64,000 nucleotides of DNA from Rebecca billardiae RCC1528 (Eukaryota > Protista > Haptophyta): NCBI GenBank assembly GCA_965240325.2, contig OZ251249.1:992001-1056000 (forward strand). The letters are read 5' to 3'. Positions 1-64,000 of the stretch are shown here, one piece after another. Position numbers and translations under genes: made by a program. How positions within the stretch are numbered: position 1 is the stretch's first letter; the number at the start of each line of letters is the position of its first letter. The notes beneath the pieces are model-generated. The model worked only from the letters and a program-made list of their open reading frames with translations. It was not told the origin of the DNA and made no database searches.

Positions 1-736
1 GCACGGCGGAGGGCGCTCTGCGAGGACTGCGCGCCGCGCTGGCCGAGCGCGCCGTCGAGCGCGCACACCTGCGCCACACGGTCACGCGCTACATCGCCAT
101 GGGTGCGCGCGAGCGCGTGTGCGCGTGCACGCGCGGCCGCGCGGCAGCGCACGCGCGGGCGCGCGCGCGGGCGGGCGCAGGCGGCACGCACGCCACGGCG
201 CGACGGCGCGCGCGCGCGCGCGCTCCGCAGCGCGCGCGCCGCTGAGCCGCCGCCGCCCGCCACCCTTCCGCCGCACACACGCGCGCCGCGCTCCTCCGCG
301 CGCGCGCGTGCTGCGCTATGCTGCGGTGTGCGCGTGCCGTGCCGTGCCGTGCCGCGCCGTGCCGTGCCGTGCCGTGCTGTGCCGTGCCGTGCCGCGCGGT
401 GCCGTGTGCGTGCGGTGTGCCGCAGGTGACGAGCACAACGGGCCGCTGCTCAACGTGCTCGGCACGATGCTCCGCCTCAGTCCGGCCGAGCTGGAGGCGC
501 TGCGGAGGGCACGGCGGCAGCGGCTGCAGGGCGGCGGCGCGTCGGGCGTGCTCAGCCAGCTCGGGCTGGGCGCGCTGCTCGGGGGCGGCGGCGCGGCGGC
601 GGAGGGCGGCGGCGCGGCGGCCGCCACCGTGGCCGCGGCGGCGGCGGTGGACGCGGGCGCGGACGCGGCGCGGGCGCCGCCGGCGAGCCCGCTGAGCTCG
701 CGCTTCCCGCTGCCACCGCAGCCCACGCCCGGCTGA
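1..736 (+). CDS. 3' end of a GRIP-domain (golgin-like) coiled-coil protein; 5'-partial, intron 103-425
   Basis: Splicing GT(103)..AG(425) joins AVERAHLRHTVTRYIAMG to DEHNGPLLNVLGTMLRLSPAELEAL, which matches the GRIP pattern (YLKNVVLxYL...LLPVIxTxLQxSPEE). Stop TGA 734-736. The intron contains (GCCGT)n repeats. Confidence 0.7.
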   Translation, partial: HGGGRSARTARRAGRARRRARTPAPHGHALHRHGCARARVRVHARPRGSARAGARAGGRRRHARHGATARARARSAARAPLSRRRPPPFRRTHARRAPPRARVLRYAAVCACRAVPCRAVPCRAVLCRAVPRGAVCVRCAAGDEHNGPLLNVLGTMLRLSPAELEALRRARRQRLQGGGASGVLSQLGLGALLGGGGAAAEGGGAAAATVAAAAAVDAGADAARAPPASPLSSRFPLPPQPTPG

Positions 737-1024
737 TGAGTCGGACGCGATGGCGGGCCGAGTGGCCGCTGCTGCTGCCGTGCAGATCGGGGCTGGGGAT
801 GCGCTGCGGAGGGCGCGGCGCCTCCACTGGCTGTCGGTGTGCCGCGCGCACTACCCGACAGCTAGCAGCAGATTTTCATCGCGTAGTCGTAAACCTAAAT
901 AACTGCTGTAAATAAATAAGCTGAAAAAGCAGCAGAATAATTCATACGGCGCCGCCATCACCGGCTATCAGCGCAGCATGGCGGCGGCACGCGACGACGT
1001 GTGCTGACACCGCGGCCACCCGCC

Positions 1025-2573
1025 ATGCCCACGGCCGCGCCGCACGACGACGCGCCGGCGGGCGCGCTGCTCGAGCTGCCGCCCGAGCTACTCGAGCGCG
1101 TACTCGCGCGGCTGCCCGCGCCGGCCGACCTCGCCGCCGCCGCCGCCGCCGCGCGCGCGCTGCGCGCGACGGCGGAGCGCGCGCTGCGCGAGCGCGCGCG
1201 CGCGCGCGGCCACGCGGCCGCGCTGCCGGCCGCGCTGCCCGCCGACGTGCGCACGTGGGCGGAGGAGCTGATCGTGCGCGAGCGCGTCCTCGCCCTCGCC
1301 CGCGCGCACGCCACCCCCGCCGCCGCCGGCGGCGTGAGCGGCGCTCCCGCGTTCAGCGCGCCGGCGGGCGCAGACGGCGCCGTGCGCACGTGCGGCGAGG
1401 GGCGCGCGGCGCGCGTGCTCGCCGCGGCGGAGGCGGCGGCGGAGGCGGCAGCGGTGGCACGGGCGGTGCCCGGCGTCGGGCATCGGCTGGCGGTGCTGCC
1501 GATCGCGCCGTCCGACGCGCCGCCGCCGCGGCCGGGCGCCGCGCCCGGCCGCGGCGTGCGCGTGCGCGCGCTCGCGGCCGGCTGGGCGCACCTGCTCGCG
1601 CTGAGCGAGGGCGGCGCCGTGTACGGCTGCGGCGGGAACTCGCACGGGCAGCTGGGGCTGGGCGACCGCGAGGCGCGCGCGCACGCGCTCGCGCGCGTGC
1701 GCGGCGCGCTGGCCGCCGAGCTCGTCGTCGGCATCGCCGCGGGCGGCCGGCACAGCGCCGCGGTGGGCGCAGGCGGGTGCGCGTACAGCTGGGGCGACAA
1801 CGGCTTTGGGCAGCTCGGCCACGGCGACACGGAGGAGCGGTGCGCGCCGGCGCGCATCGCCGCGCTGCACGGCGTGGCGCGCGTGGGCGGCGCGTGCGCG
1901 GGGGCCGCGCACACGCTGTTCGTGTGCGCGCGCGGCGCCGTGCTCTCGTGCGGCTGCGGCTGGGACGGGCGGCTCGGCCACGGCGACGAGCAGGAGCAGC
2001 GCACGCCGCGGCGGGTGGAGGCGCTGGCTGGCGGCGGTGCGCGCGGCGCACGTGAGCGCGGGCGGCGGGCTCAGCCTCGTGGTGGACACGGCGGGCGGCG
2101 TGCACGCCTTCGGCCGCGGCGGCAGCTGCGCCGCTCCGCCCGCGCCGCTCGCGCCCGCGCCGCTCGCGCCCGCGCGCGTCCGCGCGCTCGGCGCCGTGCG
2201 CGCCGTGCGCGCGGCCGCGGGCGAGGAGGGCGGCGTCGTCGTGGGCGCGGACGGGCGCGCGCACGCGTTCGGCGCCAACCGGTGCGCGCAGCTCGGGCGG
2301 CCGCCCTCCGAGCTGCCGCTGCCGCCGGCGCGCGTGCACGCGCTGTCCCACCAGCGCGTGGCGCACTGCGCGCTGGGCGACACGCACACACTCTTCCTGA
2401 CGGCGGGCGGGCGCGCGTACTCGTGCGGCCGGGCGTCCGCGGCGCTCGGGCACGGCGACGCGCCGGCCGCGGGCGGCGGCGGCGACGACGACGCGCCGTC
2501 GGAGCCCGCCGCCGCGCCGCCGCGCCGCATCGCGCTGCGGCTGCGACGCCCGTCGCCGCCGCTCCGGCCGTAG
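1025..2573 (+). CDS. F-box-like + RCC1/UVR8-type repeat protein, frameshifted at 2027-2030 (pseudogene, disrupted allele or assembly error)
   Basis: N-terminal LLELPPELLERVLARL is F-box-like. RCC1 repeats follow (AAGWAHLLALSEGGAVYGCGGNSHGQLGLG; AAGGRHSAAV...YSWGDNGFGQLGHGD; AGAAHTLFV...CGWDGRLGHGD). The repeats continue in another frame (VSAGGGLSLVVDTAGGVHAFG; CALGDTHTLFLTAGGRAYSCG) after a duplicated GCTG. Confidence 0.8.
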
Positions 2574-3149
2574 CCGGGCGGCGTGCGGTCACAGTCGGTG
2601 CGTGCGCCGGCTCACCGCTCAGGCCGAGAGCCCGAGAGGAGGCGGCGCGGGCTGGTCAGCTGCACGGGCCGCCGCCGACCCCCTCGGCTGTTGGGCGAGG
2701 CGGGCGCACGTGCGCTGTGTGCGCGCGCTGCCGTTGGCACGCGCATATATATATACATCATATATATAGAATAAATATATATATTAATAACGACGACGTG
2801 GTGATGCAGCATCACTACTCGGGCAAGCGTCAGAGTAAGCCGAAGCTGCTATCAGCAGCACTGATCGAGCAGCAGCCAGACAATAAACTCGCCGCGCCCA
2901 TGACTGATATGACACTACTGCCAGCTAAGGATCAGCGCTCCTCGCCGTCGTGCCCGTCGCCCCCCCCCCCCCCCCCCTCCGCCCTCGTAGTCGCCCATCA
3001 CTCCATCGGCGAGCGGAAGATCAGCTCGACGCACCGTCGTCGACGCGCGCGCGCCACCGCGGTAGTCGCGGTGCCACGCGTCGTCAGCCGTCGTCTCGCA
3101 GTAGTCGTCGTACGCAGCGCCCCCGCGTCAGGGCGCGTGCCCCCGGGCG

Positions 3150-3510
3150 CACGTGCGCCATGCGCGCGCGGGCGATGAGCATCTTGGCCTGGCCACGCAG
3201 GCAGCGCATGCCCAGCTCGCGCCGCATGGTGCCGAGCAGCGCGCGGCTCGGCGGCGGGGCGCGAGGGCGCGCTGATTGGCGCGCGCGCCACGTGGCACGT
3301 GTCCCGCGCCCCATCTTATTGGCGATCTTCTTGAGGGTGAGGTCCACCTCCGCGCTCCACTCGCCGAACGCGCCCACGAGTGAACGAATTGGCGCCGGAC
3401 GATGTCGCGGGGATGAAGCCGCTGGTGTCGACGGCCGCGCCTCGTACGGGCCCACCTGGCCCTGCTCGATCAAGCGTGCCGCCGTAGACCTCGTCGCGGT
3501 CGAGGAGCTG
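3150..3510 (-). mobile_element. Decayed C-terminal fragment of a non-LTR retrotransposon ORF (restriction-like endonuclease clade)
   Basis: Minus frame LVGAFGEWSAEVDLTLKKIA...MRRELGMRCLRGQAKMLIAR resembles the RLE-element C-terminal pattern (VxxFGxW...L..LA...RLS..LQRGNA). It lies between TA microsatellites at ~2746-2787 and ~3515-3560. Confidence 0.5.
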
Positions 3511-3737
3511 CGTGTATATATATATATATATATACATATATACATCATATACACTATACATCGTCATCTGACATCGCGTCGCGCCGAACTACTTGCCGCC
3601 AGCAGATATGAGTAGCAGGCGTCGGCACGACCATGTAGAACAGCGCAGCCGCCACGACGCTGCATAGTGCATGTGTGCGCGGCCCGGGCGGCGCGGGGCC
3701 AGCTTGGACGTCAGCCATCATCACGCCGCTAGCAGCG

Positions 3738-6700
3738 CTAGCCCTGGCGGTCGGCGGGCGTGCCCAGCCTGACGCGGCCGAAGACGCCGAAGACGCCGGC
3801 GAAGCACGACCACGCGCCCTCCGCGCCCATTGCAAGCAGCTCTAGCACGTCCAGCGCCGTCTCCCGCACCTCGGCCGCCCAGCCCACCGGGCCGTCCGCG
3901 CGCGCCGGCAGCTCGAGCGGCCGCTCTGCGGGCGCGCGCAGCCCGCCCAGCGCCTCGCCGATCGTCCAGTGGAGGTCGGCGGGCGTGCCGATGCCGTCGG
4001 GCGCGAGCACAGAGCCGGCCTCCTCCACGCCTGCGCCGCGCACGCGCGCGCGTGCGCGAGGAGGGCGCAGCGGAGGTGGCGGTGGGGTGCGGCGGAGGGC
4101 GGCAGGGCGGCGCGCGCGGCGGCGGCGGGCGGGTGCACGCGGAGCGCGCGCTGTGCGCGGCACCGCGCGCGCGGCGCAGCCCAGGCAGCCCGCGCGCGCG
4201 CGCCGTGCCGCGCTGCGCTGCAGGGCGGCGCGCTGCAGGGCGGCGCGCACCGTTCTCGGTGGAGCCGGCGGCGCGCGTGCTCACGTCAGCCAGCCCGCCG
4301 CCCGCAGCCATCGCGCCCAGGCCGGCGGCGATCGAGACGTGCGCAGCCGTCGCGTTGAGCGAGCCGAACCACGCGACTGCGCGCGCGCGGGGTCGGCGCG
4401 GCGCGGGGCCGGCGGGCGCCGCGGTGAGCGCCGCGGGCGCGCGCGGGTGCGCGCGCCGCGCCGCCGGCCGCCGGCGCGCGGCGCGGCGCGCCCGGCCGGG
4501 CGCGCGGCGCGAGGCGGCCGGCCGCGCTCGGCGGCCGTTGTGTGCGCGCGCGCACATGAGGCGCCGAGGGGCAGCACGCCGCTGATAGCGAGCTTCTGCG
4601 CCGCGGCGAGCCTGCCCGCCCCGGGCACCCCCGCGTCCGCGTACGCCAGCGCCTCGGACGACTCGCCCCGCCCGAGCGGCACCACGTCGACCAGCGAGCC
4701 GCGCGCGCCGCCCGGCGCCATCGGCGGCTGCGGCAGCCGTCGGCGCGAGAACTGCAGGCGCTGCGCCTCGTCCGCTCGCGCGCGCGCCGCCTTGGACGTC
4801 TCGTAGCACACCTGCGCGCGCGCGCGCCGGCGGCGGCGTGTGGCGTGAGCGTGCGCGCGCACGTGCGCGTGCGCGTGTGCGTGCGCGTGTGCGTGCGCGC
4901 GTGCGTGCGCGCGTGCGCGTGCGCGTGTGTGTGCGCGCACCATCTTGGTGTGCGCGCCCGGCAGCGAGTGCGAGAGGCAAACCTCGATCGCCTCGTCGCG
5001 CAGGTGCGGCGACGCGAACAGCCACGCGCGCTGCGTGAGCACCTGCGCCGCCTGCGTCGACATGAGCGCCGCCACGGGCACCTGGGGCCAGCGGCGTGCA
5101 TCGGCGGCGCGCGCGGGGCGACTCAGCGCAGCGCGCGGCGCGGCACGGCGGCGGCGGCGGCGCGGCGGCGCGCGCGTGCGCGGCGGCGCGCAGTGCCCGT
5201 GCGCGCGTGTGCACACGCGCATGCACACGCGTGCCACCCGCACGCGCGCGACACACGCAAGCTCCACGCACGTGCTCCCCACACACGCACACACACGCAC
5301 GCACGCACGCACACGCACACGCACGCAGCAAACACACACACCACGCACGCACGCACACGCACACGCACACGCACACGCACGCAGCACACGCACACGCGTG
5401 TGTGTGCTCCACGCGCAGGGAGGAGGCGGGAAGGGCGCGGGCAGGGCGGGCGCAGGGCGGGGCGGGCGCGCGCGCACCGTGGACGCGGTGTGCGTCTTGA
5501 CCGTGTGGTGCCACCGGCTGCCGTCCGCCAGCGTGCCCTCCACCTCGATCGCCGCGGGGAAGCTGCCGGTGAACCGCCCGCTCACGAGCAGCGGCTGCGT
5601 GGCCACCAGGTCAGGCACCGGGTGGCTGTAGACGTCAGCGGTGTCGAGGCCGCGCACGCGCACGCGGATGTTTGCAAGGACGGGCGAGGAGGCGGCCTGC
5701 AGCAGCGCGCCCAGCCGGTCCGAGACCACGTCCGCCGTGAGCTGCGCGCGCGGCGAGGTGGAAGGGGGGGCGCGCGCGGGCGGCGGGGGCGCGGGGCGCG
5801 CCTCAGCGCGTGCGCGCGCGCCGGCCGCGGGCGGGAGGCGCCGCGGCCGCTCGGCCAGCCGTTCACTCCGCTGCGGGGCGCGCGCGACGGCATGCCGCGC
5901 GCGCGCCCACGCGCGCCACGCATCGCCCGCGCACGCCACACGCCCACACGCACCCACGCGCGCACGCGCGTGCGCGCTGCGCGCGCTGGTGTGTGTGCGC
6001 GCGCTCTCGCGCGCACCGCCCTCTGGCTGTGCCCGCGCGTCACGTGCGCCAGTGTCTCGAGGAAGGCGCTGTTGGCGTGCGGTCCGATGGCCAGCGAGTA
6101 GATGCGCGCGGACGCGGGGGAGACCGCGTCCTGCTCGCGCGCAGCGGGCGCGAGGGGACGGGGCGGCGCGGCGCGGGGCGTCGGCGGGCGCGGCGGGGCC
6201 CGTCGCCGCCTCCGCGCCCCAGCCGCCCGCGCGTGCGCACGCGAGCACAGGCGCAGCACAGGCGCAGCAGCGCGCGCGGCCACCGCCAGCGCCGCGCCGC
6301 GCGTGTCAGCGCGGCGCGGCGCGCGCGTGCGCGCACCTCCTCGATGAAGGTGGGCTGCCGCCTGCCCAGCCCGAAGCCGGACGTGGCCGAGCGCTGCAGC
6401 CCCGGCCTCGGCGGCCCCCCGCGCCGCGCGCCGCCGCCCCCGCTCGCGCCCAGCCCAAGCAGCGCGCCGCCGCCCACCGCAAACGCAACGCTGCCGAGCC
6501 GAGGGCGGCGGGCGGCGGGCGAGGCCGTGCCTGTGATGCCAGCGCCGTAGTTGAAGTTGGCGGAGGGGGCGGTGTACGCGCCCGGCCGCAGGCCGCCGCG
6601 CGCGCCGCGCGCGGGCGAGCTGCCAAAGCCGCCGCCGCCGTACCCGCCTGCGTGTGCGCGCGGCGGCGAGGGTGCGAGGGTGCGCGGCGCGCGGCGCGCG

Positions 6701-9700
6701 GCGCGCTCAGCTCGCGCGCGGCGGCCGGAGGCGGCGCGCGCGCGGCGGCGCGGTGCGCGGCGCGGCGGCGCGTGCTGCGCGCACCACCGGCGCCCACGCC
6801 GCCGGCGTACGCGCGGCGCACCGGGCTGCGCGGCCTCCCGCGCGCGCCGCGCGTCTCGTGCCGGCTGATGGCGCGCGCGTACGCCGTCGAGCTGCGCCAG
6901 CGCCGCTGCGCCGCGCTCACGCCGCCGCCGCCGAGCGCGCCGCCGCCCGCGCCGCCGTGGCCGGCGTGGCCGCCGAGCGCGTCGACGCGGCCGATCCCGC
7001 CCATGCGCGCGGCGTTGGCGTGGCGCATCGCGAGCACGTCGAGGTCGATCAGCGTGGCGGGCGAGGCGCTGTCGCCGAGCGCGGTGGACATGCCGCCTGC
7101 GCGCGCGCGCGCGCGCACGCCGCGGTGAGCGCGCGCGCGGCCGCGGGGGCGCGCGGCAGCGCGCGCGCGCGCGCGGTCGCGCGGGGCGCGCGCGTGGTGA
7201 CTCGCACCGAGCGTCTCCCGCGCCCACACGACGCACTCGCGCTCGTCTGGCACGCTGCCGTCCGTGAGCAGCACCAGCGACGAGTAGAGCCGGATGCGCC
7301 CCACCTGCCCGCCGCCCACCGCGGAGGCGATGGTGTTGATGGCGCCCATCGCCGCGCGGTCGACCGCGCGCAGCAGGCCCGTGTTCTCGCGGCTGGGGCG
7401 CGGCGGCGGGGCGGCGGGGCGCATCAGCGCGCCGTGCGCGCGCGCGCGCGTGCCGCTGCGTGCGTGTGCGCGTGCGCGTGCGCGCGCGCGCGCGCATGTG
7501 CCGCCTCACCCGAGCAGCGGGGGCGGCGTGGCCCGGTCCAGCGGTGCCCCGTCCAGCAGCGCGTTGCTGTTCAGCAGCTCCGCGCCCTGCCGTGTGCGCG
7601 CGCGCAGCAGGGGGCGCGTGTGCACGCGCGCGCAAATGCGGGTGTCAGTGCGTGCGCACTGCGTGCCCTGCGTGCGCGCTGCGCGTGCGCGCGCGCGCAC
7701 CTTGCGCAGCGCGGGCAGCATGTCTGTGAGGCCGCGGGGGGGGCGGCGCTCCAGCCACAGCAGCGCAGAGGCCGCGTGCTCGGCGGTGCCGTCCACCAGC
7801 CCTTCTGAGAAGACCTCCACCTCGTGGTCGAAGACGATCAGCGTGAAGCTGCGCGCGCACACGCGCGCCGCGCGCGCGGCGTCAGGCGGCGCGCGCCGCC
7901 TCCGCGCGGCGGGTGCGGGCGGCGGGCGCGGGCGGCGGGGTGCGCGGGCGCGCGCACCGGTCGGCTGCGTCGAGGCTGAAGAGAGCACGGCGCAGCGCGG
8001 CGAGCACACCCGCGCCCGCCGGCCCGCGCATCGACTGGGAGCGGTCGACCACGAACACGAGGGCGCGGCTGCGGCGCGCGAGGGGGCGGGGCGGGCGGCG
8101 GCGGTGGGCGGCGGCGCACGGCCGAGCGCGCGCGCGCGCGCACGGGGCGCACTGGGCCTGCCGGCGCGCCGCGGCACGCCGCGGCGCACGGCGCGCACGC
8201 GCGCGCGCACGCGCTCCCCCTGTTGCGCACAAGCGCGCGCACCGGAACGGCGCCGTCTCGGGGTGGCGCTCGCCCTGGCGCAGCGGGCGCGGCTTGCGCC
8301 CCCCGGTCTGCATCGCGCGCGCCGTCGCGCCCTGGCCCGTCGACCAGCGGTGCCGGGGGACGCTGGGCGCGTCGTGCGCGCTGGCGCTTGGCCCGAGCAG
8401 CGACTCCAGCATCCCGCCGCCGCCGCCGCCGCCGCCGGCGGCGCGGCCGGCGCCCAAGCCGCCCGCCCCGTCCGCGCCGCCCTCCATCGCCCCCGCCGCC
8501 GCGCCCAGCAGGCTGAACCGCCGGCTCGTCGCCTGCGCGCGCGCGTCCGCGTTGATCGCCGCCACCAGCTGCTGCGGCTCCACCGCCAGCCGGCGACGCT
8601 CGCCCAGCGCGTGCCGGTCGGAGCCGCGCGGCGGCGTGAGCAGGAGCGCAAACGAGCCGACGCCCGCACCGCCGTCCGCGCCCACGCCCGCCGACGCGCC
8701 CGCGATCGGCACCGGCGCGACGCCCGCGCCGCCATACGCGCCCGCGTCGCCACCGCCGCCGCCGCCCGCGCCGCCGCCGCCGCCGCCCCCGCCGCCCCCG
8801 CGGTTTGTGTGCGAGTGCTTGGAGTGGCGCGAGTCAGTGTCCTGTCCCTTGTTGAACGACTGGCCGCCCACGCCCCCGCCCACGCCGCCGCCGCCGCCGC
8901 CGCCGCCCTCGCCGCCGCCGCCCACCATCTGCGTCGGCGGCGCGCGCGGCGGCTGCACCAGGCACGCCGCCGCCACCGACGCGGACGCGAACGCGTACCG
9001 CAGCAGCAGCGGCGCGCGCGGCCACGGCCGCGCCTCGTCCACTCGCACGTGCAGCTCGAGCGCGGAGAGCGACTCGATCGGGGGGGCGTCGGGCAGCAGC
9101 GGCGGCGGCGCCGCGCCCACCGCGGAGCCGTCCGCGGCGGCGGCGGCGCCGCCGCCCGGCAGGCGCAGCGCGGCGACGATGGATGCGCGCCCCGCCGCGC
9201 CCACGGCGGCGGCGCCATCCACAATGCTGCCGCGCGCGGCGGCGCGGCGCGCGACGCCGCTCGTCTGTGCGCCGCCGCGCGCGCCGAGCCCCGACGCCGC
9301 GTCGTCCAGCCACGCGCCCACCGCGTCGAAGGGCACCCCGTCCCGCGCGCCGCCGAACCCCGCAAAGTTGGCGTGCAGCGGCAGCAGCTGCGCGCCCCCC
9401 ACCGGCTTGTCCGCCCCCGCCTTGGCCGTGTCCCGCAGCGGGTGCGAGCAGCCCGCCAGCTGCACATACACGTGTCGCCGCGCGTCACGCTCAGACATGG
9501 CGGCGCGCTCCGCGTTCGACGCCTGCCGCCGGGCGGGCGGGGGCGGGGGAGTGGGTGCGTTGGGGGGCGGCGCGGCCATGCGGGCGAGACGGCGCGCGCG
9601 GCGGCCATGCTGACTGGACTGGCGGCCATGCTGACTGGCTGGCGGCCATGCTGACTGGAGTGGCGGCCATGCTGACTGGACTGGCGGCCATGCTGACTGG

Positions 9701-11224
9701 AGTGGCGGCCATGCTGACTGGACTGGCGGCCATGCTGACTGGACTGGCTCGCTGGGTGGCGGCGGAGGGGCGTGCGGCGGCGCGCGGCGCGCCGCCGCGC
9801 GCGCATGCGCCGGGCGTGCGCGCACCACGAGCGCCGCGGCGAGCACCGCCTGCGCCGCGCCCCCGCCCCGTGAGAACGCGCTCACGCTCGCGTCGCCGCC
9901 GCCCTCCTTGCGCGACGCCGCGGCGGCGGCGGCCTCGCGGTTGGCGCGCGCGCGCGCCTCCGCCGCCGCCGCCATGTCGCGCTCCGCCACAGAGGCTGCG
10001 GGGGCGGGGGGCGGGGGGCGGGCGGCGCGGGCACGGGGGGAGGGGCGCGCCGGCGCGCGGCGCGTGAGCGCACGCGCGCGCCCAGCGCAGCCCACCCGCG
10101 CCCTCCGCGGCCCCGCGCGGCGCGCGCGTACGCGGGTTGACGGCGGGGTGCACCGAGATTGCAATCTCGAGCGCGCCCTCGGCCAGCTGCTGCTCGTTCA
10201 GCAGCGCCTCGGGCACGAGCGTGGGCAGCACGAGCGCGTACGCGCCCGACTCGACGTCGAACGACGTGGTCTCGCGGTACGCCAGCGTCAGCGTCGTCTC
10301 GTCGTTCTCCGCCACGCGCCCGATCGGCAGCGAGAACATTCCCGGAACGTTCCCCTGGAAGGCGCGCAGCTCGTCCTCGGAGAAGGAGGCGGTGCGCACG
10401 CCGCCCACGCCCAGCAGGAGGCCGCCCGTCACGCCGAGCGCGACGTTGTCCTGCTCCGCCACGACGGACGCCACCGCCGCCGCGTCCGTCTTCGCGTTCG
10501 GCCGGCGCTGCCCGCCGCGCGGCCTGGCGGCTGCGCCCACGCCGCCAGCGGCAGCGGCAGCGGCAGCGGCAGCGCCGCCGCCGCCGGCGGGGGCCTCGGC
10601 GGCCTTCGCCTTGGCCGCGAGCGCCATCGTGGCCACGCCGCCCACGCCGCCCGCGGCCGCGCCCGCGCCCTCTTTGCCCTCGCCCTTGGCAGGCGCACCG
10701 CCGCCGCCCCCACCGCCGCCGCCGCCGCCGCCCTCCTTGCGCGCGGCGGCGGCCGCCGCCATCGCCACCAGTTGCGCGCCTCGCGCCGCCTCCACCTCGG
10801 GGGCGGCGACGACGGCGGTCTCGACGAGGCGCTGGCCGGACTCGATCGTCACGCCCGTGATCGTCGTGTCCTGACGCGCCGGACGCGCGCGCCCGCGCAT
10901 CCGCGCGCGCGCGAAAGCGTCGGCGCGCCGCCGGCCGGCGGCGCAGCGGCACGGGGCGCGGCCCGCAGGCGCGAGCGCGCGCGCGCGGCGCGCGGCGCGC
11001 ACCTGCGTGACGGGCACGTGGAGCACGGCGCGCGGCAGCGCCTCCGCCGACGGCTGAAACACCAGGCGCACCTTCACCAGCGCGATGTTGCCGAACACGG
11101 CGCACTCGAACCGGCCGGTCTTGAGGCGGAGGCAGTCGCCCGTGTCGCGCGAGCGCACGACGGGGAACGAGACGGCCGCCGCGTCGAGGGGCGGGGGGCC
11201 GCCGCCGAAGACGCGGCCGAACAT
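3738..11224 (-). CDS. Multi-exon VIT + von Willebrand factor A domain protein (inter-alpha-trypsin inhibitor heavy chain-like)
   Basis: ATG at 11224. VIT-like N-terminus (FECAVFGNIALVKVRLVF...DTTITGVTIESGQRLVETAVV...GAYALVLP). vWA MIDAS motif LVFVVDRSQSM, then FTLIVFDHEV, GLTDMLPAL, VLLTDGSV, IYSLAIGPHANSAFLETLA, SPVLANI..PDLVATQPLLVSGRF. Canonical GT-AG introns (e.g. 11002-10871, 10131-9996). Stop at 3738-3740. Some internal exon boundaries are uncertain. Confidence 0.85.
9600..9748. repeat. 21-bp tandem minisatellite (GGCGGCCATGCTGACTGGA(C/G)T), ~7 copies, probably intronic
   Basis: Head-to-tail units are directly visible, one of them 20 bp. It lies between a plausible donor near 9825 and an acceptor at 9525-9523 of the vWA gene. 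Confidence 0.9.
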
Positions 11225-11559
11225 GGGGATGCGGTGTGCGCGCGCGGGGGGTCCGCGCGGGAGCGCGGCTGTCGAGGCTGGCTCACGCTTGGCGCGCGCC
11301 CTCAGCGCCCGGCTGCTGCTGCGCTGCCACTGCCCGGGCGATGGCGCCGCTCGGGACCAGCGCCTCTCACAACAGCGGACGATGATGATGACCAACTTTT
11401 GAGCAGCTGGGCCAATCACGTGCGTGCGACTACGCTGCTGCCGAGTGCTGCGCGCGATTTCTTTCGCGACAAGAATGCTGATCGGCCCCTTTTCGCCGCA
11501 TCAGCGGAGGCATCCGGAACGAACGGCCGGGCCCGGGCCGCCCGGCCGTCACAAAAGGC

Positions 11560-13052
11560 TCAGCCATGGCGCCCGCGGCGCAGCGGGCGGCGCGCCTCCT
11601 CGTCCGCGGCCGGGCGCAGCGCGAGCAGCGGCGCGACGGCGGCGCGCACGCGCGCGTCCACCACCTGCGCGAGCCGCGCCGTCCGCTCGCCTCCCCGCGC
11701 CGCGCCGCCCGCCCACGCGCCGCCGGCCGCGCCGCCGCCGCCGCCGCCCGCCGCCCACGCGCCGCCGCCGCCGCCGCCGGCCTCCTCGTCGTCGTCGTCC
11801 TCGGCGTCGGCGTCCGCCGTGCCGCCGGCGAGCTCGGCGCGCGCGCCCGGCGGCAGCACCGAGCCCAGCGCCTCGCGCGCGTGCGCGTGCACGTACGCGC
11901 GCACCGCGCGCTCGGGCGGCGGCGGCAGGTCGGGCGGCGGCCGCGCGCCGCCGCCACCGCCGCCCGCCGCGGCCACGCCGTCGGCGTCGGCGTCGTCGCG
12001 CAGCCGGAGCGTGCCGCCACCGGCGCCGCCGGGCGTGAGCAGCCCGAGCAGCCCGAACGCCAGCTCGCCCGGCACGCCGAGCAGGTTGAACGGCGGCGGC
12101 GCCACCTCGAGCTCGCACGCGCTGTGCGTGAGCCGCGCGCGCGCGCGCGCGAGCTCGGCGCGCGCCGCGCCCGACGCGCGCGCGCGCGCGGCGCGGGCGG
12201 CGGCGGCGTGGAGGGCGTGCGCGAGCGCGGCGAGCAGTGCGAGCCCCGCCGCCGCGCGCACCGCCGCGGCGAGCGGCCCTGTCGGCGTCGGCAGCTCGCA
12301 CGCGCACGCGGCCGCGCCGCCGCCGCCGCCGCCGCCGCCCGCGGCGGCGCGCGGCGCGGCGGCGGCGCCGCAGCCGTACCCGCCGCCTGCGCCGAGCAGC
12401 ATGGCGGCGGCGAGGTCCCAGAGCGCGCCGAGCCCGCGCGCGGCGTGCCCGCCCCCGCCGCCGCCGCACGCGTCCGCGCGCTGCGCGCGCGCGAGCGCGC
12501 TCAACGCGGCGAGCGCGGCGGCGGCGGGCGCGAGCGCGGCCGCGGCGGCGGCGCACAGCGCGGCCAGGGCGGCGCGCACGCTGCGCGCGGCGGCGGCGGC
12601 GGCGGGGTGGAGCGCGGCGACGCGCGCGGGGTGGAGCCAGAGCAGCGCCGCCGCGAGCGCGATCCACCCGCCCTCGCGGCTGAGCAGCGCCACCGCCAGC
12701 GCGCACAGCGCGGGCAGCCGCAGCGCGCCCGCCGCGGCCGCGCCGTCAGCCCATGCGGCCGCGGCGGCGCCGAGCGCGCGCGCCGCCGAGCGCGCGCGCG
12801 GCGGCCCGCGCGCGGCGTCGGCGAGCGCGCGCGCGAAGGCGCGCGCGTCGGCGAGCGCGTGCCCCGCGAGCGCCGCCCAGCAGTACGCCGCGGCGAGCCC
12901 GCCGCCGCCACCCGCCGCGCCGCCGCCGCGCGGCGGCAGCGCGGTCGCCGCCGCCGCGAGCGCGCAGTCGGCCGCCGCGTGCGCGCACAGACGCGCGGCC
13001 GGCGCCAGCAGCCACAGCGGGCGCGCGCCGTAGGTGCGGACGGGGCCGACGC

Positions 13053-13083
<31 letters not shown>

Positions 13084-16000
13084 GCGCCGCCCCTCCGCCG
13101 CCGCGCGCGACGCCGCCGCCGCGTGCGCCGCCACCGCGCCGCGCCACCCCTTGCGCGCGCGCGCCGCGCGCGCACTGCGCGCCGCGCGCGCCGCCACCGC
13201 CGCTTCGAGCGGCGGCGCGGCGGCGGGCAGCAGCAGCAGCAGCAGCAGCAGCAGCGGCTGCAGGCAGCACTGCACGGCGCACACCCAGCACAGCGCGCGC
13301 CGCGCCGCCCACGCCGACGCGCCGCCACCGCCGCCGCCCTCCGCGCCGCGCGCGCGCGCCGCGCGCCGCGCCGCTCGCCCAAACGCGCCGGCCGCGCCGC
13401 CCAGCCTGCGGCCGTGCGCGGCGAGCACGGGCGGCGCGGCGAGCAGCGGCGCGCACGCGGCGTGCGCGGAGGCGAGGCGGAGCGCGCGCCACGCGCCCGC
13501 GTCGGCGGCCAGCGCGCGCGGCACCGCGCCCGGCCCCGCCGCCCCCGCCGCGCGCGCTGCGTGCGCCACGCACGCGCGCGTCGCCAGCTGCGCGGCCGCG
13601 CCCGCCCAGCAGAGCTCGGCCGCGGCGGCGGGCCGGCGCGCGGCGCGCAGCGCGGCGCCGAGCGCGGCGGCCTCGAGCGCGAGCGCGGCGCAGACGCGCA
13701 CCGCGCGCGCGGGCGAGCGCGACACCGCGCCGCGCGCCCACGCCGACGCGGCCGCCACCAGACCCGCCGGCGGCCGCGCCGCGCCGCCGCCGCCATCGCC
13801 GCCGCCGCCGCCGCCGCCGCCGTCGGCCGCGGCCGCGCTGAGCGCGCCGTGAGCCAACGGCCAGCCCAGCACGCCGAGGGCGGCGCGCACCTCCGCGCCC
13901 AGGGCGGCGGTCTCGTCGTCGTCCGCGCCGTGGCTCTCCGCGGCGTACGCGCCGTCCTCGCCGCCGCCGCCGCCGCCGCGCAGCAGCAGCAGCGCCCGAG
14001 CCTCCGCGCCGCCGCCGCCCGCCGCCGCATCGGCTGCGTCCGCGCCGTCCGCGTCCGCGTCCGCGCCGCCTTCGCCCTCGCCGTCGCTCAGGTCGGACGC
14101 GGCGGCGGCGGCGGCGGCCTCGGCGCGCGCCACGCCCGGCGGCGGCGTCGCGAGCGCGGCGGCCGCCGCATGGGACGCCAGGCCCGCGGGCTCGGCGGCT
14201 GCGGCGCGGCGGCGCGCGCGGCGCGCGCGCGGCGGGCGCGTGAGCGCGCGGCGCGCGGGCACGCGCGGCGGCGCGGCGGCGCGCGCGCGCGGCGCGCGCG
14301 CGCCGCCGCACCTCCGCCGTTGAACGCGGCGGCGGACGCCGCGACGGCGGCGAGCGCGCCGCCCGCCTGCGCGTTGCCCCCCGCCCTGAGCCTCCCCAGC
14401 CCCGCGCGCGCCCCCAGCGCCGCCCTGCCCAGCGCGAGCACGCCCTCGGCGCTGAGGCAGTTGCGGCTGCGGCGCACGCGCGCACGCGCACACACGCGCG
14501 CACGCACACGCACACACAACAGACACGCACGCACACGCGCACGGCGGGTGGCGGGCGGGGCGCGCGACGGTCGGCGGTGGCGGGGTGCGGTGCGGCGCGC
14601 GTGGGCGCGTGTGCGGCGCTGCGCTGCGCCGCTGCCCCGCGCACGCACACGCACCGCACGTCCAGCGCCCACAGCTGCGCACACGCGCCGCCCGCCACCG
14701 CGGAGGCGAGGACGAGGGCGGTGCGGTCCGCCAGCGCGTTGGCCGAGAGGTCGAGGTACGCCACGGCGGCGTTGGCGCGGAGGAGCAGCGCGAGCAGCGC
14801 GGCGGTCGGCGCCTCCGCCGCCGCGCGCGCATCCGGGTCCTCGCCCGCCGCGCCGCCGCCGCCGCCCCACGCCCCCGCATTCGGGTGCGCCCACGCACAC
14901 CCCGGCCACTCCGGCGCGTGCGGCGGCCATTGCGGCCATTGCGGCGGCGGCGGCCCGTCGGCCAGCCCGAGTCCGGAGAGGTCGAGGTAGCCGGACTCGC
15001 ACAGCGCGCGCGGGTCGTACCTGCGAGGCCGCGGGGGCAGACGCGGCGCGCGCGCGGGTCGGCGCGCGGGGGGCGGCGGGCACAGCGCGGCGCGGCGTGC
15101 GCGCGCTGCGCGCCGTGCGCGGTGCGCCGCGCGCCGCACGCGCACCGTCCGCGCGTGCGCCGTGCGAGCTCCGCCATCGCCCAGCCGGCGTGCAGCGAGG
15201 CGGCCAGCGCCTCGTCCTCGCCCCACCAGCCGGCGCCGCTCCACGCGGCCTCGCTGCCGCCGCTGTCGCCACGGGCGCCGTCGGCGCGCTGCCCCTCCGC
15301 CGCCTCCCGCCGCGCCGCCGCCGCGCGCCGAGCCGCGCCGCCGCCGCCCTCCGCGCCGCGCGCGCCGCCGCGCCGCGCGTCCGCGCCCGCGCCCGCCTCG
15401 CCGAGCGCGGCGCACGCGCGCGGCGAGAAGGAGATGGCGGAGGCGCTGTCCGAGGGGCCCGAGAGGGCATCGACGTCCTCCTCCGAGCCCGAGCGCTCCG
15501 AGCGCAACCCGACGCCGCCGCCGCCGCCGGAGCGAGGATTGGCGGGCGCGCCGCCCCCGAGGAGTGTGCGCAGCGATTGCGACCAGCGCGCCGCCGCCGC
15601 ACCGCTGCGCCCGCCGCTGCCGCCGAGGCGCGACGCGCGGCGGCCGAGCACGCGCGGCGGCGTTCGCGTGTCCGCGGCGGCGGCGGCGGCGGCCGCCGCG
15701 AGCGGCAGCGGAGGCGGGCGCGGCGGCGGCGGCGGGGGCGGCGGGGGCGACGTCCCAACAGTCTGCGCGAGCGGGGGCGAGGCCATGCGCCCGCCGAACG
15801 CGCCGCCGTACCCGCCGCCGTCCGCGCACTCGCCCGGCTGCGGCTGCGGCTCCCACTGCTGCGGCTGCCACTGCTGCTGCTGCTGCCACTGCTGCTGCGG
15901 TTGCGGCGGCTGCGCTGTGTGCTGCTGCGGCTGCAGCGGCGGCTGCGGCGGCTGCGCCAGCTCGAGCCCGGCGGGCGTGCGCAGGACGAGGGAGCCGCGC

Positions 16001-16473
16001 GCGGCGCCGGGCGGCGCGGGCTCGAAGCGGTAGCCGGGCGGCAGGAACGCGCCAAACTGCATGGCCAGGTCCGGCTCGTCCGCGAGCAGCGCGCCCACCG
16101 AGCGCGCCACCTCGGCCGTCGCGCGCGCCGGCTGCTGCGCCGCGCGGCTCGCCTCAAACTCTGCGATGAGGCGGAGGAAGGCGGCGAAGGTGTCGGGCGC
16201 GTGCGCGTAGCGGGACTGGACGGACTGCACGAACGCGAGCGCCAGGCTCTCGCGCGCCGCCTCCGCCTCCGTCAGCGGCGCGCGCGGCGGCGCGGCGGCG
16301 CCGTGCGCCGCCGAGCCGGCCGCCGCGCCGAGCGCGCGCGCCGCGCCCGCGCCGGGCAGCGGCGTGCGCGCGGGCGCGGCGCGTAAGCCGCCCTGCGGCG
16401 GCAAGGCGTCAGCACCGTCGGTGGACGAGTACGCGGGCGCGCCGCGCCCGCACTCCCACGCGCCCGCGCTCAT
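11560..16473 (-). CDS. PAH-domain + LRR + divergent TRP-channel-like membrane protein (about 4 exons)
   Basis: PAH helix pattern ALAFVQSVQSRYAHAPDTFAAFLRLIAEF...VARSVGALLADEPDLAMQFGAFLPPGY. RNI-like LRRs YLDLSGLGL, VAYLDLSANALAD, LWALDVR/RNCLSAEGVLAL. Hydrophobic segments follow, ending in ELARARARLTHSACELEVAPPPFNLL (TRP-box-like). Confidence 0.65.
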
Positions 16474-16686
16474 CGCGGTGCGCTCAGGCGCGCATCGTCT
16501 CGCCGGCCCAAATTTGGGCCGCCATGGCTGTTTTTTGGGGCGGCGCGGACTGTTGCTGGATGCGCCGTTAAAAGCTTTCCCGAGTTCGAAAGGGCCGAAA
16601 CCGTCGTCCGCGCCCGGAGTGTTCTAAAAGCCGGACTGGCCGACTGGCCACCGGCCGGGGCCGGCCCGGCCCGGCCTTGCGCTTCC

Positions 16687-18612
16687 TCAGTCGACGGCCG
16701 CGCCGCCCGAGCCGCCGCCCCCCACTGCGACAGCGGCGTGCGGCGCGAGGCACGCCGCAGCACGCTCGCCCTCCGCGATCGCAGCCTCGCCCCCGCCCGC
16801 CGTCGCCACCGCGCCGTCCGCCGCCGCCTGCGAGTGTGCGCGGGCATCGGACGGCGCCGCGCGGCCGAGCGCCAACGGCGGCGGCGCGGACGCCCGCCGC
16901 GCCTTCTCGGCGGGCTTGGCGAGCGGGAGGGATGGCGGCGTGCACTCCAACTCACCGTCCGACGCCGACGGCCTCGACGACTCGTCGCCGCCCTCAGCAG
17001 CGCCGCTGGCCGCAGGCGCGCCCGCGCCCTCGCCCGCCGGCGCTGCCGCGGTCGCAGCCGCGCCGCCGCAAGCCTCCGCGCCGGCAGGCTCGGGGCGCGC
17101 CTCGGGCGCGCCCACGTCGCCAAGCAGCGCGTCTAGCGTGCACGCAGGCTGCGCCTCGGGCATGCCCGCATCCCTCGCCGCCTCCGCGCCCGCGCGCAAC
17201 GCCGGCGCCGGCGCTTGCGCGGCTGCCGGCGCGCCCTCCGCTGCTGCGCCCTCCGCTGCTGCGCCCTCCGCTGCTGCGCCCTCCGCTGCTGCGCCCTCCG
17301 CTGCTGCGCCCTCCGCTTGGACGGCCTGGAGCGCGGCGGCGAAGAGCGGCGTGTCGTCGAGCGCGGGCCGGCCCGTGCGCAGCAAGCCCTCGCCGTCGAG
17401 CCCCCCGTCGAGCGCGCGCCATCGGCCGCCCGCCCACGCCGCCTCGGCCTCCCCCGCGCCCGGCGACTGCGCCGTGTCGGGTGCGGGCGCGCACGCACCG
17501 CCGGCTGCGGACGCGCCCGCGTGCGGCGCGGCGGCGCGCGCGAGGGCGGTGGCGAAGAGCGGCGGGTGGTCGAGCTCGTCCGCGTCGTCGTCGTCGAGGG
17601 GCTCGTCTGCCGTGCGCGCAGGCGGGCCGTGCGCGCCCGCCGCCTCCGCCACGGCCGCCGTCAGCGCGGCGGCCGCCTCCGCGCCTTGGGCGTGCTCTGG
17701 CTCTGCCCCGGCTGCGCACATCGGCGCCGCGCACCTCGGTGCCGCGGCGGAGGCGGTGTGCAGCAGCGCGGAGGCGGTCGGCAGCGCGGTGGGGAAGAGC
17801 GGCAGCTCGTCCAGCGAGGACGCGCCCGAGATACGCGCGAGCTCGTCGCACCGCCCCACCTCGGCGGCGCCCGCCTCCTCCGCGCCCTCCGCGCCGCGCG
17901 TCGCCTCGGCGTGCGCGGCCGGGTGGCCCACGCCCGCGTCACACCGCCAGCTCACGCGCAGCGGCGCGCGCCGCGCGGAGCGGGCGGAGGCTGCGCCGAG
18001 GGCGCCGGGGCGCGGCGAGCCGGCGGCGTGCTCGGCGCTGGCGGTGCTAGAGCGCTTGCTCTCGGCCGCGGCGCCTGGCGTGCCGCCGGGCGGCGGCTGC
18101 GGCGGCTGCGACGACAGCGGCGCGCCCCCGGCCACTGCGCCGCGCTCGGCCGCGCGCTCGGCCGCGCCGTCCGTGCCCGCGGTGTCGGAGGTGCTGGCGG
18201 CGTCGGTGTCGGCGTCCGAGCCGGGGCCGCCCTGGGGCAGCGCTGCCGCCGCCTGCGCGTGCGCCCCGTGCCAGCCGGGCACTGCCCCCAGCAGGTGCGG
18301 CGGCAGCCCGAGCGCAGCGCCCGTGCTGGTGAGCAGCGCAGACGGCCCCTCTGACGACAAGTCTGATTCCCCGTCAGATTCGCGCGCATCGGATTCGTCG
18401 CGGCGCTGGTCAGCCTCGGCGGACCGGTGCCGCTGGGCGTCGCGCGCGGCGGGCGGCCAGCCGCACAGGCCGCCGTCGGCGGGCGCGGGCCGCGCCTCTT
18501 CCGCGGCCTGCGGCGGCGCCGGCTGCGCAGCGCCGCCACTCCGCGGCTGCGCCGGCGCGCCAGGCCCGGGGCCGCGCCGCGGCGCGAGCGCGAGCGGCGG
18601 CTCCGGCCCGCA

Positions 18613-18653
<41 letters not shown>

Positions 18654-20992
18654 TGCTGCTCGCCTCGTGCGCCGCGAGCGCGGCTGCGCTCAGCACGCCG
18701 CCACGCGCGTGCGCGCACCCGCCCGCGCGGCTGGAGCAGCCCGCGGCGCGCCCGCCGCCGCCGCTGCTGCTGCCGCCGTCCGAGCCGCCCCCCGCCGCCT
18801 CCACCTCCGCCTCCGGCTGATCGGCCTCGCTGTCGTCGTCCTCGCCGTCCGAGCTCGACCGCCCCACCGCCTCCGCCGCGGCGATCGCGCGCGCCAGCTG
18901 CGCGCGCTCGTACTCGAGGAGCGAGGCGCGCACCGACGTGCCCGAGACGAGCCGCGGCCGCGGCGGCGCGAACCGCGCGGCGCGCCACGGGGTGAGCGGC
19001 GTGCGCGGCGGCGGGGGCGGCGGCGCGTGCCGGCGGCCGACGGCGTCCGTGCGCGGCGCGCGGGGGCGCTCGCGCGCCGCCGCGCCGCCGCCGAGCAGCG
19101 CGCCGCCGCCGCCGTCGCCGTCCGCGTCAGCGCCCGCGGCGTGCGGCGCCGGCGGCGCGCCGAGGCGCGGCGACGCGCGCGCCATGCTCGCGCGCCCCAG
19201 CGTGGCGCGGCCCCGCGCGCGCCGCCCGCCCGCTGCGTGCGCCACGTCGCCGCCGTCGTCGCCGCCGCCGTCGTCCGCGCCGCGCGCGGGCGCGGGCGGC
19301 TCGCCGCCTGCGACGTGCGCGCGGTGGTGGGCGCAGCCGGCCCCGGCCCCGGCGGCGAGGATGCCGCCGGGGCGCAGGGCGCCTGCGCCCACCGTCGCGC
19401 GCATGCCCAGGCCGCGCCGCCTGCTCGCGCCGTGCGCCGAGTGCCACGCCCCGCTCGGCGCCGCCGCGCCCGCCGCCGGCTCTGGCAGCGGCGGCGGAGG
19501 CGGCGGGTGGTGCGCGTCCGCCGCGGCCGCGCCCTCGTCGCCGCGCGCGTGCGGGGCGGCGCCGCGCGCGGGCGAGCCCGGCGCGCAGCGGCGGCGGACG
19601 CGATCCGTGTGCGCGCCGCGCTGCTCCGAGGGGCGCCCGACGCGCCGCGCGGCGGGCGGCGTCTGCCACTCCGAGAGCCGAGCGCCGCGCCGGCCGGCAG
19701 CCGGCAAGTCGGCGAGCGCGCCGGCCGGGCGGCCAGCACCGTCGCCGCCGCCGTGCTGCTCGGAGGAGCGCCCGGCGCGCCGGCCGGCGTGCGGCGTGTG
19801 CCGCTCGGAGAGGCGAACGCCGCGCCGCCCGGCGTGCGGCGTCCTGCGCGCCGAGGCGCGCGGCGTGCGCTCCCCGACCGCCGCCGGGCCGCCGCCGCCG
19901 CCCGCTGCGGCCGCCGCCCTCGCTGCGAGCAGCGCGTGTGCGCGCGCGATCAGCTCGTCCGTCGGAGCGGAGCACGGCGCGGCGGCGGTGGGCGCGCCGC
20001 CTTCGGAGCGCCGGCGCGGCACGGCGGGCGCGGCGGCGACGTCCGGCGCGGCGGCCGCCCGTGCGGGGGTGTCGGCGCCCCTGCTGCCGCACCCGCCGCC
20101 GCCCTCACCGCCGGTACCGCGCGCCGCGCCGGCCGCGCCGGGCGGCGGGCAGCGGCGGCGCATGCGCTCGGTGTGCGCGCGCGTGCGCGGCGGTGCGCCA
20201 GGCGCGTGGCCAGGGCGTGTGCCACTCGGCGGCGGCGTGGGCGCGCGCTGCGCCGCCACGCCAGCGGCCGCCAGCTCGCAGCCATCCGCGCCGCCGTCCC
20301 CGCCCGCACGCCCGTCGGCGGCGGCGGCGGCGCCGGCGCCGCCCGGCGCGGCCGGGTGCCGCGCGCCGTCGGTGGCGGGCGCTGCGGCGGCGGCGGGCAG
20401 CGGCACCGAGTAGCGTGGGGGCGGTGGCGGCGGCGAGCTGCCCGACGGGGGGCGCGCAGGGTGCGCAGCCAGCGGCGGCAGCCGGCGCGACGCGGGCTGC
20501 GGCTGTGCGCCGCCGGCGGGCGGCGGTGGCGGCGCGGCCTCTGCCTCCACCTCCGCCTCCACCTCCGCCTCCGCCTCCGCCTCCGCCTCCGCCTCCGCCT
20601 CCGCCTCCGCCTGTGCCTGTGCCTGTGCGCGCTGCGGCTGCTCACCTGCTGGCTCGGCGTGTGCCTCGGCCGCCGGCTCGGCGGTGCTCGCGCGGACGGA
20701 GAGGCGGGCGGTGGCACCGAGCCGGCCGAGCAGGCTCGCGCGCGCCGCCAGCCCCTTCGCGCCGAGGCCGAGCCGGTTGAGGCCGGGCGGAGAGCCGCTC
20801 GCCCCAGCGCCCGCGGCGGCGGCGCTCCAGCCGGTGCGCCGGTCGGGCAGCGGCGGCGTTGGCTGCCGCCACGGCGCCGCCGCCGAGCGCGCGGCGGCGC
20901 GGCCGGGGCTCGCGGACGCGGCGGGCGCGTCCGCGTCGGCCGCGGGCGCGTCGCCCTCCGCCGCGCGCCGCCGCGCCGCCTCGGCGGCGACC

Positions 20993-21023
<31 letters not shown>

Positions 21024-23486
21024 CCAGCGCCGCGCGCTCGCACGAGGCTTGGCGCGAGCCGTGTGCTGAGACGGCGCACGCGCTCATGCACACGCCCTCG
21101 TCGCAGGCGCGCACGCACACGGCCTCGTCGGCCTCGGCGCACGCGGGCGGCGCGGGCCGCGCGGATGCGCTCGCCGCGCCGCCGCCGTGCGCGTGCGCGG
21201 CGCTCGCGCGCGGCGGCACGGGCGGCGCGCCGCGCGACCAGCGCGCCGCCGCCTCCGCCGCCGTCTGCGCGTCGCCGGTGGCGGCGAGCGCGCCGCCGCC
21301 GCCGCCGCCGCCGCATTTGAGCGCGCGCCGCTCGGCGTCGGCGGCGGCCTGCGGCCGCGCGCCGCCGTACTCGGCGGGGTGCACGCACGCCGCAGCGGGC
21401 GATGGCGGCGCCCCCTCCCCCCCCTCCGCCCCCTCCGCCTCCTCCGCCCCCCAGCCGCCCAGCTCCGCGCCCTGCAGTTGCTCCAGCAGCCCGTCCAGCG
21501 CGGCCAGCTCCGCGTGCAGCGCCTCCTCCTCGGCGCTCAGCGCGGCGGGGCGGACGGGGAGCCAGCGCACCGGCTCCTCGGAGCCGCCGTGCGCGAACGC
21601 CGGGCCGCACGCCGCCAGCTCCGCGTCCGCCGCCTCCGCCGCGTCGAGCTGCCCCGACGCCAGCGCCGCCTCCGCCAGCACGTACCCAGGGGGGTGCGCG
21701 CTGCGCGTAAGTAGCAGCCAGTACAGAGGGTGCGCGTCCGCGTCCGCGGACGAGACGGCGGCGACGCGGTCCATCATGCCCGGCGGGTGCGCGCGCAGCC
21801 ACAGCGCCTTGTCCCGGTTGTAGTTCCACAGGAACACGGGCAGCCATTGCCCGAACCAGAGCAGCAGAGACAGCGACTTGATCCCGACAGCGAGCGCGCC
21901 CACGCGCGTGAAGCCGAGGCCGAGCGCGCCCAGCGAGACGGCGCCCGCGAGCTGCGCCATGCCGAGCGCGAGCCAGACGCAGTTGGTCGCGACGATGAGG
22001 AGCAGCGTGAGCCGGCCGCTCAGCTTCACCATCCGCCGCGTGCGCGCGCCCTCCTCGCTCGAGTCGTAGTGCACGCACTGACACACCGCCAGCGTGCGCA
22101 CGCCGCGCTCGTACGGCATCACCAGCAGCGCGAGCAGCACGTACCGGAGGGCAAAGGGCATGGCGCGGAAGGCGGGCGTCTGGCCGATGGTGGTGAGGAA
22201 GAAGGCCCAGCAGAACGAGCACACCAGGATCACCGCGCGCTCCGAGCGCGTGAACGGGTGCAGCGGGTGCGCTGTGGCGCACGAGAGCAGGGGGTGCCGG
22301 TTGAGGCAGTACGCCAAGTAGTTGGAGCGCAGCGTGCCGCACGTGCCGTTGTAGCCGTACGAGCGGTGCTCGAGCAGCAGAATCATCGTGTCGCGGTCGC
22401 GCTGCCGCTGCACCGCGTCCAGGCCCTCGAGCCGCTCGTGGATGCGCGCCTGCGGCGGCGGCGGGGAGCGCGCGCGCGCGGACGCGGCGGGCCGTGAGCC
22501 GAGCGGTTCGCGCGCGCGCAGGGCTGCGAGTGGGGGTGTGCGCGGGGGGCACGCGCGCGCACCGCCTGGTTGGCGAACATGCGCGAGAAGAGCAGCTCGC
22601 CCTCCAGCATGCCCTCCTCCGCCTCCTCCTCCTCGAGCTCGTCGTCCTCCGAGTGCGCGCGGCGCGCGCGGCGCCGCTTGCGCGAGGACGTGGCGCGGCT
22701 GCTCACGGAGCCGCGCCGCCGGTGCGCAAACGAGCCCGAGCCGCGCCTGTGCGCAAAGGTGGAGGCGCCCCTCAGTCCGGGCAGGCGCGTCAGCGGCTCG
22801 GAGTCCAACGGCGCGCTCGCGCGCCGCGCGCCGCTGCGCCGCGCGCTCGCGCCCGCGGCGCCGCCGCCCTCCGCGCGCGGCGCGCTCGCGCCCGGCGTGG
22901 GCGGCACGTGCATGCTCAGGCTCAGCGCTGAGAAGCGCGAGCGCGAGGCGCGCGCGTCGGCTCGGCGCGACGGCTCGGGCGAGTCACCGGACCGCCCGCT
23001 CGCGCTGCTCTGCCGACCGCCGCTCGCGCCGTCCGCGCCGCCGCCCTCCGCGCGCGGCGCGCTCGCGCCCGGCGTGGGCGGCAGGTGCATGCTGCGAGTC
23101 AGCGACGCGAAGCGGTGCGCGCGCGAGGAGCGCGCGTGCGCTCGAGGGGGCAGCTCGGGCTCGTCGCCGGGCCGCTCGGGGCCTGGCTCGCGCGCCGCGT
23201 GCGGCAGCAGCTCGACCCCGACGTCCGCAGGCCGAAGCGCGCCCGCCTCCGCACACGCCGTCGCCGGCTCGCTCGAGCGGCGAGCGGCGCGCGCCGTGGG
23301 GGCGGGCTGCGCGGGGGGCGGCACCGACGGGCGACGATGCATCCACCCCGCCGGGGCCGCGGGAGCTGGCGGGGCCAGGCAGTGCGGGTGCGGCTGGGCG
23401 GCAGCCGCGGACGGCGGCATGTGCCGCCGTCGCCGGCCGCCGCCGGGCGTGAGAGGGCCGGGTGCGCCGTGCTCGGGCGCAGACAT
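16687..23486 (-). CDS. Large protein with an N-terminal multi-pass membrane segment and a long disordered Ala/Pro/Gly-rich tail; intron 22562-22450
   Basis: Spliced reading FANQA|ARIHERLEGLDAVQRQR. The segment NRHPLLSCATAHPLHPFTRSERAVILVCSFCWAFFL plus ~3-4 further hydrophobic helices resembles the polycystin-1-type HxxLSxxxxxxxxxFTRxxR membrane motif. Exon 1 contains a duplicated MH(L/V)PPTPGASAPRAEGGGA, and (AAAEG)5 lies at ~17231-17317. Confidence 0.6.
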
Positions 23487-24079
23487 GGCGGCGTGCTGGG
23501 CACGCGAGTGTTGGGCGGGATGCCACTCCAGGCGGTCCCAGTGGGTGCCTCCGTGGCGCGGCCGCAGCCCACACGCGGCGGGGTGCTGCCCTTGTCTGGA
23601 GCACGCGTCCCACCACTTGTTGGTGGCTTCGATGCCGATCTGCGACCTTCTCTACCCGGCACGGCACTGCAATACAATTGGCGAATCTTTGCCGCATAGC
23701 GGTGTAGTCTGGCCAGGATTAATAATCATGAGAGATCTGCATGCGATCTTCACATGGAAGTGTGTGTGGAATCATCATCGCAGGATTGACGAACGTACCC
23801 GCTGGTTCATTTTCCTCGAACACGGTGATACCGCGCAAAACTCTGAAGTCAGTAACGGTACCTGTGTCGTTAATTCATAGAATGGGTACAAGTACAGCAC
23901 GGCCGGTACCGTATCGCATCGATTCGGAGACGATTGCCGCGGCACTGAGAATGATGGGGTTCGATCTTTCGCCAGCCGCACAGCCCCAACACGAACGCCC
24001 GAAATGGCAGACTCACTCCTGCCGGCGGCACTGTCATCCCATGCCGCCTGCGCGGTGCCATGGCACCACCCACACAGCC

Positions 24080-26824
24080 TCAGTGGTCGAGCGCGGCGAG
24101 CTCGTCCGAGTCCCACAGCCGGTGCAGCTGCTTGCGCAGCGGGATCAGCAGCGCTGCCGGCGGCACGGGCGCGGGGAGCAGCCGGGCGGCGCGATGCGGC
24201 GGCGGGGACGAGGGGCCGCGGCGGCGCGCGGTGCGGCGCGGTGAGCTCCCGGGCGCCGCGCCGCGCGAGCCCCCCGCGGCCTACCCTGCCCTCCTCGCGC
24301 TCGGCGCGTGCGCGTGCGCGTGCGCGTGCGCGTGCGCGTGCGCGTGCGCGTGCGCGTGCGCGTGCGCGTGCGCGTGCGCGTGCGGTTGCTTTTTGCTCAC
24401 CGATGAGGAAGGGAAAGGCCACGCCCACGCCCGGCAGCCGCAGCACGACGTAGATGGCGAGCAGGCAGCCGAGCTGGAACGCGCTGAAGGAGAGCGTGGT
24501 GCGGTCGCTCACCTTGGCGAGGTAGTCGTACTGCGGCCACTCCTTCCGCTCCCAGATCCCGAAGAGGAACATGCGGTCGAAGAGCTCGTTGCCCGCCATG
24601 CTGCCCACGCCCATGAAGAGGAAGACGCCGGAGAGCACCGCCTTGGGGATCAGCCGCAGCAGCGGCGTGGCGGCGAGGGAGAGGAGGATGAGCAGGTGGA
24701 TGGCGAGCTGCGTCACGCGCTGCTCCACCACGCGCTTCGGCCGCTTCACCACCGTCTTCCCGTCCGCCAGCGTAATGAGCTCGTACTCCGTCACGGCGAG
24801 CGCGTGCGTGAGCGAGCGCACGGTCGCCGCGTGCGTGAACTGCAGCCCGACGAGCGCGAAGAGCGGGTAGATGCACACGGCGCACACCAGCAGGTCGAGG
24901 TGGTACGCGGGGGGCTTGGCGAGCTTGCGGTCCTTCCGGTTGATCAGGATCGACGTCAGGTTCTGGTCCAGGTACCCCAGCACCGTCAGCCCGAGCGCGG
25001 GCACCGCCGCGAACAGCACGCCCCACCACGGGAACGGGCGGGAGACGCCAAACGGGTTGATCAGCCAAGCGCGAGGCACCGACGGGTCGGTCGGGTCGTT
25101 GGCGGTCGGGCGGAACTCGGAGGGCACCTGCGGCGCGCGCGGCGGGCACGCGCGCGCGCGGGAGGGCAGGCCGCGTGAGCACGCCGGGCGCGCGCGTGGG
25201 CCGCGACGATGGCGGCGACGATGGCGGCGGCGGCCGCGGGGCACGCGGCCCCCGCGCGCGGCCGGCGCGCGCGCGCGCGCGCGCGCGCGCGCGGCCGCGC
25301 GCGTCGCGAAAGCGCACCTGCAAGAACGGAAGGTCGCTCACGCCGAGCGCGCCGACGAGCGCGCCGGCGGTGACGCTCGTCGCGACGATCGCGAGCGTGA
25401 CGGAGTAGTTCGCCAGCGTCGCGCGCACGCCCGGCGAGAACCAGGCCGTGGGGCGGAGGTCCTTGAGCTTGGTCGCTCCCACGTAGGTGCCCAGCCCCAG
25501 CAGCGTCGTCAGCAGCGCGGCCGTGGCGGAGAGGCGCGCGGGGTCGGCGTCGGGCAGCGTGGCGCGGACGTAGGGCGTGACGCAGATCGCGACGAGCGCG
25601 TTGACCACGAAGATCAGCGTGATCAGCGCGGAGAACGTCTCCTCCGCGAAGCGCGTCACGTGGCGCATGAGCGCGCACGAGTCTGTGAGCGCGAGCGCGA
25701 GCGTCATCAGCGCGGTCCACAGCCCCTGCCACACGCGGCACGGCATGAACTCGAGGCCGAGCGCGTTGCACAGCTGGTAGAAGACGACGGTGTACGCCAG
25801 CTCGGGGCCCGTCGCGCCGAGGATGCACAGCGGCTGCCCCGCGAACAGCGCGTAGAACACCCCGGACAGTCCGGACGAGAGGATCATCTCGACCACGCCC
25901 AGCTCGCCTCGCGTCTCCTCCTGGAAGAGCGCGCCAAACGTGATGGCGGGCGCGAGGCACGCGAAGAAGAGGAAGATGGTGGAGGAGGAGACGATGGGCA
26001 GGTTCTCGCGCTTGAACGCGTCCGTCCAGTCCGACACGTAGTACGGCGCGCGCCGCTTCAGGTCGGCGCGCAGCCCGCCTGCGAACCGGCCCGACCACTC
26101 GAGCGGGCCGAGCACGTCGGCGCCGCCGTCGCCGCCGCCGCCGTCGCCGCCGCTGTCGTCGCGGCCGAGGCCGGCCTCGAGCGCGTGCGGCGGCACGGCG
26201 ACCTCCTCGAAGGCGTGCTCCGACGACGCCTTGCTCCCCTCCTTGCTGCTCCCGTGCCGCTCGTCCCCCTCGAGTGCGGGCGTGAGCGCGAGCACCGGCG
26301 GGTGGCGCGGCGCGTGCGCAGACACGTCCTCGTCCGTGGGCAGCGCGCCGTACCCGAGCGGGCGGAGCGCGGGGCTCGTGCCCGGCGTGGAGCCGCGCGA
26401 GCGCGGGCGCGGCGCGGCGGCGACGGGCTCGCCGAGCATGCCCACGCGCGCCGCGGTCGCGCCGTCCGAGTTGGTGCGGCCTGGGCGCGCGCGCGCGAAA
26501 ACCACACCCGCGCCGCGCAGCGCGTGAGCGGGCGCACGCACAGCGCGCGCGCGGGGGCGGGGCCCGCGGGCGCGCCGCGCGCGCGCCCAGCCCGCGCCCG
26601 GCGCGCGCGGTGCGCCCCCGCTCACCGCGAAAGTTCCTGGGCGGGTACACGACGTACTCCTCGTCACCGAGCATGCCGGTCGGGCGCGAGCCCGCGGGCG
26701 CGGGGATGGGCGTGGAGCCCGAGCGGCGGCGGTCCATGCCGTCGGCGGGGAGGCCGTGGCGCGGGCGCATCACCTTGCGCCCGTCGTCCTTTGCCGCGCC
26801 GTCGTACGACTCGAGCAGGCTCAT
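24080..26824 (-). CDS. SLC4: SLC4-family bicarbonate/anion transporter (4 exons: 26824-26626, 26480-25318, 25127-24401, ~24153-24080)
   Basis: Motifs GRFAGGLRADLKRRAPYYVSDWTDA, FLFFACLAPAITFG, FAGQPLCILGATGP, TRFAEETFSALI, YLDQNLTSILIN, AYHLDL, HAATVRSLTH, VVEQRVT, IPKAVLSGVFLFMG, FPFLIALLIPLR...ELAALD. All three introns are GT-AG and in phase. Confidence 0.95.
24306..24383. repeat. (GCGTGC)n microsatellite in the last SLC4 intron
   Basis: About 13 perfect hexamer units are visible. Confidence 0.9.
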
Positions 26825-26935
26825 CGCTCGGGAGTGGCGCGGTCGATGGGCGTGCCGGCAGCAGCGCGTGGCCGACCCGCTGCGGCGACCAGTGGCGCGC
26901 AAGAACCGGCTAGGACCGACGCGCTAGCTGCTGCG

Positions 26936-27036
26936 CGCCTCGCGATTGGCCCGGAGGCCCTGGAGTGGTATGAGCAAACGCCAAAAGGCGAGCTCGTCTG
27001 CCTGTTGGTGGACTTATTGGCCGCCTCGCGATTGGC
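26936..27036 (-). promoter_or_regulatory. Duplicated 15-bp CCAAT-box-containing motif upstream of SLC4
   Basis: CGCCTCGCGATTGGC occurs at 26936-26950 and 27022-27036 (GCCAAT on the SLC4 strand), with a third ATTGG at ~27016, 110-210 bp upstream of the ATG. Confidence 0.4.
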
Positions 27037-27407
27037 AAGGTCCGTTTTAAGCAACCGCTGCGCTCAGGCTCTGTGCTTCGTCAGAAGCCCGCGAACGAAA
27101 GTTCTGAAGGGCTTCTCTGAATCGGAGAGTCCGGCAAAACACAGGTCGACTTCTCCGGACTATCATCAGCGCCTTCGGCGAAGGACTGGCGAGGGAGGCA
27201 GGAAGAATCTCGGGCGGACTCACTTCCGAGATTGATGTCATGCCGCTGATGATGAGTGCAGTCATAATGTCAGTGTCGTCAGTCAGGACGACAATCAGTG
27301 GCGCTGCCGCCGGTGGGTTGAGAGCACGCGTCAGCTGCGCCAGGCCCTGCGAACTGGAGGCCGGCCGCTCGCGCACGGCGGCGCGGCCGCGCGTCCACGC
27401 GCGCGCC

Positions 27408-27815
27408 CTAGGCGCCAGGCGATGCGCGTGGCAGCGGCGGCCGCGCGTGCCCGCCGATCACCAGCCGGAACTCAGCGAGCTGATTCGGTCGTGACGGTGC
27501 GCCGCTCGGGCGCGGGCAGCGGCCCAGCGGCAGGTCTGTGGAGCTGCACGTGCACGCCACGCCGTCGCCAACGCGGCCCGCAGGCGGCCGCGTCGGCCCA
27601 GCGCGTGCCCCCGCCCCCCGAGGCCTCTGGGGCGGGCCCGCCCCCAACGCTCACCAGAACTCCGTGTCCTCAAAGAACATGAAGTCAGACAGCGTGAGCG
27701 ACCACAGCGAGATGACGAGCACCGACCACATGAGCGGCTGGTGCGAGAACATCATGAGTGCGAACGAGCCCACAGACAGGCCCACCTCCACCTTGCGCCG
27801 CGAGTTGAAAGCCAT
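27408..27815 (-). CDS. Possible small membrane protein (two hydrophobic stretches); 3' end uncertain
   Basis: GCCATGG start, then MAFNSRRKVEVGLSVGSFALMMFSHQPLMWSVLVISLWSLTLSDFMFFEDTEF with coding-like composition. It ends at TGA 27651-27653 or splices at GTGAGC into a second exon. Confidence 0.45.
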
Positions 27816-28542
27816 GGCTGCCTGCGCGGGCGTGGCGCGGGCGCGGCGCGCCGGGGCGCGGCGCGCGCGCGTGGCGGAGCGAGCGTGCGCGTGAGCCGAT
27901 CGGCGCCGAGCGCAGCGTCGAGCGCGGGTACGCCTGCGCCGGCCGACGCCACCCCGCGAACCGCGCCACGCGCCGCGCCGCGGCCGCCCGTGCGCGCCGA
28001 GCGTCGGGGGCCGGCGCTCACCGAGAGCACTGCTGCGCCCCTGCTGCTGCACCCTGGCCGAGCCCGATCGCAGGCGAGGGGCTCGGCCCCGCGCTGCTGC
28101 CCGGCTCTGGCGCGTCCGGACTACAATCAGCCAGCCGGACTCTCGCTGGGCCACGGCCAAGGTCACGGTCTCGCGATCGGTGCGGGAGGCGGGGCGCGAA
28201 AGCGCTGACGACCGGCGCGCGAAGCCAAGATGAGGCCCGGAAAGACCGGCTCGCGTGCGCGGAGCGGCCAAATCTTTTCGTGCCGAGATCAGCCGCCGCC
28301 GGCGGCGGCGGCGCGCGGCGCGCTGGGGCTTCCAAGCAAGCGGCTTATGGCGGCCACGCCCGCCTGACTGGCCAGCCAGCCCGCAGCCCTCCCCGCGCGG
28401 AGGCGAGCAAAGGGGGCCGGCGCGCGCGCGGGCCGGCGAAGCGGAGGGCGGGCCGCGGCGGAGCGAGCGCGCGTGGCGGCACGCGCGCGCGCGTGCCCGC
28501 GGGCGCCCCAGCAGCGGCCCTCGGCGCGGCCGCGCGCACGCG

Positions 28543-31500
28543 ATGCCGCCGATGCCGGCCGTGGACGCGTCGGCGCGGCAGGCGGTCGGGCCGGCGCACG
28601 ACGGCGCCGCCGCGGGCGCGGGCGCGGCCAACGAGGCGGTGGGCGGCGGCGGCGGCGGCATGCCGCTGCCGCCGCTCTTCTGCGACGCGTACTCGGACGT
28701 GGCGTCGATGTTCACGGTGGGGCGGAAGCTGGGGCAGGGCAACTTTGCAAAGGTCGTGCAGGCCTCGGCCAAGCACGCGCTGCCGGCGTGCGGGCTGCGC
28801 GCGGGCGAGCAGGTGGCCATCAAGATCGTCAAGAAGCCTAGCGCCATGGCGGCGCCCGTGCTCGAGATGCTGCGCTCCGAGATCGCCATCCTGCGCGCGG
28901 TGCGCCACCCCAACATCGTGCGTCTGTACGAGGTGCTCGAGACGCCGGGCAAGCTGTACCTCGTGATGCAGCTGTGCTCGGGCGGCGAGCTGTTCGAGCG
29001 GATCGTGCGCATGGGCGTGTACTCCGAGGAGGACGCGCGCTACTTCACCTTCAAGCTGCTCAACGCGGTGCTCTACCTGCACGACTCGTCCATCTGCCAC
29101 CGCGACCTCAAGCCCGAGAACATTCTCCTCTCCACGCCGCACGAGGACGCCGAGCTGCTCATCACGGACTTCGGGCTGGGCAAGGTGATGGCGCGCGCGG
29201 GCGAGGGCGTGCCGTGGCGGGAGGTCGCGCTGCGCACGCGCTGCGGCACGCCCGGCTACGCAGCGCCAGAGGTGATCTCGTCGGGTGCGCGCGCACGCGG
29301 CGCGCGCGCGCCGCGCCGCCCGGCAACGCCGCGCCTCGCCGCGCCGCGCGCGCGCGCCGCTCACCGCCGCGCCGCCGCGACGCGACGGCGCGCGGCCGCC
29401 GCCGACGGCGTGGCGCGCGCAGCGTACGGCCCGGCCGCGGACCGCCGGTACGGGCTGGCGTGCGACATGTGGAGCGTCGGCGTGATCCTCTTCATCCTGC
29501 TCTCCGCGTGCCCGCCGTTTGCGGCGCGCGACGACGAGGAGATGCAGCGGCAGGTGTGCTCGCCCGGCGCGCTCGCCTTCCCGCAGCGGCACTGGGGCTC
29601 GATCTCCGCGGAGGCGGTCGACCTGATCAGAGGGCTGCTCGTCGTGGACCCGAGGTGCGCACGCGCGCGCGCGCGCGCGCGGCGCGGGGCGGCGCCGGGC
29701 GGCCCTGCGGTGGGCGGGGCGCGCCGGGCTCTGACGCGCGTCCGCGCGCCGACGCGCGCGCGCGCGCCGCCGCCACCGCCGCCGCTGCGCGCGCCGCCGC
29801 CACCGCCGATGCTCCCGTTGGCTCGCCTTGTGTTCGGCGCGTGTGTGTGCTGTGCCGCGCAGCAAGCGGCTCACCGCGCTCGAGGCGCTGCAGCACCCGT
29901 GGGTGGTGAGCGTGGGCGCGCACCAGACCGACCTCTTCAACGTGAGAGCGCGGCGCGCGGCGCGCGCGCGCGGCCAAAGCAGTCGGGGCGCGCACGGCGG
30001 CGGCGATGCGCGCGGCGCGGCCTGCGCGGCCGCGCGCTCGCGCTGAGCGCCCCGCCCCGCGCCGCCCTGCGCCCCGCCGCCGGCGCGCCGTGCGCGCGGA
30101 CGCAGGCGGACTCGCACGGGCAGGGCTCGCCGCACGCCGCGGCCGCGCCCGCCGCCGCCTCGCCGCGGCTGCTGCGGCAGCGCTTTGATGAGTTCAACGC
30201 GCAGCGCACGACCATGCGCACGGGGCGGCGCGCGGGCGAGGGGCGCGGCGGCGGCGAGGACGGCGCGGGCGCGGACGGCGCGGAGCCGCGGGGGCTGGCC
30301 GCGGAGGGGCACGCGGGCGCGCTCAGCGCCGCGCAGCTCGGGCTGCCGCAAGATGTGCGCACCGCACCGCACCGCACCGCACCGCACCGCACCGCACAGT
30401 GCGCCGCCACCGCGGCGCAGCGCGACACCGCGCGCGCGCGCGGCGCCGCGCGCGGTGGCACGGCTCACGCGCCGCGCCGGTCCGCGCGCCGCGTGCCGCG
30501 TGCCCCACCCCCCACGCGGCGTTGTGCCGCGCCGTGCCGCGTGCGTGCTATTCTGTGCAGGAGGCCGTGCTGCGCCTCTTCCGCTGCGCGTGCGAGGGCA
30601 GGCTCGGCCAGCTGGTGGTGGCCACGCGCCACGTCGGCTTTGCGGCGACGGACGGCGCCTCGCTGTGGCTGCGGCCCACCTCCCAGCTCGCGTCCGTGAC
30701 AACGGCGCGGTGAGCGCCCGCGCGCGCACGCACCGCGCGCGTGCGGCGTCGCGGCCGCCGCGGTCGCCGCCGGTCCCCCGCGAGGGCGCGGGCGCACGCC
30801 TTTGCCGCGCCGCGCTCAGCGCGCCCCGCCCCGCCCTCCCCCGCCCTGCCCTCCCCCGCCCTGCCCTCCCCCGCCCCGCCCTCCCCCGCCCTGCCCTCCC
30901 CCGCCCTGCCCTCCCCCGCCCTGCCCTCCCCCGCCCTGCCCTCCCCCGCCCTGCCCTCCCCCGCCCCGCCCTCCCCCGCCCTGCCCTCCCCCGCCCTGCC
31001 CTCCCCCGCCCTGCCCTCCCCCGCCCCGCCCTCCCCCGCCCCGCCCTCCCCCGCCCTGCCCTCCCCCGCCCCCCGCCCTGCCCTCCCCCGCCCCGCCCTC
31101 CCCCGCCCTGCCCTCCCCCGCCCCGCCCTCCCCCGCCCCGCCCTCCCCCGCCCTGCCCTCCCCCGCCCTGCCCTCCCCCGCCCTGCCCTCCCCCGCCCTG
31201 CCCTCCCCCGCCCTGCCCTCCCCCGCCCCGCCCTCCCCCGCCCCGCCCTCCCCCGCCCTGCCCTCCCCCGCCCTGCCCTCCCCCGCCCTGCCCTCCCCCG
31301 CCCTGCCCTCCCCCGCCCCGCCCTCCCCCGCCCTGCCCTCCCCCGCCCTGCCCTCCCCCGCCCTGCCCTCCCCCGCCCCGCCCTCCCCCGCCCTGCCCTC
31401 CCCCGCCCTGCCCTCCCCCGCCCTGCCCTCCCCCGCCCTGCCCTCCCCCGCCCCGCCCTCCCCCGCCCCGCCCTCCCCCGCCCTGCCCTCCCCCGCCCTG

Positions 31501-32212
31501 CCCTCCCCCGCCCTGCCCTCCCCCGCCCTGCCCTCCCCCGCCCTGCCCTCCCCCGCCCCGCCCTCCCCCGCCCCGCCCTCCCCCGCCCTGCCCTCCCCCG
31601 CCCTGCCCTCCCCCGCCCTGCCCTCCCCCGCCCTGCCCTCCCCCGCCCCGCCCTCCCCCGCCCTGCCCTCCCCCGCCCTGCCCTCCCCCGCCCCGCCCTC
31701 CCCCGCCCTGCCCTCCCCCGCCCTGCCCTCCCCCGCCCTGCCCTCCCCCGCCCTGCCCTCCCCCGCCCCGCCCTCCCCCGCCCTGCCCTCCCCCGCCCGC
31801 CCGCAGCTACATCGCCTCGAACGCGGCGACGGACAACTCGTTGGTGCTCGCGTTCAGCGATGGCAGCCGCGCGCAGCTGGACGGCTTCTGGCAGCGGGAC
31901 GCGTGCCTGCAGCTGCTGGCGCGCGCGGACGCGGAGCGGCAGGCGGCGGCGGCGGCGGCGGCCGCGCAGCAGCAGCAGCAGCAGCACGGCGGCAGCGCGC
32001 ACACGCCGCCGCCGCCGCCGCCGCGCGAGGTCGCTGCGGGCGCGTGCGCCGGCTCCTCCGCCGCATCGCCGCTCGAGCTGCCCTCGCCCGGACCCTCGCC
32101 CGGACGCGCGTCACCCGCGGCCGGCGCGCCCGCCGCCGCGGCGGCCGCGGACAGACGGCGGCTGAGCGCGAGCGGCCGGCCGCTGCGCCTCACGCGCAGC
32201 AGCGTCGACTGA
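28543..32212 (+). CDS. CaMK-group Ser/Thr kinase with a C-terminal GRAM/PH-like domain (6 exons)
   Basis: Kinase motifs [74 protein letters not shown]. CaMK-like regulatory helix [16 protein letters not shown]-like [21 protein letters not shown]...[26 protein letters not shown]. Introns approx. 29285-29422, 29655-29862, 29942-30105, 30355-30560, 30710-31806. Confidence 0.9.
30824..31798. repeat. 15-bp minisatellite (CCCTCCCCCGCCC(T/C)G) x ~65 in the last kinase intron
   Basis: Two unit variants are interspersed, with one truncated unit near 31070. The array ends a few bases before the CAG acceptor at 31804-31806. Confidence 0.95.
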
Positions 32213-32691
32213 GCGCGGCCGGCACTCGGCAGCGCGCGCCGACGGTGCGGCGGGCCGGCGGCGGCCGGCGCGCCACGCGTGGGGCGCCGCCGTGCGCGCC
32301 ACCCAACGGACCGACGAGCGCCACAGCGGCGGACCTCTGAAGGTGGGCCTCGACGGCAGGCGCGCTGAATCGATAGATGAGGCTGACCGCCGCACGCCTC
32401 GTACTGTCACGCGGTAGTACCTACTACCCAGTCCCCAGTCCCGCCGCGCCGTCGCCACTCGCCGATCATTAATGCATCGTCATCAGGGCATCAGCTGTCC
32501 CGCGCGGCGCGGATCCGCGCCCGTTCCGCGCGGCGGTCGCGGCGCGGTTCAGTACCGAGGCGCGCACGGCGACGACACGCGCCGTACGTACTGACGATGA
32601 TGAAGTGAAGCGCGCGCGCGATGCTGCTACGGATATATGACGACTGATCGATATATATTGCTGTCCTGTCTGCGCTGCTACTATTATATAT

Positions 32692-34733
32692 CACAGTAAA
32701 GAAATCGATTTTCGGCGTTACCGCAACCCGTCCGCGCTTCCGCCCAGTGGGGATGCGCTGGAATTTTTTTCATGCCCCGTTCGCGGCACTTCGCGCCGCC
32801 ACAGTGGAGAAAGATCGGGCCGAAGCCCGTTTGAGCATGGTCGTTCGTGCGCACGCCCATTCGAATCGATGGCGCGCTCCGAGCGGCGGGCGTGCGCGTA
32901 TTTTTGCCGCGAGGGGGGCTGCGAGGCGTCGGCCGGCTTACCAAGGCGGTTCCCCGGGGCGGCGTCACCCTCGCCCGCCCCTCCTCGCCCACCCTCGCTC
33001 CACGGGCGGCCACACGTGAGCTGTTAAGATGACTTCACGGGGGCCGCGCGGCACGCGCGCGGAGAGGCGAGGAAGTGGTGTTTCGCGGAAAAACGTTCTA
33101 TAGCATTGTGCTCAACCCATGTGGTCACCCGCTCCACAAGTTTGTACGCCGCCAAACCGCACACAGCGGCCTGAGCAGCTCCCAGACTGACTTTCGCTCT
33201 TGAAGCCTGTTTTTGGGCCAGATCTTGGTGTGGATGTAGCGCGGCGAGGAGGCGCCGGGCGCGCGCCCGAGCTGCGTGCTGGCACTCGCCATGACCCATA
33301 GGCATCGTCCGTCGCGAACGACCCGGCTCGCCTCGACCTCTCCGACCCGCCGGGCAGCCACGACCGAGCGCGCAGCCAACGGTGTCCAAACAGAGGCTTC
33401 TCAGACCGCGTGGGATGGGCATAGGCGCGAGAGAGGGCGCCCAGCGCGCTCTTGAGATGCACAGGAGCACGCACTGATGCGTATGGAACCATCCCATCAC
33501 GATCGCCCCGACCTGGCGCGCCCTATCTGGCCCGTCAGGCTGCCCGCGCCGCCGCCGCCGCGCCACGCCGCCGCCACAGGCGCCGCCGCATCGCGGGCAC
33601 GTGGGTAAGTCTGTATTCAACAAATACAGAATTTCCGGTGCGGCCCTCTTTTGGGCGGCAAGGTCGATCTGGTCGACACCTGCCGCGCGGCATGGGCCAC
33701 GGCGCGGCGAGGTGGCGGCTGGCGCACCGCGGCGCGGGCGGGATGGCTCGAGGACACCACCGCCCCGCCTCCCACGCCGCGCCGAGCGCGTGCGCCGTGC
33801 TCTCGTCGCGTACCGAATTTCCTGCGGCGAGCGACGCCACACAGCGCGACCATGCCATCGCGCGACGAGGTGCGTTCAGCTCAGCGATTTGTCGTATTTG
33901 TTGAATACATGCGGGTACGAATCGGACGCACGACGCCCTCGACGCACACGTCGAGAGCCACGCGCGCGGCGTGGACTGGCACGCGACGCGGAGATGGCGG
34001 GCGCGGTGCCGCGGGCGCGCGACTGGTCTAGAACAGCACAATGAAGCGTGGGACGGCGCCGCGCGCGTGGGCTCGCTGCCGTCTCCTCGCAGTCGAATAT
34101 TTCTGTGCACCCTCCTACCAGGTCAGTCGACCGACTTGCACGCGGCATGCGAGCACTGCGTGCGGGGAGGAGTGTGACATGGCAGGCTGTGGCGAGGTGG
34201 ATGGCCGTGCAGGAGTATGCTAGGAAGGGCCGCTCCCGCGCTCGCGCGGTGCCTCGCGCACGCCTCGTCGAGGACGAGCGTGTTTGAATGGCTCCGGGGA
34301 GGCCTGAGACTTCGCTTGTTCACAGCAGCGCGCGACAGGTGCACACAACGAAGGTGACGACCAGGCACTCCGGCGAGGGCGGCTGTGCTGGCAGCAGACT
34401 GCATTCGGAGTAAGATGCGCCATCTTACGCGCCGCTTCGCCTCGCTGCATCGCCGCACTGAGCAGCAGGGCTCCACGCTCACGAATGGCTCACCACGAGC
34501 TACGTGACCGGCCAGCCGCGTGCAACCCGGCGAGGCAGAGAGGGGCGGAGGGATGGGGAGGCTGGGTGGGATGTTGCAGTCCCATGCCCGGGGCACTCGC
34601 CAGGCGCCTGCGCGACCACCGTAGCGTCGTCTGTGCGCTCGTGCGGCCCGCGCGAGAATTTCCCCGAAAATCGGCTCGTGTCGGACGCCTCGGACGGGTT
34701 ACGGTAACGATAATCCCGTTTTTGTTCACTGTG
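32692..34733. mobile_element. Non-autonomous CACTA/EnSpm(CMC)-like DNA transposon, 2.04 kb
   Basis: Left end CACAGTAAAGAAA...CGTTACCGCAACCCGTCCG; right end reverse complement CACAGTGAACAAA...CGTTACCGTAACCCGTCCG. Inserted in an AT run (ATAT on both sides, so TSD length is ambiguous at 2-6 bp). No intact transposase. Confidence 0.7.
33612..33909. mobile_element. Nested ~300-bp MITE-like unit with a 16-bp perfect inverted repeat
   Basis: TGTATTCAACAAATAC (33612-33627) and GTATTTGTTGAATACA (33894-33909). No clear TSD. Confidence 0.5.
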
Positions 34734-35089
34734 ATATATGTATTATATATATTGCTGATGACGACGCGATGTATATATATATATAGCATCGTCGCCGCCA
34801 TCGTCGTCATCGATCGTCAGCAGCGCGGCAGCAGGCTACCGAGTACCGCCGTACGTCAGTGACCCATGGCGCGCCGCCGGATCCGCGCGGGCCGCGCGGG
34901 TCGGCCCCGAGCCGCGACTACCGCGATACATGGTCGCGGCCGAAGCATCTCGTCGCCGCGCGGGCGGCAGCGCGCGGGGGGAGCACGCCCACGCAATGGC
35001 GCGCCGCCGCGCGCCGCCGCACACCGACCGCGCTCGGACCGGCAGCGGCCAGGCTGATGGCGCCCGGCCGGACCCGCGGCGACCCGTCG

Positions 35090-36256
35090 TCAGCCGCCGC
35101 CCGGTCCCGGCCGCACGCGCCGCGCGGCGGCGGTGCGGTCGTCGGCGGGGCGCGTCGGCGGCGCGGACAGGGCGCAGCTGCGCGTGTGGGGCGCGCGCCG
35201 CGCCCACGCGCCCCACACGCGCCACAGCGTGGAGCAGCGCGCGCGCCAGAACTTGGCGTGCGCGCCCACCGTGTCCGCGCCGCGGCCGAGCACGCGCCGC
35301 CGCGCCGCGTCGCGCGGGTGCGCGGCGGCCCACGCCGGGTCGGTGTCGCGGTCGATCTCGGTGTTGCGCCGGCTCCAGCGCGGCTCGAGCCCCTGCACGC
35401 CCGTGAGCACCCGCTCGAGGCAGCCGTTCTCCGAGCGCGCGTGGAAGCGCGCGCCGCTCGAGCCGTTGGCGCAGCCGCGCCAGCCGCGCAGCAGCGGGCC
35501 GAGCGCCGACGCGTCGGGCGTCGCCACCCAGAAGCCCGCGTTGAAGCGGTGGCGCGCGTGCGCGGGCGGCGGCTCGGCCGTCGGCGGCGGCCCCACCGCG
35601 CAGAACCCCGCGCGGCACGCCTCGAACACGCCGTCCGGGCTGGCCACGAACAGATGGTCCGCGTCCACAAACGCAACCTTGCGGAACGCGCGCCCCATCT
35701 GCCACACGTGCGCCTTGGCGAAGTGGTAGTGCTCGGGCGCGGCGCCGAAGCCGGGGACGGCGCACAGCGCGACGCTGCGCGCCGCCGCCCACGCCGCCGC
35801 GGCGGCCAGCGCGCGCGCGTGCGTCGCGAACAGCGCGTCGTGCACGAGCAGCGTGACGCCGTGCCGCGCGCCCGCGCCCTGCAGCGTGGCGATCGCGTGC
35901 TTCGTCGCGTCGAGGTAGAGCGTGGGCGCCTCGGCGCAGCTCGGGTCGGTGCGCACGCGCAGGCCGGGCGCGTCGGCGCCCGCGCGCCGCTCGCGGCACA
36001 GCGCGGAGAGCAGGAAGACGTACTGGTACGGGTCCGGCTCGGGCGCGCGCGAGAAGCAGCGCGCGCGCGGCGCGGCGGGCGCGCACGCGCGCTCGGTGAT
36101 GGCGCCGAGCGGGCTGGCCGAGGCGTTGCAGAGCGGGCGGCCGTGCACGTCGCGGTGGAGCGCCGCCGGGCCCGCGCCGCGCACCCGCGCGCGCCGCGCG
36201 CCTAGGCACGCGAGCGCGGCGGCGAGCGCGAGCCGCCATCGTGCGCTCGCCGCCAT
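35090..36256 (-). CDS. Glycosyltransferase family 8-like (glycogenin/galactinol synthase-type fold), with signal peptide/anchor
   Basis: FAKAHVWQM...FRKVAFVDADHLFV (DxD), FNAGFWVATP, SENGCLERV, AHAKFW; hydrophobic N-terminus; intronless, 388 aa. Confidence 0.85.
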   Translation of the reverse strand: MAASARWRLALAAALACLGARRARVRGAGPAALHRDVHGRPLCNASASPLGAITERACAPAAPRARCFSRAPEPDPYQYVFLLSALCRERRAGADAPGLRVRTDPSCAEAPTLYLDATKHAIATLQGAGARHGVTLLVHDALFATHARALAAAAAWAAARSVALCAVPGFGAAPEHYHFAKAHVWQMGRAFRKVAFVDADHLFVASPDGVFEACRAGFCAVGPPPTAEPPPAHARHRFNAGFWVATPDASALGPLLRGWRGCANGSSGARFHARSENGCLERVLTGVQGLEPRWSRRNTEIDRDTDPAWAAAHPRDAARRRVLGRGADTVGAHAKFWRARCSTLWRVWGAWARRAPHTRSCALSAPPTRPADDRTAAARRVRPGPGGG

Positions 36257-37043
36257 CTGACCCGGCGTTCAACGTGGTCGTCAGGTGCGCGACGGCCTTG
36301 CTCTCGCCTGCCTGAGCTGCGTGCGTCTCTGATTCCGAGTCAACTGTACCTCGTCGGCTGTCCGCCATGGCGCCGACGACCAAGCGCCTGCTCACCGGGC
36401 GCCGTGACGACGGCCGTCGGCCTCACAGCCCTCCTCCTCGCCGCCGTCGCGCTCCGCGCCCGCGCCCTCGCCCTCGCCGTGCCCCAGCAATGGGCGACAG
36501 CCTGACTTGCTATGCGCTTGTTGAAAAAGTATGGCATGCGCTCGGCGACAGGCCTTGCACGCGCGCCAGGCGGGTTCAGCTGCATGCGCTCCCGCGCGCC
36601 CGCGGCCGCGGACTCTGCGCGTCGCCGGTCGAAGACGACGAACGCACGGCGGCCGGCACTCCGGCCGTGACATTTGTGCGGTGTACGACTGTACGGGCCG
36701 ATCCCGCTCGAAATCCCGTCATCCGCCGATCGAATTCGCCAGGCGGCGGGATGGGATTTGGTCGTCGTCGTCGTCGGCTCCGATCGAGATCTCGCTCAAT
36801 CTGCCTAACAGTCGGGGCTTAGAAGATGCGCGCATCTTTGGTGCCTGGTACCAGAAAGTTACCCGCTTCGTCGGCCGTCGCCAAAGTTCGTGCCCTTCTC
36901 AAATCTTGCCCCGGCCGCGCCAACGAATAACAAGTCGAGACGAGACGGCGGCTTGCCGGTGCTTTGCACACAGCTGCTCGCGGCGGCCGTGCTGCTGCTG
37001 GCTGCTTGGGTGGCCACGCCCGGCGGGGGGCGCAGCGCACGGC

Positions 37044-40000
37044 ATGCGCAGCAGCGTCTCGGGCTCCGCGGCGGGCGGCTCGCGCGCACGCGCGGGTTCC
37101 GCCTCGGACGCGCGCCGCCCGATGGTGGCCTACCCGTCCTACACGCCGAGCGACCGCCGGCCGGCGGAGCTGCAGCCGCCCTCGCGGCGCATGCCGTCGC
37201 ACGACTACATGATGCGCTACTTCCGAGGAGGGTCGGCGCGCGCGGGGGAGGACGACGGGAGCGAGGACGAGGACGGGGACGACGATGACGACGACTACGA
37301 CAGCGGCGAGGAGGGCGGAGAGGAGTCCGACCCGAGCTCCGACGACGCGCCGCCCGCCGGCACGCCGCGCCGCGTCCGCTCGCCGCCGTTCGGCACGCGC
37401 GCCGGCACGCGCGCCGGCACGCGGCGCGCCTCGCGGAAGGAGGAGGACGCGGCGGAGGAGGAGGAGCGGCACCGGCTGCGCGCCAACCACCGCGAGCCCG
37501 AGCCGCGCGGCCGCGTGGCGAGTGGCGCGGGCAGCGCGCGCACAGCCAGCACCCGCACCTCTGGCGGCAGCGGCGGCGCCGGCGCGTCGCCGCCGCTCGC
37601 GGACCGGCGGGTGAGCCCGCAGATCAACGTGTCCGCGCCCACGCCCGAGCTGACCTCGAGGCTCGGCCGGCAGCGCGCCACCGCCGCGGGCGCCGCGCCG
37701 CCGCCGGGCGCGCTCGGCGCGCGGCGCGGCTCTCCGCTGTGGCCGGGCGCGCCGGGGCCCAGCTCAGCGCCCACCCAGCCAGGGCGCACCCAGCCCAACC
37801 AGACCGGCGGCGGCGGCGGCGGCGGCGGCGGCGCGAGGCTGAACGGCGCGCCGCCGCGCATGTGCATGCCCGCGCTCACCGTCTCGACGGAGGACCAGCT
37901 CTCGCCGCTGCCCACGCCGCCGCGCGCGGGCAGCGGGCACTCGGCCGGCTCCTCAGGCGGCGCGGGCAGCGGGCGCGCCTCGCCCGCGTGCGGCCCCAGC
38001 AGTGGGCGCGGCTCGCCGCCGCAGGCGCTGATGGGCGTGCCGATGCCGACGGGCTCGCGCAACCGCGCGCACTCGGTGGTCGCGCCGCTCGCCTCGCCCC
38101 TGCCGCCGCCGGGCTGCTCGCGCAGCCCCGCCGCGGGCAGCAGCGGCGCGGGCGGCTCCTCCTCCGCCAACTCGTCGCGCCGCGGCTCGGTGCTGCCGGG
38201 CGCGGTGGCGCGCGCCGTCTCGCCCGGCGGCGGCTCGTTCAAGGGCGGCGCGCCGCACGCCGAGCGCGCGCGGCCGGCGGCGGGGCACCCGTCGTCGGGC
38301 GAGGTGGACGTGGGCGCGATGTACCGCCGCTCGCTCCTCTCGCACGAGGAGTCGTGCGCCGCGCGCCGCGCGCAGTCGGCGCGGCTGGCGCTGCCGCGCG
38401 AGTACGAGCGCTCGGCCAACGTGAACGCGATCGCGCTCTCGGCCGACGGCTCGCGGCTGGTGGCGGGCGGCGCGGACCGGTGCTGCGCGGTGTACGACGC
38501 GCTGAGCGGCAAGCTGCTGCTCGAGCTGGCGCGCGACGAGGCCGTCGACGCGGTCGACCTCGCCGCCGACGCGTCGCTGCTCGTGCTCGGCGGGCGCGAC
38601 CGGCGCGCCGCCGTGTACGCGCTCGCCGACGGCGGCGCGCGCGGCTCGTCGCTGCTGTGCGAGGTCGAGCGCGAGGGGCTGGTGTGGGCGGTGGCGCTCG
38701 CGCCGGACACGTCGACGTTCGCGGTGGGCGGGCGGGACCACGCGGCGGCGGTGTACGACGCGCGCTCGGGCGCGCTCCTCTTCGAGGCGCGGCGCGGCAA
38801 CATGGTGACCTCGGTCGCCTACTCGCCCGACGGCGCGCGGCTCGCGGTGGGCGGGTACGACAAGTGCGTGTGCGTGGTCGACGCGCTGAGCGGCAACCAC
38901 GTCTTCACGATCGCGCGCGCCGAGACGGTGATGAACGTGGCGTTCCACCCGGACGGGCTGACGCTCGCCGCGGTGGGGCGCGACCACAAGGTGGCCATCA
39001 TGGACGCGATCACGGGCGCGCACCTCTTCCAGATGGAGCGCAAGGGCACGGTGTACGGCCTCGCGTACAGCGCGGACGGCACCTCGCTCGCGGTCGGCGG
39101 GCGCGCGGCGATCGCGGCCGTGTTCGACGCGCAGACGGGCGAGCTGCTGGGCGAGATGGCGCGGCCGTCGGTGATCGCGTCGATGGCGTTCTCGGCGGAC
39201 GGCTCGCGCCTCGCCGTCGCGGGCCACGGGCGCAAGTTTGCGGTGCTCGACACCACCACCACCGGCCGGCTCTCCGAGGTCGATCAGGCGGGGCGCACGT
39301 GGTCGGTCGCCGCCACCGCGGACGTGTCGAGGCTCGCGGTGGGCGGCGTCGACCGCAAGGCGGAGGTGTACGACGTGGCGTCGGGCGAGGTGCTCTTCGA
39401 GCTGCGCCGCGCGGACGTGGTCACCGCCATCGCCTTCTCCGACGACGCGTCGCAGCTCGCCGTCGCCGGGCACGACAACTGCGTCGCCGTCTACTCGGCG
39501 CGCACCGGGCTGCTCGAGTTCGAGGCGGTGCGCGGGGGGCACGTCTGGGCGGTGGCGTTTGCGCGCGACGGCGGGCGGCTCGCGGCGGGCGGCGTGGACA
39601 ACCGCGCGGCGGTGCTCGACGCGTCGTCGGGCGAGCTGCTGCTCGAGATCGAGCGGCCGGACGCGGTGCGCGCGCTCGCGTGGTCCGCGGACGGCGCGCA
39701 CCTCGCGCTCGGCGGCTTCGACAAGACGGCCTCGGTGTACGACGCGGCGTCGGGGCTGCCGCTGTTCGAGGTGCGGCGCGGCGACGTGGTGCTCTCCGTC
39801 TGCTTCGCGGCGCACGGCGGCGCGCTCGCGATCGGCGGGGACGACCACTCGGCGGCGGTGCTGGCGATGCCCACCGGGCGCGTGCTGTACGAGGTGCGCC
39901 GCGCCGAGGCGCTCCGCTCCGTCGCCTTCTCGCACGACGGCGCCAAGCTCGCGATCGGCGGCGAGGACAAGACGTGCGCGGTCGTGGACGCGCGCACGGG

Positions 40001-42953
40001 CGCGCCGCGCTACGCGGTCACGCGCGCCGAGACGGTGATCGCCGTCGTCTTCTCGGCGGACGACACGCGGCTGGTGCTCGGGCTGCGCGAGAAGGAGATC
40101 CAGGCGGCCGTGCTGAACGCGGCCACGGGCGAGCTGCTGTTTGAGGTCTCAAGGCTGCCGTGGGTCGTCGACCTCGCGTTCGCGACGCCGGGCGCGCCGC
40201 GGCCGCTCGCGCGCCGGCGCGAGCAGATGGGGCCCGTGTTCGACGCGGCGTCGGGCGGGCTGCTGCTCGAGGCGGTGCGGCGCACGGACGACGAGGTGCT
40301 GATGGCCGCCTTCTCCGCCGACGGCGCGTGCCTCGCCGTGCACGAGACGCACACCAAGGCGCGCAAGCCCGGCTCGGGCGCGGCGCTGCTCGCGCGCTCG
40401 GTCGGGCCGGCGGGCTCGCGCCGGCTCGACCTGACGCGGCAGGCGTCGCGGCAGGACCTGTGGCGCCACGTGTCGCGGATGATGCTCGGGCCGCAGCCGG
40501 GCGGCGCGGCCGCGGCGTCGGCGCTCGCGGCGGACACCAACCCGCGCAACGTGCACGCCGTCTCCTTCCACCTCGCGCGCATGGCCGGCACGGTCGACGC
40601 CGCGTCGATGCACACGCTCGCGGAGTCGCTCGTCGTGCGCGGCTGGCACGCGCTGCTCGAGCGCATCGTCGGGCACGACCCGCAGTCCTCGTGGCTCGCG
40701 GTGGACGAGGGCGCGTTCGAGCTCGCGCTCCGCCTCTTCGACACGCGCGCGCTCGCGCTGCTCTTTGACGCGGCGCTGCACCCCAACGCGCCGCGCCGCG
40801 TGCAGACGCGGCTCGCCGCCTCGCGCGCGCTGCTCGCGCTGCTGCGCACGGGCGGGCACGGCTCGCTCGCCGGCCGCGTGATCGCGTGCTGCGGCTGGCA
40901 GCGCGTGGGCGAGACGCTGCGCGCGAACGGGCAGACGTCCGACGTGCTCCGCCGCCCGCTCGGCCGCATGTCCAACTCGGCCTCGCCCTTTGTCGTGTGG
41001 AGGCCCAACGTCGCGTCGCTGCCCGACGGCGCGCCCGCGGTCGCGCAGCTGATCCCGCTGCCGTGCCTCGGCTGCGCGCCGATGCTGCGCGCGCTGCTGC
41101 TGCACGGCGCGGGCGAGGACGGGCTGTGGGGCTGCGAGGCGCTCGGCTCGGTGCTCGACGCGCTGTGGTCGCAGCACTTCATGAAGTTCCACTGGCTCAC
41201 GTGCGCGCTGCTCTGCGTCGAGGTCGGCTGCTTCTGCGGCCTCTGCCTCGCGTACGCGCACGCGGCGCAGATGGCGTCGGAGGAGGACGCGCACACGATC
41301 GCGCCCGCGGCCGCGCTCGCCGCCGCGGCGCACGGCGGGCTGGAGGCGTGGCTCTTCGGCCTCGCGCTCTTCTTCTCGGCGATCGAGGTGCGCCAGCTCA
41401 CGCGCTCGCGCCGCTGGGGCCGCGCGCCGCGCAACGCCGACCTCGCCGCCGCGTCCGAGTTTGCGCCCGCGCTCGCGGCGATCGGCGCGCGCCACTCGCG
41501 CGCGCTGGCGGGCGCCGCGCGGCTCGGCTCGCGGCTCGTCTCGTGGGACGTGCTCGACTGGCTGGCGCAGCTCTCGGTGCTCTTCTCGCTCGGCTGCGCG
41601 CGCGCGCTCCCCGCCGACTCGGCCGTGATCGTGCACGCCATGACCGCCACCGCGCTCTGCCTGCTCGGCAAGACGGTGAACGCGGCGCGCGGCTTCCGCG
41701 TGCTCGCGCACCCGGTCGAGATCCTGCTGCAGTCGACGGTCGACATGCTGCCGCTGCTCTTCATCTGCCTGGCGCTCGTCTTCTTCTTCGCGCTGGGCAT
41801 GCTGCTCCAGTTCTCGCCCGCGCGGCGCTCGGGCGAGCCGATGGCCGAGACCGCCGCGCAGCTCTCCGACCCGCACTGGTTCCTGCTCGGAGCGTTTGAC
41901 GTCTCGATGCTGGGCGAGTGGGGGCCGGACGAGCTGAGCGCGTTTGGGCAGGCGGCGAGCGCGCCCGTCACGGCGCTGCTCTTCGTGCTGCTCGTGGTCA
42001 TCGTGACGATCATCGCGCTGAACACGCTGATCGCGCTGCTCGCCGACACGTTCGAGCGCGTGCAGGACCGCTCGCGCGCCACGCGCACGCGCCAGCTCTC
42101 CGGCATGATCGTCGAGTGGAACGACATCCTGCCCGCGGCGATGGTGGCGGCGATCGAGGAGGCGAGCGTGTGGACGCACCGGCTGATGCCCGAGTCGATG
42201 CTGGCGGAGGACGGGCTCGGCGCGTCGGCGGAGGGGTGGCAGGGGCGCACCGCGCGGCTGGTCGGCGCGCTGCGCACCTCGCTCGAGCACGAGCTGCAGC
42301 ACATGCGCGCCGGCCTCGAGGCCTCGCACGAGCAGACGCTCAAGGCGGAGCTCGAGCGCTCGCGCAAGGCGATGGCGGCCGAGCTCGAGCGCGCGCTGGA
42401 CAAGCACGCCGCGCGCCGCGAGAAGGGCGGCGGCGGCGGCGGCTCGCCCACGGCGGGCGCGCGCGACCCGGAGCGCTCGGCCGCGCCCACGCCGCACGCC
42501 GCGCACGCGCGCTCGCGCGCCTCCGCCAGCCCGCGCGCCGGCCGCAGCCGCAAGGCCTCGCGCGCCGGCAGCCGCGCGCCCTCGGGCCGCGGCTCGCCCA
42601 ACCGCGCGGGCTCGCCGCCGCACACGCCGAGGCGCGCGTCCGTGCACGCCGTCAGCACGGCCGCCGCGCTGCCGCCGCCCGTGCTCGGCGCGGCGGGCGC
42701 GGCGCCGCCGGGCGGCGCCGCCGCCGGCGCGCCGCCCCGCCGCGCGACGCTCGAGATGCCCGTCGTCGACTCGAAGGGGCGCGTGCTGCCGAGCGGCGCG
42801 GCGGCGGCGGGCGCGGGGGCGGCGGCGGCGGCCGCGCCGCCGCCGCCGCCCGCGCCCGTCGGCGGGCTGATGCTGACGAGCCAGCAGCACGGCCCGGCGC
42901 AGCCGCAGCAGCCGCGGCTGCCGCACTCGCAGCGGGAGAGCGCGGGCGCCTGA
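37044..42953 (+). CDS. Intronless WD40-repeat + TRP-like 6-TM cation channel (~1970 aa; start could be a downstream ATG)
   Basis: About 14 regular and 2 degenerate WD40 repeats (VxxVAFSxDGxxLAVGGxDxxxxVYD) at ~38410-40350. Pre-S1 motif SVLDALW, TM helices, pore FDVSMLGEW, and S6/TRP helix IIALNTLIALLADTFERVQ. A coiled coil follows. Confidence 0.9.
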   Translation: MRSSVSGSAAGGSRARAGSASDARRPMVAYPSYTPSDRRPAELQPPSRRMPSHDYMMRYFRGGSARAGEDDGSEDEDGDDDDDDYDSGEEGGEESDPSSDDAPPAGTPRRVRSPPFGTRAGTRAGTRRASRKEEDAAEEEERHRLRANHREPEPRGRVASGAGSARTASTRTSGGSGGAGASPPLADRRVSPQINVSAPTPELTSRLGRQRATAAGAAPPPGALGARRGSPLWPGAPGPSSAPTQPGRTQPNQTGGGGGGGGGARLNGAPPRMCMPALTVSTEDQLSPLPTPPRAGSGHSAGSSGGAGSGRASPACGPSSGRGSPPQALMGVPMPTGSRNRAHSVVAPLASPLPPPGCSRSPAAGSSGAGGSSSANSSRRGSVLPGAVARAVSPGGGSFKGGAPHAERARPAAGHPSSGEVDVGAMYRRSLLSHEESCAARRAQSARLALPREYERSANVNAIALSADGSRLVAGGADRCCAVYDALSGKLLLELARDEAVDAVDLAADASLLVLGGRDRRAAVYALADGGARGSSLLCEVEREGLVWAVALAPDTSTFAVGGRDHAAAVYDARSGALLFEARRGNMVTSVAYSPDGARLAVGGYDKCVCVVDALSGNHVFTIARAETVMNVAFHPDGLTLAAVGRDHKVAIMDAITGAHLFQMERKGTVYGLAYSADGTSLAVGGRAAIAAVFDAQTGELLGEMARPSVIASMAFSADGSRLAVAGHGRKFAVLDTTTTGRLSEVDQAGRTWSVAATADVSRLAVGGVDRKAEVYDVASGEVLFELRRADVVTAIAFSDDASQLAVAGHDNCVAVYSARTGLLEFEAVRGGHVWAVAFARDGGRLAAGGVDNRAAVLDASSGELLLEIERPDAVRALAWSADGAHLALGGFDKTASVYDAASGLPLFEVRRGDVVLSVCFAAHGGALAIGGDDHSAAVLAMPTGRVLYEVRRAEALRSVAFSHDGAKLAIGGEDKTCAVVDARTGAPRYAVTRAETVIAVVFSADDTRLVLGLREKEIQAAVLNAATGELLFEVSRLPWVVDLAFATPGAPRPLARRREQMGPVFDAASGGLLLEAVRRTDDEVLMAAFSADGACLAVHETHTKARKPGSGAALLARSVGPAGSRRLDLTRQASRQDLWRHVSRMMLGPQPGGAAAASALAADTNPRNVHAVSFHLARMAGTVDAASMHTLAESLVVRGWHALLERIVGHDPQSSWLAVDEGAFELALRLFDTRALALLFDAALHPNAPRRVQTRLAASRALLALLRTGGHGSLAGRVIACCGWQRVGETLRANGQTSDVLRRPLGRMSNSASPFVVWRPNVASLPDGAPAVAQLIPLPCLGCAPMLRALLLHGAGEDGLWGCEALGSVLDALWSQHFMKFHWLTCALLCVEVGCFCGLCLAYAHAAQMASEEDAHTIAPAAALAAAAHGGLEAWLFGLALFFSAIEVRQLTRSRRWGRAPRNADLAAASEFAPALAAIGARHSRALAGAARLGSRLVSWDVLDWLAQLSVLFSLGCARALPADSAVIVHAMTATALCLLGKTVNAARGFRVLAHPVEILLQSTVDMLPLLFICLALVFFFALGMLLQFSPARRSGEPMAETAAQLSDPHWFLLGAFDVSMLGEWGPDELSAFGQAASAPVTALLFVLLVVIVTIIALNTLIALLADTFERVQDRSRATRTRQLSGMIVEWNDILPAAMVAAIEEASVWTHRLMPESMLAEDGLGASAEGWQGRTARLVGALRTSLEHELQHMRAGLEASHEQTLKAELERSRKAMAAELERALDKHAARREKGGGGGGSPTAGARDPERSAAPTPHAAHARSRASASPRAGRSRKASRAGSRAPSGRGSPNRAGSPPHTPRRASVHAVSTAAALPPPVLGAAGAAPPGGAAAGAPPRRATLEMPVVDSKGRVLPSGAAAAGAGAAAAAAPPPPPAPVGGLMLTSQQHGPAQPQQPRLPHSQRESAGA

Positions 42954-43364
42954 TGGCGCGCGGGGCGGCGGGCGGCGCACGAGCGGCCGTCCGCGCGGAT
43001 GGTGCCGAGCGGCCGCTGCTGCTGCTGCGCGCTGCTGCGTGCTTTCTGTCGTCATCACAGGCACAGCGCGACGCTCCGCGCGCTGCGCCCGCGCCGGACG
43101 CGCCGCGCGGTCTGGGCCCGGACCGCTAAGCTCGGCACTCAGTACTCACTCAGCAGCGGCCGCCCGTCCAGGGTCGGTCCGCCTGCCCGGGGACGGAGCC
43201 CGCCGGCCGCGCCAGCACGTCTGAGGCCGCCGCGCACGTCGTCGCCTCACATCGTCCGTCGGCTGACTGATGGCGCGGCATCTATGACTCGTTCGATGAT
43301 AAACTCTCTCTCCAGTCTCTCTCTCTCTCTCTCTAAATACCTGCGCTCGTCGAACTATATCAGA

Positions 43365-44340
43365 TATGCACGAAAGCGGCGGTTTACTACTGGCCTGTTT
43401 TATTTCTACCAGATTTCCATTTACTTATTACTATGTCACGGCGACAAACCGTTGCTCGCCAGTGGGAATCGGTGTCACGCCCCGTTGGGTGTACCTCTCA
43501 CCGCCGATGGCGGCCCCCACGTGCGCGAGGAACGCGATTCCTGCACTCCTCGGTGACCGGTGAGTGCAGGAATCCAGTTGCGGCTCTCGTCCGCCTCGTC
43601 ATTGTCGCACACGAGGTACACCCAACACCATGGGTCGGATCGTAGAACTCTCCGCGCGCTCGCGCCCGCGCGGCGAGGCACTGGCAGGCTTGTTCTCATC
43701 ATCTTGTCCAAGACTGCAGCCTGCTAGATGCGCGAGGACGCGTGTGCACGCCTTTCCGCGCGTCATGGGTGCGCGTGGCACGCACCTTGTCGTCATCTAC
43801 GCCGAGGAGGCTTAAGCAACCGGCCCACCAACCTGCCGTGACCACGTTCAAATGCAGGCGGCAAGCTGCATGCGAGCGCACGCAACGGAAACATCTCACG
43901 CTCGACAAGGAAGTGGTGGCGGACCGAGAAGAGCTGGAATCATTTGCAGTCCATCTGTTGTTCAACGATCCTGGTTCACCAGCTGACACGGGCGCGACGC
44001 AGCCAAGGCAGAGTGCTTGCAGCTTGCAGCGCGCCCGCAACTACTCGGCGGTCTGCCGCCGCGGCGCGGCGATCCGGTCACACTGCCGTGCGCTGCGAGT
44101 GACCTCTGTGTCATGGCGAAGCAAGCAGCATGTCTTGGCAACACCTTTCGCTACAGCTCAGCGCCCAAGTACGACCATGCGCCAACGACGTGCCATCACT
44201 ACTCCGCAATCGCGCCGGCACCCACCACCAGCGGGCAAGCCGCAAGCCGCCATTTTACCGCGTTTTGGCGAATGTCGCCGTTGGGCTCTCGTAGAAATAA
44301 AACAGGCCTACTACCGATTTTACCCGCATCATCGCGCATG
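43365..44340. mobile_element. ~1-kb lower-GC non-autonomous DNA-transposon-like element with an 18-bp perfect subterminal inverted repeat
   Basis: GGCCTGTTTTATTTCTAC (43392-43409) and GTAGAAATAAAACAGGCC (44291-44308), with weaker outer symmetry (ATGCACGA / TCGCGCAT). Exact ends and TSD are unresolved. Confidence 0.55.
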
Positions 44341-44373
44341 TACAATCATCATCACAGTAGTCGTAGTCTGAAC

Positions 44374-44406
44374 CAAGGAGTCTTTAAAAACCCACAAGAC
44401 TCCTTG
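44374..44406. mobile_element. 33-bp remnant (excision footprint or minimal deletion derivative) of the P-like element family
   Basis: TCTGAAC|CAAGGAGTCTTTAAAAACCCAC-AAGACTCCTTG|TCTGAAC: a 7-bp TSD flanking 22 nt + 11 nt of the TIRs seen at 53488 and 54851. Confidence 0.9.
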
Positions 44407-44454
44407 TCTGAACACCGGTCCGACGGTTCGACAGCGCGCGTCGATCGACGGACG

Positions 44455-45606
44455 ATGGGGTGGGCGGTCGTGCTGCCCACGATGTTGATGTCGTTGGTCG
44501 GTCAGGACCTGCCGACGAGTCTGGCCGAGATGTCCCTCGGTCGCATCCGGCCAGCGGGCGTGGCTAGCTCGTGCGCGCCGAGTGGGCTGTGGACGGATGC
44601 GTCGTTGGCGCGCGAGTTCAGGGCAGCGCTCGCACGCATAGCGTCGGCGCCGCTCGAGCGCGAGCCGTTCCCGCACCTGCACGTGCAGGGCCTCTTCTCC
44701 GACTGCTTCTACCACGACCTGCTCGACCAGCTCCCCGCGAACAGCGCGTTCGCAGCCAGTAGGTATGCCGGCACGGAGCCTCACCATGCCGTGATGTGCT
44801 TGCCTCGCAAGACGCTGGGCCAACCGACTCCCTCTCCTCTCAAAGTGCCCTCGGAATGCTGCAGCAACGGCTCACACGCTGTCACGCCCCGCGACCGGGA
44901 GGCGGCTTGCCAGAGGACGCGGTGCTTTCTCCGAAAGCGCCGGCTGACGCGCGCCGCCAGTAACAACCACGGCTGGGTGCTCATGCAGTCGATGATGACC
45001 GCCGACGGCCCGATGCCGCTCTGGGTGCAGCTGCAGCGCCTTGTGCACTCGGCCGACTTCATGACGCTGCTGGTCCGGCGCTTCTCGCTCGCCGACGGGG
45101 ACGGCATCCCGGTGTGGAAGCGCGAGCGCTTGCGCGACCGCGGCGGGGAGTCGACGCTGCGCAACTCCGCCGCCCTCCGCATCGACCCTGAGTGGTACCA
45201 GCTCACGCCACACATCGACTTGTGGCAGAAGATCGTCACGTGGCAGTTCTTTCACCCCGTCGACGACTCGCTCGCGGCGCGCGGCGTCGGCACCCAGTTC
45301 ATGCGACCGGCGCGCAACCTCGCTGGCACGTTCGTTGCCGACGACCGCGCCAACCCGCCGTGGTTCGCGTGGGAGGCGATGGAGACGGTCAAGGAGATGC
45401 CTGTCGCGCGCAACACCTTCTTCGCCTTCGCACCAAACAACAGGTCGTGGCACGCCGCGTCTATGAGCCCGAGCCAGCTCGACGGCATCAAGCCCGGCGC
45501 GCGAAGGAACTTCCTCGGCTTTGTGACGAGCGCGGCGTTCGATTACCACGGCTTCCAGGATGCGCACGGCGACTATGCGGACCGCTTCTTCTGGCTCAGT
45601 GAGTAG
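44455..45606 (+). CDS. 2OG-Fe(II) oxygenase superfamily-like protein, possible signal peptide
   Basis: EPFPHLHVQGLFSDCFY; YQLTPHIDLWQKIVTWQFF (HxD); GTQF; NTFFAFAPNNRSWHA (distal His); RRNFLGFV (2OG-binding Arg). Confidence 0.75.
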   Translation: MGWAVVLPTMLMSLVGQDLPTSLAEMSLGRIRPAGVASSCAPSGLWTDASLAREFRAALARIASAPLEREPFPHLHVQGLFSDCFYHDLLDQLPANSAFAASRYAGTEPHHAVMCLPRKTLGQPTPSPLKVPSECCSNGSHAVTPRDREAACQRTRCFLRKRRLTRAASNNHGWVLMQSMMTADGPMPLWVQLQRLVHSADFMTLLVRRFSLADGDGIPVWKRERLRDRGGESTLRNSAALRIDPEWYQLTPHIDLWQKIVTWQFFHPVDDSLAARGVGTQFMRPARNLAGTFVADDRANPPWFAWEAMETVKEMPVARNTFFAFAPNNRSWHAASMSPSQLDGIKPGARRNFLGFVTSAAFDYHGFQDAHGDYADRFFWLSE

Positions 45607-46680
45607 CAGTCGCCCCTGCGCCGCAGGGGCGCGGCCGTGGCATCCTGAGTCATCAGTAGCCAGACCTGTGACGCTGATGCCGAGATGCTCCAGGGCTGTC
45701 GGCTGATCATGCGGCGACGTACGGCGGTCCGTGCGATGGGTCGCCACACCTAGGCCAGCAGCCGGACGACCCGACTCGGACGGCCTGCCGCGCCGGCGCG
45801 CCGCCCCTGACGCGGGCCGCGGCCGGAGTTACACTCGAGTACCAGTTCGGTACTGCTGCAAATATAAAATAACGGTAGTGCGCTGCACGGACAACGCGGT
45901 GCCGCATGCCCGGCCATGACCGGCGCGCTCTCGGATGAATCTGCTGACTCATCAGCAGGTAGCAGAGGCTTCCGTGCTGACGGGATTGTCAGTCCGCGAC
46001 CAGCCGACGGAGTCGTCGTCAGTCTAACTACTGAGCAGAGTGACGACGAGTCGTCGTACTGTAACTGATCGATGGTGTCCGTGCTACGCGGTTATCGGGC
46101 CCGCCGATTATCCGGGGTCAGTCACCGGCGCGACGCGGCCGCGGCCTGATTTTCTGTCGCCGGCTGAATGTGAGGAGCCGCGGGGCGCGGCCGCCGGTGA
46201 GTCTGAGTCATCGATCGTCCGGTCGGATCGGCCGCGCGATGATGCCGATCGACCGCCGCCGCCCCGCGGGCGCGCGGACGGCGCGGGGCCGACTCCATAC
46301 GACGCCGGACTTCCGGCTCACTACCGCCGGTTACGCGGTACGTCTATATAGCTGCTGCTGATACTCCACTACTATCCAGTAGCACCGTGCCAACCCGCCA
46401 ACCGCCCGGACCATAAGGCCGCGCCACACTCACTGGCGGCAGCTCAGACAGCTCAGCGCAGGCCGACTACGACCAGTACCGTCCAGTACGCGACGGTACC
46501 GCGTACTCTTATCGCGCGCCTTGAGAGTTGAGTCAGGAGGCTGTGATCGGACCGCGCCATGCTGCGGCAACGCGCGGGCACTAGCTCTAGGCTAGTGCTG
46601 ATGCGCTGTCAGTATATATATATATATAGTTTTCGTCGCGCCTCACTAGTTGTTTGAGTCACATCATCAGCATATATACA

Positions 46681-49600
46681 CACAGCGCAAGATTTCGGAA
46701 AAGATGTCGTTACGGGCCCCCCCCTGCACCCGCCCGCTCGCGGAAATTCAGCATGGCGACGCGCGGCGCGCTGAAGGGCGGGGAGCGTGCGCGCGCAGTC
46801 CCAGACTACCCCGACGAATTTCCCCGAGCGTCTCCCCATCGATCCAAGACACCCCGCCCTGCCCACAGCTCGAGATCGGAACAGGTGCAGTTGAGGTCGC
46901 GTGCCGCGCGGGCGGCTCGGGCGCCAGTGCGCACCTTTTTTTATGGATGGCCACAGAACACCCTTCTTCCTCGGTGAGGAGGCCATGCACGGCAGCCACA
47001 GGTGCGTATGCATTCGACTGAAGCCTGATCCGCAGCCGGCTGCTGCTCCGAGCACGCACGCCGCTCGAGTTTGGAGCTGCGCGGCAAGCACTTCTACTCC
47101 GAGGCGATGATGCCAGGCGTGTGGGGTCAGATCACTGCGATGGCGCGCGAGGAGGGCGGCGACTAGGCGTCGCCGCCCGGCGATAACGGCGGAAGTTGTT
47201 GCGGCCCCGCCTCTCGCGGCCCCGCCTGCAGCACTCCGCTTACGGCGTTCGTGTCCGCCGCCCAGATCGAGCCCTCAGAGCGGATGCGGCTCGACGCCTC
47301 ACACGGCGGGTGCAACCTGCAGCGCCGCCCCGCATGACCCAGCTGCCCGCGCGGCAGCTGCCGAGACCACGTGCCCGCGGCTCGACCCCTCCGTGTTGAC
47401 CGCCGTCGTGTCACTACCGCCGCCTGGCCGTGCCGACTGCCCGCTGCTCTCACCCTTCCACCTCCCTGCTGCCCGTGCAAGCCGGAGCTCGCCACCAGCT
47501 GCCCGCACTCGTCGACGAGACGCCGATCGCTGGCCCGGCCCATTGCTCATCGCCCGCCGCCCGCACGTCCGCGCCGCGGCGCCCGCCGCACGGCACGCAG
47601 CTCTCGGCGGCAAGCATTGCTGCCGTGGACGGCAGCGCCGACCTGCTCGCGATCCACGTTGCCGAACTGTCGGAGGCGAACGTGCGCAAGAGCTGCGAGC
47701 TGAGCGCCGTGCCGAGACTCGAGAAGCAGCTGCACGCGGAGCGCGCTGCAGCAGCCGAACGGACGGCGGCGGCCGCCGAGACGATGGCTGCACTTAGGGT
47801 GCTGCTCGGCGTGGCCGAGGCCAAGTGGCGCGCAGCCTCGGCCGATGCCGCCGCGAGCAAGCCTGCTCGGCAAACCGCTGCGTTCGCGCTTGCCGCTGCT
47901 GCTCGGCGTGAGGCGCGCGCGCACGTGGCCGAGCGCGCTGCCGCGCGCGAGGAAGGCGCGGAGGAGCTTGGGCGGCTCGAAGCGGACCTGGCTACTGCGC
48001 ACGAGGTGACACGTGCGGCGTGCGGGCGCGCGTCCCAGGCGCGTGCAAGCTCGAGCTCGCGCGCGAAGAACTTGGCGCCAAGCCTCCGCGCACGAGAGCG
48101 CGGCGGAGGCGGTGGCGGCGGTGCGGCGCACGAGCAGCGAGCAGCCGCGCCATCCAGTCGGACGAGCAGTGATGAAGTGCTTCAAAGCTCGGAGTCAGAT
48201 TCACCGTTCACGTCGGTCACGGCCTGCCACGCAGCTGTCGGACTGAGTCCCGGTCCCGGTCATCGTCCGGCGCTGAGTCGTGACTCGCGGCAGCAGCCGC
48301 GCCCGGCGGTGCGGCGCGGTCAGCCCGCGGCGGCCCGCGCGGCTCACTGGTAGCAGTCGCCTGACCAAGTTAGAGTCGTGTTATTATCGACCAGTAGGAC
48401 CGTACGTCGTGAGAGTCATCGCGGAGGCTGCTGAGTCAGCTGCGCCCGACCCGCTCCGCGCCTCCGGTCAGCCTCCGCGCCCGCTGCCGCCTCCGCCGCG
48501 GGGCCGGCCGATCGTCGGGCGGTCAGCCGCGTAGTCCGCGATGAAACTCGACGTCCAACGGCCAACCGGTCCGCGCGCGAGTAACCGCCAAACCCGCCGG
48601 TCAAGTCGTAGTGTGAGCCGTGCTGACTGCGTGACGCCGCGGCCGGGCCCGGGCGCGCGGGTGCCAGTAGCTATACTATAGATACTAGCTAGGCCCCGGG
48701 TGCCAGTAGCTACTGGCACCCGGGCGGTAGCTACTGGCACCCGCGCCACCGGTGACCCGCCCTGCCGCGGCCGCGGCCGCTCGGCCATTGTGACCCGGCG
48801 GCGAGTGAGAGTCCCCGTAGTCAGCTCTCATGATGGCCTCACGCGAGGATCGCGCCGGTACGGACCGCTGCGACGACTGGTGGCGCGCGCCGACTTCTGT
48901 CTGTCTCGTGCAGCGAGCGAGCCGCGGCGCCGGCGGCAGCGGCGGCAGCCGTCGCGCCGCCGACTGCTGCGCTGGCTGCTGCTGCGGCGGCGGAGCTTCA
49001 ACGGCGGCGAGCCGCGCGGCCCGCGCGGTCCGGGCACAGAGCGGCTGAGCTGTGACACGGGATGCCGGACCGTCCCGCCGAGCGGCAACGGTCGTCACGG
49101 GCTGCACGTTGGGCTCGGACACGGCCGTGGTGAGGTTGACGAGAGCAAGTACGACCTCGCCGTTGTGCATGAACTTGAGCGAGATGACCGCGCTGAACGA
49201 GCAGACCAAGTCTGTTCGGCACGCCTCGCAGCGTGCGTCGAGGCCGAGGAAGGCTGGGTTCTCAGGAACGGTACTGCAGGCGACGGTGCACACCGAGCGG
49301 ACGTTCTGCTCCACCACCTCCATACCGCCGAGCGCGACGAACTCGGGCGCACACAGTGCCTCGCGCAGGAACGCAGCAGTCAAGCCGCTTCGGCCCCTGC
49401 CGGTCACGTCGCCGAGTCACGCCGCAGCCGCTCATGAATCTTGCGCACCTGCGCGACGAAGAGGGCGGCGCTGCACGCGGACATGCAGATAGCGAGGAGC
49501 GCGACGTGCAACGCGTTCATCGCCGTCGCCAGAGCGCTACCAGACCCACACATCGCCTGCCATGCCGCCTCGACCGCCTCGCGCGAGCTCCACAAACAGT

Positions 49601-50291
49601 GCGCTTCTGCCGCGCGAGCACGCTCTGCTGTGTGATCTGGTTGGTGTACCGGTGAAAATGCATCGAGGGGCCCTTCGTATGCGGCATTAGACCTCGCACG
49701 TCCTTCTCCCCGCCCTTCTTTCACGCCAAGTGTCTGCGCGCGCGGCGATCCGCGGCGGCGGGCAGATGCGGCCACATGCAGGCGAGCAGCAGAAAGGGCG
49801 CGCGTGCATGGTGAACGCGTCAGATGCAGGATACGCGATGCGCATTTTGGGCATCTACACTCCGATCCCGCCCATCGCCACTTATTCGCCAGACCCGCAT
49901 CTCCAAGGGGCTCGGCGCTGTGCGCGCCTCTCCGCGCGCGAATGTTCAAATCATGGCCGCGCGTGCAAACGGGGTGCAGGTGGACGATGGATGCGGCGGA
50001 GCGATTCCTGCGCCGCGCCGCAAATGCGGGGAACTGTATTGCGCAGCTGAAGCGCACGCACCATCGCGGCCCAGCCAAGCCGCTCGGTCCCAGGCCGACG
50101 CCAGCTGGCGACGTTCGTCGCGCGATGGGCGATTTCGACGACATCGCGACGCTCTCGACCAAGTCGACTCCGGCCGTCCGCCGGCCGCGTCCAACTGCCG
50201 GCGAGGGGGGGCCACTCGGCGGTTATCGATTTTTTTAATGGGTTCGCCGAATTAGCTTACGGTCGTGGCTGGCGGGCGATCCTGCGCTGTG
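46681..50291. mobile_element. CACTA/EnSpm-like non-autonomous element, 3.6 kb, carrying gene-like fragments
   Basis: Termini CACAGCGCAAGAT and ATCCTGCGCTGTG (12/13 inverted match), flanked by a 2-bp CA duplication. Internal decayed ORF-like segments at ~47620-48200 (+) and ~49090-49640 (-). Confidence 0.55.
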
Positions 50292-50594
50292 CATCGGGGA
50301 CGCAATGCTGGACGTATACGACTAGTAGTCCGCCGGCTCCGCCGCGCTCCGGGCCCGGCGCATATATCGCGCTGATGAGCGCGATCGCGGCGGATTATTC
50401 CGCGCGATATCTGCGGCTCTGCTCGCTAACTACTCGCGGGGGACTCCCGCGGACCAGACCCCACTCGTCACACCGTACTCTCAGACAGGCGGCGCCCGAC
50501 GTGATCACTGCTATCCGCGCCGCCGCCGCGGCAGCGGCCGCAGCAGCGGCGCGCCCCACCTCGCGCGAGGCGGCGGGCCGCAGGGCCACGGCGC

Positions 50595-51804
50595 TCAGCT
50601 CGCGACGTAGCGGTAGGCGAGCGGTCCGAGCGGCAGCGAGAGCAGCGCGCACGCCTGCAGCAGCGCGCACGCCTCGAGCGCCCACAGCCGCCAGCCGCGC
50701 ACCGAGAGCAGCCACGCGCACAGCGTGAGTGCCGCGCACCCCTTGGCCAGCATCGACCACACCGAGCGCGAGCGGAAGTGCGACTCGGAGGCCGGGTCTC
50801 GCATGAGCATCTTGGAGGAGAGCATCGGCAGCGTGCTCACCATCAGGGCGCCCACCGCGCACAGCCACGCGCCCGCGGCGGCGCGCGCGCACGGCGCGCC
50901 GCCGCCGAGCCCGCCGAGGAGGAGCGCGGCGCCGCGCGCGGCCGAGGCGTGCGCGCCGCACGTGAGCGCGCTCGCCGCGCTCGCGCACACGCCGCCGCCG
51001 CCGCCCGGCGCGGCGGCGGCGGCGGCGAGCGCGGCCGCGCGCAGCGCGAGCACGATCGGCGCGACCGCCATCAGCGCGCCCTGCGGGGCGGGCACGCCGC
51101 GGAAGAACTTGGCGCGCGAGATGTACGTCGTGGCGAACGCGTCGCGCCGCTCGTCCTGCGCGCCGCCCAGGTCGAGGTGCGGCGCGGAGAAGGCGTGCAC
51201 CGGCGCGGCGCACGCGCCCACGGCGCCGCCGCCGCCGGCCGCGCCGGGCGGCGGCGCGGGCCGCAGCGTGCCCACGTTGAAGCGCGCGAGCCGGTACGCG
51301 GCGCAGAAGACGTACGCGAGGCAGCAGCCCCACAGCAGCCCGTCGAGCCACTCGCCGTCGCACCCCGCCGCCGGCGTCGCGCCCGCCGCCGCCTGCTCGG
51401 CGTCCCAGCGCGTCGCCCACGCGTGCACGATCAGCGCGGGCGCCTGCGCACACGGCGCGCGGCCGGGCAGCGGGGCGGGGCGTCGGCGCGGGCGGCGCGC
51501 GAGCGGGCGCGCACGAGTCGCGCGACGGGGCGCGCGCGGCGACGGCGCGCACCGCGCCAAAGTCGACGAGGTCGCAGAGCGAGTCGAGCTCGCCGCCAAA
51601 CTGCGTGACCGCGCCCAGCCTGCGCGCGACGTGGCCGTCCAGCCCGTCGCACACGGCGGAGACGCCGAGCCAGAAGAGGGAGGCGGCGAACGAGCCGCGC
51701 GTCGCCTCGCGGATCGCGGTCATGCCGCAGCCCAGCGCCGCGAGCGTGAGCAGCGAGGGCGCCACCAGCGCCAGCGACGACGGCGCGCTCGGCGGCGGCG
51801 CCAT
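50595..51804 (-). CDS. pssA: CDP-alcohol phosphatidyltransferase, PssA/CHO1-type phosphatidylserine synthase-like; intron 51552-51444
   Basis: PSLLTLAALGCG; DGLDGHVARRLGAVTQFGGELDSLCDLVDFGA|APAL (family signature DGxxARxxxxxxxxGxxxDxxxD); CAAYRLARFN; FFRGVPAP; LMVSTLP. Confidence 0.9.
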
Positions 51805-52077
51805 GCTGGTGTCGATTAAAAGGACACGACGAGCAGGCGGGGTACTTACTTTACGAAAAAGAAGCGCTCGACGCGCTCCCTATTATAATACTGCCGCGAG
51901 GCGGCCGCAGCCAAGGGCGGTAGGTACCGCAGCCCTCGTCCAGGCCTCGCAGGCGGACAGCTGAACGAATTTTTCCGGCGGCGCTACCATCGGCGACGGC
52001 TTCATGCGGGCGGTGACAGTTGGCGGGCGTCAATCTCGCCTGCCTGAGCTGTGTGCGTCTCTTATTCTTAGTAAACT

Positions 52078-53195
52078 GCAGTCATGTTGAAGCACCCCCC
52101 CCATGTCCTTCTTTCTGTGGGGGGGGGGGGTGCACCCTGCTCGAAGGGCTGATGGGCAGCAGGGGGGGGGGGGGGGGGGCAACCTGCTCAAGCTCAGGCT
52201 GGCGGGCTGCAGGGGGGGGGGGGGGGGGGGGGGGGGGGGGTGCTCGCACCCCGATTGAGCAGGCCCATTGGGTGCTGCGGCAGGCGCGCGCCGCGGGCCC
52301 GGGCAGGCCGTCGCAGTGCAGGAAGTGGTCCCAGAGCTCTGCAGAGCGCGCCTGCGGCGCAATGACTGGCCTTCATAGCAGTAGTCTTCATCACCCATCC
52401 GCCATCTCATGATATCCGCCTAAGCGGGGGCCATCGCGCCGAGCGCACCGCGCGTGACTCGTGTCGGCGCGGCCGACCGTGACGTCTACGGACTGCTCGG
52501 ATTCGGACGCTCGTCACTCCCAACTGGGAATCGGCCGCCGACTGCACGAGCGGCACCCTGCCTAGGGCGGTCGGCGCGTCGCTGCTCGCGACGCACCTAC
52601 TCCGAAGCAGACGCCCCTCGCCGGCCCGCAAGCTCGGCCACCATGCCACCGCGTGGCGAGCGCAACCGGTTGCGCTCTGGGCTGACCAAGCCAGCAACCG
52701 GGACGGCGGCGCGGACGCCGCGCCACCGCGTCCGCCTGCCGTCGCGGTTGGATTGAGCACGGACCGTAGCACGAAGGCACGTGGCGTGCCAGCGCGCTGC
52801 CAGCCCACCAGCGCTCTCCGTTGCACGTACGCGCACAACGCACGCTTGGCCGGGCGCCGGGGGCCGTGGGGGAATCCAGCGCCGCCATCGTCTCGCTCGA
52901 TCAGAGCGCGCGCCTTCGGCTATGCTGTCCTCATAGAAAGCACGCCAAAAAGGGCCAAAAAATTTCTTCGCCTCGGGCCTGCGGGGCCCCGGGGGAGGCC
53001 CCCCGGACCCCCCGCTGTGGGTCCGGGGGCTGGCGCCCCCGGACTTCCGGTGCAGGGGGGGGGGGGGGGGGGGGGCTACCACCTCGGGGCCGGCGCCAGA
53101 CGCTGCAGGGGGGGGGGGGGGAGTTGCAACCTGATCAGACTCAGAAGGCCCCACAGATGAAGGACACAGTGGCAGGGTTACAACATCATGACTGC
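52078..53195. mobile_element. 1.1-kb non-autonomous TIR element with an 8-bp TSD (hAT/Mutator-like; superfamily undetermined), containing poly-G tracts
   Basis: TIRs GCAGTCATGTTG and CAACATCATGACTGC. The left TSD AGTAAACT is at 52070-52077. The right TSD is split: AGTA at 53196-53199 and the complete AGTAAACT at 59509-59516. Confidence 0.7.
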
Positions 53196-53449
53196 AGTAT
53201 TCTGTATTACCGTCCGGTAGATCCGATCGGGTACAGGGGTTGCCTGGGGCCGCAGACGTCACGGGGGGCGGGCGGCAAGGCAGCGCACGCCCAAAGACTC
53301 ACTAAAGAGGCGCAGCGTCAGGTGCCCACGACGGCATGGGCGGCGTCGGCCGGCGCGGTCCCCAGAGACGCTGCGCCCTGCCACCGGGCTGGCCCCCGAA
53401 CGCACGCTGTCAGCGCCAAGCGCGTGTCACGTCGGTCAGGGGGCGGCTC

Positions 53450-55543
53450 CCGGGAAGTAAGTGCAAGGCGCGGGCCCCGCACCCAACCAAGGAGTCTTTA
53501 AAACCCCACTGGGGAGGAAGGCAAGTGGACCCATGTTCTTGTACGCCGCGGTTCCAGAGTCCGCGGTGCTTTGGAAGCCTGGTCACAGCAGTGGCTTTTA
53601 TTTGTCCGGAGATCGTTCAGAATAGGCGTTTCGGCTAGAAAATCACCACTGAAGCCTGCGAAATCACCGGACTTCAGAACCGCGGCGTACACGGATATCC
53701 CAACTGCAACAGATAGGATCTGATCCTATGGCATAGGATGAGTTCACCAGAGCGCCAGCGGCTCAGTTTTGCGCATACGATCATCGGTGTTGCTATATCG
53801 TACACACAACTCCACCGGCTGTCGACACACACCATCTCCGCCTGCCGCCACTGCCACGGCGGTCGCGCGCGCGCGCGCGCGACCGCGCGCGCGCGCGCGA
53901 TCCTATGCCATAGGATCCGCGCCAGGGACGGCTACATAGGATCGGCATGACAGCGTCAGTTGCTCGCCCCTGGCAGCCGAGCGGCGACCCTGGGCACGGA
54001 CGGCGCCGGCGGGTGCTCGCACCGGATGCCCGCGCTGCCGCCCGCACCGCCGCCCACGCCGCCAGGCGCGTTGCTGCCCGTGGCACACCGATTCTGGGGC
54101 GGGGCGAAGAGAGGGCAACCGCCATCGTGCGTGCGGCCACGGACCTCCCACGATGGTGGCGGCCGTCCTTGTGGACCACGAGCCCACGAATCCAAGAGCG
54201 TGCGGGTCGAGCGTCGCGTAAATCGACTGCGGCACACGCATGGCGTGTCCACAGGTGCGATACCATCCACGCACGCGGCATGGCAAGATGTTCCGGCGGC
54301 TACTTCCGAGGCTTGCTCTACATGCGCGCCGATGCTCGATCGCAACCACCTGACGACGCGACCGACCCGCAGCGGCTTGCGCGCGCAGCCCCGCGGCGTG
54401 ACGTACAATGCCGGCGAGGACCAAAACGCATTGTGGATGAACCTCGTACGGCTCCGGTCGAACACAGTGAACCACGATGTGTGAGCATCAAGCTGGGTGT
54501 CATCTACAAGTGCCACATGTCGGTCGGCGTTGCCGCCGTGGAGTCGCAAGGCGGCAGCGACCGCGACGGCTTCACGCGCTCCATCCGTGGAGCCCAAAAC
54601 ATGCGGTGGTGGTCGAAAATCACAACAAGCTCGCTCTGGCGGATGGTGGCGACACTGCTACCGACCCCTAGGTGCAGTCGTACCATTCAGCAACATGAGA
54701 AAATGTCGTCTGCTGAGTCGTCCCTGGGGCCATCCTATGCCATAGGATTGAATCCTATGGCAGATAGGATCGCAGTGGGATATCCGTACAGAACATGGGA
54801 CCGAGCTCGCACTGGGGGCTTCCTCCCCAGTGGGTTTTTAAAGACTCCTTGACCCAACGGCCCGCCCCCGTAATCTCGGGCGCGGGAAGCCCCGGGAACA
54901 CCCGAAACGCCACAGCAGAGCGCCGAACCGAGTTGGTGCCCACGCCCTTTGTGGCGAGCCCCAGCGCGCGGCACTCAACGCGCAGCCACGCCAGGCCACG
55001 CCGAATACGTGACGGCGCGCCCAGCGTCGTCGACAAACAGCGGCGCCGCGGAGGCGGTGGGAGGCCGATGCGCGAGGTAAGCCGCCACCGCACGAACCGG
55101 GCAGAGCGGCGAGTCCGAGATGGAGGGGAGCAGCAGCTCCCAAGCCTCTTCACCAGGGTGGTGCTTCCAATTTCGCACGAGGATGTACAGGCCGCGCGGC
55201 GAGGAGGAGACGTCGCAGCCGCGCAAAAGCTTCCACGGCGCCCAGCGAGACGCCGAACCGGACACCACCGTCTCCGATCGCACCACCGTGAAAAGCTGTA
55301 CCAGCAGCATCGCGAAGAAGTGCGTTGTCTCAGAGCGAGTGCGGGCCGCCGCCGCGAGCACCGCCGGCGACAGCGCGACCGGACGGGCACGCTCCCGCCC
55401 GCCCGTTTGGCGAGTAGCCCGGTGCCACGAGGTGGCTGCGGGCCCCGACATCCGCAATCCGGGCGGCCAGGTCCGACCGGCGAGCTGAGCCGCCACCAGT
55501 GCACAGCGGAGACGTACTGCTCGATGGAGCCCGCGGCGTAACC
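53450..55543 (-). pseudogene. DIRS-type tyrosine recombinase, frameshifted and interrupted by the P-like element
   Basis: YAAGSIEQYVSAVHWW (N-terminal SAM-like domain); FFAMLLVQLFTVVRSETVV (catalytic R); ILVRNWK; LCPVRAVAAYLAHRP...PLF; TNSVRRSAV (HxxR box, H>N); GRW at the insertion point. Confidence 0.8.
53488..54851. mobile_element. P-superfamily-like non-autonomous DNA transposon, 1364 bp
   Basis: 33-bp TIR CAAGGAGTCTTTAAAA(C/A)CCCACTGGGGAGGAAG (fits CANRG). 7-bp TSD ACCCAAC at 53481-53487 and 54852-54858. Repeated subterminal ATCCTATG(G/C)CATAGGAT palindromes. Confidence 0.88.
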
Positions 55544-55632
55544 CGCTTCACACCGAGATGCAACGCGAACCGCTATCAGATCACCAGTCCTGAGATCACA
55601 TCCTGAGATCAGATCACAATGATCTGATCTCA

Positions 55633-56921
55633 CCACCCGTTCCAGAAAGGCGATTCGTTCGGACATGGTCCGGGAGCTGATACGGTCGTGACACGACCGT
55701 ATCAGCGCCCGGACCACAGTGGGAGCACGCGGGGGGCCGCGGCAGTTGAGAAGGGGCGGGGGCGGGCGGGCGACGTCGACGTCGCGGCGATCCACGCGCT
55801 CTGCTGTCGAGGAGTTGCTGTTTGCGCCGCGCGCCGCGCTGGCGGGGCGGCCGGGACCCACGCGCGCCTTCGAACCCCCGGCGCCCGCGTGCTCATCGGC
55901 TTCCTCCGCCTGCGAGTAGCCCACGACCGCGCCCGCCGCGCTCTTTGAGTGGGTTGACCGCGCCCGAGCCTGCTCGCCGCCGAGCGCAGGGATGAGTTGA
56001 GCACGGCGCGAGGCGGCGATCGCGATCGGGCGATCGCATGAGCCCATTTGGGCCCCATCTGCCACGGCGCGACCGCTTCAGAATGCGTATGTGACCCCAC
56101 TTGTCATGGATGTCGGGTAGCGGGCGAGCACTGTTGGCCAGCGTGTCCGCGCGCGCCGCGCCTGTGCAGGGCCAGACGGGTCGGAAACACATCACAGTTG
56201 GCATCAGGACATGCTGATTACCGTGTATTGCCCAGCGTGGGCCAGCAAGGGCATGACCTTCACTGCTCTGCCAGCTCGCAACGTGCGTCAATGCTGACGG
56301 CAACTCTGGTCGCCAGAAGAACTTGCTTGAGTTCTCGTCGCGAACACGGCAGGCGTCGCATAACTACAGATGCGGACCAATCGTGCCAGCCAGTTTGCGT
56401 AGTGCAGACATCACGAGACGCCACGGAGCGGCATCCGACCCGTATAGCCTTGCGCGAGCGCGCGCGCGCGCGCGGACATGCTGGCCGACAGTGCTCACCT
56501 GCTACCCGACATGAGACAACCATGACATGTGGGGTCACATACGCATGCTGAAGCGGTCGCGCCGTGGCAGATGGGGCCCAAATGGGCTCATGCGATCGCC
56601 CGACCGCCATCGCCGCCTCGCGCCGTGCTCAACTCATCCCTGCGCTCGGCGGCGAGCAGGCTCGGGCGCGGTCAACCCACTCAAAGAGCGCGGCGGGCGC
56701 GGTCGTGGGCTACTCGCAGGCGGAGGAAGCCGATGAGCACGCGGGCGCCGGGGGTTCGAAGGCGCGCATGGGTCCCGGCCGCCCCGCCAGCGCGGCGCGC
56801 GGCGCCCAAGTCACGTATATCTCGGGCCGCACGTCGGCCACGCGCCACTTGATCGCCATCCTGCCGCCACGAGCCGGGTGCGGGGCGCCTGGAGGCGGAA
56901 CAACACCCCGTGGACGGGTGG
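55633..56921. repeat. Foldback cassette copy 1 (X-A-L-A'-Y), 1.29 kb
   Basis: Terminal IR CCACCCGTTCCA / TGGACGGGTGG. Internal ~340-bp inverted arms (55824-~56156 and ~56461-56805) surround a ~300-bp loop. Confidence 0.85.
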
Positions 56922-57012
56922 CATGGTGTCGTTAAATCATATATAGAATGAGTACGGGTAAGTAGGTAACCAGGTTGAGAACAATGGAATTGATGAGGAT
57001 GGTCCTTGAGGA

Positions 57013-58072
57013 CCGAGGCCGCTCGAGCGACTTCGTGTCAGGCGAGGCAGATCGCGCCAGTGCGAGGCGAGGCAGACGCTCGCCTGCCTCGCCCAGCAGG
57101 CGAGGCAGCTAAGCTAGTAAAGCCGCGGCCGAACTTTACGAAAGCCAAATGTCTGCCGGTGCGCCGCCCGTCTTTTGCGCACGGTGACAAGGGCGCGCGA
57201 GGGCGCTTCCTCACGATCCCGAAGAGCGCTGCGCGCGGCGTCGCGTTGGCGGCGGCAGCGGCGCTGGGGTGTATCTTGCCCATTCTGCGTGGCGGTGCAC
57301 GCTCATGACGCCTCGGCCGCCGCCACGCCATGCGCGACCGGGCGTGTCGCCTTCTTGACGGGCAGTGCACACGCCCTTGCAAGCGCACAGCCGTGAAGAG
57401 CCGAGAGCGTCCGTCGCGCGCACGCCGCCCACGCGGGATGAGGTTTCAGGACTATTCGTATGACACTGAGCGATCGCGCTCTGGCATGTGCGAGCCGTGA
57501 TGACCATGGGTAGCAACTACGATGACCACTGCTCACCTGCATTTCAGCCGATGACATCCTCTCGTTCAGCGATCTTGACTGCTCTGAACGCATGGCGAAC
57601 TCGGCGGAGCGCATGGGGAAGGTGGCTTCGTTGATAACACAAAGCATCCCGCGTGGGCGGCGTGCGCGCGACGGACGCTCTCGGCTCTTCACGGCTGTGC
57701 GCTTGCAAGGGCGTGTGCACTGCCCGTCAAGAAGGCGACACGCCCGGTCGCGCATGGCGTGGCGGCGGCCGAGGCGTCATGAGCGTGCACCGCCACGCAG
57801 AATGGGCAAGATACACCCCAGCGCCGCTGCCGCCGCCAACGCGACGCCGCGCGCAGCGCTCTTCGGGATCGTGAGGAAGCGCCCTCGCGCGCCCTTGTCA
57901 CCGTGCGCAAAAGACGGGCGGCGCACCGGCAGACATTTGGCTTTCGTAAAGTTCGGCCGCGGCTTTACTAGCTTAGCTGCCTCGCCTGCTGGGCGAGGCA
58001 GGCGAGCGTCTGCCTCGCCTCGCACTGGCGCGATCTGCCTCGCCTGACACGAAGTCGCTCGAGCGGCCTCGG
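57013..58072. repeat. 428-bp apparently perfect inverted repeat (57013-57440 / 57645-58072) with a 204-bp spacer
   Basis: Opposite-strand ORFs 57175..57396(+) and 57689..57910(-) translate identically. The boundaries were read directly. Confidence 0.92.
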
Positions 58073-58091
58073 ACCGAGGAGCCCAAGACAT

Positions 58092-59386
58092 CCACCCGTT
58101 CCACGAGGTGTTGTTCCGCCTCCAAGGCGCCCCGCACCCGGCTCGTGGCGGCAGGATGGCGATCAAGTGGCGCGTGGCCGACGTGCGGCCCGAGAGAAAC
58201 GTGACTTGGGCGCCGCGCGCCGCGCTGGTGGGGTGGCCTGGACCCATGCGCGCCTTCGAACCCCCGTCGACCGCGCGCGCATCGGCTTCCTCCGCCTGCG
58301 AGTCGCCCGCGACCGCGCCCGCCGCCCGCTTGGAGTGGGTTGACCGCGCCCGAGCCTGCTCGCCGCCGAGCGCAGGGATGAGTTGAGCGCGGCGCGAGGC
58401 GGCGATCGTGGTCGGGCGATCGCATGCGCCCATATGGGCCCCATCTGCCACGGCGCGACCGCTTCAGCATGCGTATGTGACGCCACTTGTCATGGTTGTC
58501 TCATGTCGCGTAGCAGGTGAGCACTGTCGGCCAGCGTGTCCGCGCGCGCGCGCGCCTGAGCAGGGCCAGACGGGTCTGAAACACGTCACAGTTGGCACCA
58601 GGGCATGCTGATTGCCGTGTATTGCCCAGCGTGGGTCACCAAGGGCATGCCCTTCACTGCACTGCCAGCTCGCAACGTGCGTCAATGCTGACGGCAACTC
58701 CGGTCGAGAAGAACTTGCTTGAGTTCTCGTCGCGAACACGGCATCAGCAGACGCCACATGACTACGGATGCGGACCACTCGTGCCACCCAGTTTGCGCAG
58801 TGCAGACATCACGAGACGCCACAGAGCGGCATCCGACCCGCAGAGCCCTGCGCGCGCGCGCGCGCGCGGACACGCTGGCCGACAGTGCTCACCTGCTACC
58901 CGACATGAGACAGCCATGACAAGTGGGGTCACATACGCATGCTGAAGCGGTCGCGCCGTGGCAGATGGGGCCCATATGGGCGCATGCGATCGCCCGACCA
59001 CGATCGCCGCCTCGCGCCGCGCTCAACTCATCCCTGCGCTCGGCGGCGAGCAGGCTCGGGCGCGGTCAACCCACTCCAAGCGGGCGGCGGGCGCGGTCGC
59101 GGGCGACTCGCAGGCGGAGGAAGCCGATGCGCGCGCGGTCGCCGGGGGTTCGAAGGCGCGCATGGGTCCAGGCCACACCGCCAGCGCGGCGCGCGGCGCA
59201 AACAGCAACTCCTCGACAGCAGAGCGCGTAGACCGCCTCGACGTCGACGTCGCCCGCCCGCCCCCGCCCCTCTCAACGGCCGCGGCCCCGCGTGCGCTCA
59301 CTGTGGTCCGGGAGGGGTTTAGGTCGTCCACGACCTAAACCCCTCCCGGACCGTGTCCGAACTAATCGCCTTTCTGGAACGGGTGG
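58092..59386. repeat. Foldback cassette copy 2 (Y'-A-L-A'-X'), 1.29 kb
   Basis: Terminal IR CCACCCGTTCCA / TGGAACGGGTGG. The flanks are inverted relative to copy 1, but the loop is in the same orientation. Confidence 0.85.
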
Positions 59387-59598
59387 CTTGAACACGCTGC
59401 ACTCATCTCAGTGGTCAGACAATTCATCAGTATGGGTAGTTCCGTCAATCACGCCTTACTTTATCATAGATCGCAGGTCCTACCTGCGTCGTTAAATCAT
59501 ATAGAATGAGTAAACTGTACATCTATGTTTCAACGACACTTGATTTTAAGGCGTGATTGACGCCACGACAGTACCCGCGTGGCCGTGTCGCCTTCCTT

Positions 59599-62086
59599 AT
59601 GTCGGGCTCCCGCAACCACTCCACCATGGCCCGCGCCGCGCCCGTCGTGCCGGGCGAAGAGCCTTCCGCCCACAGCGGCAGCCCTTCGCACACCGTGCAG
59701 CAAGCTTACTCGCCGGTGGTGGACGCCGCCGCTGCCAAGCTGTCGTGGTTCGGCCGCTTTGCGTCGGCCGAGCTCGAGACCGAGTTTGTGAGCGACCGCC
59801 GGCGCGATCTGGCGCGCTCGTACTTCTACGTGGTGCTCGTCGTCTTCGTCCTCTCGACCGCCCGGCTGGTCCTTGCGCTCATGAGGCCGGCCGCGTCGCC
59901 GTCCGCGCTGAGCGAGGGGCTCACGCACGGGCTGTACGCGTTCAACTTGCCGCCGCTCGTGCTCTACTTGCACGTTTGGCGCTGGCCGGAAGGCGTGGGC
60001 GCTCGCGTGCCGACCTGGGCGCTCGACGCCAGCTTCGTCGTGTGGGTCCTGTCGAAGTCCATCATCCTCGTCGTCGACCCCGTGCGGCTCGCGCTGCTCG
60101 ATCCGCTCACAACCGGCCGCCCCAACCCGCCCGAGGTCGTCGAGGCGACGCTGCAGCTCTCGGGCTGGCTCTTGTACGTGCGCGTGCTCGCCCTGCTCAT
60201 GACTGCCGGGCTCTTCACGCGCATGCAGCTGCCCACCTTTGCGATCACGTGCGTCACGTCGGGCCTGCTCACGATCGCGGCCGAGCTCCTTTCGCCTTCG
60301 CAGCTTGGCCGCGTGCTCCTCACGCAGGCCCCGCTCACGATCTTCTGCCTGGCGGCCGTCGTGCGCTCGACGATGCACCGCGTGCGCACCGAGCGCGCGA
60401 TGTGGTCGTACCGCCGCGAGGTGGTGCGCGCCGCGCGCATGTGGGACGGGGTCAAGCTCGTCGAGCTCGAGGCGCGCGAGCGCGCGTCGCGGCTCGAGGC
60501 GGCCAAGACGGCGCGCGCGCGGCTGATCCGCGTCGTGATGCACGACCTGCGCTCGCCGCTGCTCTCCGTGCGCAACATGGTGGACACGCTCGCCGAGCTG
60601 GCGCCCGCGACGCCGCTCGCCGACGCGGGCGTGGCGCGCTCGCTCTCCGCCCTCGTCACGTGCACATCGATGATGGAGGGCATCGTCTCGGACATGCTCG
60701 ACTTTGAGCGCATCGACTCGGGCCGGCTGCAGCTCGCCGTGCGGCCGTTCGAGCTCGAGCGGATGCTGTCCGATGCGGAGGTGGCGTTCGCCACGCTCGC
60801 CGAGCGCAAGGGCCTGCGCGTCCACTTCGAGCCGCTCCCGCCCGAGCTCGCAGGCGCGCGGTACTGGGGCGACTCGCGCCGCCTCCTCCAGTGCCTCGGC
60901 AACGGGCTGTCCAACGCGGTCAAGTTCACCGAGAAGGGCGGCACGATCACGCTCAGCGCGAGCGAGGGTGCGCCGGTCGAGCCAGTGGGGTCCCCTGAGC
61001 TTGCCGGCGCCGAGGCCGGCGACGACGATGCGAGCGGCGGCACGCCCGTGCCCGCGCCCGCGGAGGCCGAGCGCACCCTCCGCATCCGCATCGTCGACTC
61101 GGGCGTGGGCCTCGCGCTCGACGAGCTGGACGTGCTCCACAAGGGCGAGGCGTTCGCGCAGGTGGGCAAAGGGCAGCTGCAGGGCAACGGCGGGACCGGG
61201 CTGGGGCTCACCATCGTGCGGCACATCCTGCGCCTCCACTCGGGCTCGCACCTCGCGCTCGCCTCCTCCGGGCCCGGGCAAGGCACGACGTTCGAGCTCG
61301 TGCTCCGGCTGCGACGCGCCGGCGGCGCGGCGGCCGACGGGCCCGAGCAGACGGCCGGCTCGATCTCTGCCGCCGGCGAGGCGGGCACGGCGCCGCCCGC
61401 GCCGCCGGCGCGCCCGCTCGCGTGCCTGCACGTCGAGGACGACCAGATGCTGCAGCTCACGCTCGGCGCGCGCCTCTTCGCCGACCCGCAGCGCGCGATC
61501 GCCGTCGTCGCGTCGGACGGCCGCGAGGCGCTCGAGCTCGTCAACGCGCGCGCCGTCGCGGGCGAGCCGGCGTTCGACCTCGTGCTGATGGACAACCAGG
61601 TGCGCCCAGAGCGAAGCCGCAGGCGCGCCCCGAGGCCGTAGGGAGGCGTGGCCCGCGGCGCGATCGCGCGCGCCCCCAGCGCGTGCGGCGTCTCGCTGAC
61701 GCGCCCACGCGCCCGCGCACCCGCACCCCGGCGCAGATGCCGCGGCTGGGCGGCACCGGCGCGACGGCGGAGCTGCGCGCGCGCGGCTTCACCGGCGTGA
61801 TCGTCGGCATGACGGGTGTGCGCCCCGAAGCGCCCGGGTCCTCTGCCCGCGCACCCGCCGCGCCCGAGTGGCGCGCGTGCCCCACGCCTCCCTCCAGCTC
61901 ACGCGTCTGCCGCGCGCCCTTGCGCTCGGCGGTGCGCCCTCAGGCGACCCGGCCGGCAGCCCCGACCGCGTCGAGTTTGAGGCGGCGGGCCTGAACCTCT
62001 GTGTGGACAAGACGCCCGAGGGGCTCGACGTGGTCCTTGCCGAGATGGCGCGCCTGCTCAGCGAGCCAGCGCTGACACCGCTTTGA
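59599..62086 (+). CDS. Membrane-bound hybrid histidine kinase (TM - HisKA - HATPase - REC); introns 61600-61736 and 61816-61943
   Basis: About 5-6 TM helices; H-box VMHDLRSPL; N-box QCLGNGLSNAVKFT; G1 IVDSGVG; G2 GTGLGLTI; receiver LHVEDD...FDLVLMDNQ|MPRLGG...VGMTG|D...CVDK. Confidence 0.93.
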
Positions 62087-62292
62087 AGAGCGGAGGCACC
62101 CTTCTTCGTCAGACTCATCAGCGCAACTAAAGACGAAGATGGAGGCTCGTGTGAGCAGCGTCGCGGGCGCGACCCGGGCCGAGCAGCGAACGGATGCTCG
62201 AGCGCGGGCCGCGGAGCGGATTGGCGGTGGTGCCCGAAGGGATATATAGCTGCTGGTCGTGCGCTGCTCAGTCGTGGCTGCCCGACTTACAG

Positions 62293-63572
62293 CTACTATA
62301 TATATATATATATAAACTGTGCCCTGCGGCGTCGGCGGGGCGGGGTCGGCGGGCCGTGCCAGTGCTGTCGTCGCAATGTCAGTATCCTTTAGTTTGCGCG
62401 GGTAGGTTATATTCGCGTCTTTCCACATGGCATGTGCATTCTGGCGCTCGTGCCCGAGTCACTGAGTCGTGGCCGTGGGTGACGGACAGGCGAGTGCAAG
62501 GACCAGTGAAACGCGGGAAGTTGGCTCCCCGACGTGTAGGCACACGTCTAATCCGAGTCACTGTACTCTTAGTAGTATGCGCATCAGCGAGGCCCCGATA
62601 CCCACGAGGGAATGTGCAGCACGCGGGGCGGGGCGGGTAGCCCGTTGCTCCGCGCGAGCGCGGGTACGCGCTGTATGTGCCGCATGTCGACCGCGATGGC
62701 GTAATCGAGCGCCTCGCCGCCGACGAAGCCGCCAGAGTAGATGGCATCATGAGTTTCATCTCTCTGCGGATGGCATCACGGGCTTGTCTGTGTCGCGCTG
62801 CGGCGAGGGTCGCCAACTCGCGATGACGCAGTTGCTGCCACGGCGACAGACCCGGGAGGTGCGTCCGCTGCGCGTCGTACGCCGTTGGCGCTGCGCTTCC
62901 GTCGCATTGGTCACCGTCGACGCCATGCAGGCCGGAAGTGGGCTTCCGCTGAGGGACCGGACCGCGAGCGAGGACTGAGTCCGGTGCGCGGATTCCGGCG
63001 ATCGAGTTCAGAAGGTCGCGCCAAATCTTGCGTCGCGTGCGATGGCGCTCCCGCCCGCGAGACGCCTCGTGATGAGGGCTTTCTCGCACCGAGCCCGACG
63101 CGCGACGGTGGATCGCGCGAGGCGGTCATCGTACGCAGCGCATGATGCTATGGCCGGTGCGAGCTTTCGACGTGCACGTCGGGCGAGGATCGCCCCAGGT
63201 CTCACGATCGTGTCGACGCGCCGAGCGTACCGCTCCCGCCAGGCGGGTCGATTTGGCCCCCGTTCGACCTGCACGCGAGACGACGAGGGCAGCAATCGCG
63301 AATCGGGCGAAAACTCCCCTCGGGAGTCTTCTCACGATGTCCGCGCCGGCGTTGGATTCGGCGCGCGCCGCCCATGCGCTCCGCGCCATCCAGGACTCTC
63401 TTTCGGCCGAGCGTCCCCAGTGGGAGCTGCGAGCGGGCGCCCGGTAGTGAGCGAAGCGATTTTCTTTTCTTTGCGAGGCGATTTTCTTTTATTTCTTTTT
63501 CGTTTTCTTATCTTTTTCCCGGGCACTATAAGGGGCGGACCTACGGCCCGCCAATATATGCTGTATAGCTAG
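62293..63572 (+). mobile_element. Possible Helitron/Helentron-like non-autonomous element
   Basis: Begins CTACTATATA...TAAA and ends with a T-rich tract, a GC hairpin GGCGGACCTACGGCCCGCC (~63534-63552) and CTAG ~16 nt later. The canonical 5'-TC and A|T target are not seen. Confidence 0.3.
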
Positions 63573-64000
63573 CAGCGCAGCAGCTAGCAGCGCGCTACTT
63601 ATTTATATTCGTAGTCGGCGCATGCAGCAGCCGATCCACCACGACGATTCCCGGGTGGGAGGGGCGGACATTTTGGAGAAGTTCGAATCGGCGGTTTCCG
63701 TCCCGATGTCTATTCACAGGAGCGGTACCGTCGGAGTAATGTAAGTACGTATTTCGCGCGGGTGCAAATCATTAGTGGCACTTGATGAAGTCGTTCCTTC
63801 AATTCCTCGAATCACCTCCGCCCGCTCTATTCACCTACCCCTCGACCTTCGCGTTCCCGGCAAGGAGCGCCCCGGCGCCCGGCGGAAGGGCCGTCCCGGC
63901 GCGAGCCGCTGCCAAAGCCTCGGTGGGCAGCCGGGGGCTGGGTCTCGGCGGACGGGTGCGAGTCGAGTCGGGGCCGCGCGGGGGCCGAACGGGCGGGGGA

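Follow-up and report, generated by a model that had tools for sequence, protein, structure and literature searches.

The window analyzed here, a stretch of 64 kb, contains two copies of a cassette of about 1.29 kb that are inverted relative to each other, while the loop in their center reads in the same direction in both. The long inverted arms enclosing this loop as well as a short hairpin close to one end have evolved in concert within each copy. Intra-element gene conversion or template switching between the arms, with occasional inversion of the loop, likely explains the cassettes, an unusual architecture that was probably shaped by known processes.

Anatomy of the two cassettes

The cassette structure was established by self-BLAST, repeat finding and segment alignments for two copies, both of which lie within the window (Table 1). 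A first-pass annotation of this DNA had described the order of segments as X-A-L-A'-Y in copy 1 and as Y'-A-L-A'-X' in copy 2, and all three approaches confirmed this arrangement. Internal inverted arms of ~335 bp each (A and A') bracket a loop (L) of ~250-300 bp. The annotation had further stated that L keeps its direction while the flanks are inverted, which is what we observed: aligned directly, the loops of the two copies exhibit ~90% identity including their ragged ends, compared to 56% in the opposite orientation, which corresponds to noise, while for X (90%) and Y (97.6%) an alignment is obtained in inverted orientation only. The core of L (~250 bp) differs by 18 substitutions between the copies, and L also differs by a 2-bp indel and is without third-position bias.

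Table 1. Positions of the cassette segments and neighboring features within the window
Feature	Position	Strand	Remarks
P-like non-autonomous element	53488-54851	.	CAAG termini, 33-bp TIR, 7-bp TSD ACCCAAC
Tyrosine recombinase (YR) fragment	54852-55574	-	reading frame changes near 55550, 55460 and 55000; cut at 54851
Junction patchwork	55575-55632	.	58 bp, GATC-rich, 13-bp perfect hairpin; between truncated YR and cassette 1
Cassette copy 1	55633-56921	+	X-A-L-A'-Y, 1289 bp, non-coding, flanks CA/CA
X end, copy 1	55633-55823	+	unique, 191 bp, with terminal 12-mer
X hairpin, copy 1	55667-55715	+	23-bp stem, one mismatch; z -7.9
Arm A, X side of copy 1	55824-56156	+	private 7-bp deletion
Inner degenerate extension of copy 1 arm A	to 56185		moves with L
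Loop L, copy 1	56157-56465	+	includes ~25-bp degenerate inner arm extensions; core 57% GC
Arm A', Y side of copy 1	56460-56805	-	repeat finding and segment alignment
Y end, copy 1	56806-56921	+	unique, 116 bp
Central foldback insertion	57015-58070	.	arms 57015-57440 and 57645-58070, 204-bp spacer, GAGG termini
Cassette copy 2	58092-59386	-	reads Y'-A-L-A'-X' on +, 1295 bp, both 12-mers exact
Y' end, copy 2	58092-58209		
Arm A, Y side of copy 2	58210-58555	+	repeat finding and segment alignment
Loop L, copy 2	58556-58853	+	reads on + as in copy 1; flipped with respect to its own X and Y ends
Arm A', X side of copy 2	58854-59199	-	repeat finding and segment alignment
X' end, copy 2	59200-59386		
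X hairpin, copy 2	59305-59352	-	perfect 23-bp stem; z -9.7

Homology between the copies terminates at a 12-mer at both ends. The proposal that both cassettes end in inverted repeats holds exactly for three of the four ends (0.22 by chance), while the Y end of copy 1 carries the 12-mer with a 1-nt deletion. Beyond this terminal 12-mer X and Y are unrelated, with 47% identity in a forced alignment. Copy 1 is flanked by a 2-bp CA/CA repeat that would occur once in 16 cases by chance and whose left flank may be filler, and no exact TSD was present at copy 2 (flanks CAT and CTT). The longest stop-free stretch in the coding check of the cassettes spanned 169 codons. A Pfam search with ten stop-free frames of at least 114 aa from the cassette, the central foldback and the P-like element gave no match, and neither did an Rfam search.

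The terminal inverted repeats (TIRs) at the ends of homology and the lack of intact coding capacity are what would be expected of a cut-and-paste TIR transposon that does not encode its own transposition functions, and the cassettes are best read as a putative non-autonomous, non-coding TIR DNA-transposon-like element with an internal inverted duplication. From the two copies and their TIRs we infer a mobile-element-like family. With two copies studied, no autonomous partner and no consistent TSD (CA/CA versus none), transposon status is putative and the cassettes are assigned to no superfamily. The two loop isomers and the homogenised arms agree with the earlier suggestion of a mobile element family with an invertible core, while the part of that suggestion that invoked possible action of the adjacent recombinase found no support.

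Concerted evolution within each copy

Among the 334 alignment columns of the arms proper, 14 group the arms by copy, while none group them by X/Y side and none by L side. Of ~330 positions, the arms of one copy differ from each other at nine (copy 1, 2.8%) and six (copy 2, 1.8%), compared to 19-24 differences between arms of different copies, and runs of 159 and 214 bp are identical from arm to arm within a copy. Simulation without homogenisation (20,000 runs) produced at most four copy-grouping columns. The diagnostic bases that had been reported to track within a copy correspond to arm columns 218 and 225, and the homogenisation of the arms within each copy that had been deduced from them is substantiated by the complete set of columns. 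All 14 diagnostic sites fall in the outer 225 of the 334 columns (p~0.004, post hoc), an outward clustering that hints at a constraint on the inner arm and is unexplained by neutral conversion.

A second feature of this kind, absent from the first-pass annotation, is a hairpin in X, 34 bp from the terminus. Comparison of the two copies revealed that five out of seven adjacent pairs were changed on both sides of the stem, while 17 pairs were unchanged. As independent point changes these five fully compensatory pair changes would have a probability of P~1.5e-5. Since the hairpin and the arms have both changed symmetrically, arm-to-arm change acts on two scales in one element. Templating of the hairpin block of copy 1 from the flank was considered as a source but was not significant (p~0.06).

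The degenerate inner ends of the arms (~25 bp), which lie within a (GC)n tract, stay with L, and the inversion point therefore falls within the homogenised arms or at their outer edge. A crossover between the two copies was rejected as the source of the flip, as on paper it gives products with symmetric L or with X..X and Y..Y ends; inter-copy crossovers are thus unable to yield the observed pattern and the flip is intra-element. Either copy may be the flipped one, and the flip may have occurred at the locus or in a master copy prior to insertion.

Genomic setting and order of insertions

The window has a GC content of 75% and contains no N. Its genes are eukaryotic, with a microalga-like appearance, and code for RCC1 repeats, an SLC4 bicarbonate transporter, a protein kinase, a WD40-ion channel protein and a CDP-alcohol transferase; the gene of a histidine kinase starts at 59626. 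The best relatives of the SLC4 protein are 53-59% identical to it. The cassettes are part of a lower-GC intergenic block (52-59.6 kb) that is built of nested repeats, and several insertions with TIR and TSD lie in their neighborhood.

Between the cassettes, the first-pass annotation had noted a perfect central inverted repeat and had regarded the whole as a palindrome of 3.75 kb. The central repeat is indeed perfect, with arms of 426 bp that are 100% identical, while the palindrome is composed of two inverted cassette copies and an independent, younger foldback insertion. This insertion is bracketed by a 5-bp direct repeat of its own (GGACC) and carries a 9-bp subterminal motif four times, and self-BLAST found no sequence common to it and the cassettes. 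Its long inverted repeats reach the ends of the element, as in foldback elements. Subtracting it from the distance between the cassettes leaves 109 bp. A single macro-element comprising the entire 3.75 kb was rejected, given that there is no TSD, that L is direct and that the center is a separate insertion. Arm divergence would order the elements as foldback (0%), copy 2 (1.8%) and copy 1 (2.8%).

No further copies of the cassette were found by exact-pattern scans of viral, metagenome and prokaryotic genome contigs or by blastn against plasmids and phages. A degenerate 17-mer matched at 64 viral positions that showed no further similarity, and these matches were dismissed as chance.

The neighboring tyrosine recombinase

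The tyrosine recombinase (YR) next to cassette 1 had been named, by its proximity only, as possibly acting on the cassettes. Searched as separate stop-free pieces, the YR lacks the N-terminal ~50-58 residues, with homology stopping at about 55574, and tblastn splits its homology into three frame segments. The P-like insertion sits in the YR directly after the residues GRWV, and a 33-bp sister of the P-like element at 44374 likewise has a 7-bp duplication. Sequence errors could account for the frame shifts by themselves, but for neither the truncation nor the insertion. The junction patchwork between the YR and cassette 1 is possibly repair filler.

The stop-free piece at 54978-55496 (- strand) matched 22 representatives, several of them with Phage_integrase domains, and metagenomic YRs match the fragment with 40-47% identity. 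The best full-length relative (P0102) aligns to a Phage_integrase-bearing relative at 6e-16, and in L002 its gene lies downstream of one that encodes RT-RNaseH. Judged from its sequence, the YR is a dead, 5'-truncated and frameshifted fragment of an RT-linked retrotransposon of the DIRS order, whose subgroup we take, by its motifs, to be probably Ngaro-like. No RT was found in the 64-kb window, no foldback or long inverted repeats were present in the contigs of the YR relatives, and the scans for YR-related loci gave no match. The sequence TNSVRR in place of HxxR was discarded as a sign of decay, the motif being common to the relatives (TTSIRR, TNSLRR), and a C-T-Y past the P-like insertion was discarded as the catalytic tyrosine, as the GCACTTAC motif with which it coincides follows the stop in the relatives.

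A site of the Flp/Cre type was sought in each arm as two inverted binding elements of 11-13 bp around a core of 6-8 bp. No FRT/lox-like 12-(6-8)-12 site above chance emerged from the arms, with best matches of 9-10 out of 12 positions compared to 9-11 reached by 80% of the shuffles. With a broken YR, relatives that are RT-linked and without foldback, and no arm site above chance, the proposed action of the recombinase on the cassettes found no support, and the YR is best regarded as the substrate into which the nest of insertions landed and not as its engine.

Origin of the two isomers

The cassette copies, which are inverted relative to each other, were separated by about 110 bp until a younger foldback element landed between them, and they belong to a nest of insertions that overlies a dead YR retrotransposon. 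If conversion or template switching between the arms of one element is responsible for the isomers, each arm would serve the other as a template for repair or replication via a cruciform or a folded single strand, as inverted arms of ~335 bp that are only ~300 bp apart are able to template their partner. Such templating would keep the arms within a copy alike and would have copied the changed block across the X hairpin, while one event resolved as a crossover or an inter-strand switch would have inverted L. An element-encoded recombinase would be unnecessary for this flip, for which we infer a homology-based process of the host. Polymerase template switching between inverted repeats homogenises arms and inverts spacers (PMC8604942) and also yields compensatory clusters (PMC5453318), Y palindromes undergo arm-to-arm conversion with rare inversion (PMC3723533), and Galileo copies exhibit TIR extension and conversion (PMC3573991). 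Two differences in scale speak against this account: the published cases of template switching are mostly far shorter, with arms of tens of bp and spacers of a few bp, and the Y palindromes are far larger than the cassettes.

Obligate flip/flop isomers would instead arise if the element moved by way of folded single-stranded DNA (HUH/rolling-circle or rolling-hairpin type), each transposition re-synthesising one arm from the other, with the X hairpin as a structure-specific origin or terminator. The arms share zero ancestral differences, as expected if they are reset at each insertion, the subterminal hairpin keeps its structure while its sequence changes, and a consistent TSD is lacking as in HUH transposons (10.1101/2022.12.15.520654). 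Continuous conversion, however, equally predicts the loss of ancestral differences, and the symmetric 12-bp TIRs, the lack of terminal direct repeats and of a T-rich or AT target as well as the fact that no Rep gene was seen among the scanned ORFs make replication of this type unlikely. The loops of parvoviral flip/flop ends, moreover, are far smaller than the 250-300-bp loop of the cassettes. A non-autonomous family copied through folded ssDNA, in which flip/flop isomers are obligate and a hairpin conserved in structure only acts as the origin, is in our estimation rather unlikely. The same degree of doubt applies to a nested composite, in which A-L-A' would be a long-TIR foldback transposon within an X-Y host element of ~305 bp, brought into both orientations either by two insertions into the same target or by transposase excision and flipped re-insertion. 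Long TIRs of a single transposon copy are naturally near-identical, the GCGC palindrome found at either arm end may represent a TSD of 4 bp, the divergence of Y (2.4%) is lower than that of A and L (6-7%; p 0.02-0.06), and the column data fit a crossover inside A and a flip of the whole A-L-A' alike. Nevertheless, the GC/CG-rich ends offer many such "TSDs" at many offsets, none of which is diagnostic, a double insertion at one base requires strict targeting, and the X hairpin, which is located outside of A, displays the same concerted change.

The orientation of L in one of the copies could also result from an error in assembly phasing, considering that the identical arm runs within a copy (159 and 214 bp) exceed short-read k-mers. 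We regard such an error as quite improbable, given that the sequence is free of N, that the perfect 426-bp inverted repeat, the duplication and poly-G tracts were resolved, suggesting long reads, that the 14 copy-specific sites are consistently phased, and that foldback chimeras yield identical arms and not arms with 2-7% divergence. Very improbable, finally, is inversion of L in Flp-like fashion by a tyrosine recombinase, either the local one when it was intact or a copy acting in trans, or movement of the cassette by such an enzyme in the manner of a Crypton. The YR and the cassette are separated by a mere 58 bp and the 12-bp TIR has the length of a YR binding site (PMC3212892), but the YR is dead and apparently truncated at the very junction that faces the cassette, its relatives are RT-linked retrotransposons in whose contigs no foldback was seen, the best arm sites score no higher than the best shuffled ones, and terminal direct repeats of 4-6 bp are lacking from the cassettes.

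Conversion or template switching between arms, the reading we favor, would make the cassettes a small unclassified algal transposon in which concerted evolution and the inversion of a spacer can be quantified. Such a case would aid repeat annotation and allow arm-to-arm exchange to be measured at the 300-bp scale, and would not constitute a new system. Obligate flip/flop via folded ssDNA would, if true, be a mode of transposition undescribed for chromosomal TIR elements, and obligate isomers at ~1:1 in fresh insertions would point to undescribed hairpin-primed transposition in eukaryotes.

Comparison with known systems

Several classes of elements differ from the cassettes in their ends or gene content. 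Cryptons have terminal direct repeats of 4-6 bp and no TIRs (PMC3212892), while the cassettes exhibit the reverse. DIRS and Ngaro elements combine RT-RNaseH and YR with ITR/ICR or split direct repeats (PMC6681497), and with a window devoid of RT and contigs of relatives devoid of long inverted repeats the cassettes are not part of such an element. HUH transposons have a subterminal hairpin and no canonical TSD, to which the covarying hairpin of the cassettes, at 34 bp from their X end, and their inconsistent flanks may or may not correspond. The symmetric CC..GG inverted repeats at the cassette ends and their unrelated flanks do not correspond to the short terminal direct repeats of Replitrons or to the TC..CTRR ends and T-rich target of Helitrons.

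The Flp/FRT system of the 2-micron plasmid and parvoviral ends resemble the cassettes in having two isomers around homogeneous inverted repeats. In contrast to these, the cassettes are chromosomal and non-coding with a loop of hundreds of bp, they lack a recombinase site and an active recombinase, the local YR being truncated, frameshifted and interrupted where an intact cognate enzyme would be expected, and no Rep or capsid gene was seen.

Closer in structure are the foldbacks Galileo 2RT, FB and Tetris, which like the cassettes are non-coding and TIR-bounded with long inverted arms. In Galileo the arms are created or extended from internal sequence and are subject to conversion (PMC3573991). 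Unlike the arms of these foldbacks, however, those of the cassettes do not reach the ends of the element but are internal and set off from the 12-bp repeats by unrelated ends of 191 and 116 bp; the cassettes further differ by the covarying hairpin at one end and the absence of a 7-bp TSD, and no autonomous partner was seen.

In chloroplast flip-flop, the spacer between inverted repeats is found in both orientations. The cassettes share with homogenised inverted repeats elsewhere the similarity of arms within a copy, the compensatory hairpin blocks and the spacer in two orientations. They differ from the cases of template switching and from the Y palindromes by their intermediate scale, with arms of 335 bp and a spacer of 300 bp, and by their location inside a repeated element.

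Elements nested in the recombinase fragment

The dead tyrosine-recombinase fragment of a DIRS-order retrotransposon (YR) harbors one of two window members of a P-like non-autonomous family with CAAG termini and 7-bp target site duplications, the other being a minimal derivative. Palindromes of the form ATCCTATG(G/C)CATAGGAT recur within the longer copy and are possibly the ends or binding sites of another nested element. Downstream of the YR, a short motif (GCACTTAC..CTGACC) was present on the minus strand at ~53440-53470 and was likewise found 3' of the YR in its relatives on contigs L003 and L004; this motif may mark the 3' repeat of the retrotransposon.

Nested elements and short repeats in the window
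Feature	Window position	Description
P-like copy	53488-54851	1.36 kb, within the YR
P-like minimal derivative	44374-44406	33 bp, own 7-bp duplication TCTGAAC
Inverted-repeat element, ~142 bp	53545-53686	nested within left end of P-like element; GTAC on both flanks
Recurrent palindrome	53720-53740, 53897-53916, 54729-54770	within P-like element
34-bp repeat, 94%	36302-36335, 52034-52067	both intergenic
Isolated perfect 15-bp palindrome	48686-48733	inside short repeated motif

Other repeats and protein-coding genes

An AT-rich motif of ~27-40 bp occurred in three direct copies (23859-23900, 56926-56955 and 59481-59539), two of which flank the central foldback, a separate insertion between the two cassettes, together with cassette 2, while a partial inverted copy was present at 59524-59539. 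Its copies may form a small family of repeats, stem from a long duplication or represent a promoter-like motif. Units of ~50 bp with poly-G at 52119-52240 and 53040-53144 were arranged in tandem at one site and as a loose repeat ~900 bp away.

Among the protein-coding genes, an SLC4 bicarbonate transporter domain (23775-26667, minus strand) was distributed over two overlapping frames, reflecting either an intron or a frameshift. A single ORF (36531-42953) encodes a 2140-aa protein that contains both WD40 propellers and an ion-transport domain, and for which a length-limited search returned no close relative.

Cassette hairpin and junction

The variable block of the 23-bp hairpin in the X end of cassette 2 (59315-59323 and 59334-59342) approximates a permutation of the telomere repeat TTTAGGG, the sole such occurrence in the window; this likeness was noted post hoc and is possibly due to chance. 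A GATC-rich patchwork (55575-55632), built from short duplications in direct and inverted orientation, ends in a perfect 13-bp hairpin adjoining cassette 1; the patchwork looks like the templated filler that repair leaves where a deletion is joined.
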